Shown here piece after piece: positions 1 to 64,000 of a DNA stretch of 64,000 bases. Position numbers and translations under genes: made by a program. The stretch is taken from contig CATNEN010000030.1 in the NCBI GenBank assembly GCA_950097015.1, positions 558,001 through 622,000 of the forward strand, in the 5' to 3' direction. How positions within the stretch are numbered: the first letter of the stretch is position 1; each line of letters starts with the position of its first letter. The notes under the pieces are model-generated. The model did not search any database. It saw nothing but the letters and a program-made list of their open reading frames with translations, and was not told the origin of the DNA. The stretch is from Macrostomum hystrix. Lineage: Eukaryota > Animalia > Platyhelminthes.

Positions 1-501
1 CCACCGCATCAGCCACCACCTCCACCGCCACCGACGCAACCACCGCAGCAGCCACCACCTCCACCGCCACCGACGCAACCACCGCAGCAGCCACCACCTC
101 CACCGACACCGACGCAACCACCGCAGCAGCCACCACCTCCACCGCCACCGACGCAACCACCGCAGCAGCCACCACCTCCACCGCCGCTGACGCAACCACC
201 GCAGCAGCCACCACCACTGCCGTCGACGCAGCCACCGCAGCAGCCACCTCCGCCCGTGCCACCGGCCCGGCCGCAAGTTCCGCACAGTCTGCCAGTTTTG
301 GCTGCACACACCCCGCTAGTAGATTTGTCGGCTAGTAGCAAAGAAGAATCAGAAGCTCCACTTCCTGCGCCGTTAGCTCCGACTCCGGCTCGACCGCCGC
401 CGCCGTCGCTGCCGCCGCAGCAGCAGCCTTTAACAATGAAGTCGCCACCTGTGTCTGGCTCGGCCGTCCTTGACGAGTTCGAAGAAGTTACCAATCTTTG
501 A
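1..501 (+). CDS. 3' part of a proline-rich protein (5' end outside window)
   Basis: Frame +1 is open from base 1 to TGA at 499-501. It has 39-bp repeats encoding PPQQPPPPPPPTQ, then unique Pro/Ala-rich sequence ending VLDEFEEVTNL*, a class I PDZ-binding-like C-terminus. GC content drops sharply after the stop. Confidence 0.6.
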   Translation, partial: PPHQPPPPPPPTQPPQQPPPPPPPTQPPQQPPPPPTPTQPPQQPPPPPPPTQPPQQPPPPPPLTQPPQQPPPLPSTQPPQQPPPPVPPARPQVPHSLPVLAAHTPLVDLSASSKEESEAPLPAPLAPTPARPPPPSLPPQQQPLTMKSPPVSGSAVLDEFEEVTNL

Positions 502-1283
502 TCTCTACTAAACTGCACCAGTTATGGCATATGATGCTAATTGTTTAATCCTAACAGTTTAATGGCTATTCTGTTTTCGCCTTTTCCCGCTCCGATCTGT
601 GATTGATTGACCAATTGCTAAATGCCAATAATACCTGTTACCTTATTCTTACCTGTTAATTTCGTTGTGTTTTATGGTTTGTTTGCCTTCTGCTGCCTAT
701 ATTGACACTACACCTTGACAGATATTTTTATTAAACATTTCCATTGTCTCCCATTTCTTTAAGCCTCATTCCCATAGCCTTCCTGAATATTCCAAAATGT
801 TTTACATTGTCTTAAGCGCTTGCTACTTTCAGTTATGGCCTTAATCGTTTTATATGATTATTGTTTATGATTGTTTTATATTGTCAGATTTAGATCCTCC
901 CATATGCTAGGATCTAAATGATTCCGCTTATTAAATGCATTGTCATACAATCATCAAAGCTCCGAAAGATTCGTGATTTCATTTTTTGTTGATTTTGTGT
1001 TTGCCTATTTATATCAATTGACTCGCATGGACTAAATACCTGCGCTACACTTGGCCATTCCGTATGTGCTTTTGTTTTCACTACTCTATGGTGTGTTGAT
1101 TGTCTATTTATTCTGTTTGCTGGAATCAAATGCTTTTGTTCTGCCCGATATTCTACACTATTTGTTGGCAGATTATTGTCACGCCACTTTGATATTAGGT
1201 TGGTTGTGTTTTGATTTTCATTTGAGAAATTAGCACTAATGTTTAAGCGCACTATTTGAATAAATTTCCTACCACTGAATTTC

Positions 1284-1756
1284 CTAATGTACGCACGCAG
1301 CGGGACCCCTACAGCCCCTAACCCTATATACGCACGCAGCGGGACCCCTACAGCCCCTAACCCTATGTACGCACGCAGCGGGACCCCTACAGCCCCTAAC
1401 CCTATGTACGCACGTAGCGGGACCCCTACAGCCCCTAACCCTATGTACGCACGCAGCGGGACCCCTAACCCTATGTACGCACACAGCGGGACCCCTACCG
1501 CCCCTAACCCTATGTACGCACACAGCGGGACCCCTACAGCCCCTAACCCTATGTACGCACGCAGCGGGACCCCTACAGCCCCTAACCCTATGTACGCACG
1601 CAGCGGGACCCCTAACCCTATGTACGCACACAGCGGGACCCCTACCGCCCCTAACCCTATGTACGCACACAGCGGGACCCCTACAGCCCTTAACCCTATG
1701 TACGCACGCAGCGGGACCCCTACAGCCCTTAACCCTATGTACGCACGCAGCGGGAC
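1284..1756. repeat. Minisatellite, 39-bp unit with 30-bp variants, containing CCCTAACCCTA
   Basis: About 13 tandem copies of cctaaccctatgtacgcacgcagcgggacccctacagcc. Confidence 0.95.
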
Positions 1757-2481
1757 AAAACTTCAACGCCATACACTGGGGTCCATGTGTACACTGTTAT
1801 AAAACCAACTAAGCGTGTTAGCTCTTCCGCTATTCTTTACTTGTCAAGTTGTTAAATTGAACGAATGCTTTCCTAATTCACAAAGCTGTCCACATTTCAG
1901 CACGGAAGAATCGTAGCTTATACTACTTGATTGCGTTTACTGCTGTGATTGCCAGTATCTATCTGTGTTTTTATTTTACTTACTAAAATAGTTTTTTAAG
2001 GGTAGCATGTGATGTTGCGTAATCATTTCTACACAGGATGTTATCAGTTTTTGCCCATTAAAATCTAAGTTCGCTAGTATCAATAATCCTCGAAGCACTT
2101 TGTTATTCCCGACTTTACCTACGAAGTTATTTTTCTATAACAATTTCACAGCCAAAATAGCAGGCGAAAAGACAAATATGATCACGGAATGTTCATATCC
2201 GTTCGCACTACTATTAGTATGTAAACCGAACTATTTGGCCTAGAAATATATATATAATAAATAGTCATTAAAGCAAGCCTTGTCACTAAGTTAAAACAGT
2301 TTCACATTAGTTAGAGTGGCAATGGGACGCTCAATGCGTCTGAGCCTTTTTTCTGTGCCATTTCTTGGTAACAAATGCTAAAACATAATCTTTGCATTTT
2401 TTGTTTGTTTTTTTTAAAACCCTATTGCTGTTTTTGCGCAAAATGCATTTCCTCTGTTCGAATTTCCACTCGTCTAACATT

Positions 2482-3290
2482 TTGAGCCACTTCCTCCCAA
2501 TATTCAGGCTGAGCTGCCACTTCCTCCCAATCTTCAGGCTGAGCTGCCACTTCCTCCCAATCTTCAGGCTTAGCTGCCACTTCCTCCCAATCTTCAGGCT
2601 GAGCTGCCACTTCCTCCCAATCTTCAGGCTGAGCTGCCACTTCCTCCCAATCTTCAGGCTTAGCTGCCACTTCCTCCCAATCTTCAGGCCCTCCTAATCT
2701 TCAAGCTTGGCTTCCACTTCCTCCCAATCTTCAGGCTTAGCTGCCACTTCCTCCCAATCTTCAGGCTGAGCTGCCACTTCCTCCCAATCTTCAGGCTGAG
2801 CTGCCACTTCCTCCCAATCTTCAGGCTTAGCTGCCACTTCCTCCCAATCTTCAGGCTGAGCTGCCACTTCCTCCCAATCTTCAGGCTGAGCTGCCACTTC
2901 CTCCCAATCTTCAGGCTTAGCTGCCACTTCCTCCCAATCTTCAGGCCCTCCTAATCTTCAAGCTTGGCTTCCACTTCCTCCCAATCTTCAGGCTTAGCTG
3001 CCACTTCCTCCCAATCTTCAGGCTTAGCTGCCACTTCCTCCCAAACCTTCAGGCTTAGCTGCCACTTCCTCCCAACCTTCAGGCTTAGCTGCCACTTCCT
3101 CCCAAACCTTCAGGCTTAGCTGCCACTTCCTCCCAACCTTCAGGCTTGGCTGCCATTTCCTCCCAACCTTCAGGCTTAGCTGCCACTTCCTCCCAAACCT
3201 TCAGGCTTAGCTGCCACTTCCTCCCAACCTTCAGGCTTAGCTGCCACTTCCTCCCAATCTTCAAGCTTGGCTGACACTTCCTCCAAATCT
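2482..3290. repeat. Minisatellite, 30-bp unit
   Basis: Tandem ccacttcctcccaatcttcaggctgagctg, roughly 26 copies with variants and 1-bp indels. Confidence 0.95.
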
Positions 3291-3961
3291 TCTGGCCCTC
3301 AAAATAGAATGCAATTCTTGGTTTAGGAAGGTAATTTGCAGTTATTACCTAAGTGAAATTCTGAACATTGCGTGCTATCAGCACTGCAGTATGTCAGCAC
3401 CAATACTTACTACTACAAGCTGCATTAGTTATTCCACGAGATGCCATAAATAGTGCATGAAATTCTGCAATGCACTCATTAATTAGTTATCCATCTGATC
3501 CAGCAGTCCTTCGATATCCTGCGATGTTTTATCGTCATAACAGCCGGACTAGGGCGCTCGGCAGGTTAGCTTGAGGATAATGTTAAGCTGTTTCGGATGC
3601 TGTGCGCTTCATCATTATAAAAACCCAACGCGGTCAATTGCGTGCCCGTGACAGATCCCGACTTCCAATGTGTCTCCCTTGGGGGTTGACTGTGACATTG
3701 TTCCTCTGTCTTTTTTTGGCCAAGGCGGGCAGGGATTAAATATTTATGGACTTTTAGATACCTGTCTGCTGCCCTTGAGGTTTGCGTCTCATTTTCCTTC
3801 GCCTCTCACTGATCTCTATCACGGTTGTTACAGCTGAGAGAGCTGAGGAGGCCTATAGCCTTGGCGTATGCGAACGGTTGTCACATTGTCTCTCCAAAGA
3901 TATTTTTCTCTGCGATAAGAAAGCCTTCCAAATTTTCGTACAACTGAGCAATTTTAGAAAG

Positions 3962-4975
3962 GCTGTCGCAGTGACTACCGCCGTCCGATTCCTCAGGTGT
4001 CGCAGTGGCTACCGCCCTCCGATTCCTCAGGTGTCGCAGTGGCTACCGCCGTCCGATTCCTCAGGTGTCGCAGTGACTACCGCCCTCCGATTCCTCAGGT
4101 GTCGCAGTGGCTACCGCCGTCCGATTCCTCAGGTGTCGCAGTGACTACCGCCCTCCGATTCCTCAGGTGTCGCAGTGACTACCGCCCTCCGATTCCTCAG
4201 GTGTCGCAGTGACTACCGCCCTCCGATTCCTCAGGTGTCGCAGTGACTACCACTCTCCGATTCCTCAGGTGTCGCAGTGACTACCGCGCCCTCCGATTCC
4301 TCAGGTGTCGCAGTGACTACCGCCGTCCGATTCCTCAGGTGTCGCAGTGGCTACCGCCCTCCGATTCCTCAGGTGTTGCAGTGACTACCGCCCTCCGATT
4401 CCTCAGGTGTCGCAGTGACTACCACTCTCCGATTCCTCAGGTGTCGCAGTGACTACCGCCCTCCGATTCCTCAGGTGTCGCACTGACTACCGCCCTCCGA
4501 TTCCTCAGGTGTCGCAGTGACTACCGCCCTCCGATTCCTCAGGTGTCGCAGTGACTACCACTCTCCGATTCCTCAGGTGTCGGAGTGACTACCGCGTCCG
4601 ATTCCTCAGGTGTCGGAGTGACTACCGCGTCCGATTCCTCAGGTGTCGCAGTGACTACCGCCCTCCGATTCCTCAGGTGTCGCAGTGACTACCGCCCTCC
4701 GATTCCTCAGGTGTCGCAGTGACTACCGCCCTCCGATTCCTCAGGTGTCGCAGTGACTACCACTCTCCGATTCCTCAGGTGTCGGAGTGACTACCGCGTC
4801 CGATTCCTCAGGTGTCGCAGTGACTACCGCCCTCCGATTCCTCAGGTGTCGGAGTGACTACCGCGTCCGATTCCTCAGGTGTCGGAGTGACTACCGCGTC
4901 CGATTCCTCAGGTGTCGCAGTGACTACCGCCCTCCGATTCCTCAGGTGTCGCAGTGACTACCACTCTCCGATTCT
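3962..4975. repeat. Minisatellite, 33/34-bp unit
   Basis: Tandem gtcgcagtgactaccgccctccgattcctcaggt, about 30 copies. Confidence 0.95.
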
Positions 4976-5294
4976 CCAGGTTTATCTGCCATCCCGTCAA
5001 TCTATCGTGGAACCGCGGCTCCGTGAATTCCCACGGGTTTCCGAAATGAAAATCATAATACGCAGATTAATCAGATTTTTTCTGCATGCCACGCGGGTCA
5101 ATCAGTAAATAATTTATTTGGACTGAGCTTTTCGGTGACAATTATTCCAATCGAAGATGCAGGCCCGTTAAAGAAGCCCGCGACTGCTTGCATATTTCCT
5201 GCGTCTCCGAAAGTCATAGTTAATTTCAATGTCATAATTAACTTTTTTTTAATCAATCTGAATGTCTCGATGATATCACGCGTGCTGATACGTT

Positions 5295-6553
5295 TCAGAC
5301 TTCGATTTGTTCAGTCGGTATCTCCCAGTACTTGACGGGCCACCATTTGCGGCTTCTGAAAAGTCGACGACATCAAGTTGTAATAAGATTTAAAACTAGC
5401 ACTAATAAACTTGGTTTGCCAAGTGATTTTACTGTTTTAAGAATCGAAACTGGCTTTGCTATGCGTGTCTGACTCATCGCTGATGTGGTCTGGAAACCGT
5501 ACGGTTTGACTCATCGCTGATGTGTTTTGGAAACCATACGGTTTGACTAATCGCTGATGTGTCCTAAAATCCGTACGGTTTGACTCATCGCTGATGTGTT
5601 TTGAAAACCATACGGTTTGACTAATCGCTGATGTGTCCTAAAATCCGTACGGTTTGACTCATCGCTGATGTGTCCTAAAATCCGTACGGTTTGACTCATC
5701 GCTGATGTGTTCTGGAAACCCTACAGTCTGACTCATCGCTGATGTGTTCTGGAAACCCTACAGTCTGATTCATCGCTGATGTGTTCTGGAAACCCTACAG
5801 TCTGATTCATCGCTGATGTGTTCTGGAAACCCTACAGTCTGACTCATCGCTGATGTGTTCTGGAAACCCTACAGTCTGACTCATCGCTGATGTGTTCTGG
5901 AAACCCTACAGTCTGATTCATCGCTGATGTGTTCTGGAAACCCTACAGTCTGATTCATCGCTGATGTGTTCTGGAGACCGTACAGTCTGACTCATCGCTG
6001 ATGTGTTCTGGAAACCGTACAGTCTGACTCATCGCTGATGTGTTCTGGAAACCGTACAGTCTGACTCATCGCTGATGTGTTCTGGAAACCGTACAGTCTG
6101 ACTCATCGCTGATGTGTCCTAAAATCAGTACGGTTCGACTCATCGCTGATGTGTTCTAGAAAACCGTACAGTTTGACTCATCGCTGATGTGTTCTAGAAA
6201 ACCGTACAGTTTGACTCATCGCTGATGTGTTTTGGAAACCGTATAGTTTGACTCATGCTGACTCACTCATGACTTAACCAAACCTACCTGTGAAACCGGC
6301 CGGCCAATGCCGCGGCCACAGCCTCCGCCAGCTCCGACGTCCGGCCGGCCTTGTCCGCGAATCGTCGGCTCCAATTGACACCGCTGCCGCCGTTGCTGCT
6401 CTCACGATGCGGCCAGGCTTCGGGCTCTGAGCTGCCAGCTGCTGGCCTCATCGAAGACCGTCGCGGTGGAACAGCGTCAACAACCAGCGGCAGCAGCAGC
6501 AGTGGTAGCAGCAGCCACATGTGGCTGGGACCACTGAGCGTTGAGAGCTTCAT
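5295..6553 (-). CDS. Small secreted protein / peptide prohormone-like precursor, 2 exons (97 aa from ATG 6520, 108 aa from ATG 6553)
   Basis: Exon 1 is 6553 or 6520 to 6288 and ends CAC AG|GTAGGT. Exon 2 is 5355-5295, starts after TTTTCAG| and is in phase, giving ...AGRFHR-SRKWWPVKYWEIPTEQIEV*. Signal peptide MWLLLPLLLLPLVVDA; RR/RK sites; AATAAA at 5113-5118 (minus); the intron is filled by a minisatellite like other introns here. Confidence 0.65.
5470..6260. repeat. Minisatellite, 37-bp unit, inside the intron of the peptide gene
   Basis: Tandem gactcatcgctgatgtgttctggaaaccctacagtct, about 21 copies. Confidence 0.95.
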
Positions 6554-7292
6554 CTTGCACAGGCCCTAGCTTCAAAAGATTTTTGGCGATATTCGATTGA
6601 TCTCTATAACGCTTTTGTTTAAGGCCTGTGTTTTAGAATTTTTAGAGTTGATTCCTAAATAAAGACATTAGCTTACCTGTCTTTTGTAGCGACCAAGCGT
6701 TCTTTCTAGATCAATTCTTATCTTTGGTGAATGGCAGGTAATCTGTTGCAATAGTTGACAGGAGGCTGCTGCTTATAACGAAAAGGGGTTTCAAATGATA
6801 CCCACTTCACTTTTCTCTCTGACCAATCAGCTCAATTGAGCTCAGGACTTGGGGCTCATAAGGATTCAGTTGGAGTCCGTGATCTGATATGAAATAATCC
6901 ATGATCCGCAGAAAAAATGTGCTGTTTTTAATCTTAGCTATCGTTAGTGATATCGATTGCGTTTCAAAATCGAACTGAAATCGAAGAATTTTGTTCGCTC
7001 GCCTGAATGGACGTCAAAAGTCTAAAATATGAATTCCGCCAAAAAATATTCAATCGTCATTGATTTGAGTCGTCACAAGCTACTGACAAAAGTAGTTACT
7101 AATGTGTGTTTTAATTTTCAAACTTCAGGAGTTTTTGGACTTCGTTAATGACAGATTAAGAGCGGTAACTGAATTAAAGCTACGTAACTTCGGTCGGGTA
7201 TTTCGAATAACCACATTTTCTTGTTCTGTATATCCCAAAATATTTAACCAATCGCTATAAAAATCCAGCTAAAATATAAAAAAACTAAAACT

Positions 7293-7930
7293 AAAGCTAA
7301 AATTTTGCCTTCTCTCCGTCGAACAAACTTTCAGAATCACAAGACAGCGGCATCGTCGAGATATTCAATGGTTCTCGTCGGGGTTTTAGGTGGCAAAAAC
7401 CACGAATATTGGCATAATTATTCTGCTCACAAATTTTCATCATGGAACCATGTTGGCCCCACAAACTATGTCAATCAGTCGCCGGGACCTTTGGTGACTG
7501 TCTGGAGCATCGGCGGCGACCGTCAGGACCTTCGACAAAAGCGCCCGATTGGCATGTCGAAGACGTTCCTAAGAAGAAATTGTAGAATGCTCTTCTGCAT
7601 GCAGAAATCAGTCAGTAGACATTGAAGTGCCTGAGAAAAGTTTTCTACGAATGATGGACTCAGATTATTGAACCAATATGGTCTATGCAGAGTAATGTTA
7701 GTTGTCCTTGTCACCAGTGTCTCCGACAAGAATCGCTGAATATCTTGACGATGCTGACATCGGACGGCTTTGAAAGTTAGTTCATCGAAAAGGGCGGAAA
7801 ATGTTGATCAATATGGTGGACTTTCACGAAAATCGGTCATTCGGTTTTGGGAGCTATCGTGAAACAGGCAGTGATACCCCGTGGTATTTTTCCCAGGGGG
7901 GAAATAGTGTGGCCTTTCTACTGTTAGAAG
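7293..7930. mobile_element. Dispersed non-autonomous element with internal inverted arms (MITE/foldback-like)
   Basis: The segment ~7345-7410 is inverted relative to ~7690-7760. A reverse-oriented, internally shortened copy lies at ~25530-25870 and a partial copy at ~59826-60000 (shared gacggctttgaaagttagttcatcg...tttctactgt). Confidence 0.65.
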
Positions 7931-8408
7931 TGCTACTAAACACTCGGGTTCGTTGGAGGCCAGCCTTAAAATGATTTTCCAAGGTTAGTCACGTGCTTTG
8001 AATTGGTTTGCCTCTAAGCCAACTAGCATTTCTAGAAATAGAAGCAACAGAACCCTCTTTCCTCTGGCCTCGAAAAGGCCAGAAAATTAGAAACTCCGTT
8101 CCTGTCGACTTGGTCAGCAGGGCTAACCATAGACTATCACATGAGAATTTGACTACTGCTTTGCAAAGCCCTTGCAGCCAAGAAGGAGTAACAAAACCAT
8201 CTCGCTTCCGCAGTGGACTGGAGGCCAGAGTAGTGTGAATGTACATGGCCTGGACAGAAATTTAAATCTGGCCATAGACTATAAAATTTTAGGAAACGAA
8301 TAGACAGGCATGGCTCTCTAAATGGGGTTAAGAGTTGAGTGCGGATGTACATGTATTACATGCATTAGCAGAGCAGAGTCAACTTAAATATCTATATCTA
8401 CAACTACT

Positions 8409-9926
8409 ATGGACGATATGTGCTCTTCACAACGGATTCTGACAGCGACACCGCCATCACAGACGATTCTGATCCAATGCAGTCTGCTGAAGATGGAGAC
8501 GATTTGCAGGAAAGTGGTGAAGATGTCGCTATCGATGAAGAAGGAGACGATTTGCAGGAAAGTGGTGAAGATGTCGCTATCGATGAAGAAGGAGACGACA
8601 GTTCTAAAGTCATGGAAGGATACTAACCGGGACGAGATCTCCAAGCTTCTGGGCATGCACCTCTTCATGGGAATCTCCCGGTAGCCGGAATTACACGATT
8701 ACTGGAGCACCAGTGACATTCACTGCACACCGTTTTTCCAGTCTCCATATGCCCTCACACGTGACAGATTCAAATAGCTGCTCTCGTTTCTTCGGTTTTA
8801 CAACGCACGCGAACCAGTCACGGATGATCCGCTGCACAAAATTCGGCCACTAATTCAACTGGCTCAGCGGCTCTGCAGCAACGTTTACCAGCCAGAGCAG
8901 CAACTTAGTGTTGATGAGTCTCTCATTCTGTATAAAAGAAGGCTTCAGTTCAGACAGTACATACCATCAAAGAGAGCACGAGTTGGTATAAAATTGTACT
9001 GCGCTTGTGAATCGACTTCTGGATATTTATACAGATTTCTGGTGCACTCGACTGCAGAAGAGAATTCCCGCTTTGGTGAAGACCTCGGCTGCGATCAACT
9101 GTCTCTAAGCGAGAGAATAGTAGTTGAACTGTGTAAGGATCTGCTTGATTTAGGCTACCACGTTTTCGTGGACAAGTGGTTTGCCTCTGCCAGACTTGCC
9201 AGTGTTCTGTACGTGTGCAGCACACTTTTCACAGGAACTGTTCGAGCCGACCGCGGAGTGCCTTTGTCGCTCCGTGGACGCCCGGTGCCAGTAAACGACG
9301 TTATCTTCATGAGAAAGCATCCTCTGCTAGCCATGAAGATCTCAGAGCGGAAGGAGAGCGGCTTGAAGACGATCTTTATGCTTGACACCCATGGCTCAGC
9401 TGACAAAGCCCAGGTACTGCGAATTCGCAAGAGTGGTAAAGTGGTACTGGTGCAGAAGAGCGCATCGAATTTGCTATTCAATCGCTGCATGGGAGGTGTT
9501 GACCGACTAGACGCCATGCTGAAGCCGTACGACAGCTGTCGAAAAACGTATAAATGGTTTCACAAGTTGGGATTGCACCTCTGCCTGCTTCTCGTACACA
9601 ATGCATGGGTTGTGCATTCATAGAACGGTGGTCGCTTACCATTTTTTAAGTTTCTGGAGCGATGCCTTGTTCATTTGGTGGAATCGACTGGCCCTGGCAG
9701 GCTGAGAGCAGCGCCCAGGATGCTGACAGGTGTCGCTGCCCAGCAGGAACGCCACTTTCCATCAAGGCTTCCACCAAACGACTCCACACCAAGACCGGCA
9801 AAGCGCTGCCGCGTGTGCTACAGCAGGGGCAATGCAAAGCGCACTGCTTTCTGCTGCACCGTGTGCCCAGGCGCCCCTTGACTTTGTCCCAGCTCCTGCT
9901 TCGAGGAGTGGCATGCGAATCACTAA
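8409..9926 (+). pseudogene. Decayed piggyBac (PGBD4-like) transposase
   Basis: Motifs SVDESLI, FRQYIPSKRAR.GIK, FVDKWF and MGGVDRLD, plus a C-terminal Cys-rich domain RCRVC...CCTVC...LCPSSCFEEWH. In-frame stops at 8682, 8775, 9621 and 9879. The acidic N-terminus is in another frame and carries a 48-bp tandem duplication (8495-8590). No TIR pair found. Confidence 0.92.
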
Positions 9927-10519
9927 GTAACTAAAGCTACCATCATAGGATGCATTTCGAATGTATCTGAGTTATTGTCTGTTGAAAGCTGTTCTATATT
10001 TTCTTTACGAGATAAAACTGTAGTTGGTTGGATCATAAAAGTTACTGCACGTCGCAGAAAGGGGACCATGCATGCAAAGTGCACATGCGTAGTGAATTGG
10101 TGACAGAATATCATGTTGTTAAATTTAAATTTTATATGTTTTGCTAGTACAATTTACGTAAACTGCAATCAGCTTTGTCTGGGTTTTGCTACCATGTTCC
10201 GTTAACCTTAACTTCAGTGTTGCTGACCATCATGATCGGCAGGAAAGGCTCTGCTTCTCTGAAAATTTTATCGCCCATAGACAGTACGAATTTTTCTCGG
10301 CAGATAGGGCTTTTAATCTATGGTCAGCTCAGCTGACCATCCGGCAGCTTGAAGATAAAACAATCTAAACGTCTTTTTCCCTCGAAATCGAGAGTTATGT
10401 CTGCTAATTCAGATAGAACTTAAGGCAAACAATGACAAAGCTATCGAGAAAGAGAAGTCAGCCATTGTAGTCATTGCAAAAGAAATATATTGAATCAGCA
10501 GCGTTGCTCTCGGCGCAGT

Positions 10520-13158
10520 TTAATGTCGCAATCGCGCCTCGCAATCGCCTATGCCGCCATTCATGACAGCCAGGCTGCTTATGAGAGCGAACATGCCCAG
10601 CGAAGGACCGACAGCGCAGAGGAGCAGCAGGCGGTCGATCGCTGAGCCGATCGCAATCCACTCCAGCCTGGAGTCCTGGTCCTCATGACATTTCAGAGTT
10701 GGCTTGGAAACCGAGTCAGAGCTGGCAGTCTCACTGCGCCTGTCACAGTTGATCACCTGTAATCGGAATCAGCGTAGGGATGGCCATTTTTTAATCACAT
10801 CTGGATGAAAGGTGATTCGCTGGCGGAATGCTAAACAGGCCTGTTTGTGTGACGTAGTTTAGTGTGAAGAAACAAAATTCAAACGTTTGTCTTACAACTG
10901 ACGCCCTGAAACCGCACAGGCGGTTGAGAAACAGCAGCCTCAGTGCGCGGTTGCCCACAGGCTTCTCCGATGCAGCTCTCCTGTAGCACATCAGCACAAT
11001 GATGCTGCCCACTGTGCTCAGAGCTGTCACCGCCATGGCCACCGTGAAGTACCAGGCTGGAGAGTGATTGCACACGGTGCTAGCTGTACACACTCAGCAC
11101 TGACTGCTGGCTAATGAACATGCGAGCTAAGCTCAACACATTGAGACTTACTGAGCACAGGCACGGACTCGCTCTGAGCAGGAGTGATGCTGCCAGCCAG
11201 CTGCAGGAACACACTCATTGACAGCAGAATGGCCACATTCAGAGCCAGCCTGTCGCCCGAGTCCGGCGGAATGAGAAACCCGAAGATGCAGGTGACGAGG
11301 ATGAGAGCGCTCGGGACGATGAGCACAGTGACGTAGTAGAGAGGCCTTCTCTGCAATGGGAGTCGGTATGAGGGGCTCCGTTTCTCACCAAAGTGGTGGT
11401 TTTTGCAGCGAGCAACGGAACCGATGTCCCTGGCTGCAGCTACTTGTAATAAAACAGATTTGACAGGTTGCAGGTCTCACCCTGAAGTGGATGGCAACAT
11501 ACGCCTGCTCTTTTTCGCTTTTCCTGTCGACACCAGTTTCCACAGCGATGATGCAGAACTCATTATTGTTAGAGAAAGGCACAAGGTGACCATAGAGAGA
11601 TCGTTGCACAGCGCTGATTCTTTGATGCTTGATACTTCTCATCGAGTTGAAGTAGACCCGGCAATGCTGAGTGTCGAATGGGAAGTCCCTCAGGGCCATG
11701 CTGCACTTGGTAGTGATGCCATAAGCCAGGTTGAGCTGCACTGAGCCGTTCGCTTGTACCTCGGCGAGCTGCTTGCTTATCTCGAAGGTGCGGAGCTCCG
11801 CGCTGAATACGAATGGATATACAATGTTGTAAGTAACAATGTCACTAATGAGAGATCAACGAAGTAGCTCAAAACCTACGGGTTTCTGACCCGGATATCC
11901 GGCACCCAGATCCAGTCCATTGGCAGGAAGATCTCGCTAATCTGGGATAGAGCTGCATCGCCGGACTTGTCCCAGGCCAGCCTTTTGTCGGTCCATTGCT
12001 TGGTGTAAGCGTTTATGAGGAATTTAATAGCCGTTGAGTGTTGAGTAAGATTAAGAGTTACGAGTTACGAGCGTACACACTTGAGTTTGTACTCAAGAGT
12101 CCACCAAATCCACTAACATTGGGACTGAAATCGAAGCCGACTTGCAAACTGTTCCGTCGAACCCAAACCTGTTTCATTAGTCAAGTACAACTTTATTATT
12201 CATTCTGTGGCGTAGAATAGTAAACTAGGCGACCTATCACCCTTGGGGCGATCAGATGCCTCTGAAGCTCGTGACTTTGCTCATAACTAATCTCAAGATT
12301 CAATTGTTGAGTTAGGATTTGAGTCCTAACTGGTCGGTCATCCTGCTGTTCGGCGTCGAAGCTACCTCGAACGCTTAGCTTAGGCTTAGGCTTAGGCTGT
12401 CTTACAGTCTCACCTTGATGAGGTGGGCTTGCATACAGACATCAGTGTCACTCTAAGCCTCAGATGCAGTGGCAATCAGAACCCGCTAGCGATGAACCAA
12501 CTGAATCAGCCAAGCCACCGGCTGCGCCGTTGCCAAGGATAAACCGATAACCTGAATGGTAACTTCTGACGCTGACCTGCAGGTCTTCTCACTAATTTGC
12601 CCCGTAGTCCGCTGCGACCTGCCACTCCCAAATGTACTACGAGATCTTAAGCGCTAGGGACATGTCATTTGCGTTGTAATTCGAGCTGCATACACGGCTC
12701 GTTTAACAATTACGAATAACAATTATGACACATGCCACCAAAGTATTGATTACTGATGGCTTTCTTGATTTTAGAACCGAAAGCACTGACTCACAAAGAT
12801 TATCCAGCTCTCTATTGAAATCAATTGTTTTACAGCGATCTGAAACGTAGCGAGAGTGGGTAGGCAGGTGAAATGTGGTTAAATTTCAGCGAAAAACAGC
12901 ATAGCTTTAGCTCACCACTTCAATCAGCTGGGTGACGATGCAGTCCAATGTGATATGATTAGCTCTGCCATTGTCAGGTGGCGGAGCTACACCCTTGGAG
13001 TAGTGAGTGGTCAGGTTCAACCAGCGGGTCACCAGCTCGTCTGGGGAGACCGCTGCGGCAGGAGCCGTCTGGCAGCGCGCAGAGAGCGGCTTGAGAAGCA
13101 GCAGCAGCAGCAGCAGTAGTGACAGAAGGCGGAGCATGCTTGTGCCCTGTGTCCGCAT
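10520..13158 (-). CDS. Divergent nicotinic-like Cys-loop ligand-gated ion channel subunit, copy A (~440 aa)
   Basis: Exons 13158-12916 (signal peptide), candidate 12452-12414 (least certain), 11998-11880 (QWTDKRLAW...WIWVPDI), 11802-11481 (Cys-loop CSMALRDFPFDTQHC), 11350-11152 (RRPLYY, M1, M2), 11056-10896 (M3) and 10756-10520 (EW...DRL, M4). All GT-AG and phase-compatible. Confidence 0.85.
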
Positions 13159-14006
13159 GCCGTGAACGTAGATAGTAGTTTGCATATATTAGATGGCTTT
13201 GGGTTGAGTATGACCAACAGAACGTAGTTAGCAAACACATCCTTGGACGTTGGCACACAAACGCGGAAATCGCAGAGTAAACACTAACTAGATTGACCGT
13301 GAGTATTTGTGCATGGTAAGCTCTGCAATAAACCTGGAGTATCAGAAACTGCCCCCCTCATTCTCATCTAATTCTGGGGTGGAATGATTATATCCAGCTC
13401 ACGATCCTTAGTCTCGCTTCACACCACGAATTCACATGTTTCACATGATTGCTAATGCATCAGCAATCAATTTAACAGACACGTTCGACGCGACTAGCAT
13501 ACCTCCCCAACCATTTCTGACGAGAAACTATATTAAATAAACGATTGACTAACCTTCTCGACTTCTCAAAGCGAAGGCTTGCGAGATGCGAGTATGCGAG
13601 AGCGGAGTATGCGAGAGACATTGCTAGCGCTGCTTCTCAGCATTTTGTGGTTGGTGGGCATTTAAAATACCTTAATGATCGATAACTTTTTTCTGTCCAC
13701 CCGACTATTTAAAAACTTTAGCGCTGAATTTATTACATATTAATTTATGATTGTGTCTTTTTTAATCAAAAACTGTCGAACACATGCAGAGATATTAGGA
13801 GTGTCTAAGAACTTTTTGGACGCACATAAGCTGCGCTCTCGAGTATCCTAAATTTTATTTTTAAAAGTTGAAGTCCATGACAGGAAAAAGGCAAAATTTT
13901 ATGCTCTCAAACACTTTACAAGCGTAATTTTGTCATCGATTGACTCAAAATTCCACGGTTTCCGAAGCCAAACGTTATCAGAAAATGTTTGCGCGTGAAT
14001 CGGGAC

Positions 14007-16263
14007 TCAACATGCGCTGAATCCGCCTTTCATAGCTGAGCCTATAAGGCACAGCGCAACAGCTACAGTCAAGCAGATAGCTACTGTGACAAGAAGCCAG
14101 TCCAGCACCCGCCCAATATGGCGCCACTCGTTGCAGTGATCCTGAAAATCGACACACACGATTTACTGGCTTAATAAAAGCAAGTTCAGATGAAATGAAG
14201 TTTCGCTATAAAAAGCTGCCTGACCTCGACTTTGGCCCAGCCGCACAGGCGGTTGAGAAACAGCAGCCTCAGTGCGCGGTTGCTCACAGGCTGCTCCGAT
14301 GCAGCTCTCCTGTAGCACATCAGCACAATGATGCTGCCCACTGTGCTCAGAGCTGTCACCGCCATGGCCACCGTGAAGTACCAGGCTGGAGAGTGATTGC
14401 ACACGGTGCTAGCTGTACAGACTCAGCACTGACTGCTGGCTAATGAACATGCGAGCTAAGCTCAACATTGAGACTCACTGAGCACAGGCACGGACTCGCT
14501 CTGAGCAGGAGTGATGCTGCCAGCCAGCTGCAGGAACACACTCATTGACAGCAGAATGGCCACATTCAGAGCCAGCCTGTCGCCCGAGTCCGGCGGAATG
14601 AGAAACCCGAAGATGCAGGTGACGAGGATGAGAGCGCTCGGGACGATGAGCACAGTGACGTAGTAGAGAGGCCTTCTCTGCAGTGGGAGTCAGGTGTAGT
14701 GATAACTTACACAGCACAACAGCTGTCTGTACAGCTGACAGTGACAGTGGCTGTCACCACTGTGTCTGTCCGGTACAGTACATACCTGAAATTTAACCTG
14801 CAATAAAATCTTCTTGAACTCTGGAAACGTGATTGAGAATTTCTCTACAGTTAGCGAGATGTTTGTCGTGCAGAACTCGTTGTCCCGACTGTTAAGCTCA
14901 TCGTAGTATACTCTCGGTGGCCCGCCCAGCTCCAGCTGAAGGAATTTCTGCTTCTTCACTGTGGAGGAAAAGTTGATTTCGCATTGTTGAGAATCGAATG
15001 GGAAGTCTCCGAGCTTCACTGGGCACTTGCTGACTAGGCCGTATGGCATCTCAATGTGCACCGCTCCAGTCGAGGTCACCGATGCAAGGAATTTGTCCTT
15101 GTCAAATATCCGGATATCAACCCTGTGCGAATTTACATCAGGTTATGGGACAGTAAGACTTATAAGATTGTTGCCAGGTGAGCTTCGAGGTCACTCACGG
15201 GTGGTTGAGTGTCACGTCGGGTATCCACAGCATGTCAATGGGCACAAATACCTCGTCCACCGCCGCCAGGCTGGTGTCGCTGGTGTCGTTCCAGGCGAGG
15301 CGGGCGTCAAGCCAGTCCTGCAGGTGTTTCGCGGGGTTTGTGATCTTCTGAGTTCCTAGTAATTTTTGTCCCGGTAATGCAGCGTTTCACCACGTCTGAG
15401 AGGCAGTGAGACCAGTCAGTCAGGTCACATAAATCTTACCATAACGAACCAGAGGTCCAACGATATCTCCTGCTTAACAATGTCCTGAAATGATTTTCGT
15501 CATTGATTAATGAAATGTACCTGTGAGGTAGCCATCCAAGAGTTAGCATTAGCACTATAACTGTGAATGGACTGATCGGCTACCTGCCCATCCGTAATCC
15601 TCACCTACCTACCAATCCGCTAATCCTCACCTACCTACCAATCCGCTAATCCTCACCTACCTACCAATCCGCTAATCCTCACCTACCTACCAATCCGCTA
15701 ATCCTCACCTACCTACCAATCCGCTAATCCTCATGGATCGGCTACCTGTCCATCCGCTAATCCTCACTGATCGGCTACCTACCAATCCGCAAATCCTCAC
15801 CTACCTACCAATCCGCTAATCCTCACCTATCTACCAATCCACTAATCCTCACCTACCTACCAATCCGCTAATCCTCACTGATCGGCTACCTACCAATCCG
15901 CTAATCCTCACTGATCGGCTACCTACCAATCCGCTAATCCTCACTGATCGGCTACCTACCAATCCGCTAATCCTCACTGATCGGCTACCTACCAATCCGC
16001 TAATCCTCACTGATCGGCTACCTACCAATCCGCTAATCCTCACGATGAGGATGTTAAATTTCACAATGTTGGCAGTTCCATTGTCAGGAGGAGGCGCGGC
16101 GCCTTTAAAGTAGCCACCATTGACGATCTTCAGCAGCTGGAGGATTTTCTCGTCGTTGGATATCCGGGCTTGCTGACCAGAGCTTGTGTCCGGATGCGCA
16201 TAGCAATAGATTGAGTATAATGGCCGTGGCTTGGAAGAATCTGATCGCATTTAGATGGGCCAT
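14007..16263 (-). CDS. Divergent Cys-loop channel subunit, copy B; signal peptide out of frame (frameshifted allele, pseudogene or assembly indel)
   Basis: Exons 16263-16026, 15484-15440 (DIVKQEISLDLWFVM), 15317-15199, 15122-14786 (CPVKLGDFPFDSQQC), 14677-14479, 14385-14225 and 14141-14007 (DHCNEWRHIGRVLDWLL...SAC*). ATG 16263 gives MAHLNAIRFFQATAIILNLLLCASG but is one base out of frame with the mature domain near 16180-16190. Confidence 0.8.
15577..16043. repeat. Minisatellite (33-bp and 26-bp units) made from the exon 1 end plus splice donor of copy B
   Basis: Minus-strand unit GTGAGGATTAGCGGATTG|GTAGGTAGCCGATCA repeats the last 18 exon bases and the donor. Confidence 0.92.
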
Positions 16264-16499
16264 GGGTTGGCACAGTTGATCTGACAGTACTCACAGTACG
16301 ATCACTGCATGGAAGGTTTTTATTGTATTCTCAGTCCCGCAAATGCTCCGGTAAACACAGACAGCCCGAGCACTACCATATGGAAACACATTGGAGGGTA
16401 GGAATTGGTCCCCAAACTGACAGTCCATGCCGGACTCATCAACTAACTAATGACTTTCTGACTGATGAAAATAAGGCTTTGAATTGTGGGCTGACAAAC

Positions 16500-17540
16500 G
16501 CTAGGTTAGGGTATTTTTGTAAGTGATGCATCGGACAGAACGTATCTTTTTGCATTGTAGACAACTGCTAGTTGTCTATGGTAAAAGATGTGTGTCATTC
16601 CGGCAGGCAGTTTAATCCCAAGGACCACTAGAAGAAGGACGGGCACTTCGTTTCTTGTAAAATTTATGAAAGTTTGATAACTTTTTATTGGAAGCAGATC
16701 CAACACTTTTCTTTTAAAATAACTTGCAAACATGTTGCTTCAACGAATTTTAAAAAGCTTTATTTATGGATAACTGATGTTCATTTTATTTTCGCTTATT
16801 TATCATGAAGCACAATAGCCAGTCAATAGCTATCTCGCAACAAAATCAACTTTACAGTCCCTTTCTGATCAAGTACAAGCGTATTACGAGAACTATGAAG
16901 AACTTTTTATAAAAGAATCAGTAGGCCTTATAAGCAAATGTTAATGCAATGATGATGCAACGATGCAATGTTGAAAGAACAGCACGGGATCTGCTTCTAA
17001 TAAATATTATAGTTATCAGCATTTAGATGTGAAAAACGTTCTTATCTTGCTAGTGAATTTTTCCGTGAAAATCATCAGCCTTGAATAAATTTTCCAAGCA
17101 TCGAAGTGTCTCGTCCTTCTTCTTCTAGTGGTATTGGCACTATCTTGCTCGACAGTTTCATTTATTTGATGCATGTCTTGTCTCTATAAATCAACATAGA
17201 ACAAGGTTCAGCAGTTAGTTCGCTTGACAAAACCTGCATATAAAGTCAAGAGAGGATTTTAGTCAGGAGCTTTCAGCAGCGCCTGCACATGTTCTAATGC
17301 CATCTTCGACGAATGGTCACCGTTCACTTCCGTTCACTGCGGCCAGTCATTTCTTACCTATCTTCGAATGCTTCACAACGATCTTGGCCTTTAAATCTAG
17401 GCAGAGCGCAACTCTTCTGTCGCCTCCGTTGATAGCGTCGATTATCGATTGGTGTTTTTCGTCGCTATTCGTTGCATATTGCACAGGTGGCGTTCCGGCA
17501 TCTTCGGCAGCGGTTCCGTCGATGTCTTCAAACATGGTTG
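16500..17540 (-). mobile_element. Possible highly decayed pogo/Tigger-like transposase remnant
   Basis: The fragment RRVALCLDLKAKIV resembles an N-terminal psq/CENP-B helix-turn-helix, and PVLLLV...LPAGMTH resembles a DDE_1 motif. Many stops; similarity is weak and judged by eye only. Confidence 0.3.
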
Positions 17541-17809
17541 AATCAAATTGATTAAGTAGTAGTGTCTACAAACTTGCAAAATGCGATATGAGGCTTGCAA
17601 ATGAAATTGGATTCACAAACAATGTGGGTGCGAAAATTTAATTTGTTAGCTAGAAACAATTTATATAATCATTAGATTTAGCTTACAAAAAAATTTAAAC
17701 AAAATTGAGTGAACTTCTAAAAGTGCCGCTTGTACTTGTTTTTCATGAAATTTTCTTTAAACTCGGACGGACGAAATACGACTTCTATTTCGCAATGCCG
17801 TGACTATAA

Positions 17810-19511
17810 TCAACAATTGCCGAAGTTGCTTCTTCGGCACAACACAACACTAGCACACGAGAGGCCGACAGCGCAAACCAGCAGCAGGCGGTCCAGAACA
17901 ATGCCAACACGGCGCCACTCACAGCCGGGCTCGTTGGAGTCGACACGAACACTTTTCAGGCTGCTGGAGTGAGGAGCCATAGGCAGGTTTGGTGAGACCA
18001 AAGTTGGTGAGCTCTATGTTGGTGAGGCTCTTGCAGCCGGGAATATTAACAAACATGGCTTATTGAAATTGCGCATAAAGCGTGGGATTCCACAAAGACC
18101 GAAATTCCACAAAGGCGGAATGAGAAATCCGAAGATGCAGGTGACCAGGATGAGAGCGCTCGGGATGATGAGCACAGTGACGTAGTAGAGAGGCCTTCTC
18201 TGCAGTTGGAGTCAACGGCGAGAGGCTTTTATGCTGTGCATTGCTATGTGTATATTAGCATGTTCATATCAAGCTATCTAATGCCAACCTTAAAGTTGAA
18301 TTTGACAAGAACTTTCTGGTAGAGTTCAGAATAGAATACTTGACTTCCCAGGATAGATGAGGCATCTTGAATGCAGAACTCATTGTTGCGATTTTTTCCG
18401 ACATCTTTTTCTGAGCTTCGTCCTGCACCTGCAGGTGCATTTGGACCTGCGATTTCACAGCTGATGAAAAGCTAACGGTGCACTGCTGAGTATCGAAGGG
18501 AAAGTACTGCAGGTCCATGATGCACTGGCTGGTTACGCCATAGCGAAGGCCGATTCGGACGTAGCCGCTTGAGTTCACGGACGCCAGCAACTTGCTGCTC
18601 TCAAAGTTTCTCACTTCAACTTTGCGTGATTTAAGTGGGTGTCACTATTATCTATTTAGACTAAAATGTCATTAGGTATTTCGGTAGCAACCCTCACGGG
18701 TGGTTCTGTGTCAAGTCGGGCACCCAGATCCAATCCAATGGCACGAAGAGAATCATTCCATGCGAGGCGCGAGTCAGTCCACATCTGCGACAGTTTTTTT
18801 AGTAAGCGACCAATATTTAATTGTCATGTGCGAGCAGCAACATCTGCGCCTCTTCATTTGAAAGCTTTCGACGGAAAATCAAGTAAATACTTACAGAAAT
18901 CCCACTGCGACTTACCATCATAAACCAAAGATCTATTGACACCTGCTGTAAAACAATGTCCTGGAACAGAAGTAGGGACACGTGTTTGAGCTTCCTTGGC
19001 TTATATACTCGTATTAATAAGAATATACTGGAGGGCTGCTGGCATATCATTTGGTGACACTAGACACGCAGCCAGTGAGGAGGCGTGCCCATTTCGCTGA
19101 ACTCCTGAGCACACACGCACACAGATACCGAACGCAGGCACACACTCACTAAGTTTTGTACATCTGCCCTGACTTTCTCATCGTCCAGCAGTGTATAGTT
19201 ATACCGCTCTGCCACTCAGCCCCTGCTTCCTTCGCTTAGATAGAAAAATCGCATTAAGTCCCATCATTCCGCGAATCAAAATAAGCACTTACCACGCGAC
19301 TTCGTTTTAAAAACAATATTTTTACATCCACATTGTTCGCAGTTGCATTGTCTGGTGGAGGTGAAGCGCCCGTGCAGTAGCTGGTGGTGATATTCAGCAG
19401 CTGAATGATCTTCTCCTGGTTGGACATTCGCGCCTGCTGGGCTGAGCAGGTGATCTCAAGAAACTGCAGCAGCAAGTGCAGGGCTGCAAGGGGCTGCAGT
19501 CTGCCCCACAT
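17810..19511 (-). pseudogene. Cys-loop channel pseudogene, copy C
   Basis: Exons 19511-19293, 18960-18916, 18784-18698 (87 nt versus 119 nt in paralogs, a 32-nt frameshifting deletion), 18621-18289 (acceptor reads CAA; 1-nt deletion in an A-run near 18395), 18199-18114 (M1 only, breaks after FLIPP) and an M4 relic at 17810-18001. M2 and M3 are absent. Confidence 0.9.
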
Positions 19512-20237
19512 AGTCAGAATGTTTGCGATACAGGAGAGCCCCATCGGGAGTTTTAAAATTGTCATTTGCTGGCTCCGGTTTGACGTAAATTGCCTGCATT
19601 TATGTGCACGGTTTGACTGGGTAATCATTGAGCAGCATTTGCTCACGCAGACCTTCGGTCAATAACTTCTGTCAATATAGCCGACGGTACTGGACTCAAA
19701 TATTTATGGCAGCGCTTCGGCAGATTTTAATTCCCTTCACTAGATTAATGAGCCTGACAGACCGCAATCTGATTGAGTCCGATACCGAACTTAATTTGGA
19801 GAGAATAATACACGCAAAAAGGCATGTATGTGAGGTGAGAAAAAGGTGAGAAAAAGGTGAGAAAAGTGCTCGAATGCAGAGCATGGACCACTAGTAGTTG
19901 GTTTCAATTTTTTATTAATGGGTAGTCAATGCTGGTACCCATTCTACAGCTGCGTGAACTGAAGCGATGGAATACAAGAGCTGTGTACGCCCTTGAAGCG
20001 ATTAAAGACAAGGACACATAAAGAGTTATGCTCTTTGAAGCTCTAACAACTTGGGCTAAAAGTCAAGTAATAATAGTATTAAAAATATTTCCAGTACTGC
20101 CCATAAAAAAATCGATCCTACAAAATATTGAATAATGTTAGTTCGTATCTAAATTTTCTCCCAGTCAAAAAGCACTCGGGAAACACGAATTCACGAGTAG
20201 TAATAGACAATGGCATCCACTTTGGCTTGGGCTTATT

Positions 20238-22190
20238 TCAGCAGCTCGAAACCCCGTTCTTAATGGGCACAATGATCAGGAGCAGGACAGCGGCTGAGGC
20301 CAAGCACAGGGCGCAGCCGGCCAGGAGCCGATCCACCAGTGAGCCGACCCGGCGCCACTCGCCTCCTTCATCTTCGCCGCCCGACCTGCCGCACAGCCGG
20401 TTGAGAAATAACAGTCTCAACAAGCGGTTCCTCACGATTTCCTGCGATGCAGACTTCTTGTGGCACAGCAGCACAATGACGCTGTTCACAGTGCACAGGG
20501 TTGTGACTGCCATTGCCATCGTAAAGTACCAGGCTGAAAATTTGTGCAGTTTCTTGGAGAATTAAATACCAAGCACAATAATGCCAATGCTTATCGAATG
20601 ATTCCTTATCTGAAACTCACTGAGCACAGGTACAGACAAACTCTGAGCAGGAGTGATGCTGCCAGCCAGCTGCAGGAACACACTCATTGACAGCAGAATG
20701 GCCACATTCAGAGCCAGCCTGTCGCCCGAGTCCGGTGGAATGAGAAACCCAAAGATGCAGATGACGAGGATGAGAGCGCTCGGGATGATGAGCACAGTGA
20801 CGTAGTAGAGAGGCCTTCTCTGCAATGGGAGTCAGGAGTCACAGTCACTATGGCTTTTTGGCTTACCTTTTTTTGCGGCAGGCCCAACTGCGGATGGCTA
20901 ATTGTGTCGTTAAGTGCTCATACCTTGAAAGTTATCGTCACATCGACTGACTTGTAGTTATCGCATAAGTTAGAATCAATCACTGTGATTTCCTTAGTGC
21001 AAAATTCGTTGTCTTCTTTGTTGAATTCTTCTAAATTAGTTTTATTTCCTAGGTCCACATTCACTCGCAGGTGTTCTTCTGTCTTTACGGCAGATGAGAA
21101 TCTTATTTTACACGTCTGCGTGTCAAACGGGAATTCCATCAGCTTCATTGAGCACTTTGCGGTCACTCCGTATGGCGTGCCGAACAGTACGGTACCGTTC
21201 GAGTGCACAATTGACAGCAGTTTATTGCTCTCGAAATTCCGAATTTCGACTCTGTTGTTTAATTTTGAAAAAAGTCAACGACTTGACAGGTTTTTGTACC
21301 GTCTCTGTACTCAATGACAACTCAATACTTAGCACTGCTCAAATGGGCTCTTACGGGTGGTCTACGGTCAAGTCAGGCATCCAAAGCCAGTCATTCGGCA
21401 GGAATATCTTCTCAACTAAGGCGAGGCTGGGGTCCTTAGTGCCATTCCAGGCAAGGCGCCTGTCAATCCACTTCTGAAATTTCGCAATGAGATTTATTTT
21501 CGACTGGGGTTCTTTGGATGTGAATGCTCCTATCAGAATTTTGTGCATTGTAGTGTGGTTTTAAAAGTGCTTAAAATGTGCTTCGCTTTTAGTCCTTTTC
21601 AGTTCAGTCTCGCTTAATCATTCATTATCCTAATTGCCTGTAACTTTAGGAGGCCAAGGTTGATGTTGTGTACCGAAATTTGATAGTCAGCTGGTGTTTA
21701 TATTTGTTCTTGTTTTTAAACTCAAGAATGAATACACTATTCAGGCAGTGATTTTGAATAGTGCACAATGACGTTTTACAATTACGAGTAGATAAGTTAT
21801 ACATTGAAGCCATCCTTACCATGGTGAACCAGAAATCCAATGATACTTGCTGCTTCACGACATCCTAAAGGACATTTATAATTTACGCATATGCATTTTA
21901 GCTTAACTGAAAATCAAATCAGCAAGTAAAACCAATTGACTAACCACAGCGCTAAGCTTTGTAACAATAACATTCACAGTCACCGTGTTGGCTGTTCCAT
22001 TGTCTGGTGGTGGCGAGGCACCCTTGCAATAGCCCGTTGTGAGATTCAGCAGCTGGATGATTCTCTCCTGGTTGGAAATCACGGCCTGTTGCTCATTAGC
22101 CATGCAGGGGTTTCCATGCAGTGCCTGCAGCAGCAGCAGCAGCACCTGCAGGGTGGCCGCCATCGGTATAACAATCAGCTTTGGTCGCAT
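20238..22190 (-). CDS. Divergent Cys-loop channel subunit, copy D (~410 aa, intact, 6 exons)
   Basis: Exons 22190-21945, 21864-21820, 21473-21355, 21251-20924 (CSMKLMEFPFDTQTC), 20819-20621 and 20533-20238 (M3 to M4 with no intron). All junctions GT-AG and in phase. Confidence 0.92.
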
Positions 22191-22520
22191 TAGCCAGCCA
22201 GACTAATGTAATAGTATCAGCTCGCTCTATGGTGACCAAAACTGAGCTGCGTATGTCGTATTTAAGGAGTCTAAAATGAGTTCATCTGACTTCGTGTGTT
22301 TGCACAATAGCCAGGTATGTTTGCGTGCGTTTGCAGATTGGCTCTATGCGAGTGATTTGGATCAGGGCTATTTGGATTGTTTATTGGTAGCAGTGGATTG
22401 CAGGACATCAAGAAGGAGGGCATATGCAATAATCAATGCATGGAGCCATTGGATATTGGGTTTAACAGTGGGGTGAGGGTCGGGTATGGCTGGCAGCCAA
22501 TACTGGTAACAATAGCATTC

Positions 22521-22945
22521 CCCAGTGCAAAGCCACTGGCCGGTCTCTCCTCCTATCCCTGCAGTGTTAGCCTTCCCCAGTGCAAAGACATTGGTCGGTC
22601 TCTCCTCCTATCCCTGCAGTGTTAGACGTCCCCAGTGCAAAGACACTGGCCGGTCTCTCCTCCTATCCCTGCAGTGTTAGCCGTCCCCAGTGCAAAGCCA
22701 TTGGCCGGTCTCTCCTCCTATCCCTGCAGTGTTAGCCGTCCCCAGTGCAAAGGCATTGGCCGGTCTCTCCTCCTATCCCTGCAGTGTTAGCCGTCTTCTA
22801 AGACTTCTAAAACTGGCTGTAGTAAACATAAAAAGAAGCACACCAGCCGACGCGGAAACGGCGCCAACGGCAAGCAGTCGGTCGATGCTGCGGCCAATTT
22901 GACGCCACCCAGTGCAAAGACATTGGCCGGTCTTTCCTCCCCACT
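22521..22945. repeat. 55-bp minisatellite interrupted by an M4-exon relic of the channel family
   Basis: Five units start at 22521, 22576, 22631, 22686 and 22741. They are followed by 22796-22907 (minus strand WRQIGRSIDRLLAVGAVSASAGVLLF, near-identical to copy E M4) and a partial unit at 22908. Confidence 0.85.
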
Positions 22946-23572
22946 CCGTCTTTTCTCTCGCGATGTACAGAGAGGGCGATGGGGCAAGGCCTGCTCCAAG
23001 GTTCGTGAGATCAAAGGAAATAGAGGATGCGCCTGTGATGACAAGGATGCACAAGGATGTGTAAAAAAAAACCGCGTGTGTTCCCCAAAAAGGTGACAAA
23101 ACTTGCTAGTTATTTGAAAGTTCGCAGTCGACAATGATCCACAATTTCATCGTCAGAGTTAAAGACTCTTGATTCTATAGCACAGAACCTCATGGAGTGA
23201 GGAGTTTGGACAGTCTTCAAGATTTAGGACTTGAGAGTATTCATTTCGAAACAGTTGCAGTCCACTCATGTGCTTTACTTCAATTCGCTCATAAGTCGAA
23301 ACGCCTCTGGTCCACATAGTTCGTACATGATTTATACGGTCGGACCTGCAGCAACAATAGTGATCGGCATTGTATTTCAAACTTTCACAATCCTTTCTCA
23401 TTTCGTTATTTAACCTGTCCCAAGAGCGATGGCTGTGTAAAAGAGAGAGTTCAAGGCTATTTCTGAATGATTTGTTAACAATTAGTTCTACAGTCTCAAA
23501 GAAAGCATCAGGCTTCATTAGGCTCCATATAGCTTATATCCTTTCATGATTGACGAATGCCACTGTAGCACG

Positions 23573-26500
23573 TCAGGGGCAGCTTAATGGGCCATTGCCG
23601 TAGGCTGCAGCAAACAGAAAAAGAAGCACACCAGCTGACGCGGAAACGGCGCCAACGGCAAGCAGTCGGTCGATGCTGCGGCCAATTTGACGCCACTCGG
23701 CGCCGTCAACTGGAGCATTCTTTGCCATTGAAGACGAGCTGGGAGCAGGGTCAGCAAACTCTGACACATCATCGGGCTTGACCACCGGCTGAAGAGTGAT
23801 ATTTGATCTTGGAGGACTCATGTTCTTGTAAGAAAAGCTGCTTATCTCTCAAATAATTATCTCACCTCGCCTTGGGCCCAGCCGCACAGGCGGTTGAGAA
23901 ACAGCAGCCTCAGTGCGCGGTTGCTCACAGGCTGCTCCGATGCAGCTCTCCTGTAGCACATCAGCACAATGATGCTGCCCATTGTGCTCAGAGCTGTCAC
24001 CGCCATGGCCACCGTGAAGTACCAGGCTGGAGAGTGATTGCACACGGTGCTAGCTGTACACACTCAGCACTGACTGCTGGCTAATGAACATGCGAGCTAA
24101 GCTCAACATTGAGACTCACTGAGCACAGGCACGGACTCGCTCTGAGCAGGAGTGATGCTGCCAGCCAGCTGCAGGAACACACTCATTGACAGCAGAATGG
24201 CCACATTCAGAGCCAGCCTGTCGCCCGAGTCCGGCGGAATGAGAAACCCGAAGATGCAGGTGACGAGGATGAGAGCGCTCGGGACGATGAGTACAATGAC
24301 GTAATAGATTGCGAGTCTCTGGTAATGGATGAGTTCGCAGATTCTGTGAAGTCTTGTACTATAAAATGTGCTACCTGTTTCGACTCCTAGCTCTCGTTTA
24401 TTACGAAGCCACAGTTTGTATTCCCACCTTAAAAACGACAATGACGGTCGCCTGTTGATATTCTCCGTAGACGTTATGCAGCTTGGAATCTATGTCGATT
24501 ATGCAGTACTCGTTGCTGCGCAGAAACTTTATTGAATAGAGGATGGCCGGGCTCTGCTGCACCACCAGCTCCATGGTGCTCTTCGGTTTGAGCGCAGCCG
24601 AAGCCATACTGAAGGTGCAGCTCTGCGAGTCGAATGGAAAGCTTTCCATGTGCATGTTGCACTTTATTGTGACGCCGATGGGGTGGTTCACAGTCACTTG
24701 ACCGTCTGACCGGATGTTGGCTAACAGCTGGCTGCGGTCGTAGCTGCGGATCTCTGCACTGGATGGACGGGGAGAAACAGGCGCATTTGTAAACAGCGCG
24801 AATCATAAATATTCTCAGGCAAATAAATTGATGTTCCTGGGAGCTTTATGACGACTTTAATGTGACTTCAATTCATCTTGGAAACCATTTTGTCACAGGC
24901 TTATCTGTTAAAGTAGAAAGTGTTTGTGCCTCTCGCACCAAGTTCCCTGAGCTCGATTCCGCGGCGAGGCCGCATTCATTTGTGGTGCAGCCTCGGAGAG
25001 AAGGCTTGGGGGCTTGTCATGTATTTTACGCTCTTGAGGGCAAACCTCCAAGGCACTGTGATAGTATATACTGCCTGATGATGAGAAAGTCAGAGCAGAT
25101 GTACACACTTATGTGGCCTGTGCTCAGGAGTCAGCGAAATAGCAGAATTGCCTCCTCGCTGGCTGCGGGTCTACTGTCACCAAATGATGTGCCCGCAGCC
25201 CAACAATAATTATTATTGTTTGTATTACTGCTGGAATTGATGCTTCTCAGACAATTCCTGGAAGCCCCTAAACTTTGCTAGTGACAATTGAAATCGTCAT
25301 TGAAGAAGCTGAGAAAATCGTGTGGATCGAAGTTAAAGCCTGGACTAATCTCACGGCTGATTAATGTAGACGTCAGGTGTCCAGACCCAGTCCATCGGTG
25401 CGTAGATACTTTTGTTTTTGCCAGCCAGTTCTGCGCTGGCGAGTGTACGCCAGGCCAGCCGAGGGTCGGTCCAGATCTGCGATTTCGAAGGAATTGGCCA
25501 AGGCTAGGTTTCATTTCTTAGAATGCTTAACAGTAGAAAGACCGCGCTGATATTAAAAAAACTGAATGACCAATTTTCGTGAAAGTCTACCATGGGTAAA
25601 CATTTTTCGCCCTATATACGATGAACTAACTTTCAAAGCCGTCAGCATCGTCGAGATATTCTGCGACTCTTGTCGAACACCATGGTGACAAGGGCAACAA
25701 ACACTGCTCAATGGCGAATCCAGATTGGTGAAATAATTAACACTACATTAGCATCAATAATTACCTATACTGGTGGTTTTTGCCACCACACCCGACGAGA
25801 ATCGTGAATATCTCGATGCCTTTTGATTATGAAAGTTTTTTAATCGGATAGAGGGGAACATTTTAGCCCGTGTTCTGGATTTTCATGGCTAACAGTTAAA
25901 TATTTTGGAAGATGAATGTAAAACATGTGTACCTGAAATACCCCGTGGTGTTTGCCTGTTTCTTACCATTGCGATGGTGCATTCCAGTGTAACCAGCTGC
26001 TTGACCATATCCTGGAACGAAGAAGTTATCCATTGAAGAAATATTCACCTTAACTATGATGAGGAAGTTGGGGGTGAGTGGCAGAGCGGTTAACGCGTTT
26101 GCCTCTCGCACCTAGGTCCCTGAGCTCGATTCCGCGGCAAGGCCACCTTCATTTCTGGCGCAGCCGCGGAGAGAAGGCTTCGGGGCTTGTCGTGCAATTT
26201 ACGCCCTTGAGGGCCAACCTCCAAGGCACAGTGGCAGTGTAGACTGCAGGAAAATGAGAAAGTCAAGCACAGAAGTTCATAGTTCGTACATGATTTATAC
26301 GGTCGGACCTGCAGCAACAATAGTGATCAGCATTGTATTTCAAACTTTCACAATCCTAGTTATTTGTAGCCGTCTTCTAAGACTTCTAAAACTGTCTGTA
26401 GTAAACATAAAAAGAAGCACACCGGCCGACGCGGAAACGGCGCCAGCAATCCAGCAATGGCAGATGTACACACCTGTGTGAGCGTGTGCCTGCGTACAGT

Positions 26501-26965
26501 ATCTGTGTGCGCGTGTGCTCAGGATTCAGCGAAATGGGCAGAATTGCCTCCTCGCTGGCTGCGGATCTAGCGTCACCAAATGATGTGCCATTGCCCGCAG
26601 CCCTCCAGCTTATTATTATTATTATTTTATTATGACGAAGTTGGAAAACGAATTAGATTTCATATAAATCGCGAGTTAGTTAACTGAATTCTTTTTTTGC
26701 ACTTTTTAGATCTGTCTTAGAGAATTATGTCACTTCTGCTCACCACATTCATCAGCTTGACCAGGTTGATCGTGATGATGACGGTATGAGCGGTGCCATT
26801 CGCTGGCTTCGGTGACGCGCCCTTGTTGTAGCCGCCTGCATCGGTGAGGTTTAGCAAGCGAATGACCTGGTCATCGGTAGATAGCTCCACTGAGGCAGCT
26901 GCTGGCGATGGCTGCTGCCACGGAAGAGTCAGCAGCAGAATAAATAAAGTCCGTCTCAGAAGCAT
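23573..26965 (-). CDS. Divergent Cys-loop channel subunit, copy E (~443 aa, intact, 7 exons)
   Basis: Exons 26965-26744, 26011-25967 (DMVKQLVTLECTIAM), 25476-25355 (IWTDPRLAW...WVWTPDV), 24758-24428 (CNMHMESFPFDSQSC), 24318-24120, 24026-23866 and 23824-23573. All in phase; the last intron is only 41 nt. Confidence 0.92.
24912..25222 (+). mobile_element. tRNA-derived SINE, family 1 (5'-degraded copy)
   Basis: B-box-like gagctcgattcc, a body shared with the 26070 and 33221 copies, and a 3' end caccaaatgatgtgcc followed by a (tta)n tail. Confidence 0.8.
26070..26630 (+). mobile_element. tRNA-derived SINE, family 1, carrying a ~190-bp insertion of local sequence
   Basis: Head ggtgagtggcagagcggttaacgcg...gagctcgattcc and a (tta)n tail. 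Sequence between ~26267 and ~26458 interrupts the family motif gagaaagtca|gggcagatg. Further partial minus-strand copies at ~19043-19190, ~28664-28885, ~37870-37997 and ~60770-60965. Confidence 0.85.
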
Positions 26966-28166
26966 GGTCTATAGCCTGGGAGCTTAGATTTTTCACAATT
27001 CAGCCCTGGGATTATCAGCTCTTATTCCTATCAGCATAGCTTTAACTCCATAATTGACCTGTGTGTGCGCAGATCATTTTTGTTTGCGTTCAGTAAACTG
27101 AAAGCGATTTACCTGTGTTGGCTGCTTATTGCAAAGCCGAGCGTGCAGCTCAAACAGAGTGATCTGTTTGAATACAATGGATGGCGCTTTAGCTCACGAA
27201 GTGAATTTTTGGAGCAAACACCAGGTTGTCAATCCTAACAGTTGCTAGAAAATTGAACTGCTATATTTTTTGACACCAGAAATACGTCGTATTTTCTGAG
27301 TAATTTGATTGACTGATCATTTAACTCTACACGCAAAAAATCTGCCATGTTTTTGAAAAAAAACTCGCTTCCTTTTTTGGAAGAGCAGTTAAAGCTTTTG
27401 ATTAGCACCTGCAGCCTAGCACTTTGAGTTCGCTAATTATCCAGCAATGGCCCAACAGGATCAGTGTCTCGTGAGTAGAATCGACTTGTTGGTTGTTGGT
27501 CGCCGTTCGATGCATTTGTACTAATAACACTATGGCTGGTGTGCTGTCTAGAAAATGTTCCTGATCGAAAGTGTTTAATTTCAAGAGCCTAAGGTTAAGC
27601 CCTTATTTAAAGTGCTAGAATAGATTTGACTATGATTCAGGCTAGCTATAAACGTTTTTGTGTTTTTTAGATACATTCACTGCTTGCTGGAGAGAAAGCT
27701 TATTTTCATCTTACTCAATGACCTTAGATAATTGCGTTCGTTACGATATTATCCGTCTTGGAAAGACTCGGTTTGCTAGGTGTGGTCCTATCGCTGAGTT
27801 GCTAGTAACAGAACTCATATCTAATCTTTACGTCAACGCGCCTGGCTTTCAAACAATCACAAAACGCAGCCGAAGGAGTGAATCCATGATCGTAGTTTGC
27901 ACAACTTTCAGACCAGAAGCCTAACAACGTGCCCCCCGTATCAACAGCTGCAGGTTAATTCTACAGAAACCCGTTCGACCTTGACGGCCTGAGTCCACTA
28001 TATACTCATAGCCGCAAAATTTACGGTGCAGATAAACCGAAAGATTTCACCTGCTGCTAGCTCGACTTCAAATTTCGCAGTTGACTATCAGCTCGTTGCT
28101 AGCAATCGAGAGACCCGAGAGAGAGGTGAGTAGAAGTGATCACAAAGTGCCGTGACAAGCCCACAC

Positions 28167-31100
28167 ATGCCAGAACGGGGCTCCAGCTATGCCTCCATAG
28201 AGTTTCAAAACCGAGGCAGCGCAGAAATTGTCGATGCTGGCGACCGCTCCGGCGTCGGCTGCTGTTCCTTTCTGAGGACAAATCACCTGGCGGGGCATAC
28301 GTCAGGAGATTGTCCTGCTGCTCAAGATTGGATGGCCTGTGGTGAGGGTCTATTACTTCTATGAGCAGTACCCAAATGAACACAAAATTATACCCATCTC
28401 ATCACTAACACGCTAGGTGCTTATCACAATTTTAGATTGTCACCAACTTTCTAAACTTTGTCATACTCTCCGAGAGTGTCATGATGTGCGGCCATCTCAC
28501 AAAGGATGAACTGGACGGAGCAGCCTTGGCTAATAGTGTAAGTACTGCTTTGATGACGCCAATCGTAACTAGAAAGGCTTTCGTTTGCTCGCATGAGGTT
28601 TAAAAATAAAAAGAGAAGAGCTGTGGACACCGGCACATCATTTAGACACTGACCATGCAGGCACACATTCGCACAGGTGTGTTCATCTGCCCTGACTTTC
28701 TCATCGTCAGGTAGATTACACTTTCACATGCGCCTTGGTGGTCGGCCCTCGGGGGACGTAAATTCCACGAAAAGTCTGCAAGCCTTTGTGACTGCGACCA
28801 AAATGAAGTTAGCCCTCGCAGCGGATTCGAGCTCAGGGGCTTTGTTGAGAGAGTCATACGCGTCAGCGCACGGCCACTCACCACAGGCTAAAGTAAAATT
28901 ACTTATTGTCCAATAGACTTCTTCTAACAAAACCATTCCACCTGTGAATTTCAGCTGATCAACGCCCTCGGACTGAGCATCGGCATCGGCCTTTGCACGG
29001 GCTGCGACACCCTATTCTCGCAGTCGTACGGCAGCGCCAACAAGAAACGTGTCGGAACCTACCTGCTGCAGAGTGAGCCAAACACGCGCATTGTTCTGTG
29101 ACATATTTCTCTTAATTTTCCATTCGTTTTATTTATTTACCTATATATTTATCTCAACCTCTCCTACTCCTCAGTTATTTATATTGTCTCTACTCAGCTG
29201 AGCCTATTGTTTCAGGCCTAATGATCATCGGATTGTTTCCATTTATAATCTGGGCCGTGCACATCAACATCCTGCCGATACTGCTGGCCTTGGGACAGCT
29301 GCCTCACGTGTCTTAGTGAGTCCGCCCTCACTATTCATACTTTGGAAATCCCAAATTGTGCGTCTGCAAAAGCTAGATAATAATTGCAGGAGGGCTGTGG
29401 GCAATGGCACATACTTTAGTGACACTAGACCCGCAGCCAGTGAGGTGGCAATTCTGCCAATTCCAATGACTCATGAGCACACACGCACACAGGTAACGCA
29501 CGCAGGCACACGCTCACACAGGTGTGTACATCTGCCCTGACTTTCTCATCGTCCTGCGGTGTACAATTTCACTGTGCATTGGAGGTTGGCTCTCAAGGGC
29601 GTAAATTGCACAAGCCCCCAAGCCTTCTGCGCCTGAAATGAATGTGGCCTCGCCGTGGAGTCGAGCTCAGGGACCTCGGTGCGAGAGGCAAACGCGTTAA
29701 CCGCTTTGTTACCGACCCGCCAAAAGCAGATAAGAACTCTCGAGGAACTGAACACAGTTCCAGTAGAACTCTCGAGGAACTGAACACAGTTCCAGTAGAA
29801 CTCTCGAGGAACTGAACACAGTTCCAGTAGAACTCTCGAGGAACTGAACACAGTTCCAGTAGAACTCTCGAGGAACTGAACACAGTTCCAGTAGAACTCT
29901 CGAGGATCTGAACACAGTTCCAGTAGAACTCTCGAGGAACTGAACACAGCTCCAGTAGAACTCTCGAGGAACTGAACACAGTTCCAGTAGAACTCTCGGG
30001 GAACTGAACACAGTTCCAGTAGAACTCTCGGGGAACGGAACACAGTTCCATTAGAACTCTTGGATTTTGGATTGGAATATATAATTTAATATTAATTTTT
30101 CAGCCTCGCAGCGGAATACATGCTTTGGTTCTCACCTGGTGTTATAGTAAGATTCGCGAACAATTTCTATATTTGTCCTGTTTAAGGGGTACCATTGTGT
30201 CATTAAATGGGTAAGTAGAAGAAATTGCTAAATCAGATCCTAAACCATCTCTCTGATTTCAGTTCAACTTCTTCTACATGATCCTGGCTCGCTACCTTCA
30301 GAATCAGGACCGAGTGTTTGCACCGATGATCTGCGCTGTGATTGGCAACGTTTTCAACCTGCTGTCCCAGTACCTGTGCATCTACGTGTGGAACTTCGGC
30401 TTCCTGTGAGTCCCTAGAGTAGTCTAAATGTCGCTTTAGATGCTTTCATAGGAATAAGAGAATGCAAAGAATAGAAATCACGCCTAGACCTGTTGGGGCG
30501 GATGTACAGCACACAACAGCCGCCGCGATTGCGCAGCGCTTCTGAAGGCTGTGTACAGTCTGTTCAGTCTGTGGGTTTTGGAAGCACAACATCCACCAAA
30601 ATTTCTACCGCAGCTGCCTTTACAGCTAGGCGAACTGAAACAATTGCGAATTAAGCATCTTGTAGAAAATTAAAATCTGAGATTCGAACTCACGAACTCT
30701 CGTTCAGAAGTCCTGAAGTCCACGAGCTCGGTTCCCTCCCTAAAAGGAATTGTGTCTTTATAGTTCTTACTCATAAGCAAGGTGTAGTTTTATCCCATAG
30801 ATGCAATTCCGTGTGTCCCATACGCTCGTAGATGCAACTCCATCTGTCCTATATAAAATATATTCAAAAGGTGTGTGCACCGCGATCACGTGCTTTTCTA
30901 ACCCGCCTCAATTTCAGGTCTAGCGCAGTCTGCCAAGCTCTGACCTTTGTGATCATGTTCGTCCTGCTACTGGGCTACATTCTCATCAGCCGGGCCTACG
31001 AGGAGACCTGGAACGGCTGGGACGTCGAGAGCCTGTTCAACTGGTGGCAGTTTCTCAAGCTGGCCCTGCCCGGCGCTGGCATGGTGACGCTGGAGACCTT

Positions 31101-34100
31101 CTGCTGGGAGATCGGCACCTTCGTAGCCGGTGAGAACATTCTAGGCAACAAACTATGGTTCGAATCTTGATTATTAGAGTTATGAAAATTTGTGGAGAGA
31201 GAGATTGTAGCCCACTGAGAGGAGGGGGCGAGTGGGTCGGCGGCTAGCGTCGCTGCCTCGCACTCCAATTGACGCTAGTTCGATTCTCCCTTCAAGTCCC
31301 GATTAATTTCGGGACTTGTTGGAGGGTTTGGACAGTAGCGACCGGTGGAGGTGCACCATATTTCGTGCAATCAAAGCTTGAAATAATAGCTTCGCTCCTA
31401 CCTTCTGTGTGCCTTTTCTGCTTTGTGTGAGTTGTGTGCGTTGGCGCTGGGGCGTGAGGCCTTGGGGGGTGGCTGGGGGGTGTACACCGCCGCGCGCTTT
31501 CTGGATTTCCGTCAGCGCGATTGGATAAGTGTACATAAGTGTACATCAACCGCCCCCCCCCTGAGGACTGATTTCTTATCAGCCTTCCCCCCCGGCTTGG
31601 TCTGCTCTGTGTGTGTGGGGCTGGGGTAGGGGGCACTGCTGCCTATTCTGGGTGCCTCCTGCCCTCCCCGGCTGGTCTGTGCTGCTGTGTGGTGCCTGCT
31701 CAGGGGAGGCGGCACGATGGGCGCTAAGCGCCTAGTTCGCCGGTCTGGGGGCGTGCCGCTCCGTCGCTTGTGCGACAAGTGCCCCGGGCCCCCCTGCAAA
31801 TAGATAGATAGATAGATAGCCCACTGAGAGGTCTGGAGTTCGAGTCAGTTTGATGCTTAATTACGGATTGCTTCTGTCCACCTCGCTGTAAAAAACTATC
31901 CGTAGCTGAGGTGGGTGGGGCGCACCCCTTCCAGTCCATGGACTGTATGTCTGTACGCAGCCTCAAGATGTGCCACACAATAGCTATGGCTGTGCTACTA
32001 GCTTCAAAACCTGGTTTTTATTAAAGCACACGATAAAATTACAAAAGTAAAAAATGCACAGGCTACATGGGCGAAGAAGAGCTTGGAGCGCAATCGATTC
32101 TGTTTCAAACGGAGACCTGGACTTTTATGGTAAGAACTGGCGTCAATTTCTATACCTTTCCGTCAATTCTCTCTAAATTTCCACACCTGAATCATATTTA
32201 TTTAGCTTCTCACCTGTCATTTAAAACTGCTTCGCAGATCGCCCTGGGGTTATCGATCGCGGTCAACATCCGGGTTGGCCAGAACCTCGGCGCAATGAAC
32301 GGCGACCGAGCCAAACTGGTCTGGCTGGCGGGCTGCTGCTGCCTGCTGTGCTCGGCCACCGTCACCACCATCATCTTCATCACCTGCCGCGACCTGCTGC
32401 CCTACATGTTCACCAACGATGCGTAAGCACTTAATTAATAGCCAGTGTGAGAGATACAATCTAGACTACTGACAAAAGTAGAAAAGCAAAGACTTGACAG
32501 TTATAATCTTTCACTTAGCTCTAAATGTCTTACCATACAAAGCATATTGCACACTATTAGCGCTGTGAGAGGACTGCGTTTGGCTATGACTGACTGACGA
32601 AGGCAAACAAGTCTGAAACCGGTCTCGATCTGTCAGCGCGAGGTTCGGCCCTCACTTTTAGTACGTTCCCACCTGCACTAATAGCTTCTTTACGCTTCTC
32701 TACGACTCAAACCCTCGCTAACGACTCAAACGCTTCTATAACGATCCAGAAGATATCTCATGTTACAAGCGACCTATAACGACTCACTATAATATCTTAC
32801 GAGACCTGTTTGACGCGTTTTAGAGGCTTAGCTAGATCGAGTCACTTACTCGAAACGCTTCAAAATGAAAAATGAACACTTCTTTTATTTAAGAGGTTTC
32901 GTTTAGTACCTCTTAGAGATTCGCTTAGAGATTCTGTCATTTCTTTCCTGTCAATTTTCGATAACACCTGGAGCGCCTCTGAAATGACGGCTCAAAGTCA
33001 TTTAAAACTACTTTACACACCGATTGTCGTTGTTATTGGGCCATATGCTGTGCGGTAAATCGGGTACTCACGTTCTATGTACACCCAGGTTTGAAGACTC
33101 ACACACAGGTGTGACTGTCGGTCATTTTGTCGCTTGTTGCTCAGGGTGTATGCGGGGACCAGTCTAGAGTTAAACCCATTATAAATATAGTTTGGACAGA
33201 CAAAGACTTATATGATATGCTGGGGTGAGTGGTTAACACGTCGCCTCTTGCATTAAAGTCCATGAGCTCGATTCTGCAACCAAGCCACACACATAAACTT
33301 TGGTCGCAGCCACGGAGAGCAGTCTTGGGGGTTTGTCACCCCTGAGGGTCCACCCCCAAGGCACAGTTTAGACTGACTGACAATAAAAGCGTCAGGGCAG
33401 ATGTCCACCCTTTGTGAGTGTGTGCCTTACGTGGTGCGTGTGTGCTCAGGAGTCAGCGGAATGGGCTGAATTGTCTCTCTCTCTGGCTGCGGTTCTACCG
33501 CCACCAAATGATGTGCCATTGCCCACCGCCCTACCGCAAATATTAGAGGACATGCTTAGTCAGGCATCATCATCACGAAGAGGGTCGTCTATGCGACCGA
33601 GGTAGCTCATCTACCACTGCAGCCGCACATCTAGAACTTGTACAAAAAATATTTTTGACTATACTCTTTTTCACGCCGCTACGAGTAAGCGATATAAAAA
33701 GTGTAGAAGGCGAAAGCTTACTAATGTGTACTAACAGCAGACACTGATGGCCTAACCGAAAACTGGCTCTAAACCTGCCCCATCCTGCAGGAGTATTGCG
33801 GCCATTGCGGCGGGCATTTTCCCGGTGCTGGGCCTCTTCCAGTTCATTGACGGCATCAGCTGCATCTCGGCTGGAGCTCTGCGTGGCTGCGGCAGGCAGG
33901 CCACGGGAGCACTTCTGGTCATCACAGCCTACTATGTGCTCGGCCTGCCAATCGGCATTCCGGTGGCGCTCACAACATCGCTGCGTGTTTTCGGTGAGAC
34001 TCAGGCCACATATCGATGGGCCAACTCTAACTCTAACCTGCATCTCTCTCACATGCTTGTTCTCTAACCTGCATCTCTCTCACCTGCTTGTTCTCTAACC

Positions 34101-35364
34101 TGCATCTCTCTCACCTGCTTGTTCTCTAACCTGCATCTCTCTCACCTGCTTGTTCTCTAAGCTGCATTTCTCTCACCTGCTTGTTCTCTAACCTGCTTCT
34201 CTCTCACCTGCTTGTTCTCTCACCTGCTTGTTCTCTAACCTGCATCTCTCTCACCTGCTTGTTCTCTAACCTGCATCTCTTTCACCTGCTTGTTCTCTAA
34301 CCTGCATGTCTTTCACCTGCTTGTTCTCTAACCTGCATTTCTCTCACCTGCTTGTTCTCTAACCTGCATCTCTCTCATCTGCTTGTTCTCTAACCTGCAT
34401 CTCTCTCACCTGCTTGTTCTCTAACCTGCATCTCTCTCACCTGCTTGTTCTCTAACCTGCATCTCTCTCACCTGCTTGTTCTCTAACCTGCATCTCTCTC
34501 ACCTGCTTGTTCTCTAACCTGCATCCCTATACCCAGGCCTGTGGCTCGGCCTTCTAATCGGCATCTGCATCACGGCGCCGAACTATATCTTTCTGCTGTG
34601 CCGGCAGGACTGGAACCGGCAGGCCGAGCTGGCCCAGGAGCGAATCCAGCTGGCTGAGGAGCGGCAGCGAATGTACGACACCGAGGCAGAGCTGGAGGGC
34701 TCCGGCCGGCGTGCGACCACCAAGGCTAAGCGGGGAGCCTCCGAGGTGACGGGTGCGTTGCATTTGCAGTGGGAGAACAGAAACGCTCCTGAAGTCTTCA
34801 AAGAACAGCACCTAAACCCATCGATGTCTAAACCATCCCGGGCTTCTATTCCAACATCCTCCCAGCCCCAATGCCAACATCCTCCCAGCCCAATGCCAAC
34901 ATCCTCCCAGCCCCAATGCCAACATCCTCCCAGCCCCAATCACATCCTCCCAGCCTCACAAAAAGCAGTACTGCACATGCATGTACTTCAACCACCGACC
35001 CGCAGCCCTGCTAGACGACAACGAACGCACGAGGCGACTGTCGACCGCATCAGCTGGCGGTCACCACAGGCGGATGCCCAGCAACCCGGCCTTCATCAGC
35101 AGCACGAGGGTGGTGCCGCTGCGCACGAAGCCTCACACAGGCAACTCGGAACAGATCAAGCGCATGGGGCTCATCCGGCTGGGCATCGGCCTGGCTTGTG
35201 TTGGCATCCTGCTGATCGGCGTGATCGGCCGCATCGCCACCCAGGACATCTACTATAACCGCGACGGCGGCGGCGGAGGCTTCAATGAAACAACTACGGC
35301 GGAATCAACGGACTTCAACCTGACTACGATGGCTACAGCCGCAGTGGCAGCTTGGGCAAATTGA
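28167..35364 (+). CDS. MATE family multidrug/toxin efflux transporter (SLC47A/MATE1-like), 11 coding exons
   Basis: Exons 28167-28341 (one extra base), 28436-28537 (CGHLTKDELDGAALAN), 28955-29072 (CDTLFSQSYG), 29216-29315, 30104-30146, 30263-30405 (RYLQNQ), 30918-31129 (LETFCWE), 32062-32129, 32238-32422 (RVGQNLGA), 33791-33993 (GALRGCGRQ), 34537-34752 and 35006-35364 (extra C-terminal TM helix). Junctions are phase-compatible; this listing has 12 segments including the frameshifted first exon. Confidence 0.92.
29377..29721 (-). mobile_element. tRNA-derived SINE, family 1, in a MATE intron
   Basis: Reverse complement of the 26070 and 33221 copies, with head at 29721 and (tta)n tail at 29377. 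Confidence 0.85.
29733..30060. repeat. Minisatellite, 32-bp unit with an internal 7-bp hairpin
   Basis: Tandem agaactctcgaggaactgaacacagttccagt, about 10 copies; GGAACTG-AACA-CAGTTCC is a stem-loop. Confidence 0.95.
31223..31816 (+). mobile_element. Full-length tRNA-derived SINE, family 2, with target-site duplication
   Basis: A/B-box-like head (gagtgggtcggcgg...gttcgattc), (gata)n tail, and TSD tagcccactgagagg at 31208-31222 and 31817-31831. A second copy is inverted at 41801-42387. Confidence 0.9.
33221..33547 (+). mobile_element. tRNA-derived SINE, family 1
   Basis: Same head, body and caccaaatgatgtgccattgccc 3' end as the 26070 copy. Confidence 0.85.
34024..34525. repeat. Pyrimidine-rich minisatellite (~31 bp) filling a MATE intron up to the acceptor
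   Basis: Tandem ctctaacctgcatctctctcacctgcttgtt, about 16 copies, ending ~10 nt before cccag| at 34536. Confidence 0.95.
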
Positions 35365-35654
35365 TTCGCTGCTTTTGTGCGAAAACTATTTTAGCAGCAT
35401 AAATGCTTGCAATACTAAGTAACAATTCACAGGTAAAATCCCTGATACCTATCAAGCAATCAAAATATAAACATTGTCTAGTTATCGGTTGCCAAGAAGA
35501 CTGTCATTTTCTTAAGTTTAAATTAATAATTATGTCTCCGTTTGTACATCTGAAAGCAATCAATAATAATTTGAGATCAGATAACAAATTTATATGTGGG
35601 TAATTTAAGATAGCTTTGATAAATCTGTCTAGATCCTACCGTTTTATCACAATA

Positions 35655-36597
35655 CTTCGGGTGTGTCATAAGTAATGTCACTGAGGGTAAAACAGACCAA
35701 CTAACAATCGCAGATGAACGAAACTGTATCAATCAACAACATACTCGTTTGTTTGTCGTGAATGCCACCAGCAGCATGGTCTTCTTGTCTGAGATGGACC
35801 TCCTGGTCACAGTCAGCCTGGAGTCCCCAGCTCCCAGCCAGCAGCGATTGTCTGCCTTGCTGCTTTTGCCATCCAGGTGGAGCCAGGTCTCATCCTCAAC
35901 AACCAGGCAGTTTAGGATGTCATCCAAGCCCCGGCTGCTGAACACCTTGCGGATCTGATTGGCGCAGTTCACACGGGCCTGACGTTGGTCCGCAGTGAGG
36001 TCATGGGGCACCCAGACCGAGCAGACGTTTCGGAGATGGAGATCCTCTGTCAAGATGCGATGGACTGTCTTGAAATCAATCTCCAAGCAGTCCGCTAGCT
36101 CCCTGACAGACTGCCGCGGGTCTTCCTTGACCAGGTCGCTGATGACTTCGATGTTCTCTATTGTCCTGGTTGAACATGGTCGTCCAGATCTGGCGGCATC
36201 TCCCAATTCGAACCCAGGATCAGTAAAGTTCTGAAACCACCTGTAAATTGTCCCGCGAGTTGGGCAGTTGTCTGGCAGTGTGTTCCGGAGATCCTCCTCT
36301 ACTTCAAGTGCAGATTTTCCAAGCTTGAAGCGAATGAAAGCGTAGAACTGGATGTGCGTCTTGTCGTGATTCATGTTGAGTTTTGCTCGTTGCAAAAAGA
36401 AGATTTATCGCGTTGCGCTTGCTAAATCTGATTAACAAATTCTTGCGACAGTTTTGGCCATAGACATTAAAATTGCTGCTCAGGTGTGGTGGCAACTTCT
36501 CAATAAATGTACTTTCAGAATATAATATATTTGGATGATTATTGCTTTGGGTTCCCGCACAACAACCACAGTGACATTACTTATGACACACCCGTAG
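35655..36597 (-). mobile_element. Mariner (Tc1/mariner) element, 3'-internally deleted
   Basis: ~33-bp TIRs (cttcgggtgtgtcataagtaatgtcactg / cagtgacattacttatgacacacccgtag) flanked by TA at 35653-54 and 36598-99. The transposase ORF 36374-35733 has HTH, RSGRP, WVPHDL and DETW motifs but ends before the rest of the catalytic triad. Confidence 0.93.
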
Positions 36598-37161
36598 TAT
36601 TAGACAAAGTGATAACGCACAACAAATCTTTAAATATAGCGGAAAACTCTATTAATACGAATATATAAATTGCACAAACCCGAATCAGTGACAAACCTAA
36701 GTGCCTTAATTAAAGAGAAAAAGTATTTTCCTTGGCCTGAGATTCGAACTCCCGACCTTTCGGTTAGAAGTCCGAAGCTTTAACAGCTGGACTATATTCT
36801 AGAAGCGTCACTCTTTTATTAAACTTGTCAGTCCGTCGATTCCTACTAACACATATTCCGCTGCATTGCACAGGGACGCGTCAGTGTGACTCAGCAACGG
36901 AGCTAAAAATAGCATTCACACATTTCAATTACCGATTTTGCGGGCCCTCGTCAGAGATTCTAAAAATAGACAGGCGGGGGAATCCCTCGCCGTCCTCCAA
37001 ACCCTCTTTTTTGGGCGGAGTGAGGGTTGCGTTTAAACCTGTGCCAGCGTGGCAAAAATCCATCGACGCAGTATATAAATAAGTCCAGTTGCACATCGTC
37101 TAAAACATCCGTTAGAGCACTTGGGTCTTAAGTCTCATTGGAATTCAAAGCCTCCAATACC

Positions 37162-37821
37162 ATGGATTATGACTATCTATTCAAACTAGTCCTGACCGGC
37201 TGCAGCTCGGTGGGCAAGACCAGCCTGCTGCACAGGTTCATGGACGACGAGTTCCTCTCTGTTGGCATACCAACCATCGGGGTGGACTTCCGCATCAAGC
37301 AGGCGAGCATCGATGGGCAGCAGGTGAAGCTGCAGATCTGGGACTCAGCGGGCCAGGAGCGATTCCAGGCCCTGACCAGGCAGTATTACAGAAACGCCAG
37401 CGCGCTCTGCGTTGTCTTCGACGTCACCGACCACGCGAGCTTCGAACGAGTAGCCGACTGGCTGGCCGAATTCGAGCTCTACGGCTGCTCCGACGCGCCA
37501 AAGTATCTGGTTGGCAACAAGAACGACCTGCCGGATAGCAAGCGCCAGGTGCCCAGACAGCTAGCCGAGGAGTTCGCTGCCGGCCGCGGCCTGACCTTCT
37601 TTGAGACGTCGGCCCGCACCGGTGAGCACGTGCAGGAAATGTTCCTGGGCATCGCTGGCAGCCTGCTGGGCATGGCCAAGCGACAGGAGCTGCAGCCATT
37701 GGGTCGGGGCATTGGCGCGGACCGCAGACTTCGCGGCCCGGCCACCCGGCCTGTACCGGCCGCCTCGGCCACTGTCCGACTGGGCCAGAAGCTGCAGGGA
37801 GCACTGTCTTGCTGCCAGTGA
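37162..37821 (+). CDS. Intronless Rab GTPase (Rab1/8/35-like, divergent), 219 aa
   Basis: YDYLFKLVL, G1 GCSSVGKT, switch I PTIGVDF, G3 WDSAGQERF, G4 NKND, G5 ETSAR, and a C-terminal CCQ prenylation motif. Confidence 0.92.
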   Translation: MDYDYLFKLVLTGCSSVGKTSLLHRFMDDEFLSVGIPTIGVDFRIKQASIDGQQVKLQIWDSAGQERFQALTRQYYRNASALCVVFDVTDHASFERVADWLAEFELYGCSDAPKYLVGNKNDLPDSKRQVPRQLAEEFAAGRGLTFFETSARTGEHVQEMFLGIAGSLLGMAKRQELQPLGRGIGADRRLRGPATRPVPAASATVRLGQKLQGALSCCQ

Positions 37822-38547
37822 GGCAATGCTGCCAGTTCAGTTGACTACTGAGCACACTGCATAGGTGTATGCACCTGCTTTGACTTTTACAGTGTCAGGC
37901 TATGTACACTGTTTTGGCCCTCATTTCTGGTCGAAAAATTGCACAAGCCATCTCTGCGCCCCAAATGAAAGTAGCCTCGCCGCGGATTCGAACTCAGAAT
38001 GTTGTACATACAGAATCACATACTCATCTGTGCATACTCGTGTCTAGCTATTTGGTTGAGTCATCAGTTTGTGCTAAATAAGCTATTGTACATTCGCGGC
38101 ATAAAACTGTTTACGCTTAATTAATAAATAAAACTTATTTCTGCTCTTACAGAACGGGACCCGTGCAGACTAGATCGAAAGGCTTCCTTAATAGCTCAGT
38201 TTAAATAAATGTATGAACTATATCTTATAGATACCTACAGACTGTACAAGAGTGTACAGAGAGAACGAAAGAATTAATAACTTGAAACACAAGCTGCAAC
38301 AGTGATTAGGCAAACAGGTAACTATAATTTTGTGTCCTTGTTTTTCGTTAAAAAAACAACAGGTGACAATTTTACGGTTTAACATATTCAAATGAAAAAT
38401 TACATGCTAACAAACCGGATAATAGGAGAGAAAATTCAAATGCAGAATTGAACATTTGTAGGAGCACTAAATACTAGTACATTACAATTACTTGACTCAC
38501 CCAGTTTCACAACTGGGACTGTAAATTACAGTGGTGAAGAATGGGTA

Positions 38548-40580
38548 GGGATGGGCTGGACTATCTAGCAGGGATGGGCTGGAATCTCCAGCAGGGATGG
38601 GCTTGACTATCTAGCAGGGATGGGCTGGACTATCCAGCAGGGATGGGCTGGAATCTCCAGCAGGGATGGGCTGGACTATCTAGCAGGGATGGGCTGGACT
38701 ATCCAGCAGGGATGGGCTAGACTATCCAGCAGGGATGGGCTGGAATCTCCAGCAGGGATGGGCTGGACTATCTAGCAGGGATGGGCTGGACTATCTAGCA
38801 GGGATGGGCTGGACTATCTAGCAGGGATGGGCTGGACTATCCAGCAGGGATGGGCTGGACTATCTAGCAGGGATGGGCTGGACTATCCAGCAGGGATGGG
38901 CTGGACTATCCAGCAGGGATGGGCTGGACTATCCAGCAGGGATGGGCTGGAATCTCCAGCAGGGATGGGCTGGACTATCCAGCAGGGATGGGCTGGAATC
39001 TCCAGCAGGGATGGGCTGGACTATCCAGCAGGGATGGGCTGGAATCTCCAGCAGGGATGGGCTGGACTATCTAGCAGGGATGGGCTGGACTATCTAGCAG
39101 GGATGGGCTGGACTATCTAGCAGGGATGGGCTGGACTATCTAGCAGGGATGGGCTGGACTATCCAGCAGGGATGGGCTGGACTATCTAGCAGGGATGGGC
39201 TGGACTATCTAGCAGGGATGGGCTGGAATCTCCAGCAGGGATGGGCTGGACTATCTAGCAGGGATGGGCTGGACTATCTAGCAGGGATGGGCTGGACTAT
39301 CTAGCAGGGATGGGCTGGACTATCTAGCAGGGATGGGATGGACTATCCAGCAGGGATGGGCTGGACTATCTAGCAGGGATGGGCTGGACTATCTAGCAGG
39401 GATGGGCTGGAATCTCCAGCAGGGATGGGCTGGACTATCTAGCAGGGATGGGCTGGAATCTCCAGCAGGGATGGGCTTGACTATCCAGCAGGGATGGGCT
39501 GGACTATCCAGCAGGGATGGGCTGGACTATCCAGCAGGGATGGGCTGGACTATCCAGCAGGGATGGGCTGGAATCTCCAGCAGGGATGGGCTTGACTATC
39601 TAGCAGGGATGGGCTGGACTATCCAGCAGGGATGGGCTGGACTATCTAGCAGGGATGGGCTGGACTATCCAGCAGGGATGGGCTGGACTATCTAGCAGGG
39701 ATGGGATGGACTATCCAGCAGGGATGGGCTGGACTATCTAGCAGGGATGGGCTGGACTATCTAGAAGGGATGGGCTGGAATCTCCAGCAGGGATGGGCTG
39801 GACTATCTAGCAGGGATGGGCTGGAATCTCCAGCAGGGATGGGCTTGACTATCTAGCAGGGATGGGCTGGACTATCTAGCAGGGATGGGCTGGACTATCT
39901 AGCAGGGATGGGCTGGAATCTCCAGCAGGGATGGGCTTGACTATCTAGCAGGGATGGGCTGGACTATCCAGCAGGGATGGGCTGGACTATCCAGCAGGGA
40001 TGGGCTGGACTATCCAGCAGGGATGGGCTGGACTATCCAGCAGGGATGGGCTGGACTATCCAGCAGGGATGGGCTGGAATCTCCAGCAGGGATGGGCTGG
40101 ACTATCCAGCAGGGATGGGCTGGAATCTCCAGCAGGGATGGGCTTGACTATCTAGCAGGGATGGGCTGGACTATCCAGCAGGGATGGGCTGGACTATCTA
40201 GCAGGAATGGGCTGGAATCTCCAGCAGGGATGGGCTGGAATCTCCAGCAGGGATGGGCTGGAATCTCCAGCAGGGATGGGCTTGACTATCTAGCAGGGAT
40301 GGGCTGGACTATCCAGCAGGGATGGGCTGGACTATCTAGCAGGAATGGGCTGGAATCTCCAGCAGGGATGGGCTTGACTATCTAGCAGGGATGGGCTGGA
40401 CTATCCAGCAGGGATGGGCTGGACTATCTAGCAGGGATGGGCTGGACTATCCAGCAGGGATGGGCTGGACTATCTAGCAGGGATGGGCTGGACTATCTAG
40501 CAGGGATGGGCTGGACTATCTAGCAGGGATGGGCTGGACTATCTAGCAGGGATGGGCAGGACTCTCTAGCAGGGATGGGC
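38548..40580. repeat. Minisatellite, 23-bp unit, ~2 kb, directly downstream of the ANAPC5 stop
   Basis: Tandem gggatgggctggactat(c/t)agca with ggaatctccagca variants, roughly 88 copies. Confidence 0.97.
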
Positions 40581-40586
40581 TGGAGC

Positions 40587-43500
40587 TCAGATCACGGTGA
40601 CAGGATCAGGCACAGCTGGCAGGCGGCCGTATTCGGCAGCTGCTCGGTTGCGCAGGCTGCGCAGGCCCAGTCTGTGGTACAGGTGCGCCAGCAGGAGGCA
40701 GCAGAGTCGCTGGCGGCTGACGCAGCCGACGATTCGAAAGCCCCGCCTGGCGGCCAGAAGCCGTCGGGCAGCGGCGCGGAGGCGGCCGAGGGCCGACATG
40801 GCCTGGCCCTCCAGCAATAGGAGGCGAGAGCGAAGGCAAAGCGAGGCCTGCGACATGAGGTAGCAACGGCCGGGCTCCAGTTGGGCCAGGGCGTCGGCTG
40901 ACCTGCCGGAGGCATGCAGAGCGGCAGCCCTGTACAGCCGCAGCAGGGGGCCCAGGTTAAAGAGGCGATGGCCTGCCAGCTGGCGACACTGGGCCAGCTC
41001 GGAGTGGATCAGGCTGGGACAGCGGCCAATCAGGGCCGACTCGCACAGCAGAAGGCGGGCGCGGACGGCCAGGACGGCAGCTGGCGTGCTCTTGTTGTCG
41101 TTAAGTATGGCCAGCGCCTTGGTGCACAGGCTGTGAGCGGAGTGCAGATTGGAGAGCCCCAGTTGGGCAGCGGCTTGTTTTAATAGCGAGTCGGCGGAGG
41201 CGCAGGGGTCGCCGCTACCGATGCAGAAGCTGCTGCTGCCGCTGCCGCTGCTGACTTCGCCTCCAAGAAGCTGGATATCAGCTGCGGCCGCTAGCGAGGC
41301 CGCCCTGGCGTGGTCCGAGGCGAACAGGGCCCGCTGGAACTGCAGCTCCCGTCTGGCCGTCTCAAGCGCCTGGGTTTGGGGTGAGCGCAGCTCGGTCAGG
41401 CTGCCCAGCAGGCTGTCTAGGAGATCGCTGGCCAGCTCAAATGCGCCCTGGGTGGGACACGGAAAAATCGAATTGAGCACACTGCTCTAACCTCCATACC
41501 ATGATTGAGCACACTTCTCGAACCTTCATACCTGAATTGAGCACACTTCTCGAACCTCCATACCATGATTGAGCATACTTCTCGAACCTTCATACCTGAA
41601 TTGAGCACACTTCTCGAACCTCCATACCATGATTGAGCACACTTCTCGAACCTTCATACCTGAATTGAGCACACTTCTCGAACCTCCATACCATGATTGA
41701 GCATACTTCTCGAACCTTCATACCTGAATTGAGCACACTTCTCGAACCTCCATACCATGATTGAGCACACTTCTCGAACCTTCATACCTGAATTGAGCAC
41801 TTACTTACTTACCTTGCAGGGGGGCCTGGGCACTTGACGCACAAACACAGGAACGGCATGCCCCCAGGCCGGCGAACTAGGCGAGAGCCGCCCATCGCGC
41901 CGCCTCCCCTGAGCAGGCACCTCACACACACAGCAGCAAGCCAAGCGGGGAAGGGGGCGGCAGCCGGAGTGCCTCTCACCCCAGGCCCGCACACGCACAG
42001 AGCAGGCCAAGCCGGGGCGGAAGGCTGATAGAAATCAGTCCTCAGGGGGGGGGCGGGTGACGAGTGTACACTTTATCCAATCGCGCTGACGGAAATCCAG
42101 ATGAGCGCGCGGCGGTGTACACCCGCCCCCCAGCCACCCCCCGCAAGGTCTAACGCCCCAGCGCCAACGCACATAACTCATACAACGCAGATCAGGCACA
42201 CAGAAAGGTAGGAGCGAAGCTATTTATCAAGCTTTGATTGCACGAAATATGGTGCACCTCCGCCGGTCGCTACTGTCCAAACCCCCCCAACAAGTACCGA
42301 AATTAATCGTGACCTGAAGGGTGAATCGAACTAGCGTCCTTTGGAGTGCGAGGCAGCGACGTTAGCCGCTGACCCCCCTCGCCCCCTTGAATTGAGCACA
42401 CTTCTCGAACCTCCATACCATGATTGAGCACACTTCTCGAACCTCCATACCTGAATTGAGCACACTTCTCGAACCTTCCATACCTGAATTGAGCACACTT
42501 CTCGAACATCCATACCATGATTGAGCACACTTCTCGAACATCCATACCATGATTGAGCACACTTCTCGAACATCCATACCATGATTGAGCACACTTCTCT
42601 AACCTCCTTGCCTGAATTGAGCACACTTGTCTAACCTTCATGCCTGAATTAAGTCCTAACATACATATGAGAATTGAACTCACACCTAAAAAAGGCCATC
42701 TCAATGTCTGACCTGTTCGCCCAGTTGTACAGCCAGCTGAGCGGCTGCCACAGCTACGGACTCGTTGAGCAGTGGAACGCCGCGCTCGGACAGGTCGGTA
42801 AGCAGCAGAGCCTGGGCAAGCACGCTGGATACGCTGTGTAATCCGTACAAGTGACAGGCTGACAGCACCTGCTGCACATTGGAGGCCACAATAAGCTTGG
42901 GCTTGCCTGGAGAAGCGCCTCTGTCTAGCAGGATGCGAGTAAGAACTCCGCGCAATGGGACAGCGCCAGATAGAAGGCGGCGAGGATCGGATCGCATCTG
43001 TGCCAGTGCCAGTTCGGCTGGGGATCTGACCTGTGAGGTCAATGGGATTTTAGCTGGATCTAGCGATTGTCCTTCAGTTTCAAAGAAACACATAAAACTG
43101 GACGAATCAGAGAACTATCGCCATCCCCAATAATAATATTAACAATTCAATACCTTTCATTACCTCTGGCCTTTGTTAGGCCAGATGTGCAGCCGACAGC
43201 ACAGCCGCAGCTATTGCGCGGCGCATACTGCGTACTGCGTACGGCTGTTCAGTCCATGGACTGGGGGTGACGCCACACCCATCCTCAATTACCCCCAGCT
43301 AATGCTGGTACCTATTTAACAGCTGGGTGAACTGAAGCAATGCAGAGTTAAGTGTCCTAGCTGAAGGACACAAACTGTTTCAGTGGAGTCGAGAATCGAA
43401 CCCCCGACCTTCGGGAGTAATCCGACGCTCCAACCTTTAGTCTACAACCACTAGTGGATATACAGATACACAGACCCCAAATTTTTTTCAATCCGCTTAA

Positions 43501-46500
43501 CTCTGAAATTGAATTTGGTAACTCTTGGATTTCACATGAAATTCTACCGCTTTTTGAGAACTCACAAATTAATCGATCAAGGGTTAAAAATCATAAAATT
43601 TTCTGCTCTCTTTTTCAAGCAATGCAAAGTGCCAGTATATGAAAGAATCATTTACTTAAAGCTCCTCGAGTCAACCGAGACGCGATTTCTTTGGATTTTC
43701 CATGGACTTTCCATGGATTTATCATAAATTTTCCTAGGATTTCCCATGGGCTAGGGCTACACCACGTTACTCACCCTGTCCGGACCGGCGTCGCCACGCA
43801 CCAGGCAGTGCAGCAGGGCCTCATTAAGCGGCATCTGGGCCTCCTCTTTGAAGCCAAAATAGTGCATCATTGCAGCCAGCGCCATGACGTCGTAAGCGTT
43901 GCCGAAGCCACCGTCGGTGCCGCGCTCGCCGCGCAAGTCGAAATAGGCGCGCAGGTGACGCTCGGCGCCGGTTCGATCGCGCCTCCGGATAGAATTGAGA
44001 TAGCGCAGGAACAACAGCGACTCCAGGCCCGGGTGCAGGCCGCACAGCTGGCTCAGCCGCTCCTCCAGCTCGATGGGATTGGCCGCTACGGACGGATTGT
44101 GCTCAAATAGGAAGGCCTGCTCGGCGACTAGAGCCTCGGCGCGGCGCCTATCCAACTGCCAGGCGTCTGGCTCGTCTTCTGGCCGGAACCGATTCACGTC
44201 TAGCAGACCGAGAGTGCTCAGCTCCTGATAAAAGTTGGAGGACCGATATTTTCAAGAGGAAGCTAGGTCTGAAGGCTAATGGATGGAGGAAGCTAAGCCC
44301 GAAGGCTAATGGATGGAGGAAGCTAAGCCCGAAGGCTAATGGATGGAGGAAGCTAAGCCCGAAGTCTAATGGATGGAGGAAGCTAAGCCCGAAGGCTAAT
44401 GGATGGAGGAAGCTAAGCCCGAAGGCTAATGGATGGAGGAAGCTAAGCCCGAAGGCTAATGGATGGAGGAAGCTAAGCCCGAAGGCTAATGGATGGAGGA
44501 AGCTAAGCCCGAAGGCTAATGGATGGAGGAAGCTAAGCCCGAAGGCTAATGGATGGAGGAAGCTAAGCCCGAAGGCTAATGGATGGAGGAAGCTAAGCCC
44601 GAAGGCTAATGGATGGAGGAAGCTAAGCCTTTTCAAAGTTCGTAAAAGCCTCACCAGCTCCTCATTCTGCCGCCTACGCAGATCGTCAGGCCCTGCAAAC
44701 GTGTCGTTAGCGTCCACCGAGCCGTAATAGTACATGCGCAGCCGACCGACAAAGTTATAGGCCTGGGCAAAGGTGCGCGACTGGAAAGCGTAAACAACTT
44801 TGCGCATGAAGGCGCCGCAGACACTGGTTGGGGCCAGGCCGAGCCCCGCCTTGCCGTTACCGCCGCCCACTCCTCCTCCTCCGCCGACGCTGACGCCACC
44901 GCCGCGACCCTCATCGCGGAACATCGAATTTAGCGCCGGATAGGACAGGTAGGACTCCAGGTAGTTAAATGGACTGTGCGTCTCCTTTGTTGGCATCTTC
45001 ATAAAGAACTGACGCATGCGCCTATCCACCTGGGGAATAGTGAGTGAGTGAGTGAGTGAGTGAGTGAGTGAGTAAGTGAGTAAGGAAGTGAGTGAGTGAG
45101 TGAGTGAGTGAGTGAGTGAGTGAGTGAGTGAGTGAGTGACTGTGTGAGGAGTGAGTGAGTGAGTGAGTAAGGAAGTGAGTGAGTGAGTGGGTGAGTGAGT
45201 GAGTGAGTTAGTGAGTGAGTGAGTGAGTAAGTGAGTGAGTGAGTGAGTGAGTTAGTGAGTGAGTGAGTGAGTAAGTGAGTGAGTAAGGAAGTGAGTGAGT
45301 GAGTGGGTGAGTGAGTGAGTTGGTGAGTGAGTGAGTGAGTGAGTAAGTGAGTGAGTAAGGAAGTGAGTGAGTGAGTGGGTGAGTGAGTGAGTAAGGAAGT
45401 GAGTGAGTGAGTGGGTGAGTGAGTGAGTGAGTGAGTGAGTAAGTGAGTGAGTAAGGAAGTGAGTGAGTGGGTTAGTGAGTGAGTAAGTGAGTGAGTAAGG
45501 GAGTGAGTGAGTGAGTGAGGGAGTAAGGAAGTGAGTAAGTGAGTGGGTGAGTGAGTGAGTGAGTAAGGAAGTGAGTGAGTGAGTGGGTGAGTGAGTGAGT
45601 GAGTGACTAAGTGAGTGAGTAAGGAATTGAGTGAGTGGGTGAGTGAGTGAGTGAGTGAGTGAGTGAGTAAGTGAGTGAGTAAGGGAGTGAGTGAGTGAGT
45701 GAGTGAGTAAGTGAGTGAGTAAGGAAGTGAGTGAGTGAGTGGGTGAGTGAGTGAGTGAGTGAGTTAGTGAGTGAGTGAGTAAGTGAGTGAGTAAGGGAGT
45801 GAGTGAGTGAGTGAGGGAGTTAGTGAGTGAGTGAGTAAGTGAGTGAGTAAGGAAGTGAGTGAGTGAGTGGGTGAGTGAGTGAGTGAGTTAGTGAGTGAGT
45901 GAGTAAGTGAGTGAGTAAGGGAGTGAGTGAGTGACTGTGAGTGAGTGAGTGAGTGAGTGAGTGGGTGATTGAGTGAGTGGGTGAGTGGGTGAGTCAGTGA
46001 GTGAGTGAGTGGGTGAGTGAGTGAGTGAGTGAGTGAGTAAGTGAGTGAGTGAGTGAGTGAGGAGTGAGTGATAGATAGGGTGATTGAGTGAGTGACTGTG
46101 TGAGGAGTGAGTGAGTGAGTAAGTGAGTGAGTGAGTGAGTGAGTGAGGAGTGAGTGAGTGATTGAGAGGGTGATTGAGTGAGTGAGTGAGTGAGGAGTGA
46201 GTGAGTGAGTGAGTGAGTGAGTGAGTGAGTGAGTGAATGAGTGAGTGAGTGAGTGAGTGAGTGAGTGAGTGAGTGAGTAAGTGAGTGAGTGAGTGAGTGA
46301 GTGAGTGAGTGAGGAGTGAGTGAGTGATTGAGAGGGTGATTGAGTGAGTGAGTGAGTGAGGAGTGAGTGAGTGAGTGAGTGAGTGAGTGAGTCAGTGAGT
46401 GGCACAGAGGACTAACCTGTTTGCACAGTGTCGGCTTCATGACGGCCCTGCCCCGGGCTAGCAGTGCCTCCATGGGGAACAGCTGGCTCTCATCCAGCTG

Positions 46501-46896
46501 GTCCAGGATGAAATTGAACAGCTGGAATTTCTCGTCAGGTGTGCGCACCATGCCAGACTCTGACGGCTGAGTTGATGAAGTCGCTGCCGCCGCCCCAGAT
46601 CCAATTACCGACGTTGACAGATTACTGACATCGCCGAGAGTGTCCGACATCATTGACGCAGAGGCCAGTTGTGAGCCGTCAAGAGCGCAGCCGTTGTTGT
46701 GGCACAGCTGAAGGTACTCCTTGATGATGACAAACATGCAGACATTGTGCGGCGTCAGATACTCCTGGTAGGTCTCAGCGGCCCTAGCCAAGTCGTCTTC
46801 GCTGTGCGGCAGAGCGGCAGCCGCCGCCACAGACGGATCGTGATCGCCGAAGCCGCCGACTCCGCCGCCGCTGAATGACATGCCACCGAGGAACAT
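40587..46896 (-). CDS. ANAPC5: Anaphase-promoting complex subunit 5, 5 exons, ~827 aa
   Basis: Exons 46896-46417 (YLTPHNVCMFVIIKEY), 45029-44655 (TSVCGAFMRKVVYAFQSRTFAQ), 44224-43775 (AEALVAEQAFLFEHN...LFLRYLN...YFD), 43030-42713 and 41447-40587 (GAFELASDLL...LAHLYHRLG...RNRAAAEY). All phase 0 GT-AG; motifs match APC5 in order. Confidence 0.88.
41465..42655. repeat. 32-bp minisatellite in ANAPC5 intron 4, split by a SINE insertion
   Basis: Units of (g)attgagcacacttctcgaacc(t/c)catacc at 41465-41800 and 42388-42655. Confidence 0.93.
41801..42387 (-). mobile_element. Full-length tRNA-derived SINE, family 2, with TSD
   Basis: Reverse complement of 31223-31816, with a (GTAA)n tail and TSD tgaattgagcac at 41789-41800 and 42388-42399. 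Confidence 0.9.
43163..43449 (-). mobile_element. tRNA-derived SINE, family 3, with a CORE-like central domain
   Basis: Head GGTTGTAGACTAAAGGTTGGAGCGTCGG...GGTTCGATTCTC. The segment 43371-43311 (GTCCTTCAGCTAGGACACTTAACTCTGCATTGCTTCAGTTCACCCAGCTGTTAAATAGG) resembles the CORE/MIR domain. A degenerate copy lies at ~31832-31995. Confidence 0.7.
44259..44628. repeat. 30-bp minisatellite in ANAPC5 intron 2
   Basis: Tandem aagctaagcccgaaggctaatggatggagg, about 12 copies, between the donor at 44654 and the acceptor at 44225. Confidence 0.95.
45040..46400. repeat. (GAGT)n compound microsatellite forming ANAPC5 intron 1
   Basis: About 1.35 kb of gagt with gagtaagg and gggt interruptions. Confidence 0.97.
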
Positions 46897-47375
46897 GGCC
46901 CGCTTGCTGTACTTTAAAAAACCCGCTTTTAAAAGTAAGACAATAAGTGCTGGAATAGGGCAAGAGAAAAGCAGGAATTTTATTTTTTGGCGCTGAAAAA
47001 ATTAGGTGACTTTTAAACTACTGTTAGTAGCTAATTGCTCACTTACATGTGAACTTTTTTTCAGTGCAATAATATTAAGTTGTCAAAGTTTTAAATGTAC
47101 AGCAACAACAATTTGAAATCTATATTTCGAGACAGAGAAAGATATCCAGGTAATAATAACATGTACAAGAAACACGGCAACTGCTTTCAGGTGTCAAAAT
47201 CCGAAATAAAAGTGTACTATTAAAGGTAAAAAGACACAACAGACAACATTTTTTCTTCAGGGACGGAAATCGAAAAGTTTTCGTAATTAAGGCGGTTCTT
47301 GGGTGTAAAACTACTTACTATATTGCCTACTGTAAGTAGCAAACTAGCAACTATAAAACACAATACAACTCCAAT

Positions 47376-47930
47376 TCAATTGGATGACTGCTCATCTTGT
47401 CTTGCAGCCGAGAGTCGGTCCAGGAAGGCGGCGTTGGCGGCTCGCATCTCTTCGCGTCGGCGCTTTTCGCCGACGCGGCCAGTCGAAGCGGCGGCCGGCG
47501 AAGCTGCAGTTGACTTGGATGCCGCAGGCGGAGCTCGACGATTCAGTGGAGCGACGATCGCGGTGGACGATGATCGAGTAGTTCGCGTTGGCGGAGCAAC
47601 ACGCGCAGCAGACACAGCCGGGGAGCCAGTGGGCGGCGCTTGCGTCCGAGCCGGAACAGCGGGCGTCAGACGAACGCCACGACCTGGAAACGCGCCAGCG
47701 GAAGTCAAGTTGCTGGGCCTGGACGGCTGAATCTGGCTGGGCGGTGGGGCTCTTTGTAGGCTGACAACGCTGCCTGAGCGTCCGGCGCCACGAGATGCCT
47801 TGACGGCGAGTGAATGGGCGGAATTCTTTTCAAACTTATCAAAGCGGACATTAACAATTTTGCTAAAATAATTGTTGCTAAAAATAGAACTGGTAGGCTC
47901 CCGGCGTGAGGTGGGCTCCGCATATTGGTT
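47376..47930 (-). CDS. Orphan exon / uncharacterised low-complexity protein between PIG-M and ANAPC5
   Basis: Acceptor TATTTTTAG| at 47931, then 185 open codons to the stop at 47376, GC-rich and ending GEKRRREEMRAANAAFLDRLSAARQDEQSSN*. No in-frame ATG near the start; an out-of-frame ATG at 47923 opens a 72-aa hydrophobic ORF. Confidence 0.4.
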   Translation of the reverse strand, partial: NQYAEPTSRREPTSSIFSNNYFSKIVNVRFDKFEKNSAHSLAVKASRGAGRSGSVVSLQRAPPPSQIQPSRPSNLTSAGAFPGRGVRLTPAVPARTQAPPTGSPAVSAARVAPPTRTTRSSSTAIVAPLNRRAPPAASKSTAASPAAASTGRVGEKRRREEMRAANAAFLDRLSAARQDEQSSN

Positions 47931-48363
47931 CTAAAAATAGATACGGCCTCAAAACTCCAAGATTGGACTGTCATATATATTCTGATTGGCTTAAAGCAAT
48001 AGTTACGGGACAAAACTTCGTTTTACATCTTTACTGTAGGAACCATTCTATTCGTTCGTTCAGTCCTTTAAATATAAAGTCAATGAAAGACTAAAAGAAA
48101 AATGATAAGATAGTTGTTTAAAATCGATTGCAACACAGAAAAGCAGTTTATGTTTTATATAATTGTTGAAAATATACTTGAAAATAAGCATAAAAGCACT
48201 TAACAAAGAAACAGTGTTACAAAATATTAGGCATAAGTCTGTTTTACAGCAAACATAACGTAAATTCCATAGGCATTCCGAATCTGAACTACGCTTCGAA
48301 TATTCCCTAGACACGAATGCATGGAAGCAGCAACGGCAGATAAGCATTGACACTGTAAAAAAC

Positions 48364-50333
48364 TCAATCTTGTCGCTGCTTGATCCCATCCGTTTTCAGC
48401 CCATGCCTATAAGTGCGAAACAGTTGCCAGGTGATCCACGCGTTGCCTAGCAACACCAGCACGCTAGCCAGCCAGACCAATTCAACAATTGGCCAGAGTC
48501 TGAACTCCAGCAGGTAGGCCAGGCCGAGCCACACGGCCTGGGGCAGCAGCCAAGCGACTGCGAGCTGCCAGAGCGGCAGCCGGAGTCCGGAGGCAGACAG
48601 GCGGCTGAGCAATAGCGGCAGGAACACAATGTACCAGAGGAAGTACTGCGAGGTGATCACCTGAGGATGTGCGAATTCGGCTCATCAATAAATTATTAGC
48701 GGCGGGATGAGACAGGGAGAAGAGACAGGGGAGAGACGAGACTTTCAAGAGATAAGACAGGAAGAGGTGAGACAGATGGATATGATGAGACGCGGAGAGA
48801 TGAAACAAGGGAGAGATATGAGTTAGGGGAGAGGTAAGATAGGGAGGGATGAGACAGGGAAGAGAGATGAGACGGGGGAGATGAGACACAGAGGAAAGAT
48901 TAATCAGAGGGGATGTGACAGGGGAGACATGACACAATGGAGAGACAAAACAGGGTAGAGATTAGACAGGGGGAGATGAGACATAGGAATGATTAAGCAA
49001 GGCAATGAATTTTCAGGAGGTTCGCTTGCTGTATCAGTCTGGAGTTAGCGCATGTGCTCATGTGTTATTCAGGGTCAGATTACTTGCCTTATTCAAGCTG
49101 ACAAAGGCGAATGTGACAAAGAACCAGCACGCGTCCTGGTGCGGCACAGTCCAGGCGAACAGCAGCACCGAGCCGGCCTGCAGGCTGAAGGCCAGTCCCG
49201 ACAGCAAGCCGAGCAGCCTTCGCCGATCGGCCGCAGCCAGCAGGCGCATCGGTAGAAAGTACACAGAAAAATTATGCTGCGGATCTAGCCGGCCAAAGTG
49301 GTACAGGTAGGCCTGCGAGATGAATTCGTTGCTATAGCAACCGTAGAATATAACAAGAGGTACGCCGAAACCTATGGTGGCACAGACGGCGAGGGTAAGT
49401 AGGCGGGCCAGGGCTTGCTTAGAACTGGCGGAAGTGCGCCACACGTGCAGGCAGATTGGAGGACCATAGATCACCGGGTAGAGCTTGACATGCACCTGTA
49501 CAACATGGAGGCGGCAGTCTGTTAAAACTCATCTGGCGACCAATCAGATTAACTAGCGTAAAAAACTAATTTCACTAAAAAACTTCTACTAAGGTTTACA
49601 ACACTCAAGAGCCTCACAATCCGAGCACCACAGACAGTCCCAGCTCCTCACCGACAGTCCCAGCTCATCACAGACAGTCCCAGCTCCTCACCGACAGTCC
49701 CAGCTCCTCACCGACAGTCCCAGCTCCTCACCGACAGTCCCAGCTCCTCACCGACAGTCCCAGCTCATCACAGACAGTCCCAGCTCCTCACCGACAGTCC
49801 CAGCTCATCACAGACAGTTTCAGCTTCTCACTGACAGTCCCAACTCCTCACCGACAGTCCCAGCTCCTCACCGACAGTCCCAGCGCCAGGCCGCAGGCAG
49901 CATAGCGACCATCCAGCAGGCATCGCAGGCAGGCCAGCACGCAGAGCAGGATGAGTGGCTCGGCGCTGCCTCGGCTGGATACACCCAGCACAATGGGATT
50001 CCAAAGCCAGGCGGCGGCATTGGGCCAGCCAGAAAGTCCAGCTAGAAGGCAGCCGCAGGCAATGTCAGCTGCGGCAAAAATGCACTTGCCAAAGCCACTG
50101 TGTATTAAATAGTTGCCGAGGGTGACAATGGCAATCAAAGGCGTGTAGCGATACTCAGATTCGCGATAAGGCGACTCACCATGCAGCATGTGAAGCGAGG
50201 CATTGTTAAACACAGCATAGTCTATGTCAGTGTACTTTACATCAAAGAGTGCATCATGGGCATAGCTGTAGGCAATGAGGGCTGCACGAATGGTGCAACA
50301 GATCACAAATTGGTGACACCAGAATAGATCCAT
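48364..50333 (-). CDS. PIGM: GPI mannosyltransferase 1 (PIG-M), 3 exons, ~388 aa
   Basis: Exons 50333-49872 (VKYTDIDY, YRYTP, WLWNP...SSRGSAE), 49495-49088 (HVKLYPVIY, YLYHFGRLDPQHNFSVYF, FVSLNK) and 48660-48364 (VITSQYFLWY). The second intron has a GC donor. Confidence 0.93.
48705..48990. repeat. Degenerate gagatgagacaggg repeats in PIG-M intron 2
   Basis: Imperfect purine-rich repeats; the reverse complement resembles the 16-bp array at 61440-64000. Confidence 0.7.
49628..49883. repeat. 20-bp minisatellite made from the PIG-M exon 1 end plus splice donor
   Basis: Tandem cctcaccgacagtcccagct, which reads CTGGGACTGTCG|GTGAGGAG on the coding strand; about 12 copies. Confidence 0.93.
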
Positions 50334-51829
50334 GGCCACAATAGGATAATTTTGTTGGGTTAACACTGCAATCAGTCAGTTTTAGTTTATATATTTATTA
50401 TAATAAAAAGATGGAATAGCTTTTGAGACATAAAATTCTGAAATTATCCCCACAGCTCTAAGCCAATATTGCCCGGCTTGTAAGAATAATGTTCACCAGA
50501 AATTGACACTGCATACTATGCCAACATATTCTGAAACTATCACACTGTTCACATTTGCTGTAATCCCTACTATACTTACTATAGACATAGGGCCTATTTT
50601 TATCAAAACTAGCTATAGTAGCTATCAACATAAATATTTTCATTGATTTTTAGCTTATAGCTGTATTAAACAAAAATACTAAAATATTTTGGAATTAGAA
50701 ACAATTTCAAGTAGAACATAAATGTACTGCTGTGTAGAAGTTGGGATGGGCCATAACAGAATATTTTGGCACAGGAAACAGGATAGACTCAATACTAGAG
50801 CAGCAAAATGATTCTAGAAAGCAACTTTGCTAATAGCAAAGCTGGGTATTATCTACATAGCACCATAGGGATAAGCTCTGCCTCAAAGTAGGCCCTATAG
50901 TCATTTTTGCTTTCTACCAGTTACCAAACATAAAAAGACAGGCTAGAGGTTAATTGATATAGAAACTCTTCTAGAAGCAACATTTGAACCATTGCTATTA
51001 TTATTGGTTGAAAGTAATTATTATTTATAACATAATATAATATGTATTAACTTGTATATGTATGTTCTTCACAAAGAAGTAGTATAGAAATAAACAACAA
51101 TTAGGTAGATAAATTATGATAAAGAAACTTCACCCACTGTCTTGTAGTGGGTCATAAATAACAGATGACAGTGGGTCAACGGCCCATTTTATTTTGTAGA
51201 TTACCTATACCTAAAAAAACTATAGATAAAGTAGTTGGTGCAAGTTTGCTTTTCTTCACACTAGTGAACAAAACAGAACAAAGAACATCTTATATACTAA
51301 AAATGAAATGGTTGCTTGGTTGCTTGTAATTGATTTTCTCCCGAACGGCTCAACCGATTTTCACCATTTCTTCACCAAAATATGCCAAATATGGGCAGAA
51401 TTTTACACGTATTTTTAATAAGCTTAACTTCATTGTTAAGGGGATTAAATATTCGAAAAACTGTTTTAGATAGGATTTTTAATGCATTTCATCAGAGCCA
51501 GTTTTGTCAACGTGCATTCCACTGCCAATTTTAATGATTGCATCAGGGCCAGTTTTGTTAATAGTGAGTACACTGATAAGAATTTCACTGTGTCAAATGT
51601 ACATAGCTATGTCAACCCCACTGGCGAGACAGTCAGTGCGAATTTATAAATAGATTACATCACAGCTTTTCTCACCCGTGTGTGTGTGTGTGTTTGATTT
51701 GAATAGGTAAAATGTGCATAGCAGACTTCAATTCAACGATATATTGAGACATCTACTCCTTTCTTACTACAACATATAAATCATCAAATCTTTAACAAAA
51801 TTTCAATCGAGAAAAGAGTCCAACAGTTT

Positions 51830-53010
51830 TTTAAATGTCCAACAGTTTTTTAAATGTCCTACAGTTTTCTACATGTGTTTACCAGTATTCTAAATGTGTT
51901 TACCAGTTTTATAAATGTTTTTACCAGTATTCTAAATGTTTTTAACCGTATTTCAAATGTGTTTACCAGTATTCTAAATGTGTTTACCAGTATTCTAAAT
52001 GTTTTTACCAGTATTCTAAATGTGTTTACCAGTATTCTAAATGTGTTTACCAGTATTCTAAATGTTTTTAACAGTTTTTAAATGTGTTTACCAGTATTCT
52101 GAATGTGTTTACCAGTATTCTAAATGTTTTTAACAGTTTTCTAAATGTGTTTATCAGTATACTAAATGTTTTTACCAGTATTCTAAATGTTTTTAACAGT
52201 ATTCTAAATGTGTTTACCAGTATTCTAAAAGTGTTTACCAGTATTCTAAATGTGTTTACCAGTTTTCTAAATGTGTTTACCAGTATTCTAAATGTGTTTA
52301 CCAGTATTCTAAATGTGTTTACCAGCATTCTAAATGTGTTTACCAGTATTCTAAAAGTGTTTATCAGTATTCTAACTGTTTTTACCAGTATTCTAAATGT
52401 TTTTAACAGTATTCTAAAAGTGTTTACCAGTTTTCTAAATGTTTTTACCAGTATTCTAATTGTTTTTAACAGTATTTCAAATGTGTTTACCAGTATTCTA
52501 AATGTGTTTACCAGTATTCTAAATGTTTTTACCAGTATTCTAAATGTGTTTACCAGTATTCTAAATGTGTTTACCAGTATTCTAAATGTTTTTAACAGTT
52601 TTTTAAATGTGTTTACCAGTATTCTAAATGTGTTTACCAGTATTCTAAAAGTGTTTACCAGTTTTCTAAATGTTTTTACCAGTATGCTAAATGTTTTTAA
52701 CCGTATTTTAAATGTGTTTACCAGTATTCTAAATGTGTTTACCAGTATTCTAAATGTTTTTACCAGTATTCTAAATGTGTTTACCAGTATTCTAAATGTG
52801 TTTACCAGTATTCTAAATGTTTTTAACAGTTTTTTAAATGTGTTTACCAGTATTCTAAATGTGTTTACCAGTATTCTGAATGTGTTTACCAGTATTCTAA
52901 ATGTTTTTAACAGTTTTCTAAATGTGTTTACCAGTATTCTAAAAGTGTTTACCAGTTTTCTAAATGTGTTTACCAGTATTCTAAATGTGTTTACCAGTTT
53001 TCTAAATGTT
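51830..53010. repeat. AT-rich minisatellite, 21-bp unit
   Basis: Tandem aaatgtgtttaccagtattct, roughly 55 copies; the 456-aa ORF over it is an artefact. Confidence 0.97.
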
Positions 53011-53016
53011 GATTCT

Positions 53017-53430
53017 AAATGGGGGGAATTACTGCTCTGCTGCTGGGGGGATTACTGCTCTGCTGCTGGGGGGAATTACTGCTCTGCTGCTGGGGGGGGG
53101 AATTACTGCTCTGCTGCTGGGGGGGGGGGAATTACTGCTCTGCTGCTGGGGGGGGATTACTGCTCTGCTGCTGGGGGAGAATTACTGCTTTGCTGCTGGG
53201 GGGGGGATTACTGCTTTGCTGCTGGGGAGGAATTACTGCTCTGCTGCTGGGGGGAATTACTGCTTTGCTGCTGGGGGGGAATTACTGCTTTGCTGCTGGG
53301 GGGGGAATTACTGCTCTGCTGCTGGGGGGGGAATTACTGCTCTGCTGCTGGGGGGGGGGAATTACTGCTCTGCTGCTGGGGGGAATTACCGCTTTGCTGC
53401 TGGGGGGGGAATTACTTCTCTGCAGCTGGG
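53017..53430. repeat. Minisatellite with variable G-run (~23-28 bp unit)
   Basis: Tandem (g)5-10 aattactgctctgctgct, abutting the 21-bp array. Confidence 0.95.
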
Positions 53431-55104
53431 GAGACACTGGTTTTTTACTGCTGAGGGAATAGTTTTCACATGTACTTAAGTAGCATTAAGCTGAGTTGTA
53501 TCAAACGTAAGTTACTTGTGTAATTTTGCCCCGATGGGGCTCTTGGTGTACAGACTGAATGTCTCAGACAGACTATTTTTGTATTTAGTGAGAATTCAAA
53601 TTTTCGTTGAATCGCAATCACATACGAGTGTATATTTGCAATCAGGGAAATTAATACTGACAACATGAGTTTTCATTTTTGTTTGCTTTCAGGTTTATTT
53701 TGTCCTTCTGCATTACACAATATTTTTGTTTGAACAGTAGTGCCCCCCAAAGGGGGGCTTAGTGTGCTAGTTTATACTATTGATTATAGTAGGCCTACCT
53801 GGCCTAGGTAATTAAAACTAGAATAAACTAAATTTGTGATAGAAAATCGAACATAAATAAAGACTAAATGACTAAGTTCTGAAAAATTTCTCACAACTAT
53901 ACTTAAATAGATAAGATAGGGCTGAGTATTAGCTGATTGCCTGATTTAGTGATAAATTAGTATGGACAAACTGAATTCCCTGGCCTAATTTTGTTCATTC
54001 ACAGCTAGACCATTATTCTAGTGGCAGACATACATTATGGCATATGGGATAATAATAGTGCACCATGAAGTGTGAAAGTAAAAAAGTAAGAATCTAAATC
54101 ATATGACAGCTCAACATACAATGTACATAGTACTTTAGTGCATTGACGCATGACTGAATTTCTTGGAAAGCGCAAATTAAATTTTTAGGGCATCTGGTGA
54201 AACTTGTCGGTATAATTTCGCATACAAGCAATTATTGTCAAATTTATATTAAAAAATAAAATTTGAATAACAAAAATAAAAGATGGTGACTGGCCAACTA
54301 ATTAATATATTTCGAGCTAAAGGGCCTTGATACATCATCCAATGAACAAATCTAGTTCTTCGAATACCAATGTTATTTGAGGTTCAAATGTTGTTCTTGT
54401 GATTAATTCTCAAAATGTCAATTCATTAGGTGCTTCTATGTCGTTTAAGGCTAATGCTGTTTTATCTTGCATAACTTGACAGTTTTATAAATAACTTTAT
54501 AGATAGATAGACTGTGTCTTAACTTATCAGAAACTTATTTGCTTATTGTTAATACGAAATTTAGAGTAATTAGCCAACGTCTTTGACCGTAGAAATGTAA
54601 CGTGGCTTAACAAAGTATGATATATCTAAAGTAATTTATTTAGCCTAAGAGAAACCTAAAATAAAATATTTGTTTAAAATCAAATTACATATCTAATTGA
54701 CCAAGTATTTTTATCTCATGAACCGTAATATTAAAGTGTCACATTTGTGGACCTTTTAATTTGTATTTTTTCTTTAGTAATAGGTTCAGTCAGAGTGATC
54801 CAAATTTTATGCAAGTAAGACATACTGTTTTTAACTAGATTAGGGGGGCCTATACTTGTTTTTGCTTATTCTGCTAGTGCCTCATGTTCCTGTACTGTTT
54901 TTTATCTGTAAACTATACGCACTACCTGACCTATGTCTAGTTTTTTATAAAAGAATATTAGAATAGGCCTATGTAACAAATTATTGATAAGAATATGAAA
55001 AATTAATTTATGATATTTAGATACTTTAGAAGACAAATTTTGTGTCTTGAATTTATCATGTCACTTGAAATACAATTTTTGTACTAAATGGCTAAATGTT
55101 CTTA

Positions 55105-55905
55105 AAACGTTAGCGACATTTTACTGCACTGTTTATAACATGTTAAAAACTGCACTGTTTAACAAACCTTATTATGCGATAGACTATGTGGAATTTATCG
55201 CACTGTTTAAATAACCACATTTCAGGCTTGGACTATGCGGTAGAGGGTCCCAGGTCATTTCGGTGACAAGACATTTCGGTGACAGTCATTTCGGTGACAA
55301 CTCAAGTCGTTTCGGTGACAGAATTGGTCAGTTTAATGACAACTATTCTTGCACCTGAATATGCTTAGAAAACAGCCTTCCATGTGAACTAATCATTATT
55401 ATTCATCATTATTTAATAATACTTAATAGGTGTGCGTAGTTCACATGGAAGGCTGTTTTCTACGCACATGGAACTGGAAGGCTGTTTCCAAAGCATATTC
55501 AGGTGCAAGAATAGTTGTCACCGAACTGACCCATTTTGTCACCGAAACGATGTCACCGAAATGTCTTGTCACCGAAATGACCTGGGACCCGGTAGACTAT
55601 GCGGAATTTACCGCACAGTGAAGTTAGCGGTTTTTACCACACTGTTTATAACATGTTAAAAAACTGCTAACTTCACATTGCGGTAAATTCCGCATAGTCC
55701 AAGCCTGAAATGAGGTTATTTAAACAGTGCGGTAAATTCCACATAGTCTACTGCATAATAAGGTTTGTTAAACAGTGCGGTTTTTAACATGTTATAAACA
55801 GTGCGGTAAAAACCACTAACTTCACCACAGGGTAGGGCCTAATCTGTTGCCATTACTATGCAGTAAAGTTAGCAGTTTTTACTGCATAGTAAAATTTCGC
55901 TAACG
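55105..55905. mobile_element. Foldback-like element hosting a MITE
   Basis: 55125-55240 (cactgtttataacatgttaaaaac...ttcaggcttggactatgcgg) is inverted at ~55685-55810; acgttagcgacattttac (~55108) matches gtaaaatttcgctaacgt (~55888). Confidence 0.75.
55245..55590. mobile_element. 346-bp MITE with long TIRs and 6-bp TSD
   Basis: Ends gggtcccaggtcatttcggtgacaagacatttcggtgac / gtcaccgaaatgtcttgtcaccgaaatgacctgggaccc; inverted arms extend ~140 bp; ggtaga is duplicated at 55239-55244 and 55591-55596. Confidence 0.9.
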
Positions 55906-57097
55906 TGTTCTTAAAAATTTGGACAATATAAACAATATAAATATCAAAATCAAATGACATAAGTCATGAGAAAAATAGTAAATATCATATAATGGGCACC
56001 AATTTTATATGCTTTTAGAAAAATAGAAAAGACAAGCTAGGCCCTAAAGTAAAGATGCATTGGCCATACTGGCTTCTAAATCTAATTATCTAATTGTAAG
56101 TGGCCCAAACATAATAGCCAAATGGGCTATGTAAATTAGATTACCTCTAGATTGGTGGATAGATTAGATAGTTTGTGTTGAGTTTTTAGTAGCCTTAACT
56201 TTGATAGCATAGTGTTGACCAACTCAAACTAGTGTTTAGCTGATATGAGAAAATCAAATTATACATTAACCTAACCAAAGACATTGCAATTCTAGAATAC
56301 CTATCTCAATCTTTAGAAGCTTATTGGCCCTATTCAGACCAGCATGCGCCAAACTAGTTTTGACCATACCAGAATTAATATTAGTAATAAATTGCAAGAA
56401 GGCTGTAGACACTAGGGTATTGGTGAAAGTAGACCCGTAGCTAGCTAGGGGCAATTTAGCCAATTCTGTTGACTCCTTATCATACATGCACATAGATATA
56501 CTATATGTAGGCCTATACTCACACATATGTTTATCTGTTCCATGACTTTCACTGTGTCTTGGAACTTGGCCCTCATGGGAGATATTGCATGATATGCCAT
56601 CAAGACTTTACTCTGCTACAATAGCTATCTAGGCCTAGTTTTATACTTTATTATTTATGCATTGATTAATCTAAATATTTATATACATATATATATATAT
56701 ATATGCCAAATAACACATTGTTCCAGTAGATTTAGGACATAAGCAGCAAAATTGAACCTTCCAACCTTAACACTGAGAGTAGGCTGTAGTGTTACATGTT
56801 AGGCCTCATTTACAACCTGAGTCTGCTACCCTCCAGAGGAATCGTTGTTAAGTTTGCTCCAGCTCCATGCTCTAGCCAGAGGCTCTTGCACCATATTTTA
56901 TGAAGGCGATTTACTTTGATTATAGGTATCAAACTTTGGTTGCAAAAGGCTGCCTACCCCCTAGAGTAAGACTATTTTCGTAGTATAATTTAAGTCTTAA
57001 GACAGGTCTCAATTTTCATTGCTTTTAAACAGCAGACTTGAGAAATTATTTTCACACCTATTTATGGCTCATTACAACTCATTACAGTCCCAGAGTC

Positions 57098-57865
57098 ATG
57101 TTACTGACAGCGTCTGGTGCGCCTGGCTGCTTGCTTCGCAGCTTTCAATGTCGCCTGCCCCAGCTGGCAGCTCTGTCACGTCGCCTGCTGTTCATCCAGA
57201 CTGAGGACACGCCCAATCCAAACAGTGTCAAGCTGCTACCTGGCAAGCAGGTGCTGCCGCCGGGCTCAACTCGCGACTTTCCCAGTCGATCCGCCGCAAA
57301 AGCGTCGCCGCTGGCCAGACGGCTGTTTCGCGTGCCCGGCGTCTCCGGCGTCTTCCTTGGCCCGGAATTCGTCACGGTTACGAAGGCCGACTCAGCCGAT
57401 TGGAAAGTCATCAAAGCAGAAGCATTTGCCGCTATTATGGACTTCTATGCCAGCGGACAGCCGGTCCTTGTCGCCGAATCCGAGGCATCTAGTCAGGACA
57501 ATCCGGCCGGCCAGGCGGAGCCGGTGTCGCCTGAGGACGCCGAGACTGTGGCGATGATCAAGGAACTGCTGGACACGCGCATTCGTCCGACTGTCCAGGA
57601 GGACGGTGGCGATATAATCTTTCGCGGCTATAAGCGCGGCGTTGTCCGGTTGAAGCTGCAGGGCGCCTGCACCTCGTGCCCCAGTAGCACCGTCACGCTG
57701 AAGATGGGCGTCCAGAATATGCTGCAGTTCTACGTGCCCGAAGTGGAAGCCGTCGAGTCCGTCGACGATGAAGATGAACTGGAGCGAATGGGGCGAGAGG
57801 AGTTTGAAAAGCTGGAGAGTCAGCTCGAGTCGTCCGCCCCTTCCGGGGGCGCGAGGCCACCCTGA
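57098..57865 (+). CDS. NFU1: Mitochondrial Fe-S cluster scaffold NFU1, intronless CDS, 255 aa
   Basis: Arg/Leu/Ser-rich presequence, [42 protein letters not shown], and [32 protein letters not shown] with the CxxC motif. Confidence 0.97.
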
Positions 57866-57974
57866 GCCCAAGCAGTGACAAAAATTTGTTTTTGGGAAGA
57901 AATTCCCAGATCTTGAGTTAAGGTTTTCTGTGGTTAATGTCGATTTCTTGAATCTTGATTTCTGACTCAACTGT

Positions 57975-58240
57975 ACAATTGGGTTGGATTTCTGATGTAA
58001 CTGAAGGAATTGGGTGAGATTTCTGATGTGACTGAAGGAATTGGGTGGGATTTCTGATGTGACTGAAGGAATTGGGTGGGATTTCTGATGTGACTGAAGG
58101 AATTGGGTGGGATTTCTGATGCGACTGAAGGAATTGGGTGGGATTTCTGATGTGACTGAAGGAATTGGGTGGGATTTCTGATGCGACTGAAGGAATTGGG
58201 TGGGATTTCTGATGTGACGGACGGAATGGGGTAGAATTTC
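57975..58240. repeat. 31-bp minisatellite downstream of NFU1
   Basis: Tandem gatttctgatgtgactgaaggaattgggtgg, about 8 copies. Confidence 0.93.
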
Positions 58241-58631
58241 TGATAACTGCTGTTTTTTCAGATCCAACTTAGTTAAATTCTGTCGCTGCTTTCCTTCTGA
58301 TGGCTTAGTTTCGAATTCCCACTATTGTTTTCACTTCTCGAGTTAAGTATTTTTTAGAGAGGAAAATTTTAGTATACTTATGAGTCCTTTGTTCGTGCAG
58401 TGTTGCCCGCTTCATCTGTACCATAAGCTTCGATTATTGTACTACTTAATTATTAAGTATTTCATCTTTCCTTCCCTATTGTGTTAAAAATAAAAACGCA
58501 TCATTGTCATTTACGCAGACATTGTTTACATAAAAAATTATCAATGATTTTTCTACGTATAACTGACTTATGTTGGGAACATGCATAGAGTTGATTAAAA
58601 AATCACTTGCTTCTTCAGAGAAGACAAAGGA

Positions 58632-59381
58632 ATGAGCCTGACATCCGACAGCGGCGCCTGCTCAGTGTCGTCTTCCGACGCGTGCCCTCGCGACGGCTGG
58701 GATCCCGAAGAGGATGACGACGAGGAGGAGTTTGAGCTAGAACCGGCTGACGCGACCGGCGCCTTCGCAGCCGTGCCCACTGGTGCTCGCATTGATGACG
58801 GCATCGAGTTTGTCAACGACGCTGCCATTGTAGCCGCCGCTGCTGCAGCTGCCGCCGCCGCCAGCGGCTGCGGTCTTCAGCGGCGTCGCGGTGCCGCCCG
58901 CGGCCACGGCGCCGCCCGCCAGCCGCCGAACCGGGCCACCGGCAGCAATCGGAGCTACTCTCATCACCGGGAGCGCATCAGGCGGGAGCGCTTCATCGAA
59001 CTGTACGGAAAGCTACAACTGGCCATACCCAATCTGCAGGTATGCAAGCGGGCCACGCATCGCAAGATATTAACTGAGACAGCCGCCTACCTGGCCAGCA
59101 CCATCGCACAGATCAAAGCGCGTCGACGGGTTAGCAAACTGCGCGCCCTCCTAGCCCAGCTCGAGGCCGACGCTACCTACATGCGCCGCCTGTCAGGTGT
59201 TCAGCGGCATCGCCAGAACCCGCAGTTTCCGGGTCAGTTCAAGCAGCAGCTGCAGCCGCCGCCGCAGCAGCAGCAGCCGTACAGCTTGGTGCACCACGGC
59301 AGCGTCCAGCGGGTGCAGCAGCTGGCACCGGACGAGTCACCAACTGTACTGGCTATCGGAGACTGTTTCCTGATTGGCTGA
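58632..59381 (+). CDS. Divergent Myc/Max/Mxd-network-like bHLH protein, intronless, 249 aa
   Basis: NRSYSHHRERIRRERFIELYGKLQLAIPNL...KRATHRKILTETAAYL aligns by eye with the group B bHLH pattern (E-R-x-R-R, L..L...IP, KIL..A..Y). It is followed by a helical zipper-like stretch; acidic N-terminus, poly-Ala and a Gln-rich tail. Confidence 0.75.
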   Translation: MSLTSDSGACSVSSSDACPRDGWDPEEDDDEEEFELEPADATGAFAAVPTGARIDDGIEFVNDAAIVAAAAAAAAAASGCGLQRRRGAARGHGAARQPPNRATGSNRSYSHHRERIRRERFIELYGKLQLAIPNLQVCKRATHRKILTETAAYLASTIAQIKARRRVSKLRALLAQLEADATYMRRLSGVQRHRQNPQFPGQFKQQLQPPPQQQQPYSLVHHGSVQRVQQLAPDESPTVLAIGDCFLIG

Positions 59382-60325
59382 ACAGATAGGGGGCCGGTCT
59401 TGCGTTTGGTCGTTTGTGCTTTTTCTAAGGAATTAGTCGGAAAATTTCTTGACAAAAAAGAGAAACAAATAAAGTGCACGCTTGAGCTTTGTTGGCAGTT
59501 TTTTGCGCTTCTCTCATTTCCTAACTTTGCCGGCCATTTATTGCTGGAAACTAATACAGCCGAACATCTTTGGGCCCATGTGGACAAGGGCTTCGCGAGT
59601 CTTTCGTGAATTGAAGAGACAAAAAAACTGTTCGTTTTCGCTGTCTTTTTTTCTTCTTTTTGTTTATCTTGGTTATCTTCTAGCTCTCTGGAGGTTTAAC
59701 TGACTAGGAATTGAGGCATATTTTTTTCTTCTTTTTACTTAACCGATGAACAGTAGATTCACCACGGGGATATTTCAAATACCCACCTTTTCCTGTTTTC
59801 TTTATCTCTCTAAATCTCTCATAGGATTCGCGACGATGCTGACGTCAGACGGCTTTGAAAGTTAGTTCATCGTAAAGGGCGGAAAAGTTCGATCCATATG
59901 GTGGACTTTTACGAAAATCAGTCATTCGGTTTTGGGAGCTGTCGTGAAGTTTCCTGTGGTCTTTCCCCAGGGGAGCAATAGCATGGTCTTTCTACTGTCA
60001 ACGAATGAGTGTTGGGCATGTATTTGTTAACAATAAGTGGCACCAGTGTCTTATTGTGGGTATTTTACGAGCGTATTAGCTCAGGCTTGAGTTTGGGTAG
60101 GTTTGAGTGAACTGTACACAGACGCATACTGGAGAGCTGCTTCATTTCTCTTTAAGTTTCAAGAAATGTAATATTAAGAGCTTAAAAATTTGTAAGTGAA
60201 AAGGAAAGATTCATTTTTTGAGCTTTGAATTTACAACTTGAAATTAAATTCAGCTCGGTGCGTCGTGCGTTACTCGAAGGCGCATTGTGTCCAAGTAGAA
60301 AGCGCCTGTGTTGCGAGCACTCGAG

Positions 60326-61210
60326 ATGAGCGAGCTGCTGCAGACGGTGTGCGTCATCGCTCAGCAGAATGAGTCAGTGGAATCCGGCGATAGCGACCGA
60401 ATGCAGTCAATGTGGACAGCCTTGGCCGATGTTGAGCACCTGTGCAGTAGGTGCGTACATTGCAGTGGTGTGTAGTGTCGATTGCGGTGCTTCGGTTTCT
60501 TGCTAACTCTGCGTGCGTGTGCTAAAAATCCGTAAAAAATTTGCTTTGGTTCGTCACTTGTCAATCCTTTAATTGAAGTTTCGATTAGGTAACTTGCTGC
60601 TCAAGCGACTCTTGTCTCACGTAACGTATCACCTAAGTATTTGTGACTTTTCGAATGTGAAAGATGCGCCGGAACTCACTGTGCTTCACTCAAGTGCATA
60701 TCGTACGAGTTCGCATTACAATCATTATGCAGTTTTAAGGCATGAGAGCTGTGGCTAATTCAGCTGGCCCCTAAAGACACGTACACACACAGATACTGTA
60801 CTGTGCTTTTTCCTTGTCTGGTTGTGTAAACACTCGATGTTCCTTCGAGGGTTGGCCTGAATTTTACAGACAAGCTCCTAAGACTTCTCAACAAGACTGC
60901 GCCCCAAATGAATGTGACCTAGCCGCGGAATCAAGCTCTGGGATCTGAGAGCAAGAGGCAGACGCTACTCGTACAGTCAAATTCTGCTTGGCTTGCAAAC
61001 ATCGTAATCCCGAAAAAACACTTTATTACTTAAAATTGAAATTCAACTTGAAAAAAACAAATGATTGTATTCCGGCTGGCCGAACGCATCATTTGCAGGC
61101 TCGGCCTAACCTGCCACAGGGTTGAGTTCGGCCACCTTGACTATGGCAGCACTGGCGCCCTGCAGGATTTCTACAATTCAGACTTGGCCATTGTTGACAT
61201 GACGGTCAAG
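60326..61210 (+). CDS. First two exons of an ASK1/MAP3K5/MAP3K15-family kinase (gene continues beyond window)
   Basis: Exon 60326-60450 (AG|GTGCGT, phase 2) joined to exon 61099-61210 gives ...LADVEHLCSRLGLTCHRVEFGHLDYGSTGALQDFYNSDLAIVDM, matching the ASK N-terminal motif FGKLDFGETxVLDxFYNADIAVVEM. Confidence 0.85.
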
Positions 61211-61439
61211 GTATCTTCTACTATCTACTGACACCTTAGTTTGTCAGTTTAGCAAATATTATTCTGTTTAGACCCTGATTACACGTGTACCTTAATCTTG
61301 GAAATTATCTGATTCACTATTGCTACGCTCGTACATAACATGACATCTATACGGCGTATTATCGCTTAACATTGAGCACTAACCTCTTTAATGTTAGTTT
61401 GATAGAGTGATTGCCTACAACTTAGAGATTTAATTCTGA

Positions 61440-64000
61440 TTCATCTCTCCCTGTCTCATCTCCCGTTGTCTAATCTCTCCCCTGTCTTGTCTCTTCAATG
61501 TCTGTTTCTCCTCCGGCTTATATCTCCCCGGCTAATCTCTCTCCACTGTCTCATATCTCTGCTTGTGTTTATCTCCCAACTCATCTCTCGACTGTCTCAT
61601 CTCTCGACTGTCTCATCTCCCGACTGTCTCATCTCCCAACTGTCTCATCTCCCAACTGTCGCATCTCCCAACTGTCTCATCTCCCAACTGTCTCATCTCC
61701 CAACTGTCTCATCTCCCAACTGTCGCATCTCCCAACTGTCTCATCTCCCGACTGTCTCATCTCCCAACTGTCTCATCTCCCAACTGTCTCATCTCCCGAC
61801 TGTCTCATCTCCCAACTCATCTTTCGACTGTCTTATCTCCCAACTCATCTCCCGACTGTCTTATCTCCCAACTCATCACCCGACTGTCTCATCTCCCGAC
61901 TGTCTCATCTCCCAACTGTCTCATCTCCCGACGGTCTTATCTCCCAACTGTCTCATCTCCCAACTGTCTTATCTCCCAACTGTCTCATCTCCCAACTGTC
62001 TCATCTCCCGACTGTCTCATCTCCCAACTCATCTCCCGACTGTCTTATCTCCCAACTCATCACCCGACTGTCTCATCTCCCAACTCATCTCCCGACTGTC
62101 TCATCTCCCGACTGTCTCATCTCCCGACTGTCTCATCTCCCGACTGTCTCATCTCTCGACTGTCTCATCTCCCAACTGTCTCATCTCCCAACTGTCTCAT
62201 CTCCCAACTGTCTCATCTCCCGACTGTCTCATCTCCCAACTCATCTCCCGACTGTCTTATCTCCCAACTCATCACCCGACTGTCTCATCTCCCAACTCAT
62301 CCCCCGACTGTCTCATCTCCCGACTGTCTCATCTCCCAACTGTCTCATCTCCCGACTGTCTCATCTCCCAACTGTCTCATCTCCCAACTGTCTCATCTCC
62401 CAACTGTCTCATCTCCCAACTGTCTCATCTCCCAACTGTCTCATCTCCCAACTGTCTCATCTCCCGACTGTCTCATCTCCCAACTCATCTCCCGACTGTC
62501 TTATCTCCCAACTCATCACCCGACTGTCTCATCTCCCAACTCATCCCCCGACTGTCTCATCTCCCGACTGTCTCATCTCCCAACTGTCTCATCTCCCAAC
62601 TGTCTCATCTCCCGACTGTCTCATCTCCCGACTGTCTCATCTCCCAACTGTCTCATCTCCCAACTGTCTCATCTCCCAACTGTCTCATCTCCCAACTGTC
62701 TCATCTCCCGACTGTCTCATCTCCCAACTGTCTCATCTCCCAACTGTCTCATCTCCCAACTGTCTCATCTCCCGACTGTCTCATCTCCCGACTGTCTCAT
62801 CTCCCAACTGTCTCATCTCCCAACTGTCTCATCTCCCAACTGTCTCATCTCCCAACTGTCTCATCTCCCAACTGTCTCATCTCCCGACTGTCTCATCTCC
62901 CGACTGTCTCATCTCCCAACTGTCTCATCTCCCGACTGTCTCATCTCCCGACTGTCTCATCTCCCAACTGTCTCATCTCCCGACTGTCTCATCTCCCGAC
63001 TGTCTCATCTCCCAACTGTCTCATCTCCCGACTGTCTCATCTCCCAACTGTCTCATCTCCCAACTGTCTCATCTCCCGACTGTCTCATCTCCCAACTGTC
63101 TCATCTCCCAACTGTCTCATCTCCCGACTGTCTCATCTCCCGACTGTCTCATCTCCCAACTGTCTCATCTCCCAACTGTCTCATCTCCCAACTGTCTCAT
63201 CTCCCAACTGTCTCATCTCCCAACTGTCTCATCTCCCAACTGTCTCATCTCCCGACTGTCTCATCTCCCAACTGTCTCATCTCCCGACTGTCTCATCTCC
63301 CAACTGTCTCATCTCCCGACTGTCTCATCTCTCAACTGTCTCATCTCCCGACTGTCTCATCTCCCGACTGTCTCATCTCCCAACTGTCTCATCTCCCGAC
63401 TGTCTCATCTCCCAACTGTCTCATCTCCCGACTGTCTCATCACCCGACTGTCTCATCTCCCGACTGTCTCATCTCCCGACTGTCTCATCTCCCGACTGTC
63501 TCATCTCCCAACTGTCTCATCTCTCGACTGTCTCATCTCCCAACTGTCTCATCTCCCGACTGTCTCATCTCCCGACTGTCTCATCTCCCAACTGTCTCAT
63601 CTCCCGACTGTCTCATCTCCCAACTGTCTCATCTCCCAACTGTCTCATCTCCCGACTGTCTCATCTCCCAACTGTCTCATCTCCCAACTGTCTCATCTCC
63701 CGACTGTCTCATCTCCCGACTGTCTCATCTCCCAACTGTCTCATCTCCCAACTGTCTCATCTCCCAACTGTCTCATCTCCCAACTGTCTCATCTCCCAAC
63801 TGTCTCATCTCCCAACTGTCTCATCTCCCGACTGTCTCATCTCCCAACTGTCTCATCTCCCGACTGTCTCATCTCCCAACTGTCTCATCTCCCGACTGTC
63901 TCATCTCTCAACTGTCTCATCTCCCGACTGTCTCATCTCTCAACTGTCTCATCTCCCAACTGTCTCATCTCCCAACTGTCTCATCTCTCAACTGTCTCAT
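61440..64000. repeat. 16-bp minisatellite (>2.4 kb) in ASK intron 2
   Basis: Tandem ctgtctcatctccc(a/g)a; degenerate at 61440-61600, homogeneous afterwards, and running off the window end. Confidence 0.97.

Follow-up and report, generated by a model that had tools for sequence, protein, structure and literature searches.

The minus strand of the window (the whole 64-kb stretch of Macrostomum hystrix DNA analyzed here) probably carries a tandem array of cationic (nAChR/5-HT3-type) pentameric ligand-gated channel subunits that form an orphan branch in the Macrostomum lineage, a reading that we rate at roughly 70%. The array itself is real: tblastn of exon translations against the 64-kb window placed five co-linear homologous exon sets head-to-tail on the minus strand at 10520-26965, and detected no Cys-loop gene exons outside these limits. 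Its most distinctive feature is the gene conversion of its pore module, which was absent from the first-pass annotation of this DNA. That annotation had described five minus-strand nicotinic-like receptor genes lacking the acetylcholine (ACh) site and had interpreted them as candidate chemosensory receptors; overall, its observation is partly confirmed and its interpretation partly supported.

The ends it had given match the gene limits exactly (10520, stop codon of A; 26965, ATG of E). For all five copies, the exon translations matched the Pfam domains Neur_chan_LBD (PF02931) and Neur_chan_memb (PF02932) above gathering score. In the gene models, which we built for every copy, the introns are GT-AG, intron phases are identical across copies, and a 45-nt second exon is common to all five. 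The shared exon plan held for five exon sets, but only A, D, and E are intact, with B doubtful and C dead. The copies and their associated features, all on the minus strand, are listed below.

10520-13137, minus strand: gene A, 7 exons, 434 aa, intact, with signal peptide, Cys-loop, and M1-M4; exons 13137-12916, 12839-12795, 11998-11880, 11802-11481, 11350-11152, 11056-10896, 10756-10520; introns all GT-AG, frame open
14007-16263, minus strand: gene B, 7 exons, 406 aa open from the ATG at 16250; exons of the GT-AG model 16250-16026, 15484-15440, 15317-15199, 15122-14786, 14677-14479, 14385-14225, 14141-14007
15580-16043, minus strand: minisatellite of 26/33-nt units, ~16 copies, filling gene B intron 1
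17810-19511, minus strand: pseudogene C, exons 1 and 2 intact, M4 exon kept, three lesions
20238-22190, minus strand: gene D, 6 exons, 410 aa, intact; exons 22190-21945, 21864-21820, 21473-21355, 21251-20924, 20819-20621, 20533-20238
22815-22908, minus strand: first M4-exon relic, a copy of part of the M4 exon of E (96% identity over 94 nt), between D and E
23573-26965, minus strand: gene E, 7 exons, 431 aa, intact; exons 26965-26744, 26011-25967, 25476-25355, 24758-24428, 24318-24120, 24026-23866, 23788-23573; GT-AG, frame open
26396-26445, minus strand: second M4-exon relic (90% identity over 50 nt), within E intron 1

The three lesions of C are a frameshifting loss of 32 nt from exon 3 (leaving 87 of 119 nt), a frameshift in exon 4 ahead of the NEFC motif, and a truncation of exon 5 after M1 at ~18113, with M2 and M3 missing. 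In gene B, a signal-peptide-like open reading frame (ATG 16263) is offset by one base from the frame of the mature part, with the shift near 16176-16191, and the in-frame ATG at 16250 yields no signal peptide; gene B is therefore either a very recent pseudogene or affected by an assembly indel. A small intron restoring its signal peptide was ruled out, as the 88 nt concerned contain no GT donor. The unit of the minisatellite in its intron 1 is a copy of the exon 1 end together with its GT donor. Gene D differs in layout, with a single exon holding M3, a short loop (~45 residues), and M4. Among the hallmarks previously ascribed to the array, the C-x13-C Cys-loop was found in all five copies, whereas the others needed qualification: the signal peptide is in place in intact A but off frame in B, the pre-M1 motif RRPLYY reads RLAIYY in E, and the four transmembrane helices are present in A, B, D, and E but not in C.

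The pore points to the cationic side of the superfamily. M2 starts with DSGDR at positions -4' to 0' (DSGDRL), with Leu at 9' and an acidic residue at -1' after Gly, and in PDB searches the M1-M2 exon matched exclusively 5-HT3A or nAChR chains (E 2e-12), with no GABA or Gly receptors among the matches. Flatworm anion-selective ACh-gated channels of the SmACC type have a Pro-Ala-Arg motif opening M2. This motif is absent here, all copies reading SGDR. By sequence, the pore is thus most like those of nAChR and 5-HT3A and its M2 is of the cation type, from which cation selectivity would be predicted. With the full-length M. lignano relative P0004 as query, the best PDB matches were alpha7, muscle beta, and 5-HT3A (E 1e-30). 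With these canonical receptors, which are the closest solved structures by sequence and fold, the family shares the pentameric ligand-gated channel architecture, the cation-type M2, and MX-/MA-like segments around the short loop, but it is only 20-25% identical to them, its M3-M4 loop is much shorter, and it lacks their loop A Tyr, loop B Trp, and loop C Tyr-x-Cys-Cys. The AlphaFold prediction for P0004, based on an alignment of seven rows, was of poor quality (pLDDT 56), and we drew no conclusions on pockets from it; a Foldseek search with this model returned nAChR/5-HT3 families as top matches, which speaks to the general fold only, and in the ESM Atlas the ligand domain retrieved nothing beyond generic Neur_chan_LBD clusters.

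To compare the binding loops, we aligned them with those of true alpha subunits (Drosophila alpha7, Trichuris alpha, Nematostella alpha2, and Lineus alpha10-like). The substitutions reported earlier were borne out: the loop A Tyr is replaced by R/N/D/N and the loop B Trp by M/T/A/A in A/B/D/E, and loop C has no YxCC, being shorter and devoid of both Tyr and the vicinal Cys. The vicinal Cys-Cys of ACh-gated alpha-type subunits is absent from loop C in every copy. With the residues of loops A, B, and C replaced, the alignment supports the conclusion that these are nAChR-derived, cation-type subunits predicted to be unable to form a canonical ACh principal face. The claim that the whole ACh aromatic box is gone went too far, however, because the Trp of loop D on the complementary face survives in A, B, C, and D and is replaced only in E and its M. 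lignano partner; A-D might therefore still offer a complementary face to an ACh-binding partner.

Close full-length relatives were restricted to M. lignano in an exhaustive HMMER search of 1.84 billion representatives. These proteins (labeled P0004, P0152, P0005, and P0003, plus the fused models P0001 and P0002) are listed in UniProt as uncharacterised Neur_chan_LBD domain-containing proteins (UniRef A0A1I8 series). Word-indexed protein searches, for which the queries were P0004, the P0004 ligand domain alone, and a profile of seven Macrostomum sequences (E-value cut-off 1e-20, which hides weaker matches), also returned M. lignano proteins only, which is weak evidence of absence elsewhere since the index scores few candidates. 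For the phylogeny, we sampled the 150 nearest proteins by M1-M2 exon similarity, a set without other flatworms or cephalopod chemotactile receptors (CRs). In this tree, the 13 Macrostomum rows group together as a single clade (100/99; branch length 1.05), whose sister comprises every other nAChR-like row sampled (95/98), with 5-HT3A as the outgroup. The clade excludes every sampled beta-like, alpha-like, and alpha10-like row (100/99), contains no mollusc members, and shows no one-to-one grouping with the sampled non-alpha groups of other phyla. Its separation from all sampled nAChR groups agrees with the earlier proposal that the expansion arose independently of the cephalopod one. Taken together, these searches and the tree support an orphan nAChR-derived family whose clade appears to be Macrostomum-only among the sequences reached.

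Within the clade, cross-species pairs join A with P0004 (99/98) and E with P0152 (100/99); E also pairs with P0005, and gene B is sister to D (97/92). The M. lignano proteins fall into the same clade (inner group 100/98), have lost the same loop A/B/C residues, and share the short M3-M4 loop, NEFC/NEYC in place of GEW, and, in the E lineage, RL..YY before M1. They differ at the level of identity, from 54% (A/P0004) to ~70% (E/P0005, partial). The fused gene models suggest tandem arrays in M. lignano as well.

The ligand-domain exons of the array are old and diverged. A ~450-bp tract spanning M1-M3, intron included, is ~98% identical among A, B, and E by blastn (98-99% in intron 5). The tracts, all on the minus strand, are as follows.

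10912-11364, minus strand: conversion tract in A (M1-M3; blastn), beginning 14 bp ahead of exon 5, including intron 5, and stopping ~16 bp short of the exon 6 end; 98% identical to 14241-14691 in B and 23882-24308 in E
14220-14697, minus strand: conversion tract in B (blastn; pS)
20385-20839, minus strand: homologous tract in D, ~80% identical overall (exon 5 91-95%, intron 5 50-59%)
23861-24308, minus strand: conversion tract in E, starting 10 nt into exon 5, immediately past the divergent codons for RLAIYY

Among A, B, and E, pS is 0.01-0.05 in M1-M3 compared to 0.68-0.86 (saturated) in the ligand domain. Near-identity of M1-M3 and its intron alongside saturated synonymous sites in the ligand domain indicates that the A/B/E pore tract has been homogenised by gene conversion. 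Purifying selection as the cause of pore identity was ruled out, because the identity extends to the intron and to synonymous sites. The tract of gene D may reflect either an older or a shorter conversion. In line with conversion within each species, the pore tract clusters by species and the ligand domain by ortholog. The M. lignano paralogs likewise share an identical pore tract inside their species, which differs from that of the window at 4-5 of 59 positions, all of them common within each species. Such pore-only, intron-inclusive homogenisation, separate in two species, is a clean natural case of domain-restricted concerted evolution, and it hints at selection on pore compatibility between paralogs.

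Between paralogs, the ligand domain shows a pN of 0.31-0.44, well below its pS and thus indicative of constraint on average rather than free diversification. A dN/dS comparison of ligand domain and transmembrane part, as suggested previously, could be carried no further than this statement, as the synonymous sites of the ligand domain are saturated. The suggested birth-and-death turnover is visible in pseudogene C, doubtful B, and the two relic M4 fragments, but it is not very fast, given that A and E keep one-to-one M. lignano partners. Regarding transcription, contigs of run X5 join 24120 to 24026 in gene E and have a start at 24428 and an end at 25476; they also extend over exon 7 and into the 3' UTR as far as 23362, and they leave the introns uncovered. 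In run X2, one contig terminates precisely at the exon 6 acceptor of gene D (20533), and the D introns are uncovered; no RNA runs holding gene D were listed in the search. Joints of the pore exons alone are no proof of transcription, and only E- and D-specific contig pieces count. Because these end exactly at exon borders with introns uncovered, they suggest that D and E are transcribed, at the low depth of contigs from runs whose library type (X5/X2) is not on record.

As an explanation of the locus, we propose that each intact gene (A, D, E, and perhaps B) would encode a secreted-type N-terminus and a beta-sandwich ligand domain with a Cys-loop. Four membrane helices would follow, M2 being of the cation type and the loop between M3 and M4 unusually short. 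The products would be expected to assemble into cation-selective pentamers gated, alone or in heteromers, by some ligand other than canonical ACh. On this reading, the array evolves in three modes: new copies arise by tandem duplication, with ligand-domain exons that are by now old and diverged; some copies decay, as seen in C, in both M4 relics, and perhaps in B; and recurrent gene conversion keeps the 450-bp M1-M3 pore module and its intron near-identical in A, B, and E. A bolder extension is that a modular chemoreceptor repertoire evolved independently in Macrostomum, in which many old and divergent ligand domains would each be combined with a conversion-kept, interchangeable pore allowing free co-assembly, convergent with cephalopod CRs. 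We consider this extension doubtful; if true, it would represent a "variable head, constant pore" design upheld at the DNA level.

Whether these channels serve as peripheral chemosensory receptors for environmental, prey, or mate chemicals, i.e., as a flatworm analogue of the CRs, is a narrower question, and we regard this role as tentative and rather unlikely at present. The loss of ACh residues, as in CRs (PMC11526382), is consistent with it, as are the lineage-specific, tandemly clustered nature of the family, the divergence of the ligand domains (27-36% identical across their final 70 residues) above a constant pore, and the low depth in presumably whole-animal runs, which fits genes of few cells. 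However, one-to-one orthologs across two Macrostomum species and a ligand-domain pN well below pS argue against it; there is no sign of the strong diversifying selection reported for CR pockets, with dS saturated and site tests impossible, and expression outside sense organs, in the context of development, immunity, and stress responses, is described for many divergent nAChR-like genes of invertebrates (PMC6896357).

The subunits could also be non-alpha-like structural or complementary partners that co-assemble with the worm's own alpha-type subunits and tune an ordinary cholinergic receptor, which we judge improbable. The Cys pair of loop C is likewise missing from vertebrate non-alpha subunits, A, B, C, and D retain the loop D Trp, and a near-identical pore module would suit co-assembly. 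Yet the whole Macrostomum clade lies outside the other nAChR-like rows with no orthology to sampled non-alpha groups, the loop D Trp is missing from E and its M. lignano partner, and many paralogs with very different ligand domains exceed the variety that a structural role needs. That the entire array is decaying junk, a dead tandem duplication without functional product, is very hard to credit: the three disabling lesions of C, the off-frame signal peptide of B, and the relic exon fragments would fit, but the frames of A, D, and E are open across 6-7 exons with canonical splice sites throughout, ligand-domain pN stays well below pS, orthologs are kept in M. lignano, and E- and D-specific contigs end at exon borders. 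The orphan cationic channel family remains our preferred reading.

Comparison with known systems places this family in context. Cephalopod CRs are found in the sensory cells of suckers and respond to hydrophobic compounds, which gate them (van Giesen 2020, Allard 2023, and Kang 2023, as summarized in PMC11526382 and PMC10338036). The array resembles them in its nAChR derivation, unused ACh site, one-lineage tandem expansion, divergent ligand pockets, and predicted cation-channel nature; sensory expression and ligand are established for the CRs, whereas the array is known here from its sequence. No CR chains were among the best 60 PDB matches of P0004. The label of a novel family has to be narrowed, as M. 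lignano members are already in UniProt and ACh-site-less tandem nAChR expansions are known from molluscs and annelids (PMC6896357, PMC10338036), although literature searches found no paper on the Macrostomum family itself. At present, the locus adds another divergent nAChR-like tandem array to a pattern that is already on record for lophotrochozoans. Should a ligand be identified, this would be the third independent re-use of ACh-receptor descendants for another purpose, after cephalopod CRs and orphan annelid receptors (such as Alpo4), in a flatworm amenable to transgenesis.

Molluscs and annelids carry lineage-specific tandem nAChR-like expansions in which many subunits are devoid of the Cys pair or of the principal binding residues (Jiao et al. 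2019, PMC6896357), and Alpo4 is an orphan annelid receptor (PMC10338036). Like the array, these lack established ligands and share similarity between nAChR and 5-HT3. The studies describing them (PMC6896357, PMC10338036), in which flatworms are not covered, do not describe intron-inclusive conversion of a pore module. Alpo4 keeps its aromatic residues (PMC10338036), whereas the array family has lost the principal-face ones, and molluscan expansions are largely intronless retrocopies (PMC6896357), whereas the array keeps its 6-7 exon plan.

Translated searches (tblastn), seeded with exon translations of the first copy and later with those of D, recovered homologous exons in five co-linear sets at 10520-26965, all on the minus strand, and none elsewhere in the 64-kb window. 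The exon translations match Neur_chan_LBD (PF02931) and Neur_chan_memb (PF02932) in Pfam, and gene models were built from a three-frame reading of the minus strand:

10520..13137 (-), gene A, intact, 434 aa
14007..16263 (-), gene B, doubtful
17810..19511 (-), gene C, pseudogene
20238..22190 (-), gene D, intact, 410 aa
23573..26965 (-), gene E, intact, 431 aa
22815-22908, relic of the M4 exon of E, 96% identity
26396-26445, relic of the M4 exon of E, 90% identity

The first-pass annotation had described five receptor genes with a common exon plan and signal peptides, a picture that holds for the layout but less well for the individual copies. Introns are GT-AG throughout the models, with identical phases across copies, and seven exons carry the signal peptide and N-terminal helix (exon 1), the loop D Trp (exon 2, 45 nt), loop A at the exon end (exon 3, 119-122 nt), the Cys-loop with loops B, F, and C (exon 4), pre-M1, M1, and M2 (exon 5, 199 nt), M3 (exon 6), and M4 (exon 7). 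In D, however, a single exon holds both M3 and M4, and only A, D, and E are intact genes. The 406 open codons of B start at ATG 16250 and yield an N-terminus without a hydrophobic core, whereas a typical signal peptide is read from ATG 16263, one base out of frame. Since no GT is available, an intron restoring the frame is ruled out, which leaves two readings of B: a very recent pseudogene, or a gene with an assembly indel. Gene C is a pseudogene: a 32-nt deletion shortens exon 3 (87 vs 119 nt), exon 4 changes frame upstream of the NEFC motif, and exon 5 ends after M1, with M2 and M3 absent.

Minisatellites also occur in the array. A 55-nt unit (22519-22795, 5 copies, 95% identity) is repeated in the D-E interval, where it adjoins a relic M4 fragment. 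Intron 1 of B consists almost wholly of a 26/33-nt minisatellite (15580-16043, ~16 copies) whose unit repeats the final codons of exon 1 plus the GT donor; as the initial several copies are in frame, a later donor would insert 11-residue repeats into the protein.

With the M1-M2 exon as query, HMMER was run exhaustively against 1.84 billion representative proteins, and full-length proteins of the window were then used to rescore the matches. Close full-length relatives were confined to M. lignano UniRef proteins annotated with just a Neur_chan_LBD domain: P0004 (54% identity to A), P0005 (71% identity to E across 140 residues), P0003, and P0001 and P0002, two multi-copy models whose fusion implies tandem arrays in M. 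lignano too. More distant are P0007, P0029, P0151, and P0152 from the same species. Next in line are nAChR-like proteins of hemichordates, a crinoid, a nemertean, nematodes, cnidarians, and insects (24-30% identity). In an IQ-TREE phylogeny of 38 rows (outgroup 5-HT3A, other rows nearest by pore exon, other flatworms and cephalopod chemotactile receptors left out), all 13 Macrostomum rows group in a single clade (100/99) with a stem of 1.05 changes per site, sister to every other sampled nAChR-like row (95/98). Sister pairs inside this clade are A/P0004 (99/98), E/P0152 (100/99), and B/D (97/92). This cross-species pairing indicates that three ligand-domain lineages (A, B/D, E) predate the split of the two species; they are retained as orthologs and match no named subunit group of other phyla. 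The proposal of a separate expansion is thus supported within this sample, A and E each having a one-to-one partner in M. lignano.

The most interesting feature of the array is domain-restricted gene conversion. A, B, and E share a tract of ~450 bp at 98% identity, running from 14 bp upstream of exon 5 through intron 5 and stopping ~16 bp short of the exon 6 end, while DNA identity in the flanking exons is ~50%. Synonymous divergence (pS, Nei-Gojobori) is 0.01-0.05 for M1-M3 among A, B, and E and 0.22-0.27 against D, compared with 0.64-0.80 in the M4 exon and a saturated 0.68-0.86 in the ligand domain. Identity at synonymous and intronic sites points to gene conversion and rules out protein-level selection as its cause. 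Three M. lignano paralogs with differing ligand domains likewise share an identical 59-residue pore stretch, with 4-5 differences from the window version. Grouping is therefore by species for the pore and by ortholog for the ligand domain. Identity of only 54-71% to the nearest M. lignano proteins, together with these species-specific pore residues, points to a Macrostomum species distinct from M. lignano. Conversion may keep the pore constant through the adjacency of the copies alone, or because heteromer compatibility is favoured. Ligand-domain pN (0.31-0.44) is far below pS, so the intact copies are constrained rather than drifting.

We aligned the binding site with true alpha-type subunits (Drosophila alpha7, Trichuris alpha, Nematostella alpha2, Lineus alpha10-like), also using HMMER alignments. 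The reported substitutions in A/B/D/E were confirmed: R/N/D/N at the loop A Tyr, M/T/A/A at the loop B Trp, and a loop C several residues shorter, without Cys-Cys or either Tyr. The aromatic box is not entirely gone, however, as the complementary-face loop D Trp is kept in A, B, C, and D; E has lost it, as has its M. lignano partner. The beta-9 GEW position reads NEFC/NEYC in all Macrostomum members, which marks the clade. P0007, an early branch, still has the loop B Trp (FGSW) and already has xEYC, so the acetylcholine residues were lost stepwise within the clade. The pore sequence is of cationic type: M2 starts DSGDR with Leu at 9', and PDB matches to the M1-M2 exon are 5-HT3A and nAChR chains only (E 2e-12), with no anionic receptors among them. 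The M3-M4 loop is short (about 45-90 residues).

In molluscs and annelids, divergent nAChR-like genes have expanded massively in tandem, and many of them lack the Cys pair or acetylcholine residues (PMC6896357, a study of groups other than flatworms); this array is likewise tandem and divergent, and lacks the principal-face acetylcholine residues. Orphan members such as Alpo4 are still without a ligand (PMC10338036), and sensory function is proven in only one case, the cephalopod chemotactile receptors (PMC11526382). Literature searches on the Macrostomum family returned no paper. Together, the data support a lineage-specific orphan family derived from nAChRs. Its products would form pentameric cation channels whose principal faces could not hold acetylcholine through cation-pi contacts, so that another ligand would gate them. 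The chemosensory role originally proposed stays a candidate, although we regard it as rather unlikely. The main rival, a possible one, is that these subunits serve as complementary partners of alpha-type subunits, as survival of the loop D Trp in four copies would suggest.

Parts of D occur in five sequencing runs of the same organism, none listed as RNA; contigs from four were compared over 20200-26199. Run X1, with complete coverage at ~80x, is probably the DNA used for the assembly. In X5 (a separate study, 2020), introns are uncovered, 24120 is joined to 24026 (E exons 5 and 6), one contig starts exactly at 24428 (end of E exon 4) with 0 mismatches in the E-specific ligand domain, another ends exactly at 25476 (start of E exon 3), and E exon 7 and the 3' UTR are covered. 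An X2 contig ends exactly at 20533, the acceptor of the last D exon. Such ends support the predicted splice sites, and the contigs fit low-depth spliced transcripts of E and D, though from libraries whose types are not on record. Joints lying wholly inside the pore module would not be evidence by themselves. In X3, labelled probable DNA, contig 17 (721 nt; aligned at 20621-20826 and 23865-24026, 9 mismatches to D) joins an exon-6-like piece straight to an exon-5-like piece; its source may be an intronless paralog at another genomic site and not RNA.

A very high-copy repeat, probably an abundant short transposable element, occupies E introns (24800-25200, 26000-26200) and C intron 1 (19012-19231), with a summed X1 contig word depth of 380,000-790,000 vs ~83 for unique sequence. 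Other features are:

8778-9620 (+), 281-codon open frame directly downstream of A, by eye like a PiggyBac-like transposase fragment
37132-37818 (+), open frame whose N-terminal P-loop region resembles, by eye, a small Rab-type GTPase
44150-46400 (-), 52070-53450, and 61400-64000, long low-complexity/tandem-repeat tracts with several frames open (e.g. LTHS repeats)

These last tracts account for the strong GC-skew swings in the composition profile.

Follow-up and report, generated by a model that had tools for sequence, protein, structure and literature searches.

Evidence for recurrent interlocus gene conversion confined to the pore module of tandem Cys-loop channel genes in Macrostomum hystrix

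Results

The window, a stretch of 64,000 nucleotides from the flatworm Macrostomum hystrix, contains five tandem Cys-loop (nicotinic/5-HT3-like) channel genes, all on the minus strand at positions 10520-26965. Reading frames are open in genes A, B, D and E, and gene C is a pseudogene. The genes have seven exons each, one of them a 45-nt microexon, apart from D, which has six.

10520-13158, minus strand: gene A, Cys-loop channel subunit, seven exons, open model of 441 codons; exons 13158-12916, 12839-12795 (45-nt microexon), 11998-11880, 11802-11481, 11350-11152 (M1-M2), 11056-10896 (M3) and 10756-10520 (M4)
14007-16250, minus strand: gene B, seven exons; exons 16250-16044, 15484-15440, 15317-15199, 15122-14786, 14677-14479 (M1-M2), 14385-14225 (M3) and 14141-14007 (M4)
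17810-19658, minus strand: gene C, pseudogene, by reading of its frames
20238-22163, minus strand: gene D, six exons, 401 codons; exons 22163-21945, 21864-21820, 21473-21355, 21251-20924, 20819-20621 (M1-M2) and 20533-20238 (M3 and M4 fused, no intron 6)
23573-26965, minus strand: gene E, seven exons, 431 codons; exons 26965-26744, 26011-25967, 25476-25355, 24758-24428, 24318-24120 (M1-M2), 24026-23866 (M3) and 23788-23573 (M4)

Exons of gene A match PF02931 and PF02932, all of its introns have GT-AG borders, and its spliced frame was found open by script. In gene B, the donor of exon 1 may sit 18 nt further on, and a signal-peptide-like stretch lies in a different frame. Gene C carries frameshifts in exons 3 and 4 and a deletion of M2-M3, with M4 kept at 17813-18013. 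The fused M3-M4 exon of D is also present in its Macrostomum lignano ortholog, and the public M. lignano model of the A ortholog lacks the conserved 45-nt microexon. Database searches were run with single exons, and joined coding sequences (in window coordinates) were used for codon alignments only.

Matches to the Neur_chan_LBD profile (PF02931) that pass its curated cut-off lie in exons 3 and 4 of gene A and in exon 4 of genes B and E, and the Cys-loop itself, with cysteines 13 residues apart and an FPFD motif, can be read in the exon 4 translation of all five genes. The M1-M2 exon matches PF02932 and aligns with the nicotinic receptor nAChR alpha7 over 65 residues, an alignment that takes in the LLS core and the acidic residue preceding M2; the nearest relatives of this pore exon are nAChR alpha7 and 5-HT3A, and M3 and M4 were identified solely by inspection and paralog alignment. 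Among solved structures, the ligand-binding exon gave marginal matches to glycine receptors only (E about 0.009). Inspection of the exon 4 translations for a strict acetylcholine site found neither the CC pair of loop C nor the Trp that follows the Cys-loop in loop B. Because these vicinal cysteines and this Trp are missing, we filed the cluster genes, on sequence grounds, as putative nicotinic-like orphans and not as acetylcholine-gated receptors in the strict sense.

A block of about 450 bp, made up of the M1-M2 exon, intron 5 (93-95 nt) and the M3 exon up to its RLCG motif, is nearly identical in A, B and E, as a preliminary description of this DNA had claimed; repeat search, BLAST and exact counts place the identity at 98.3-99.3%. 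The copies in these genes, and the partial copies in D and C, are listed below.

10912-11364, minus strand: putative conversion tract in A, running from 14 nt before the M1-M2 exon (the end of intron 4) through that exon and the 95-nt intron 5 into M3, as far as the RLCG codons
14241-14691, minus strand: putative conversion tract in B, by identity to A
23866-24308, minus strand: putative conversion tract in E, beginning about 10-24 nt inside the M1-M2 exon
20621-20833, minus strand: putative exon-sized tract in D, the M1-M2 exon and 14 nt of upstream intron, 95.5% identical to A and B, dS 0.10
18114-18213, minus strand: M1 remnant in pseudogene C, 100 nt, 95-96% identical to A and B

Over 453 aligned columns, the blocks of A and B show 5 mismatches and a single 2-bp indel (98.5% identity), and the M1-M2 exon is identical at 199 of 199 positions. 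In the core common to A, B and E (11325-10912 in A coordinates), identity is 98.6% for A-B, 98.3% for A-E and 99.3% for B-E. Taken as whole segments, the M1-M2 exon is 91-100%, the M3 exon 94-98% and intron 5 95.8-98.9% identical, the last among A, B and E and compared with 38-40% between these introns and that of D. Both ends of the tract are sharp, and their positions depend on the pair compared; beyond them identity drops within a few bases to 30-47%, and it is 24-47% over the adjoining 60 nt. The A-B tract starts 14 nt upstream of the M1-M2 exon and that of E inside the exon, the first 24 nt of the M1 exon of E being specific to this gene; at the other end, the E tract stops at 23882 against A, and its match to B is 16 nt longer and reaches 23866, the donor site of the M3 exon. 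The limits first given for E are revised accordingly, with its end at 24308 instead of 24290 and the longer match to B. Global alignment of the remaining segments (four exons, five introns and both flanks) gives 46-71% identity, close to what unrelated sequences show, in agreement with the earlier statement that the extracellular and M4 exons have diverged. No copy of the block was found outside the cluster in the 220-Mb assembly; more distant paralogs on other contigs have about 50% protein identity in the pore exon.

Synonymous divergence (dS) in the block is 0-0.08 (M1-M2 exon 0-0.08; M3 exon 0-0.03 among A, B and E), whereas the exons for ligand binding and M4 in these genes are saturated (pS 0.64-0.87). 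A GENECONV-style permutation of polymorphic sites, a check that had been proposed beforehand, gave P <= 1e-4 for A-B, A-E and B-E. The tract exons have GC3 values of 0.73-0.77, compared with 0.62-0.64 for exons 1, 4 and 7 and 0.74 for exon 3; GC3 is thus only mildly raised in the tract, and the signature of GC-biased conversion is therefore weak. The GC content of intron 5 is 0.49-0.51 in A, B and E compared with 0.34 in D.

In gene D, the region 20389-20833 is 80.5% identical to the block overall, and high identity is limited to the M1-M2 exon, just as the preliminary description had it: the M3 exon is 77% identical and the adjoining intron 5 is unalignable. Permutation for pairs with D was weak or non-significant (P 0.008-0.6), and the evidence for a D tract comes from its dS of 0.10, compared with saturation, and from its exon-sized limits. 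The putative D tract is older than the A-B-E block, which is young, with about 1% divergence. The M1 remnant of pseudogene C, overlooked in the preliminary description, has to be added to these copies; this piece is retained although the pseudogene is free of protein-level selection.

For comparison with a sister species, we used the independent, public M. lignano assembly GCA_002269645.1. Three of its contigs carry collinear D'-B'-A' genes, in which the block is 96-97% identical, intron included, and constitutes the species' own, specific version; the M. lignano ortholog of E (P0005) likewise has this version. Between the species, the exons alone align (86-90%) and intron 5 is unalignable. 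Block dS is 0.02-0.08 within M. lignano compared with 0.2-0.45 between the species, and species-specific substitutions are common to the paralogs. The pore-module tree groups the genes by species in 100% of bootstrap trees, and AU tests on this module reject A+A' (p = 5e-5) and B+B' (p = 3e-35). In the ligand-domain tree, A is joined to A' with support of 91/88, and here it is a species clade that is rejected (p = 0.003); the two trees are in significant conflict. The duplications behind the cluster genes are old, earlier than the split from M. lignano. Between-species synonymous divergence is lower in the pore exons (0.2-0.45) than in the ligand-binding exons (0.9 to over 2), which reflects either extra constraint on the pore exons or estimator bias in fast-evolving regions. 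In other clusters of the family, on contigs C32 and C10, identity is 82-96% in the M1-M2 exon (pS 0.12-0.3 on C32) and 25-47% at the protein level in the ligand-binding exon; there, too, we saw what appears to be conversion of the pore exon.

Discussion

The results of this analysis indicate that the pore module (M1-M3) of these tandem paralogs is very probably under recurrent interlocus gene conversion, a form of concerted evolution confined to this module. The M1-M2 exon, the short intron that follows it and the M3 exon would be repeatedly overwritten between paralogs by interlocus (ectopic) conversion, while overwriting would spare the exons for ligand binding and M4 as well as the other introns and the flanks. 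The proposal that identity across an intron points to conversion rather than to selection alone is borne out by the dS of the block, the sharp and pair-specific tract ends, the piece in the pseudogene, the separate M. lignano version and the conflict between trees.

A single non-reciprocal transfer would also yield identity across an intron, and the block could thus be regarded as a one-off replacement of the module, either through exon shuffling or through chimeric genes formed in unequal crossing-over, instead of recurrent conversion. However, a single unequal crossover would homogenise everything downstream, whereas M4 and the 3' flank are fully diverged; the tracts differ in their ends and ages, from about 1% in A-B-E to 4.5% and exon-sized in D and a remnant in C; and the module has been homogenised independently in M. 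lignano, and its M1-M2 exon also in other clusters. Such a one-off origin is therefore highly unlikely. We give even less credence to purifying selection alone, acting also on synonymous sites or through an RNA structure or editing site, as the force that keeps the module identical. The pore exons do encode the best-conserved region of the protein, with a pN of 0.04 between species, and their synonymous divergence lies below that of the ligand-binding exons both between species and between contigs. Yet intron 5 is 96-99% identical in A, B and E and unalignable with D and with M. lignano, the same codons have a dS of 0-0.03 among A, B and E and 0.2-0.45 between species, the paralogs have species-specific substitutions in common, and a piece of the tract is present in a pseudogene. 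RNA structure or editing as the explanation of the exon-intron block was rejected, as shuffled sequence has the same fold energy (z = -0.07). An assembly or polishing artefact, with copies collapsed or homogenised by consensus calling, is scarcely credible: polishing with multi-mapped reads can erase true differences in near-identical short blocks, but the copies of this block, each about 450 bp long, have unique flanks and are spaced 3.3-13 kb apart, so that a collapse would remove entire genes, each copy retains private differences and its own tract ends, the block occurs nowhere else in the 220-Mb assembly, and M. lignano has the same pattern on three contigs in its own sequence version.

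Under recurrent gene conversion, purifying selection may keep the pore exons alike enough to pair in recombinational repair. A tract could begin in the M1-M2 exon and finish at the end of M3, which is conserved, taking along the intron that separates the two exons, and would stop at flanks too diverged for pairing; every conversion would then renew the homology required by the next one. The outcome would be a common pore and membrane core behind diverged extracellular domains. We infer that the tract ends are set by loss of homology and not by selection against conversion of the sensor exons. The phrase 'constant channel with variable sensors', used in the preliminary description, fits as a description of the pattern, in that the pore block is shared and the ligand-binding exons are diverged, and homology-limited conversion acting on the most conserved exons explains this pattern equally well as selection for such a design. 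That pore homogenisation is itself favoured by selection and is not a by-product of homology, with the common M1-M3 core letting the subunits of a cluster co-assemble into pentamers, seems rather doubtful. If it were true, one fixed gate and conductance would be combined with a different extracellular sensor on each subunit, giving a combinatorial receptor whose 'constant region' is maintained by conversion instead of by shared exons; selection on where the tracts lie would then be the reason why their limits recur in two species and why several clusters have tracts in the pore exon.

Nicotinic-like receptors have undergone lineage-specific expansions in lophotrochozoans, among them the chemotactile receptors of cephalopods. 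These resemble the flatworm cluster in their tandem nicotinic-type subunits, cation-channel-like pore and diverged ligand-binding domain, a likeness of description. Our literature search returned no relevant report of gene conversion in Cys-loop or pentameric channels, and a search on Macrostomum ligand-gated channels no paper on this channel family; in one review, gene conversion is mentioned only in a cited title on other gene families (PMC11526382), and the listing for PMC6896357, on the lophotrochozoan expansions, contains the term nowhere. The process is textbook, well known from TLR1/TLR6 and the protocadherins, and the present case is a new example of it in pentameric channels. In mammals, regional gene conversion occurs between the tandem paralogs TLR1 and TLR6 (Kruithof et al. 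2007, PMC2077338). As in the flatworm cluster, their C-terminal region, including the transmembrane domain, is closer between paralogs than between orthologs, conversion has been independent in each species with near-equal tract limits, and the ligand-recognition part diverges (PMC2077338). They differ in belonging to another protein family and in being two genes, whereas the flatworm has a cluster of five and further clusters; the flatworm tract, unlike theirs, spans an intron and has its limits in two separate exons. Regional conversion is also described for the clustered protocadherins of fugu, zebrafish and human (PMC1852091, citing Noonan et al. 2004). Here, homogenisation within a lineage affects the tandem variable exons in their 3' part, reaching more than 99% in fugu, the N-terminal ectodomains responsible for specificity remain diverse, and trees need the unconverted part (PMC1852091), in each respect like the flatworm genes. 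In contrast, protocadherin tracts lie inside one large exon with clearly raised GC3, the rise in the flatworm being weak, and protocadherins share true constant exons by splicing, which the flatworm channel genes do not have.

The cluster therefore provides an unusually clear example, from two species, of concerted evolution restricted to one domain within a family of ion channels, in which the boundary between what is held constant and what is free to diverge coincides with the boundary between pore and sensor. Phylogenies and orthology calls of these flatworm receptors must omit the M1-M3 exons, as the genes otherwise group by species. The shared block further suggests, as a testable idea, that one cluster's subunits have a channel core in common and may assemble with one another.

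Results

We identified five tandem genes, A to E, on the minus strand of the window (10520-26965, spacing ~3.3 kb), whose products are Cys-loop ligand-gated channel subunits. The gene models, built on open reading frames, GT-AG splice sites and alignment between paralogs, share a layout of seven exons, or six in D, where the last two are fused. The first encodes the signal peptide and beta-1, the second is a 45-nt microexon, and the third and fourth are ligand-binding; M1-M2 (199 nt), M3 (161 nt) and M4 follow.

Gene models of the cluster
Gene A: 441 codons, open
Gene B: 400 codons, open; signal-peptide-like stretch out of frame
Gene C: pseudogene; two frameshifts, M2-M3 deleted
Gene D: 401 codons, open; M3 and M4 in one exon
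Gene E: 431 codons, open

The exons are matched by Pfam Neur_chan_LBD and Neur_chan_memb, and a Cys-loop with FPFD occurs in 5/5 genes. Database searches were run exon by exon. The M1-M2 exon, which carries an acidic residue ahead of M2 and an LLS core, was nearest to nAChR alpha7 and 5-HT3A (E about 1e-12). A search of solved structures found no close relative of the ligand-binding exon, and by inspection this exon lacks the vicinal cysteines of the acetylcholine site. The nearest database proteins to the cluster are those of Macrostomum lignano, a different species of the genus, as DNA identity of just 86-90% in the best-conserved exons indicates.

The phase-0 microexon encodes the beta-2 strand, has AG/GT flanks and is conserved in every gene; it is present in M. 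lignano DNA, yet is skipped by the public protein model of the A ortholog (P0004).

Positions of the microexon
12795-12839, minus strand, window
15440-15484, minus strand, window
18916-18960, minus strand, window
21820-21864, minus strand, window
25967-26011, minus strand, window
1253-1297, M. lignano contig L051
6183-6227, M. lignano contig L051

In the 16044-16290 region (minus strand) of gene B, a hydrophobic signal-peptide-like stretch begins at an ATG near 16264 in a frame different from that of the mature ligand domain, and the in-frame ATG at 16250 yields no convincing signal peptide; the mismatch could be a recent frameshift, an assembly indel error or a small unrecognised intron. A 26/33-nt tandem repeat array (15579-16076) starts exactly at the end of exon 1 of this gene and repeats that end with its GT donor, giving several equivalent donors in succession. 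Gene D and its M. lignano ortholog encode M3 and M4 in a single exon (20238-20533, minus strand, and L051 3751-4047, respectively), joined by a loop of only ~15 residues; intron 6 is absent, as is most of the cytoplasmic loop. The cytoplasmic loops of the other cluster genes are likewise very short for animal Cys-loop receptors.

Repeat search and BLAST placed a block of near-identity, spanning the M1-M2 exon, intron 5 and the M3 exon, in three genes.

Homogenised block
10912-11364, minus strand, gene A
14241-14691, minus strand, gene B
23882-24308, minus strand, gene E

The block reported in A, B and E by the preliminary description is real and lies where it was placed. Across 453 columns A and B are separated by 5 substitutions and one 2-bp indel, with identical M1-M2 exons (199/199), and the core common to A, B and E is 98.3-99.3% identical. 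Intron 5 is 95.8-98.9% identical among these genes as against 38-40% with D. Identity falls to 24-47% in the 60 nt flanking each side, and all other exons, introns and flanks are 46-71% identical (global alignment). Gene D, said to share only the M1-M2 exon, does so at 95.5%, together with 14 nt of the preceding intron; for M3 of this gene the identity drops to 77%. Pseudogene C retains 100 nt of M1 at 95-96%.

Two orphan M4-like exon copies lie nearby on the minus strand, at 22772-23012 (between E and D) and 26351-26560 (first intron of E). Their ~100-nt core matches the M4 exon of E over 101 nt at 93% and 63%, respectively, and they have a common 3' end differing from that of E. A nearby 80-nt stretch (23315-23394 and 26278-26357) is 99% identical between the two sites. 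The copies may be alternative last exons, the relic of a lost gene or the product of a small segmental duplication. Also between E and D is a tandem array (22458-22795) of at least five copies of a 55-nt unit at 92-94% identity.

Discussion

Among A, B and E, synonymous divergence (Nei-Gojobori dS) is 0-0.076 for the M1-M2 exon, with A-B at 0, and 0-0.027 for M3; in the ligand-binding and M4 exons of the same genes pS is saturated (0.64-0.87) and dN is 0.4-0.8. Permuting the polymorphic sites in the manner of GENECONV gave P <= 1e-4 for A-B, A-E and B-E. The tract ends are sharp and depend on the pair: the A-B tract starts 14 nt upstream of the exon, that of E starts inside it, the B-E tract reaches the M3 donor site and the D tract is exon-sized. 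Such pair-specific ends point to several events that differ in age. The tract shows just a slight rise in GC3. Constraint by RNA structure or editing, which might also keep the block identical, finds no support, since shuffled sequence folds just as well as the RNA of the block.

With the M1-M2 exon as the only query, a search retrieved M. lignano proteins whose ligand domains are A-like (P0004), B-like (P0003) or E-like (P0005); all of these proteins bear the same pore-module version, specific to M. lignano. Orthologs D', B' and A' are collinear on three contigs (L051-L053), and within L051 the three genes are 96-97% identical to one another in the M1-M2 exon, the intron after it and the M3 exon. 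Between the species only exons can be aligned (DNA identity 88-90% for M1-M2, 86-89% for M3), the introns of the module being unalignable; pore-module dS is 0.02-0.08 within M. lignano versus 0.2-0.45 between species. The loss of intron 6 common to D and D' supports their orthology. The comparison of ligand-domain and pore-module trees, proposed with the original suggestion of recent conversion or module swapping, gave incongruent rather than congruent topologies. The ligand-domain ML tree joined A with A' (support 91/88) and a species clade was rejected (AU test, p = 0.003); every bootstrap tree of the pore module split by species, and the AU test rejected the ortholog clades (A+A', p = 5e-5; B+B', p = 3e-35). 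This incongruence shows concerted evolution of the cluster. An assembly artefact is disposed of by the like pattern in the independent M. lignano assembly.

The M. hystrix assembly (220 Mb, 42 contigs) contains at least 61 Cys-loop M1-M2 exons. In sister clusters of the same subfamily on contigs C32 and C10, paralogs with ligand-binding exons 25-47% identical in protein have M1-M2 exons that are 82-96% identical (pS 0.12-0.3 for M1-M2 versus about 0.7); their M3 exons reach just 60-70%. The window cluster is therefore the youngest example of a habit found across the family, and the one with the longest tract. The closest paralog beyond the cluster, apparently a single gene (G000:C33:2566127-2566324, L025), has 56% protein identity in the pore exon, and its M. 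lignano counterpart, P0007, is ~89% identical to it in protein there; with the M. lignano DNA added, this paralog could provide an unconverted control for dating.

We show that homogenisation is non-reciprocal, recurrent, lineage-specific and bounded on two sides. Purifying selection would maintain enough similarity of the pore exon for pairing, and conversion tracts would anchor in the M1-M2 exon and the conserved M3 end, dragging the intron along. Tracts would halt where homology runs out, which would account for limits that lie, in both species, at the M1 start and beyond the RLCG motif. Selection may in addition favour a common pore, e.g. for co-assembly, or work against converting the sensor exons.

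Conversion of one region, with the recognition part left untouched as in the flatworm cluster, is known from clustered protocadherins (PMC1852091) and from TLR1/TLR6, where the tract includes the transmembrane domain and events were independent in nine mammals (Kruithof et al. 2007, PMC2077338). Our literature search found no description of regional conversion in pentameric channels. The Macrostomum cluster is a real and well-supported case, in which a known process is seen in a new gene family.
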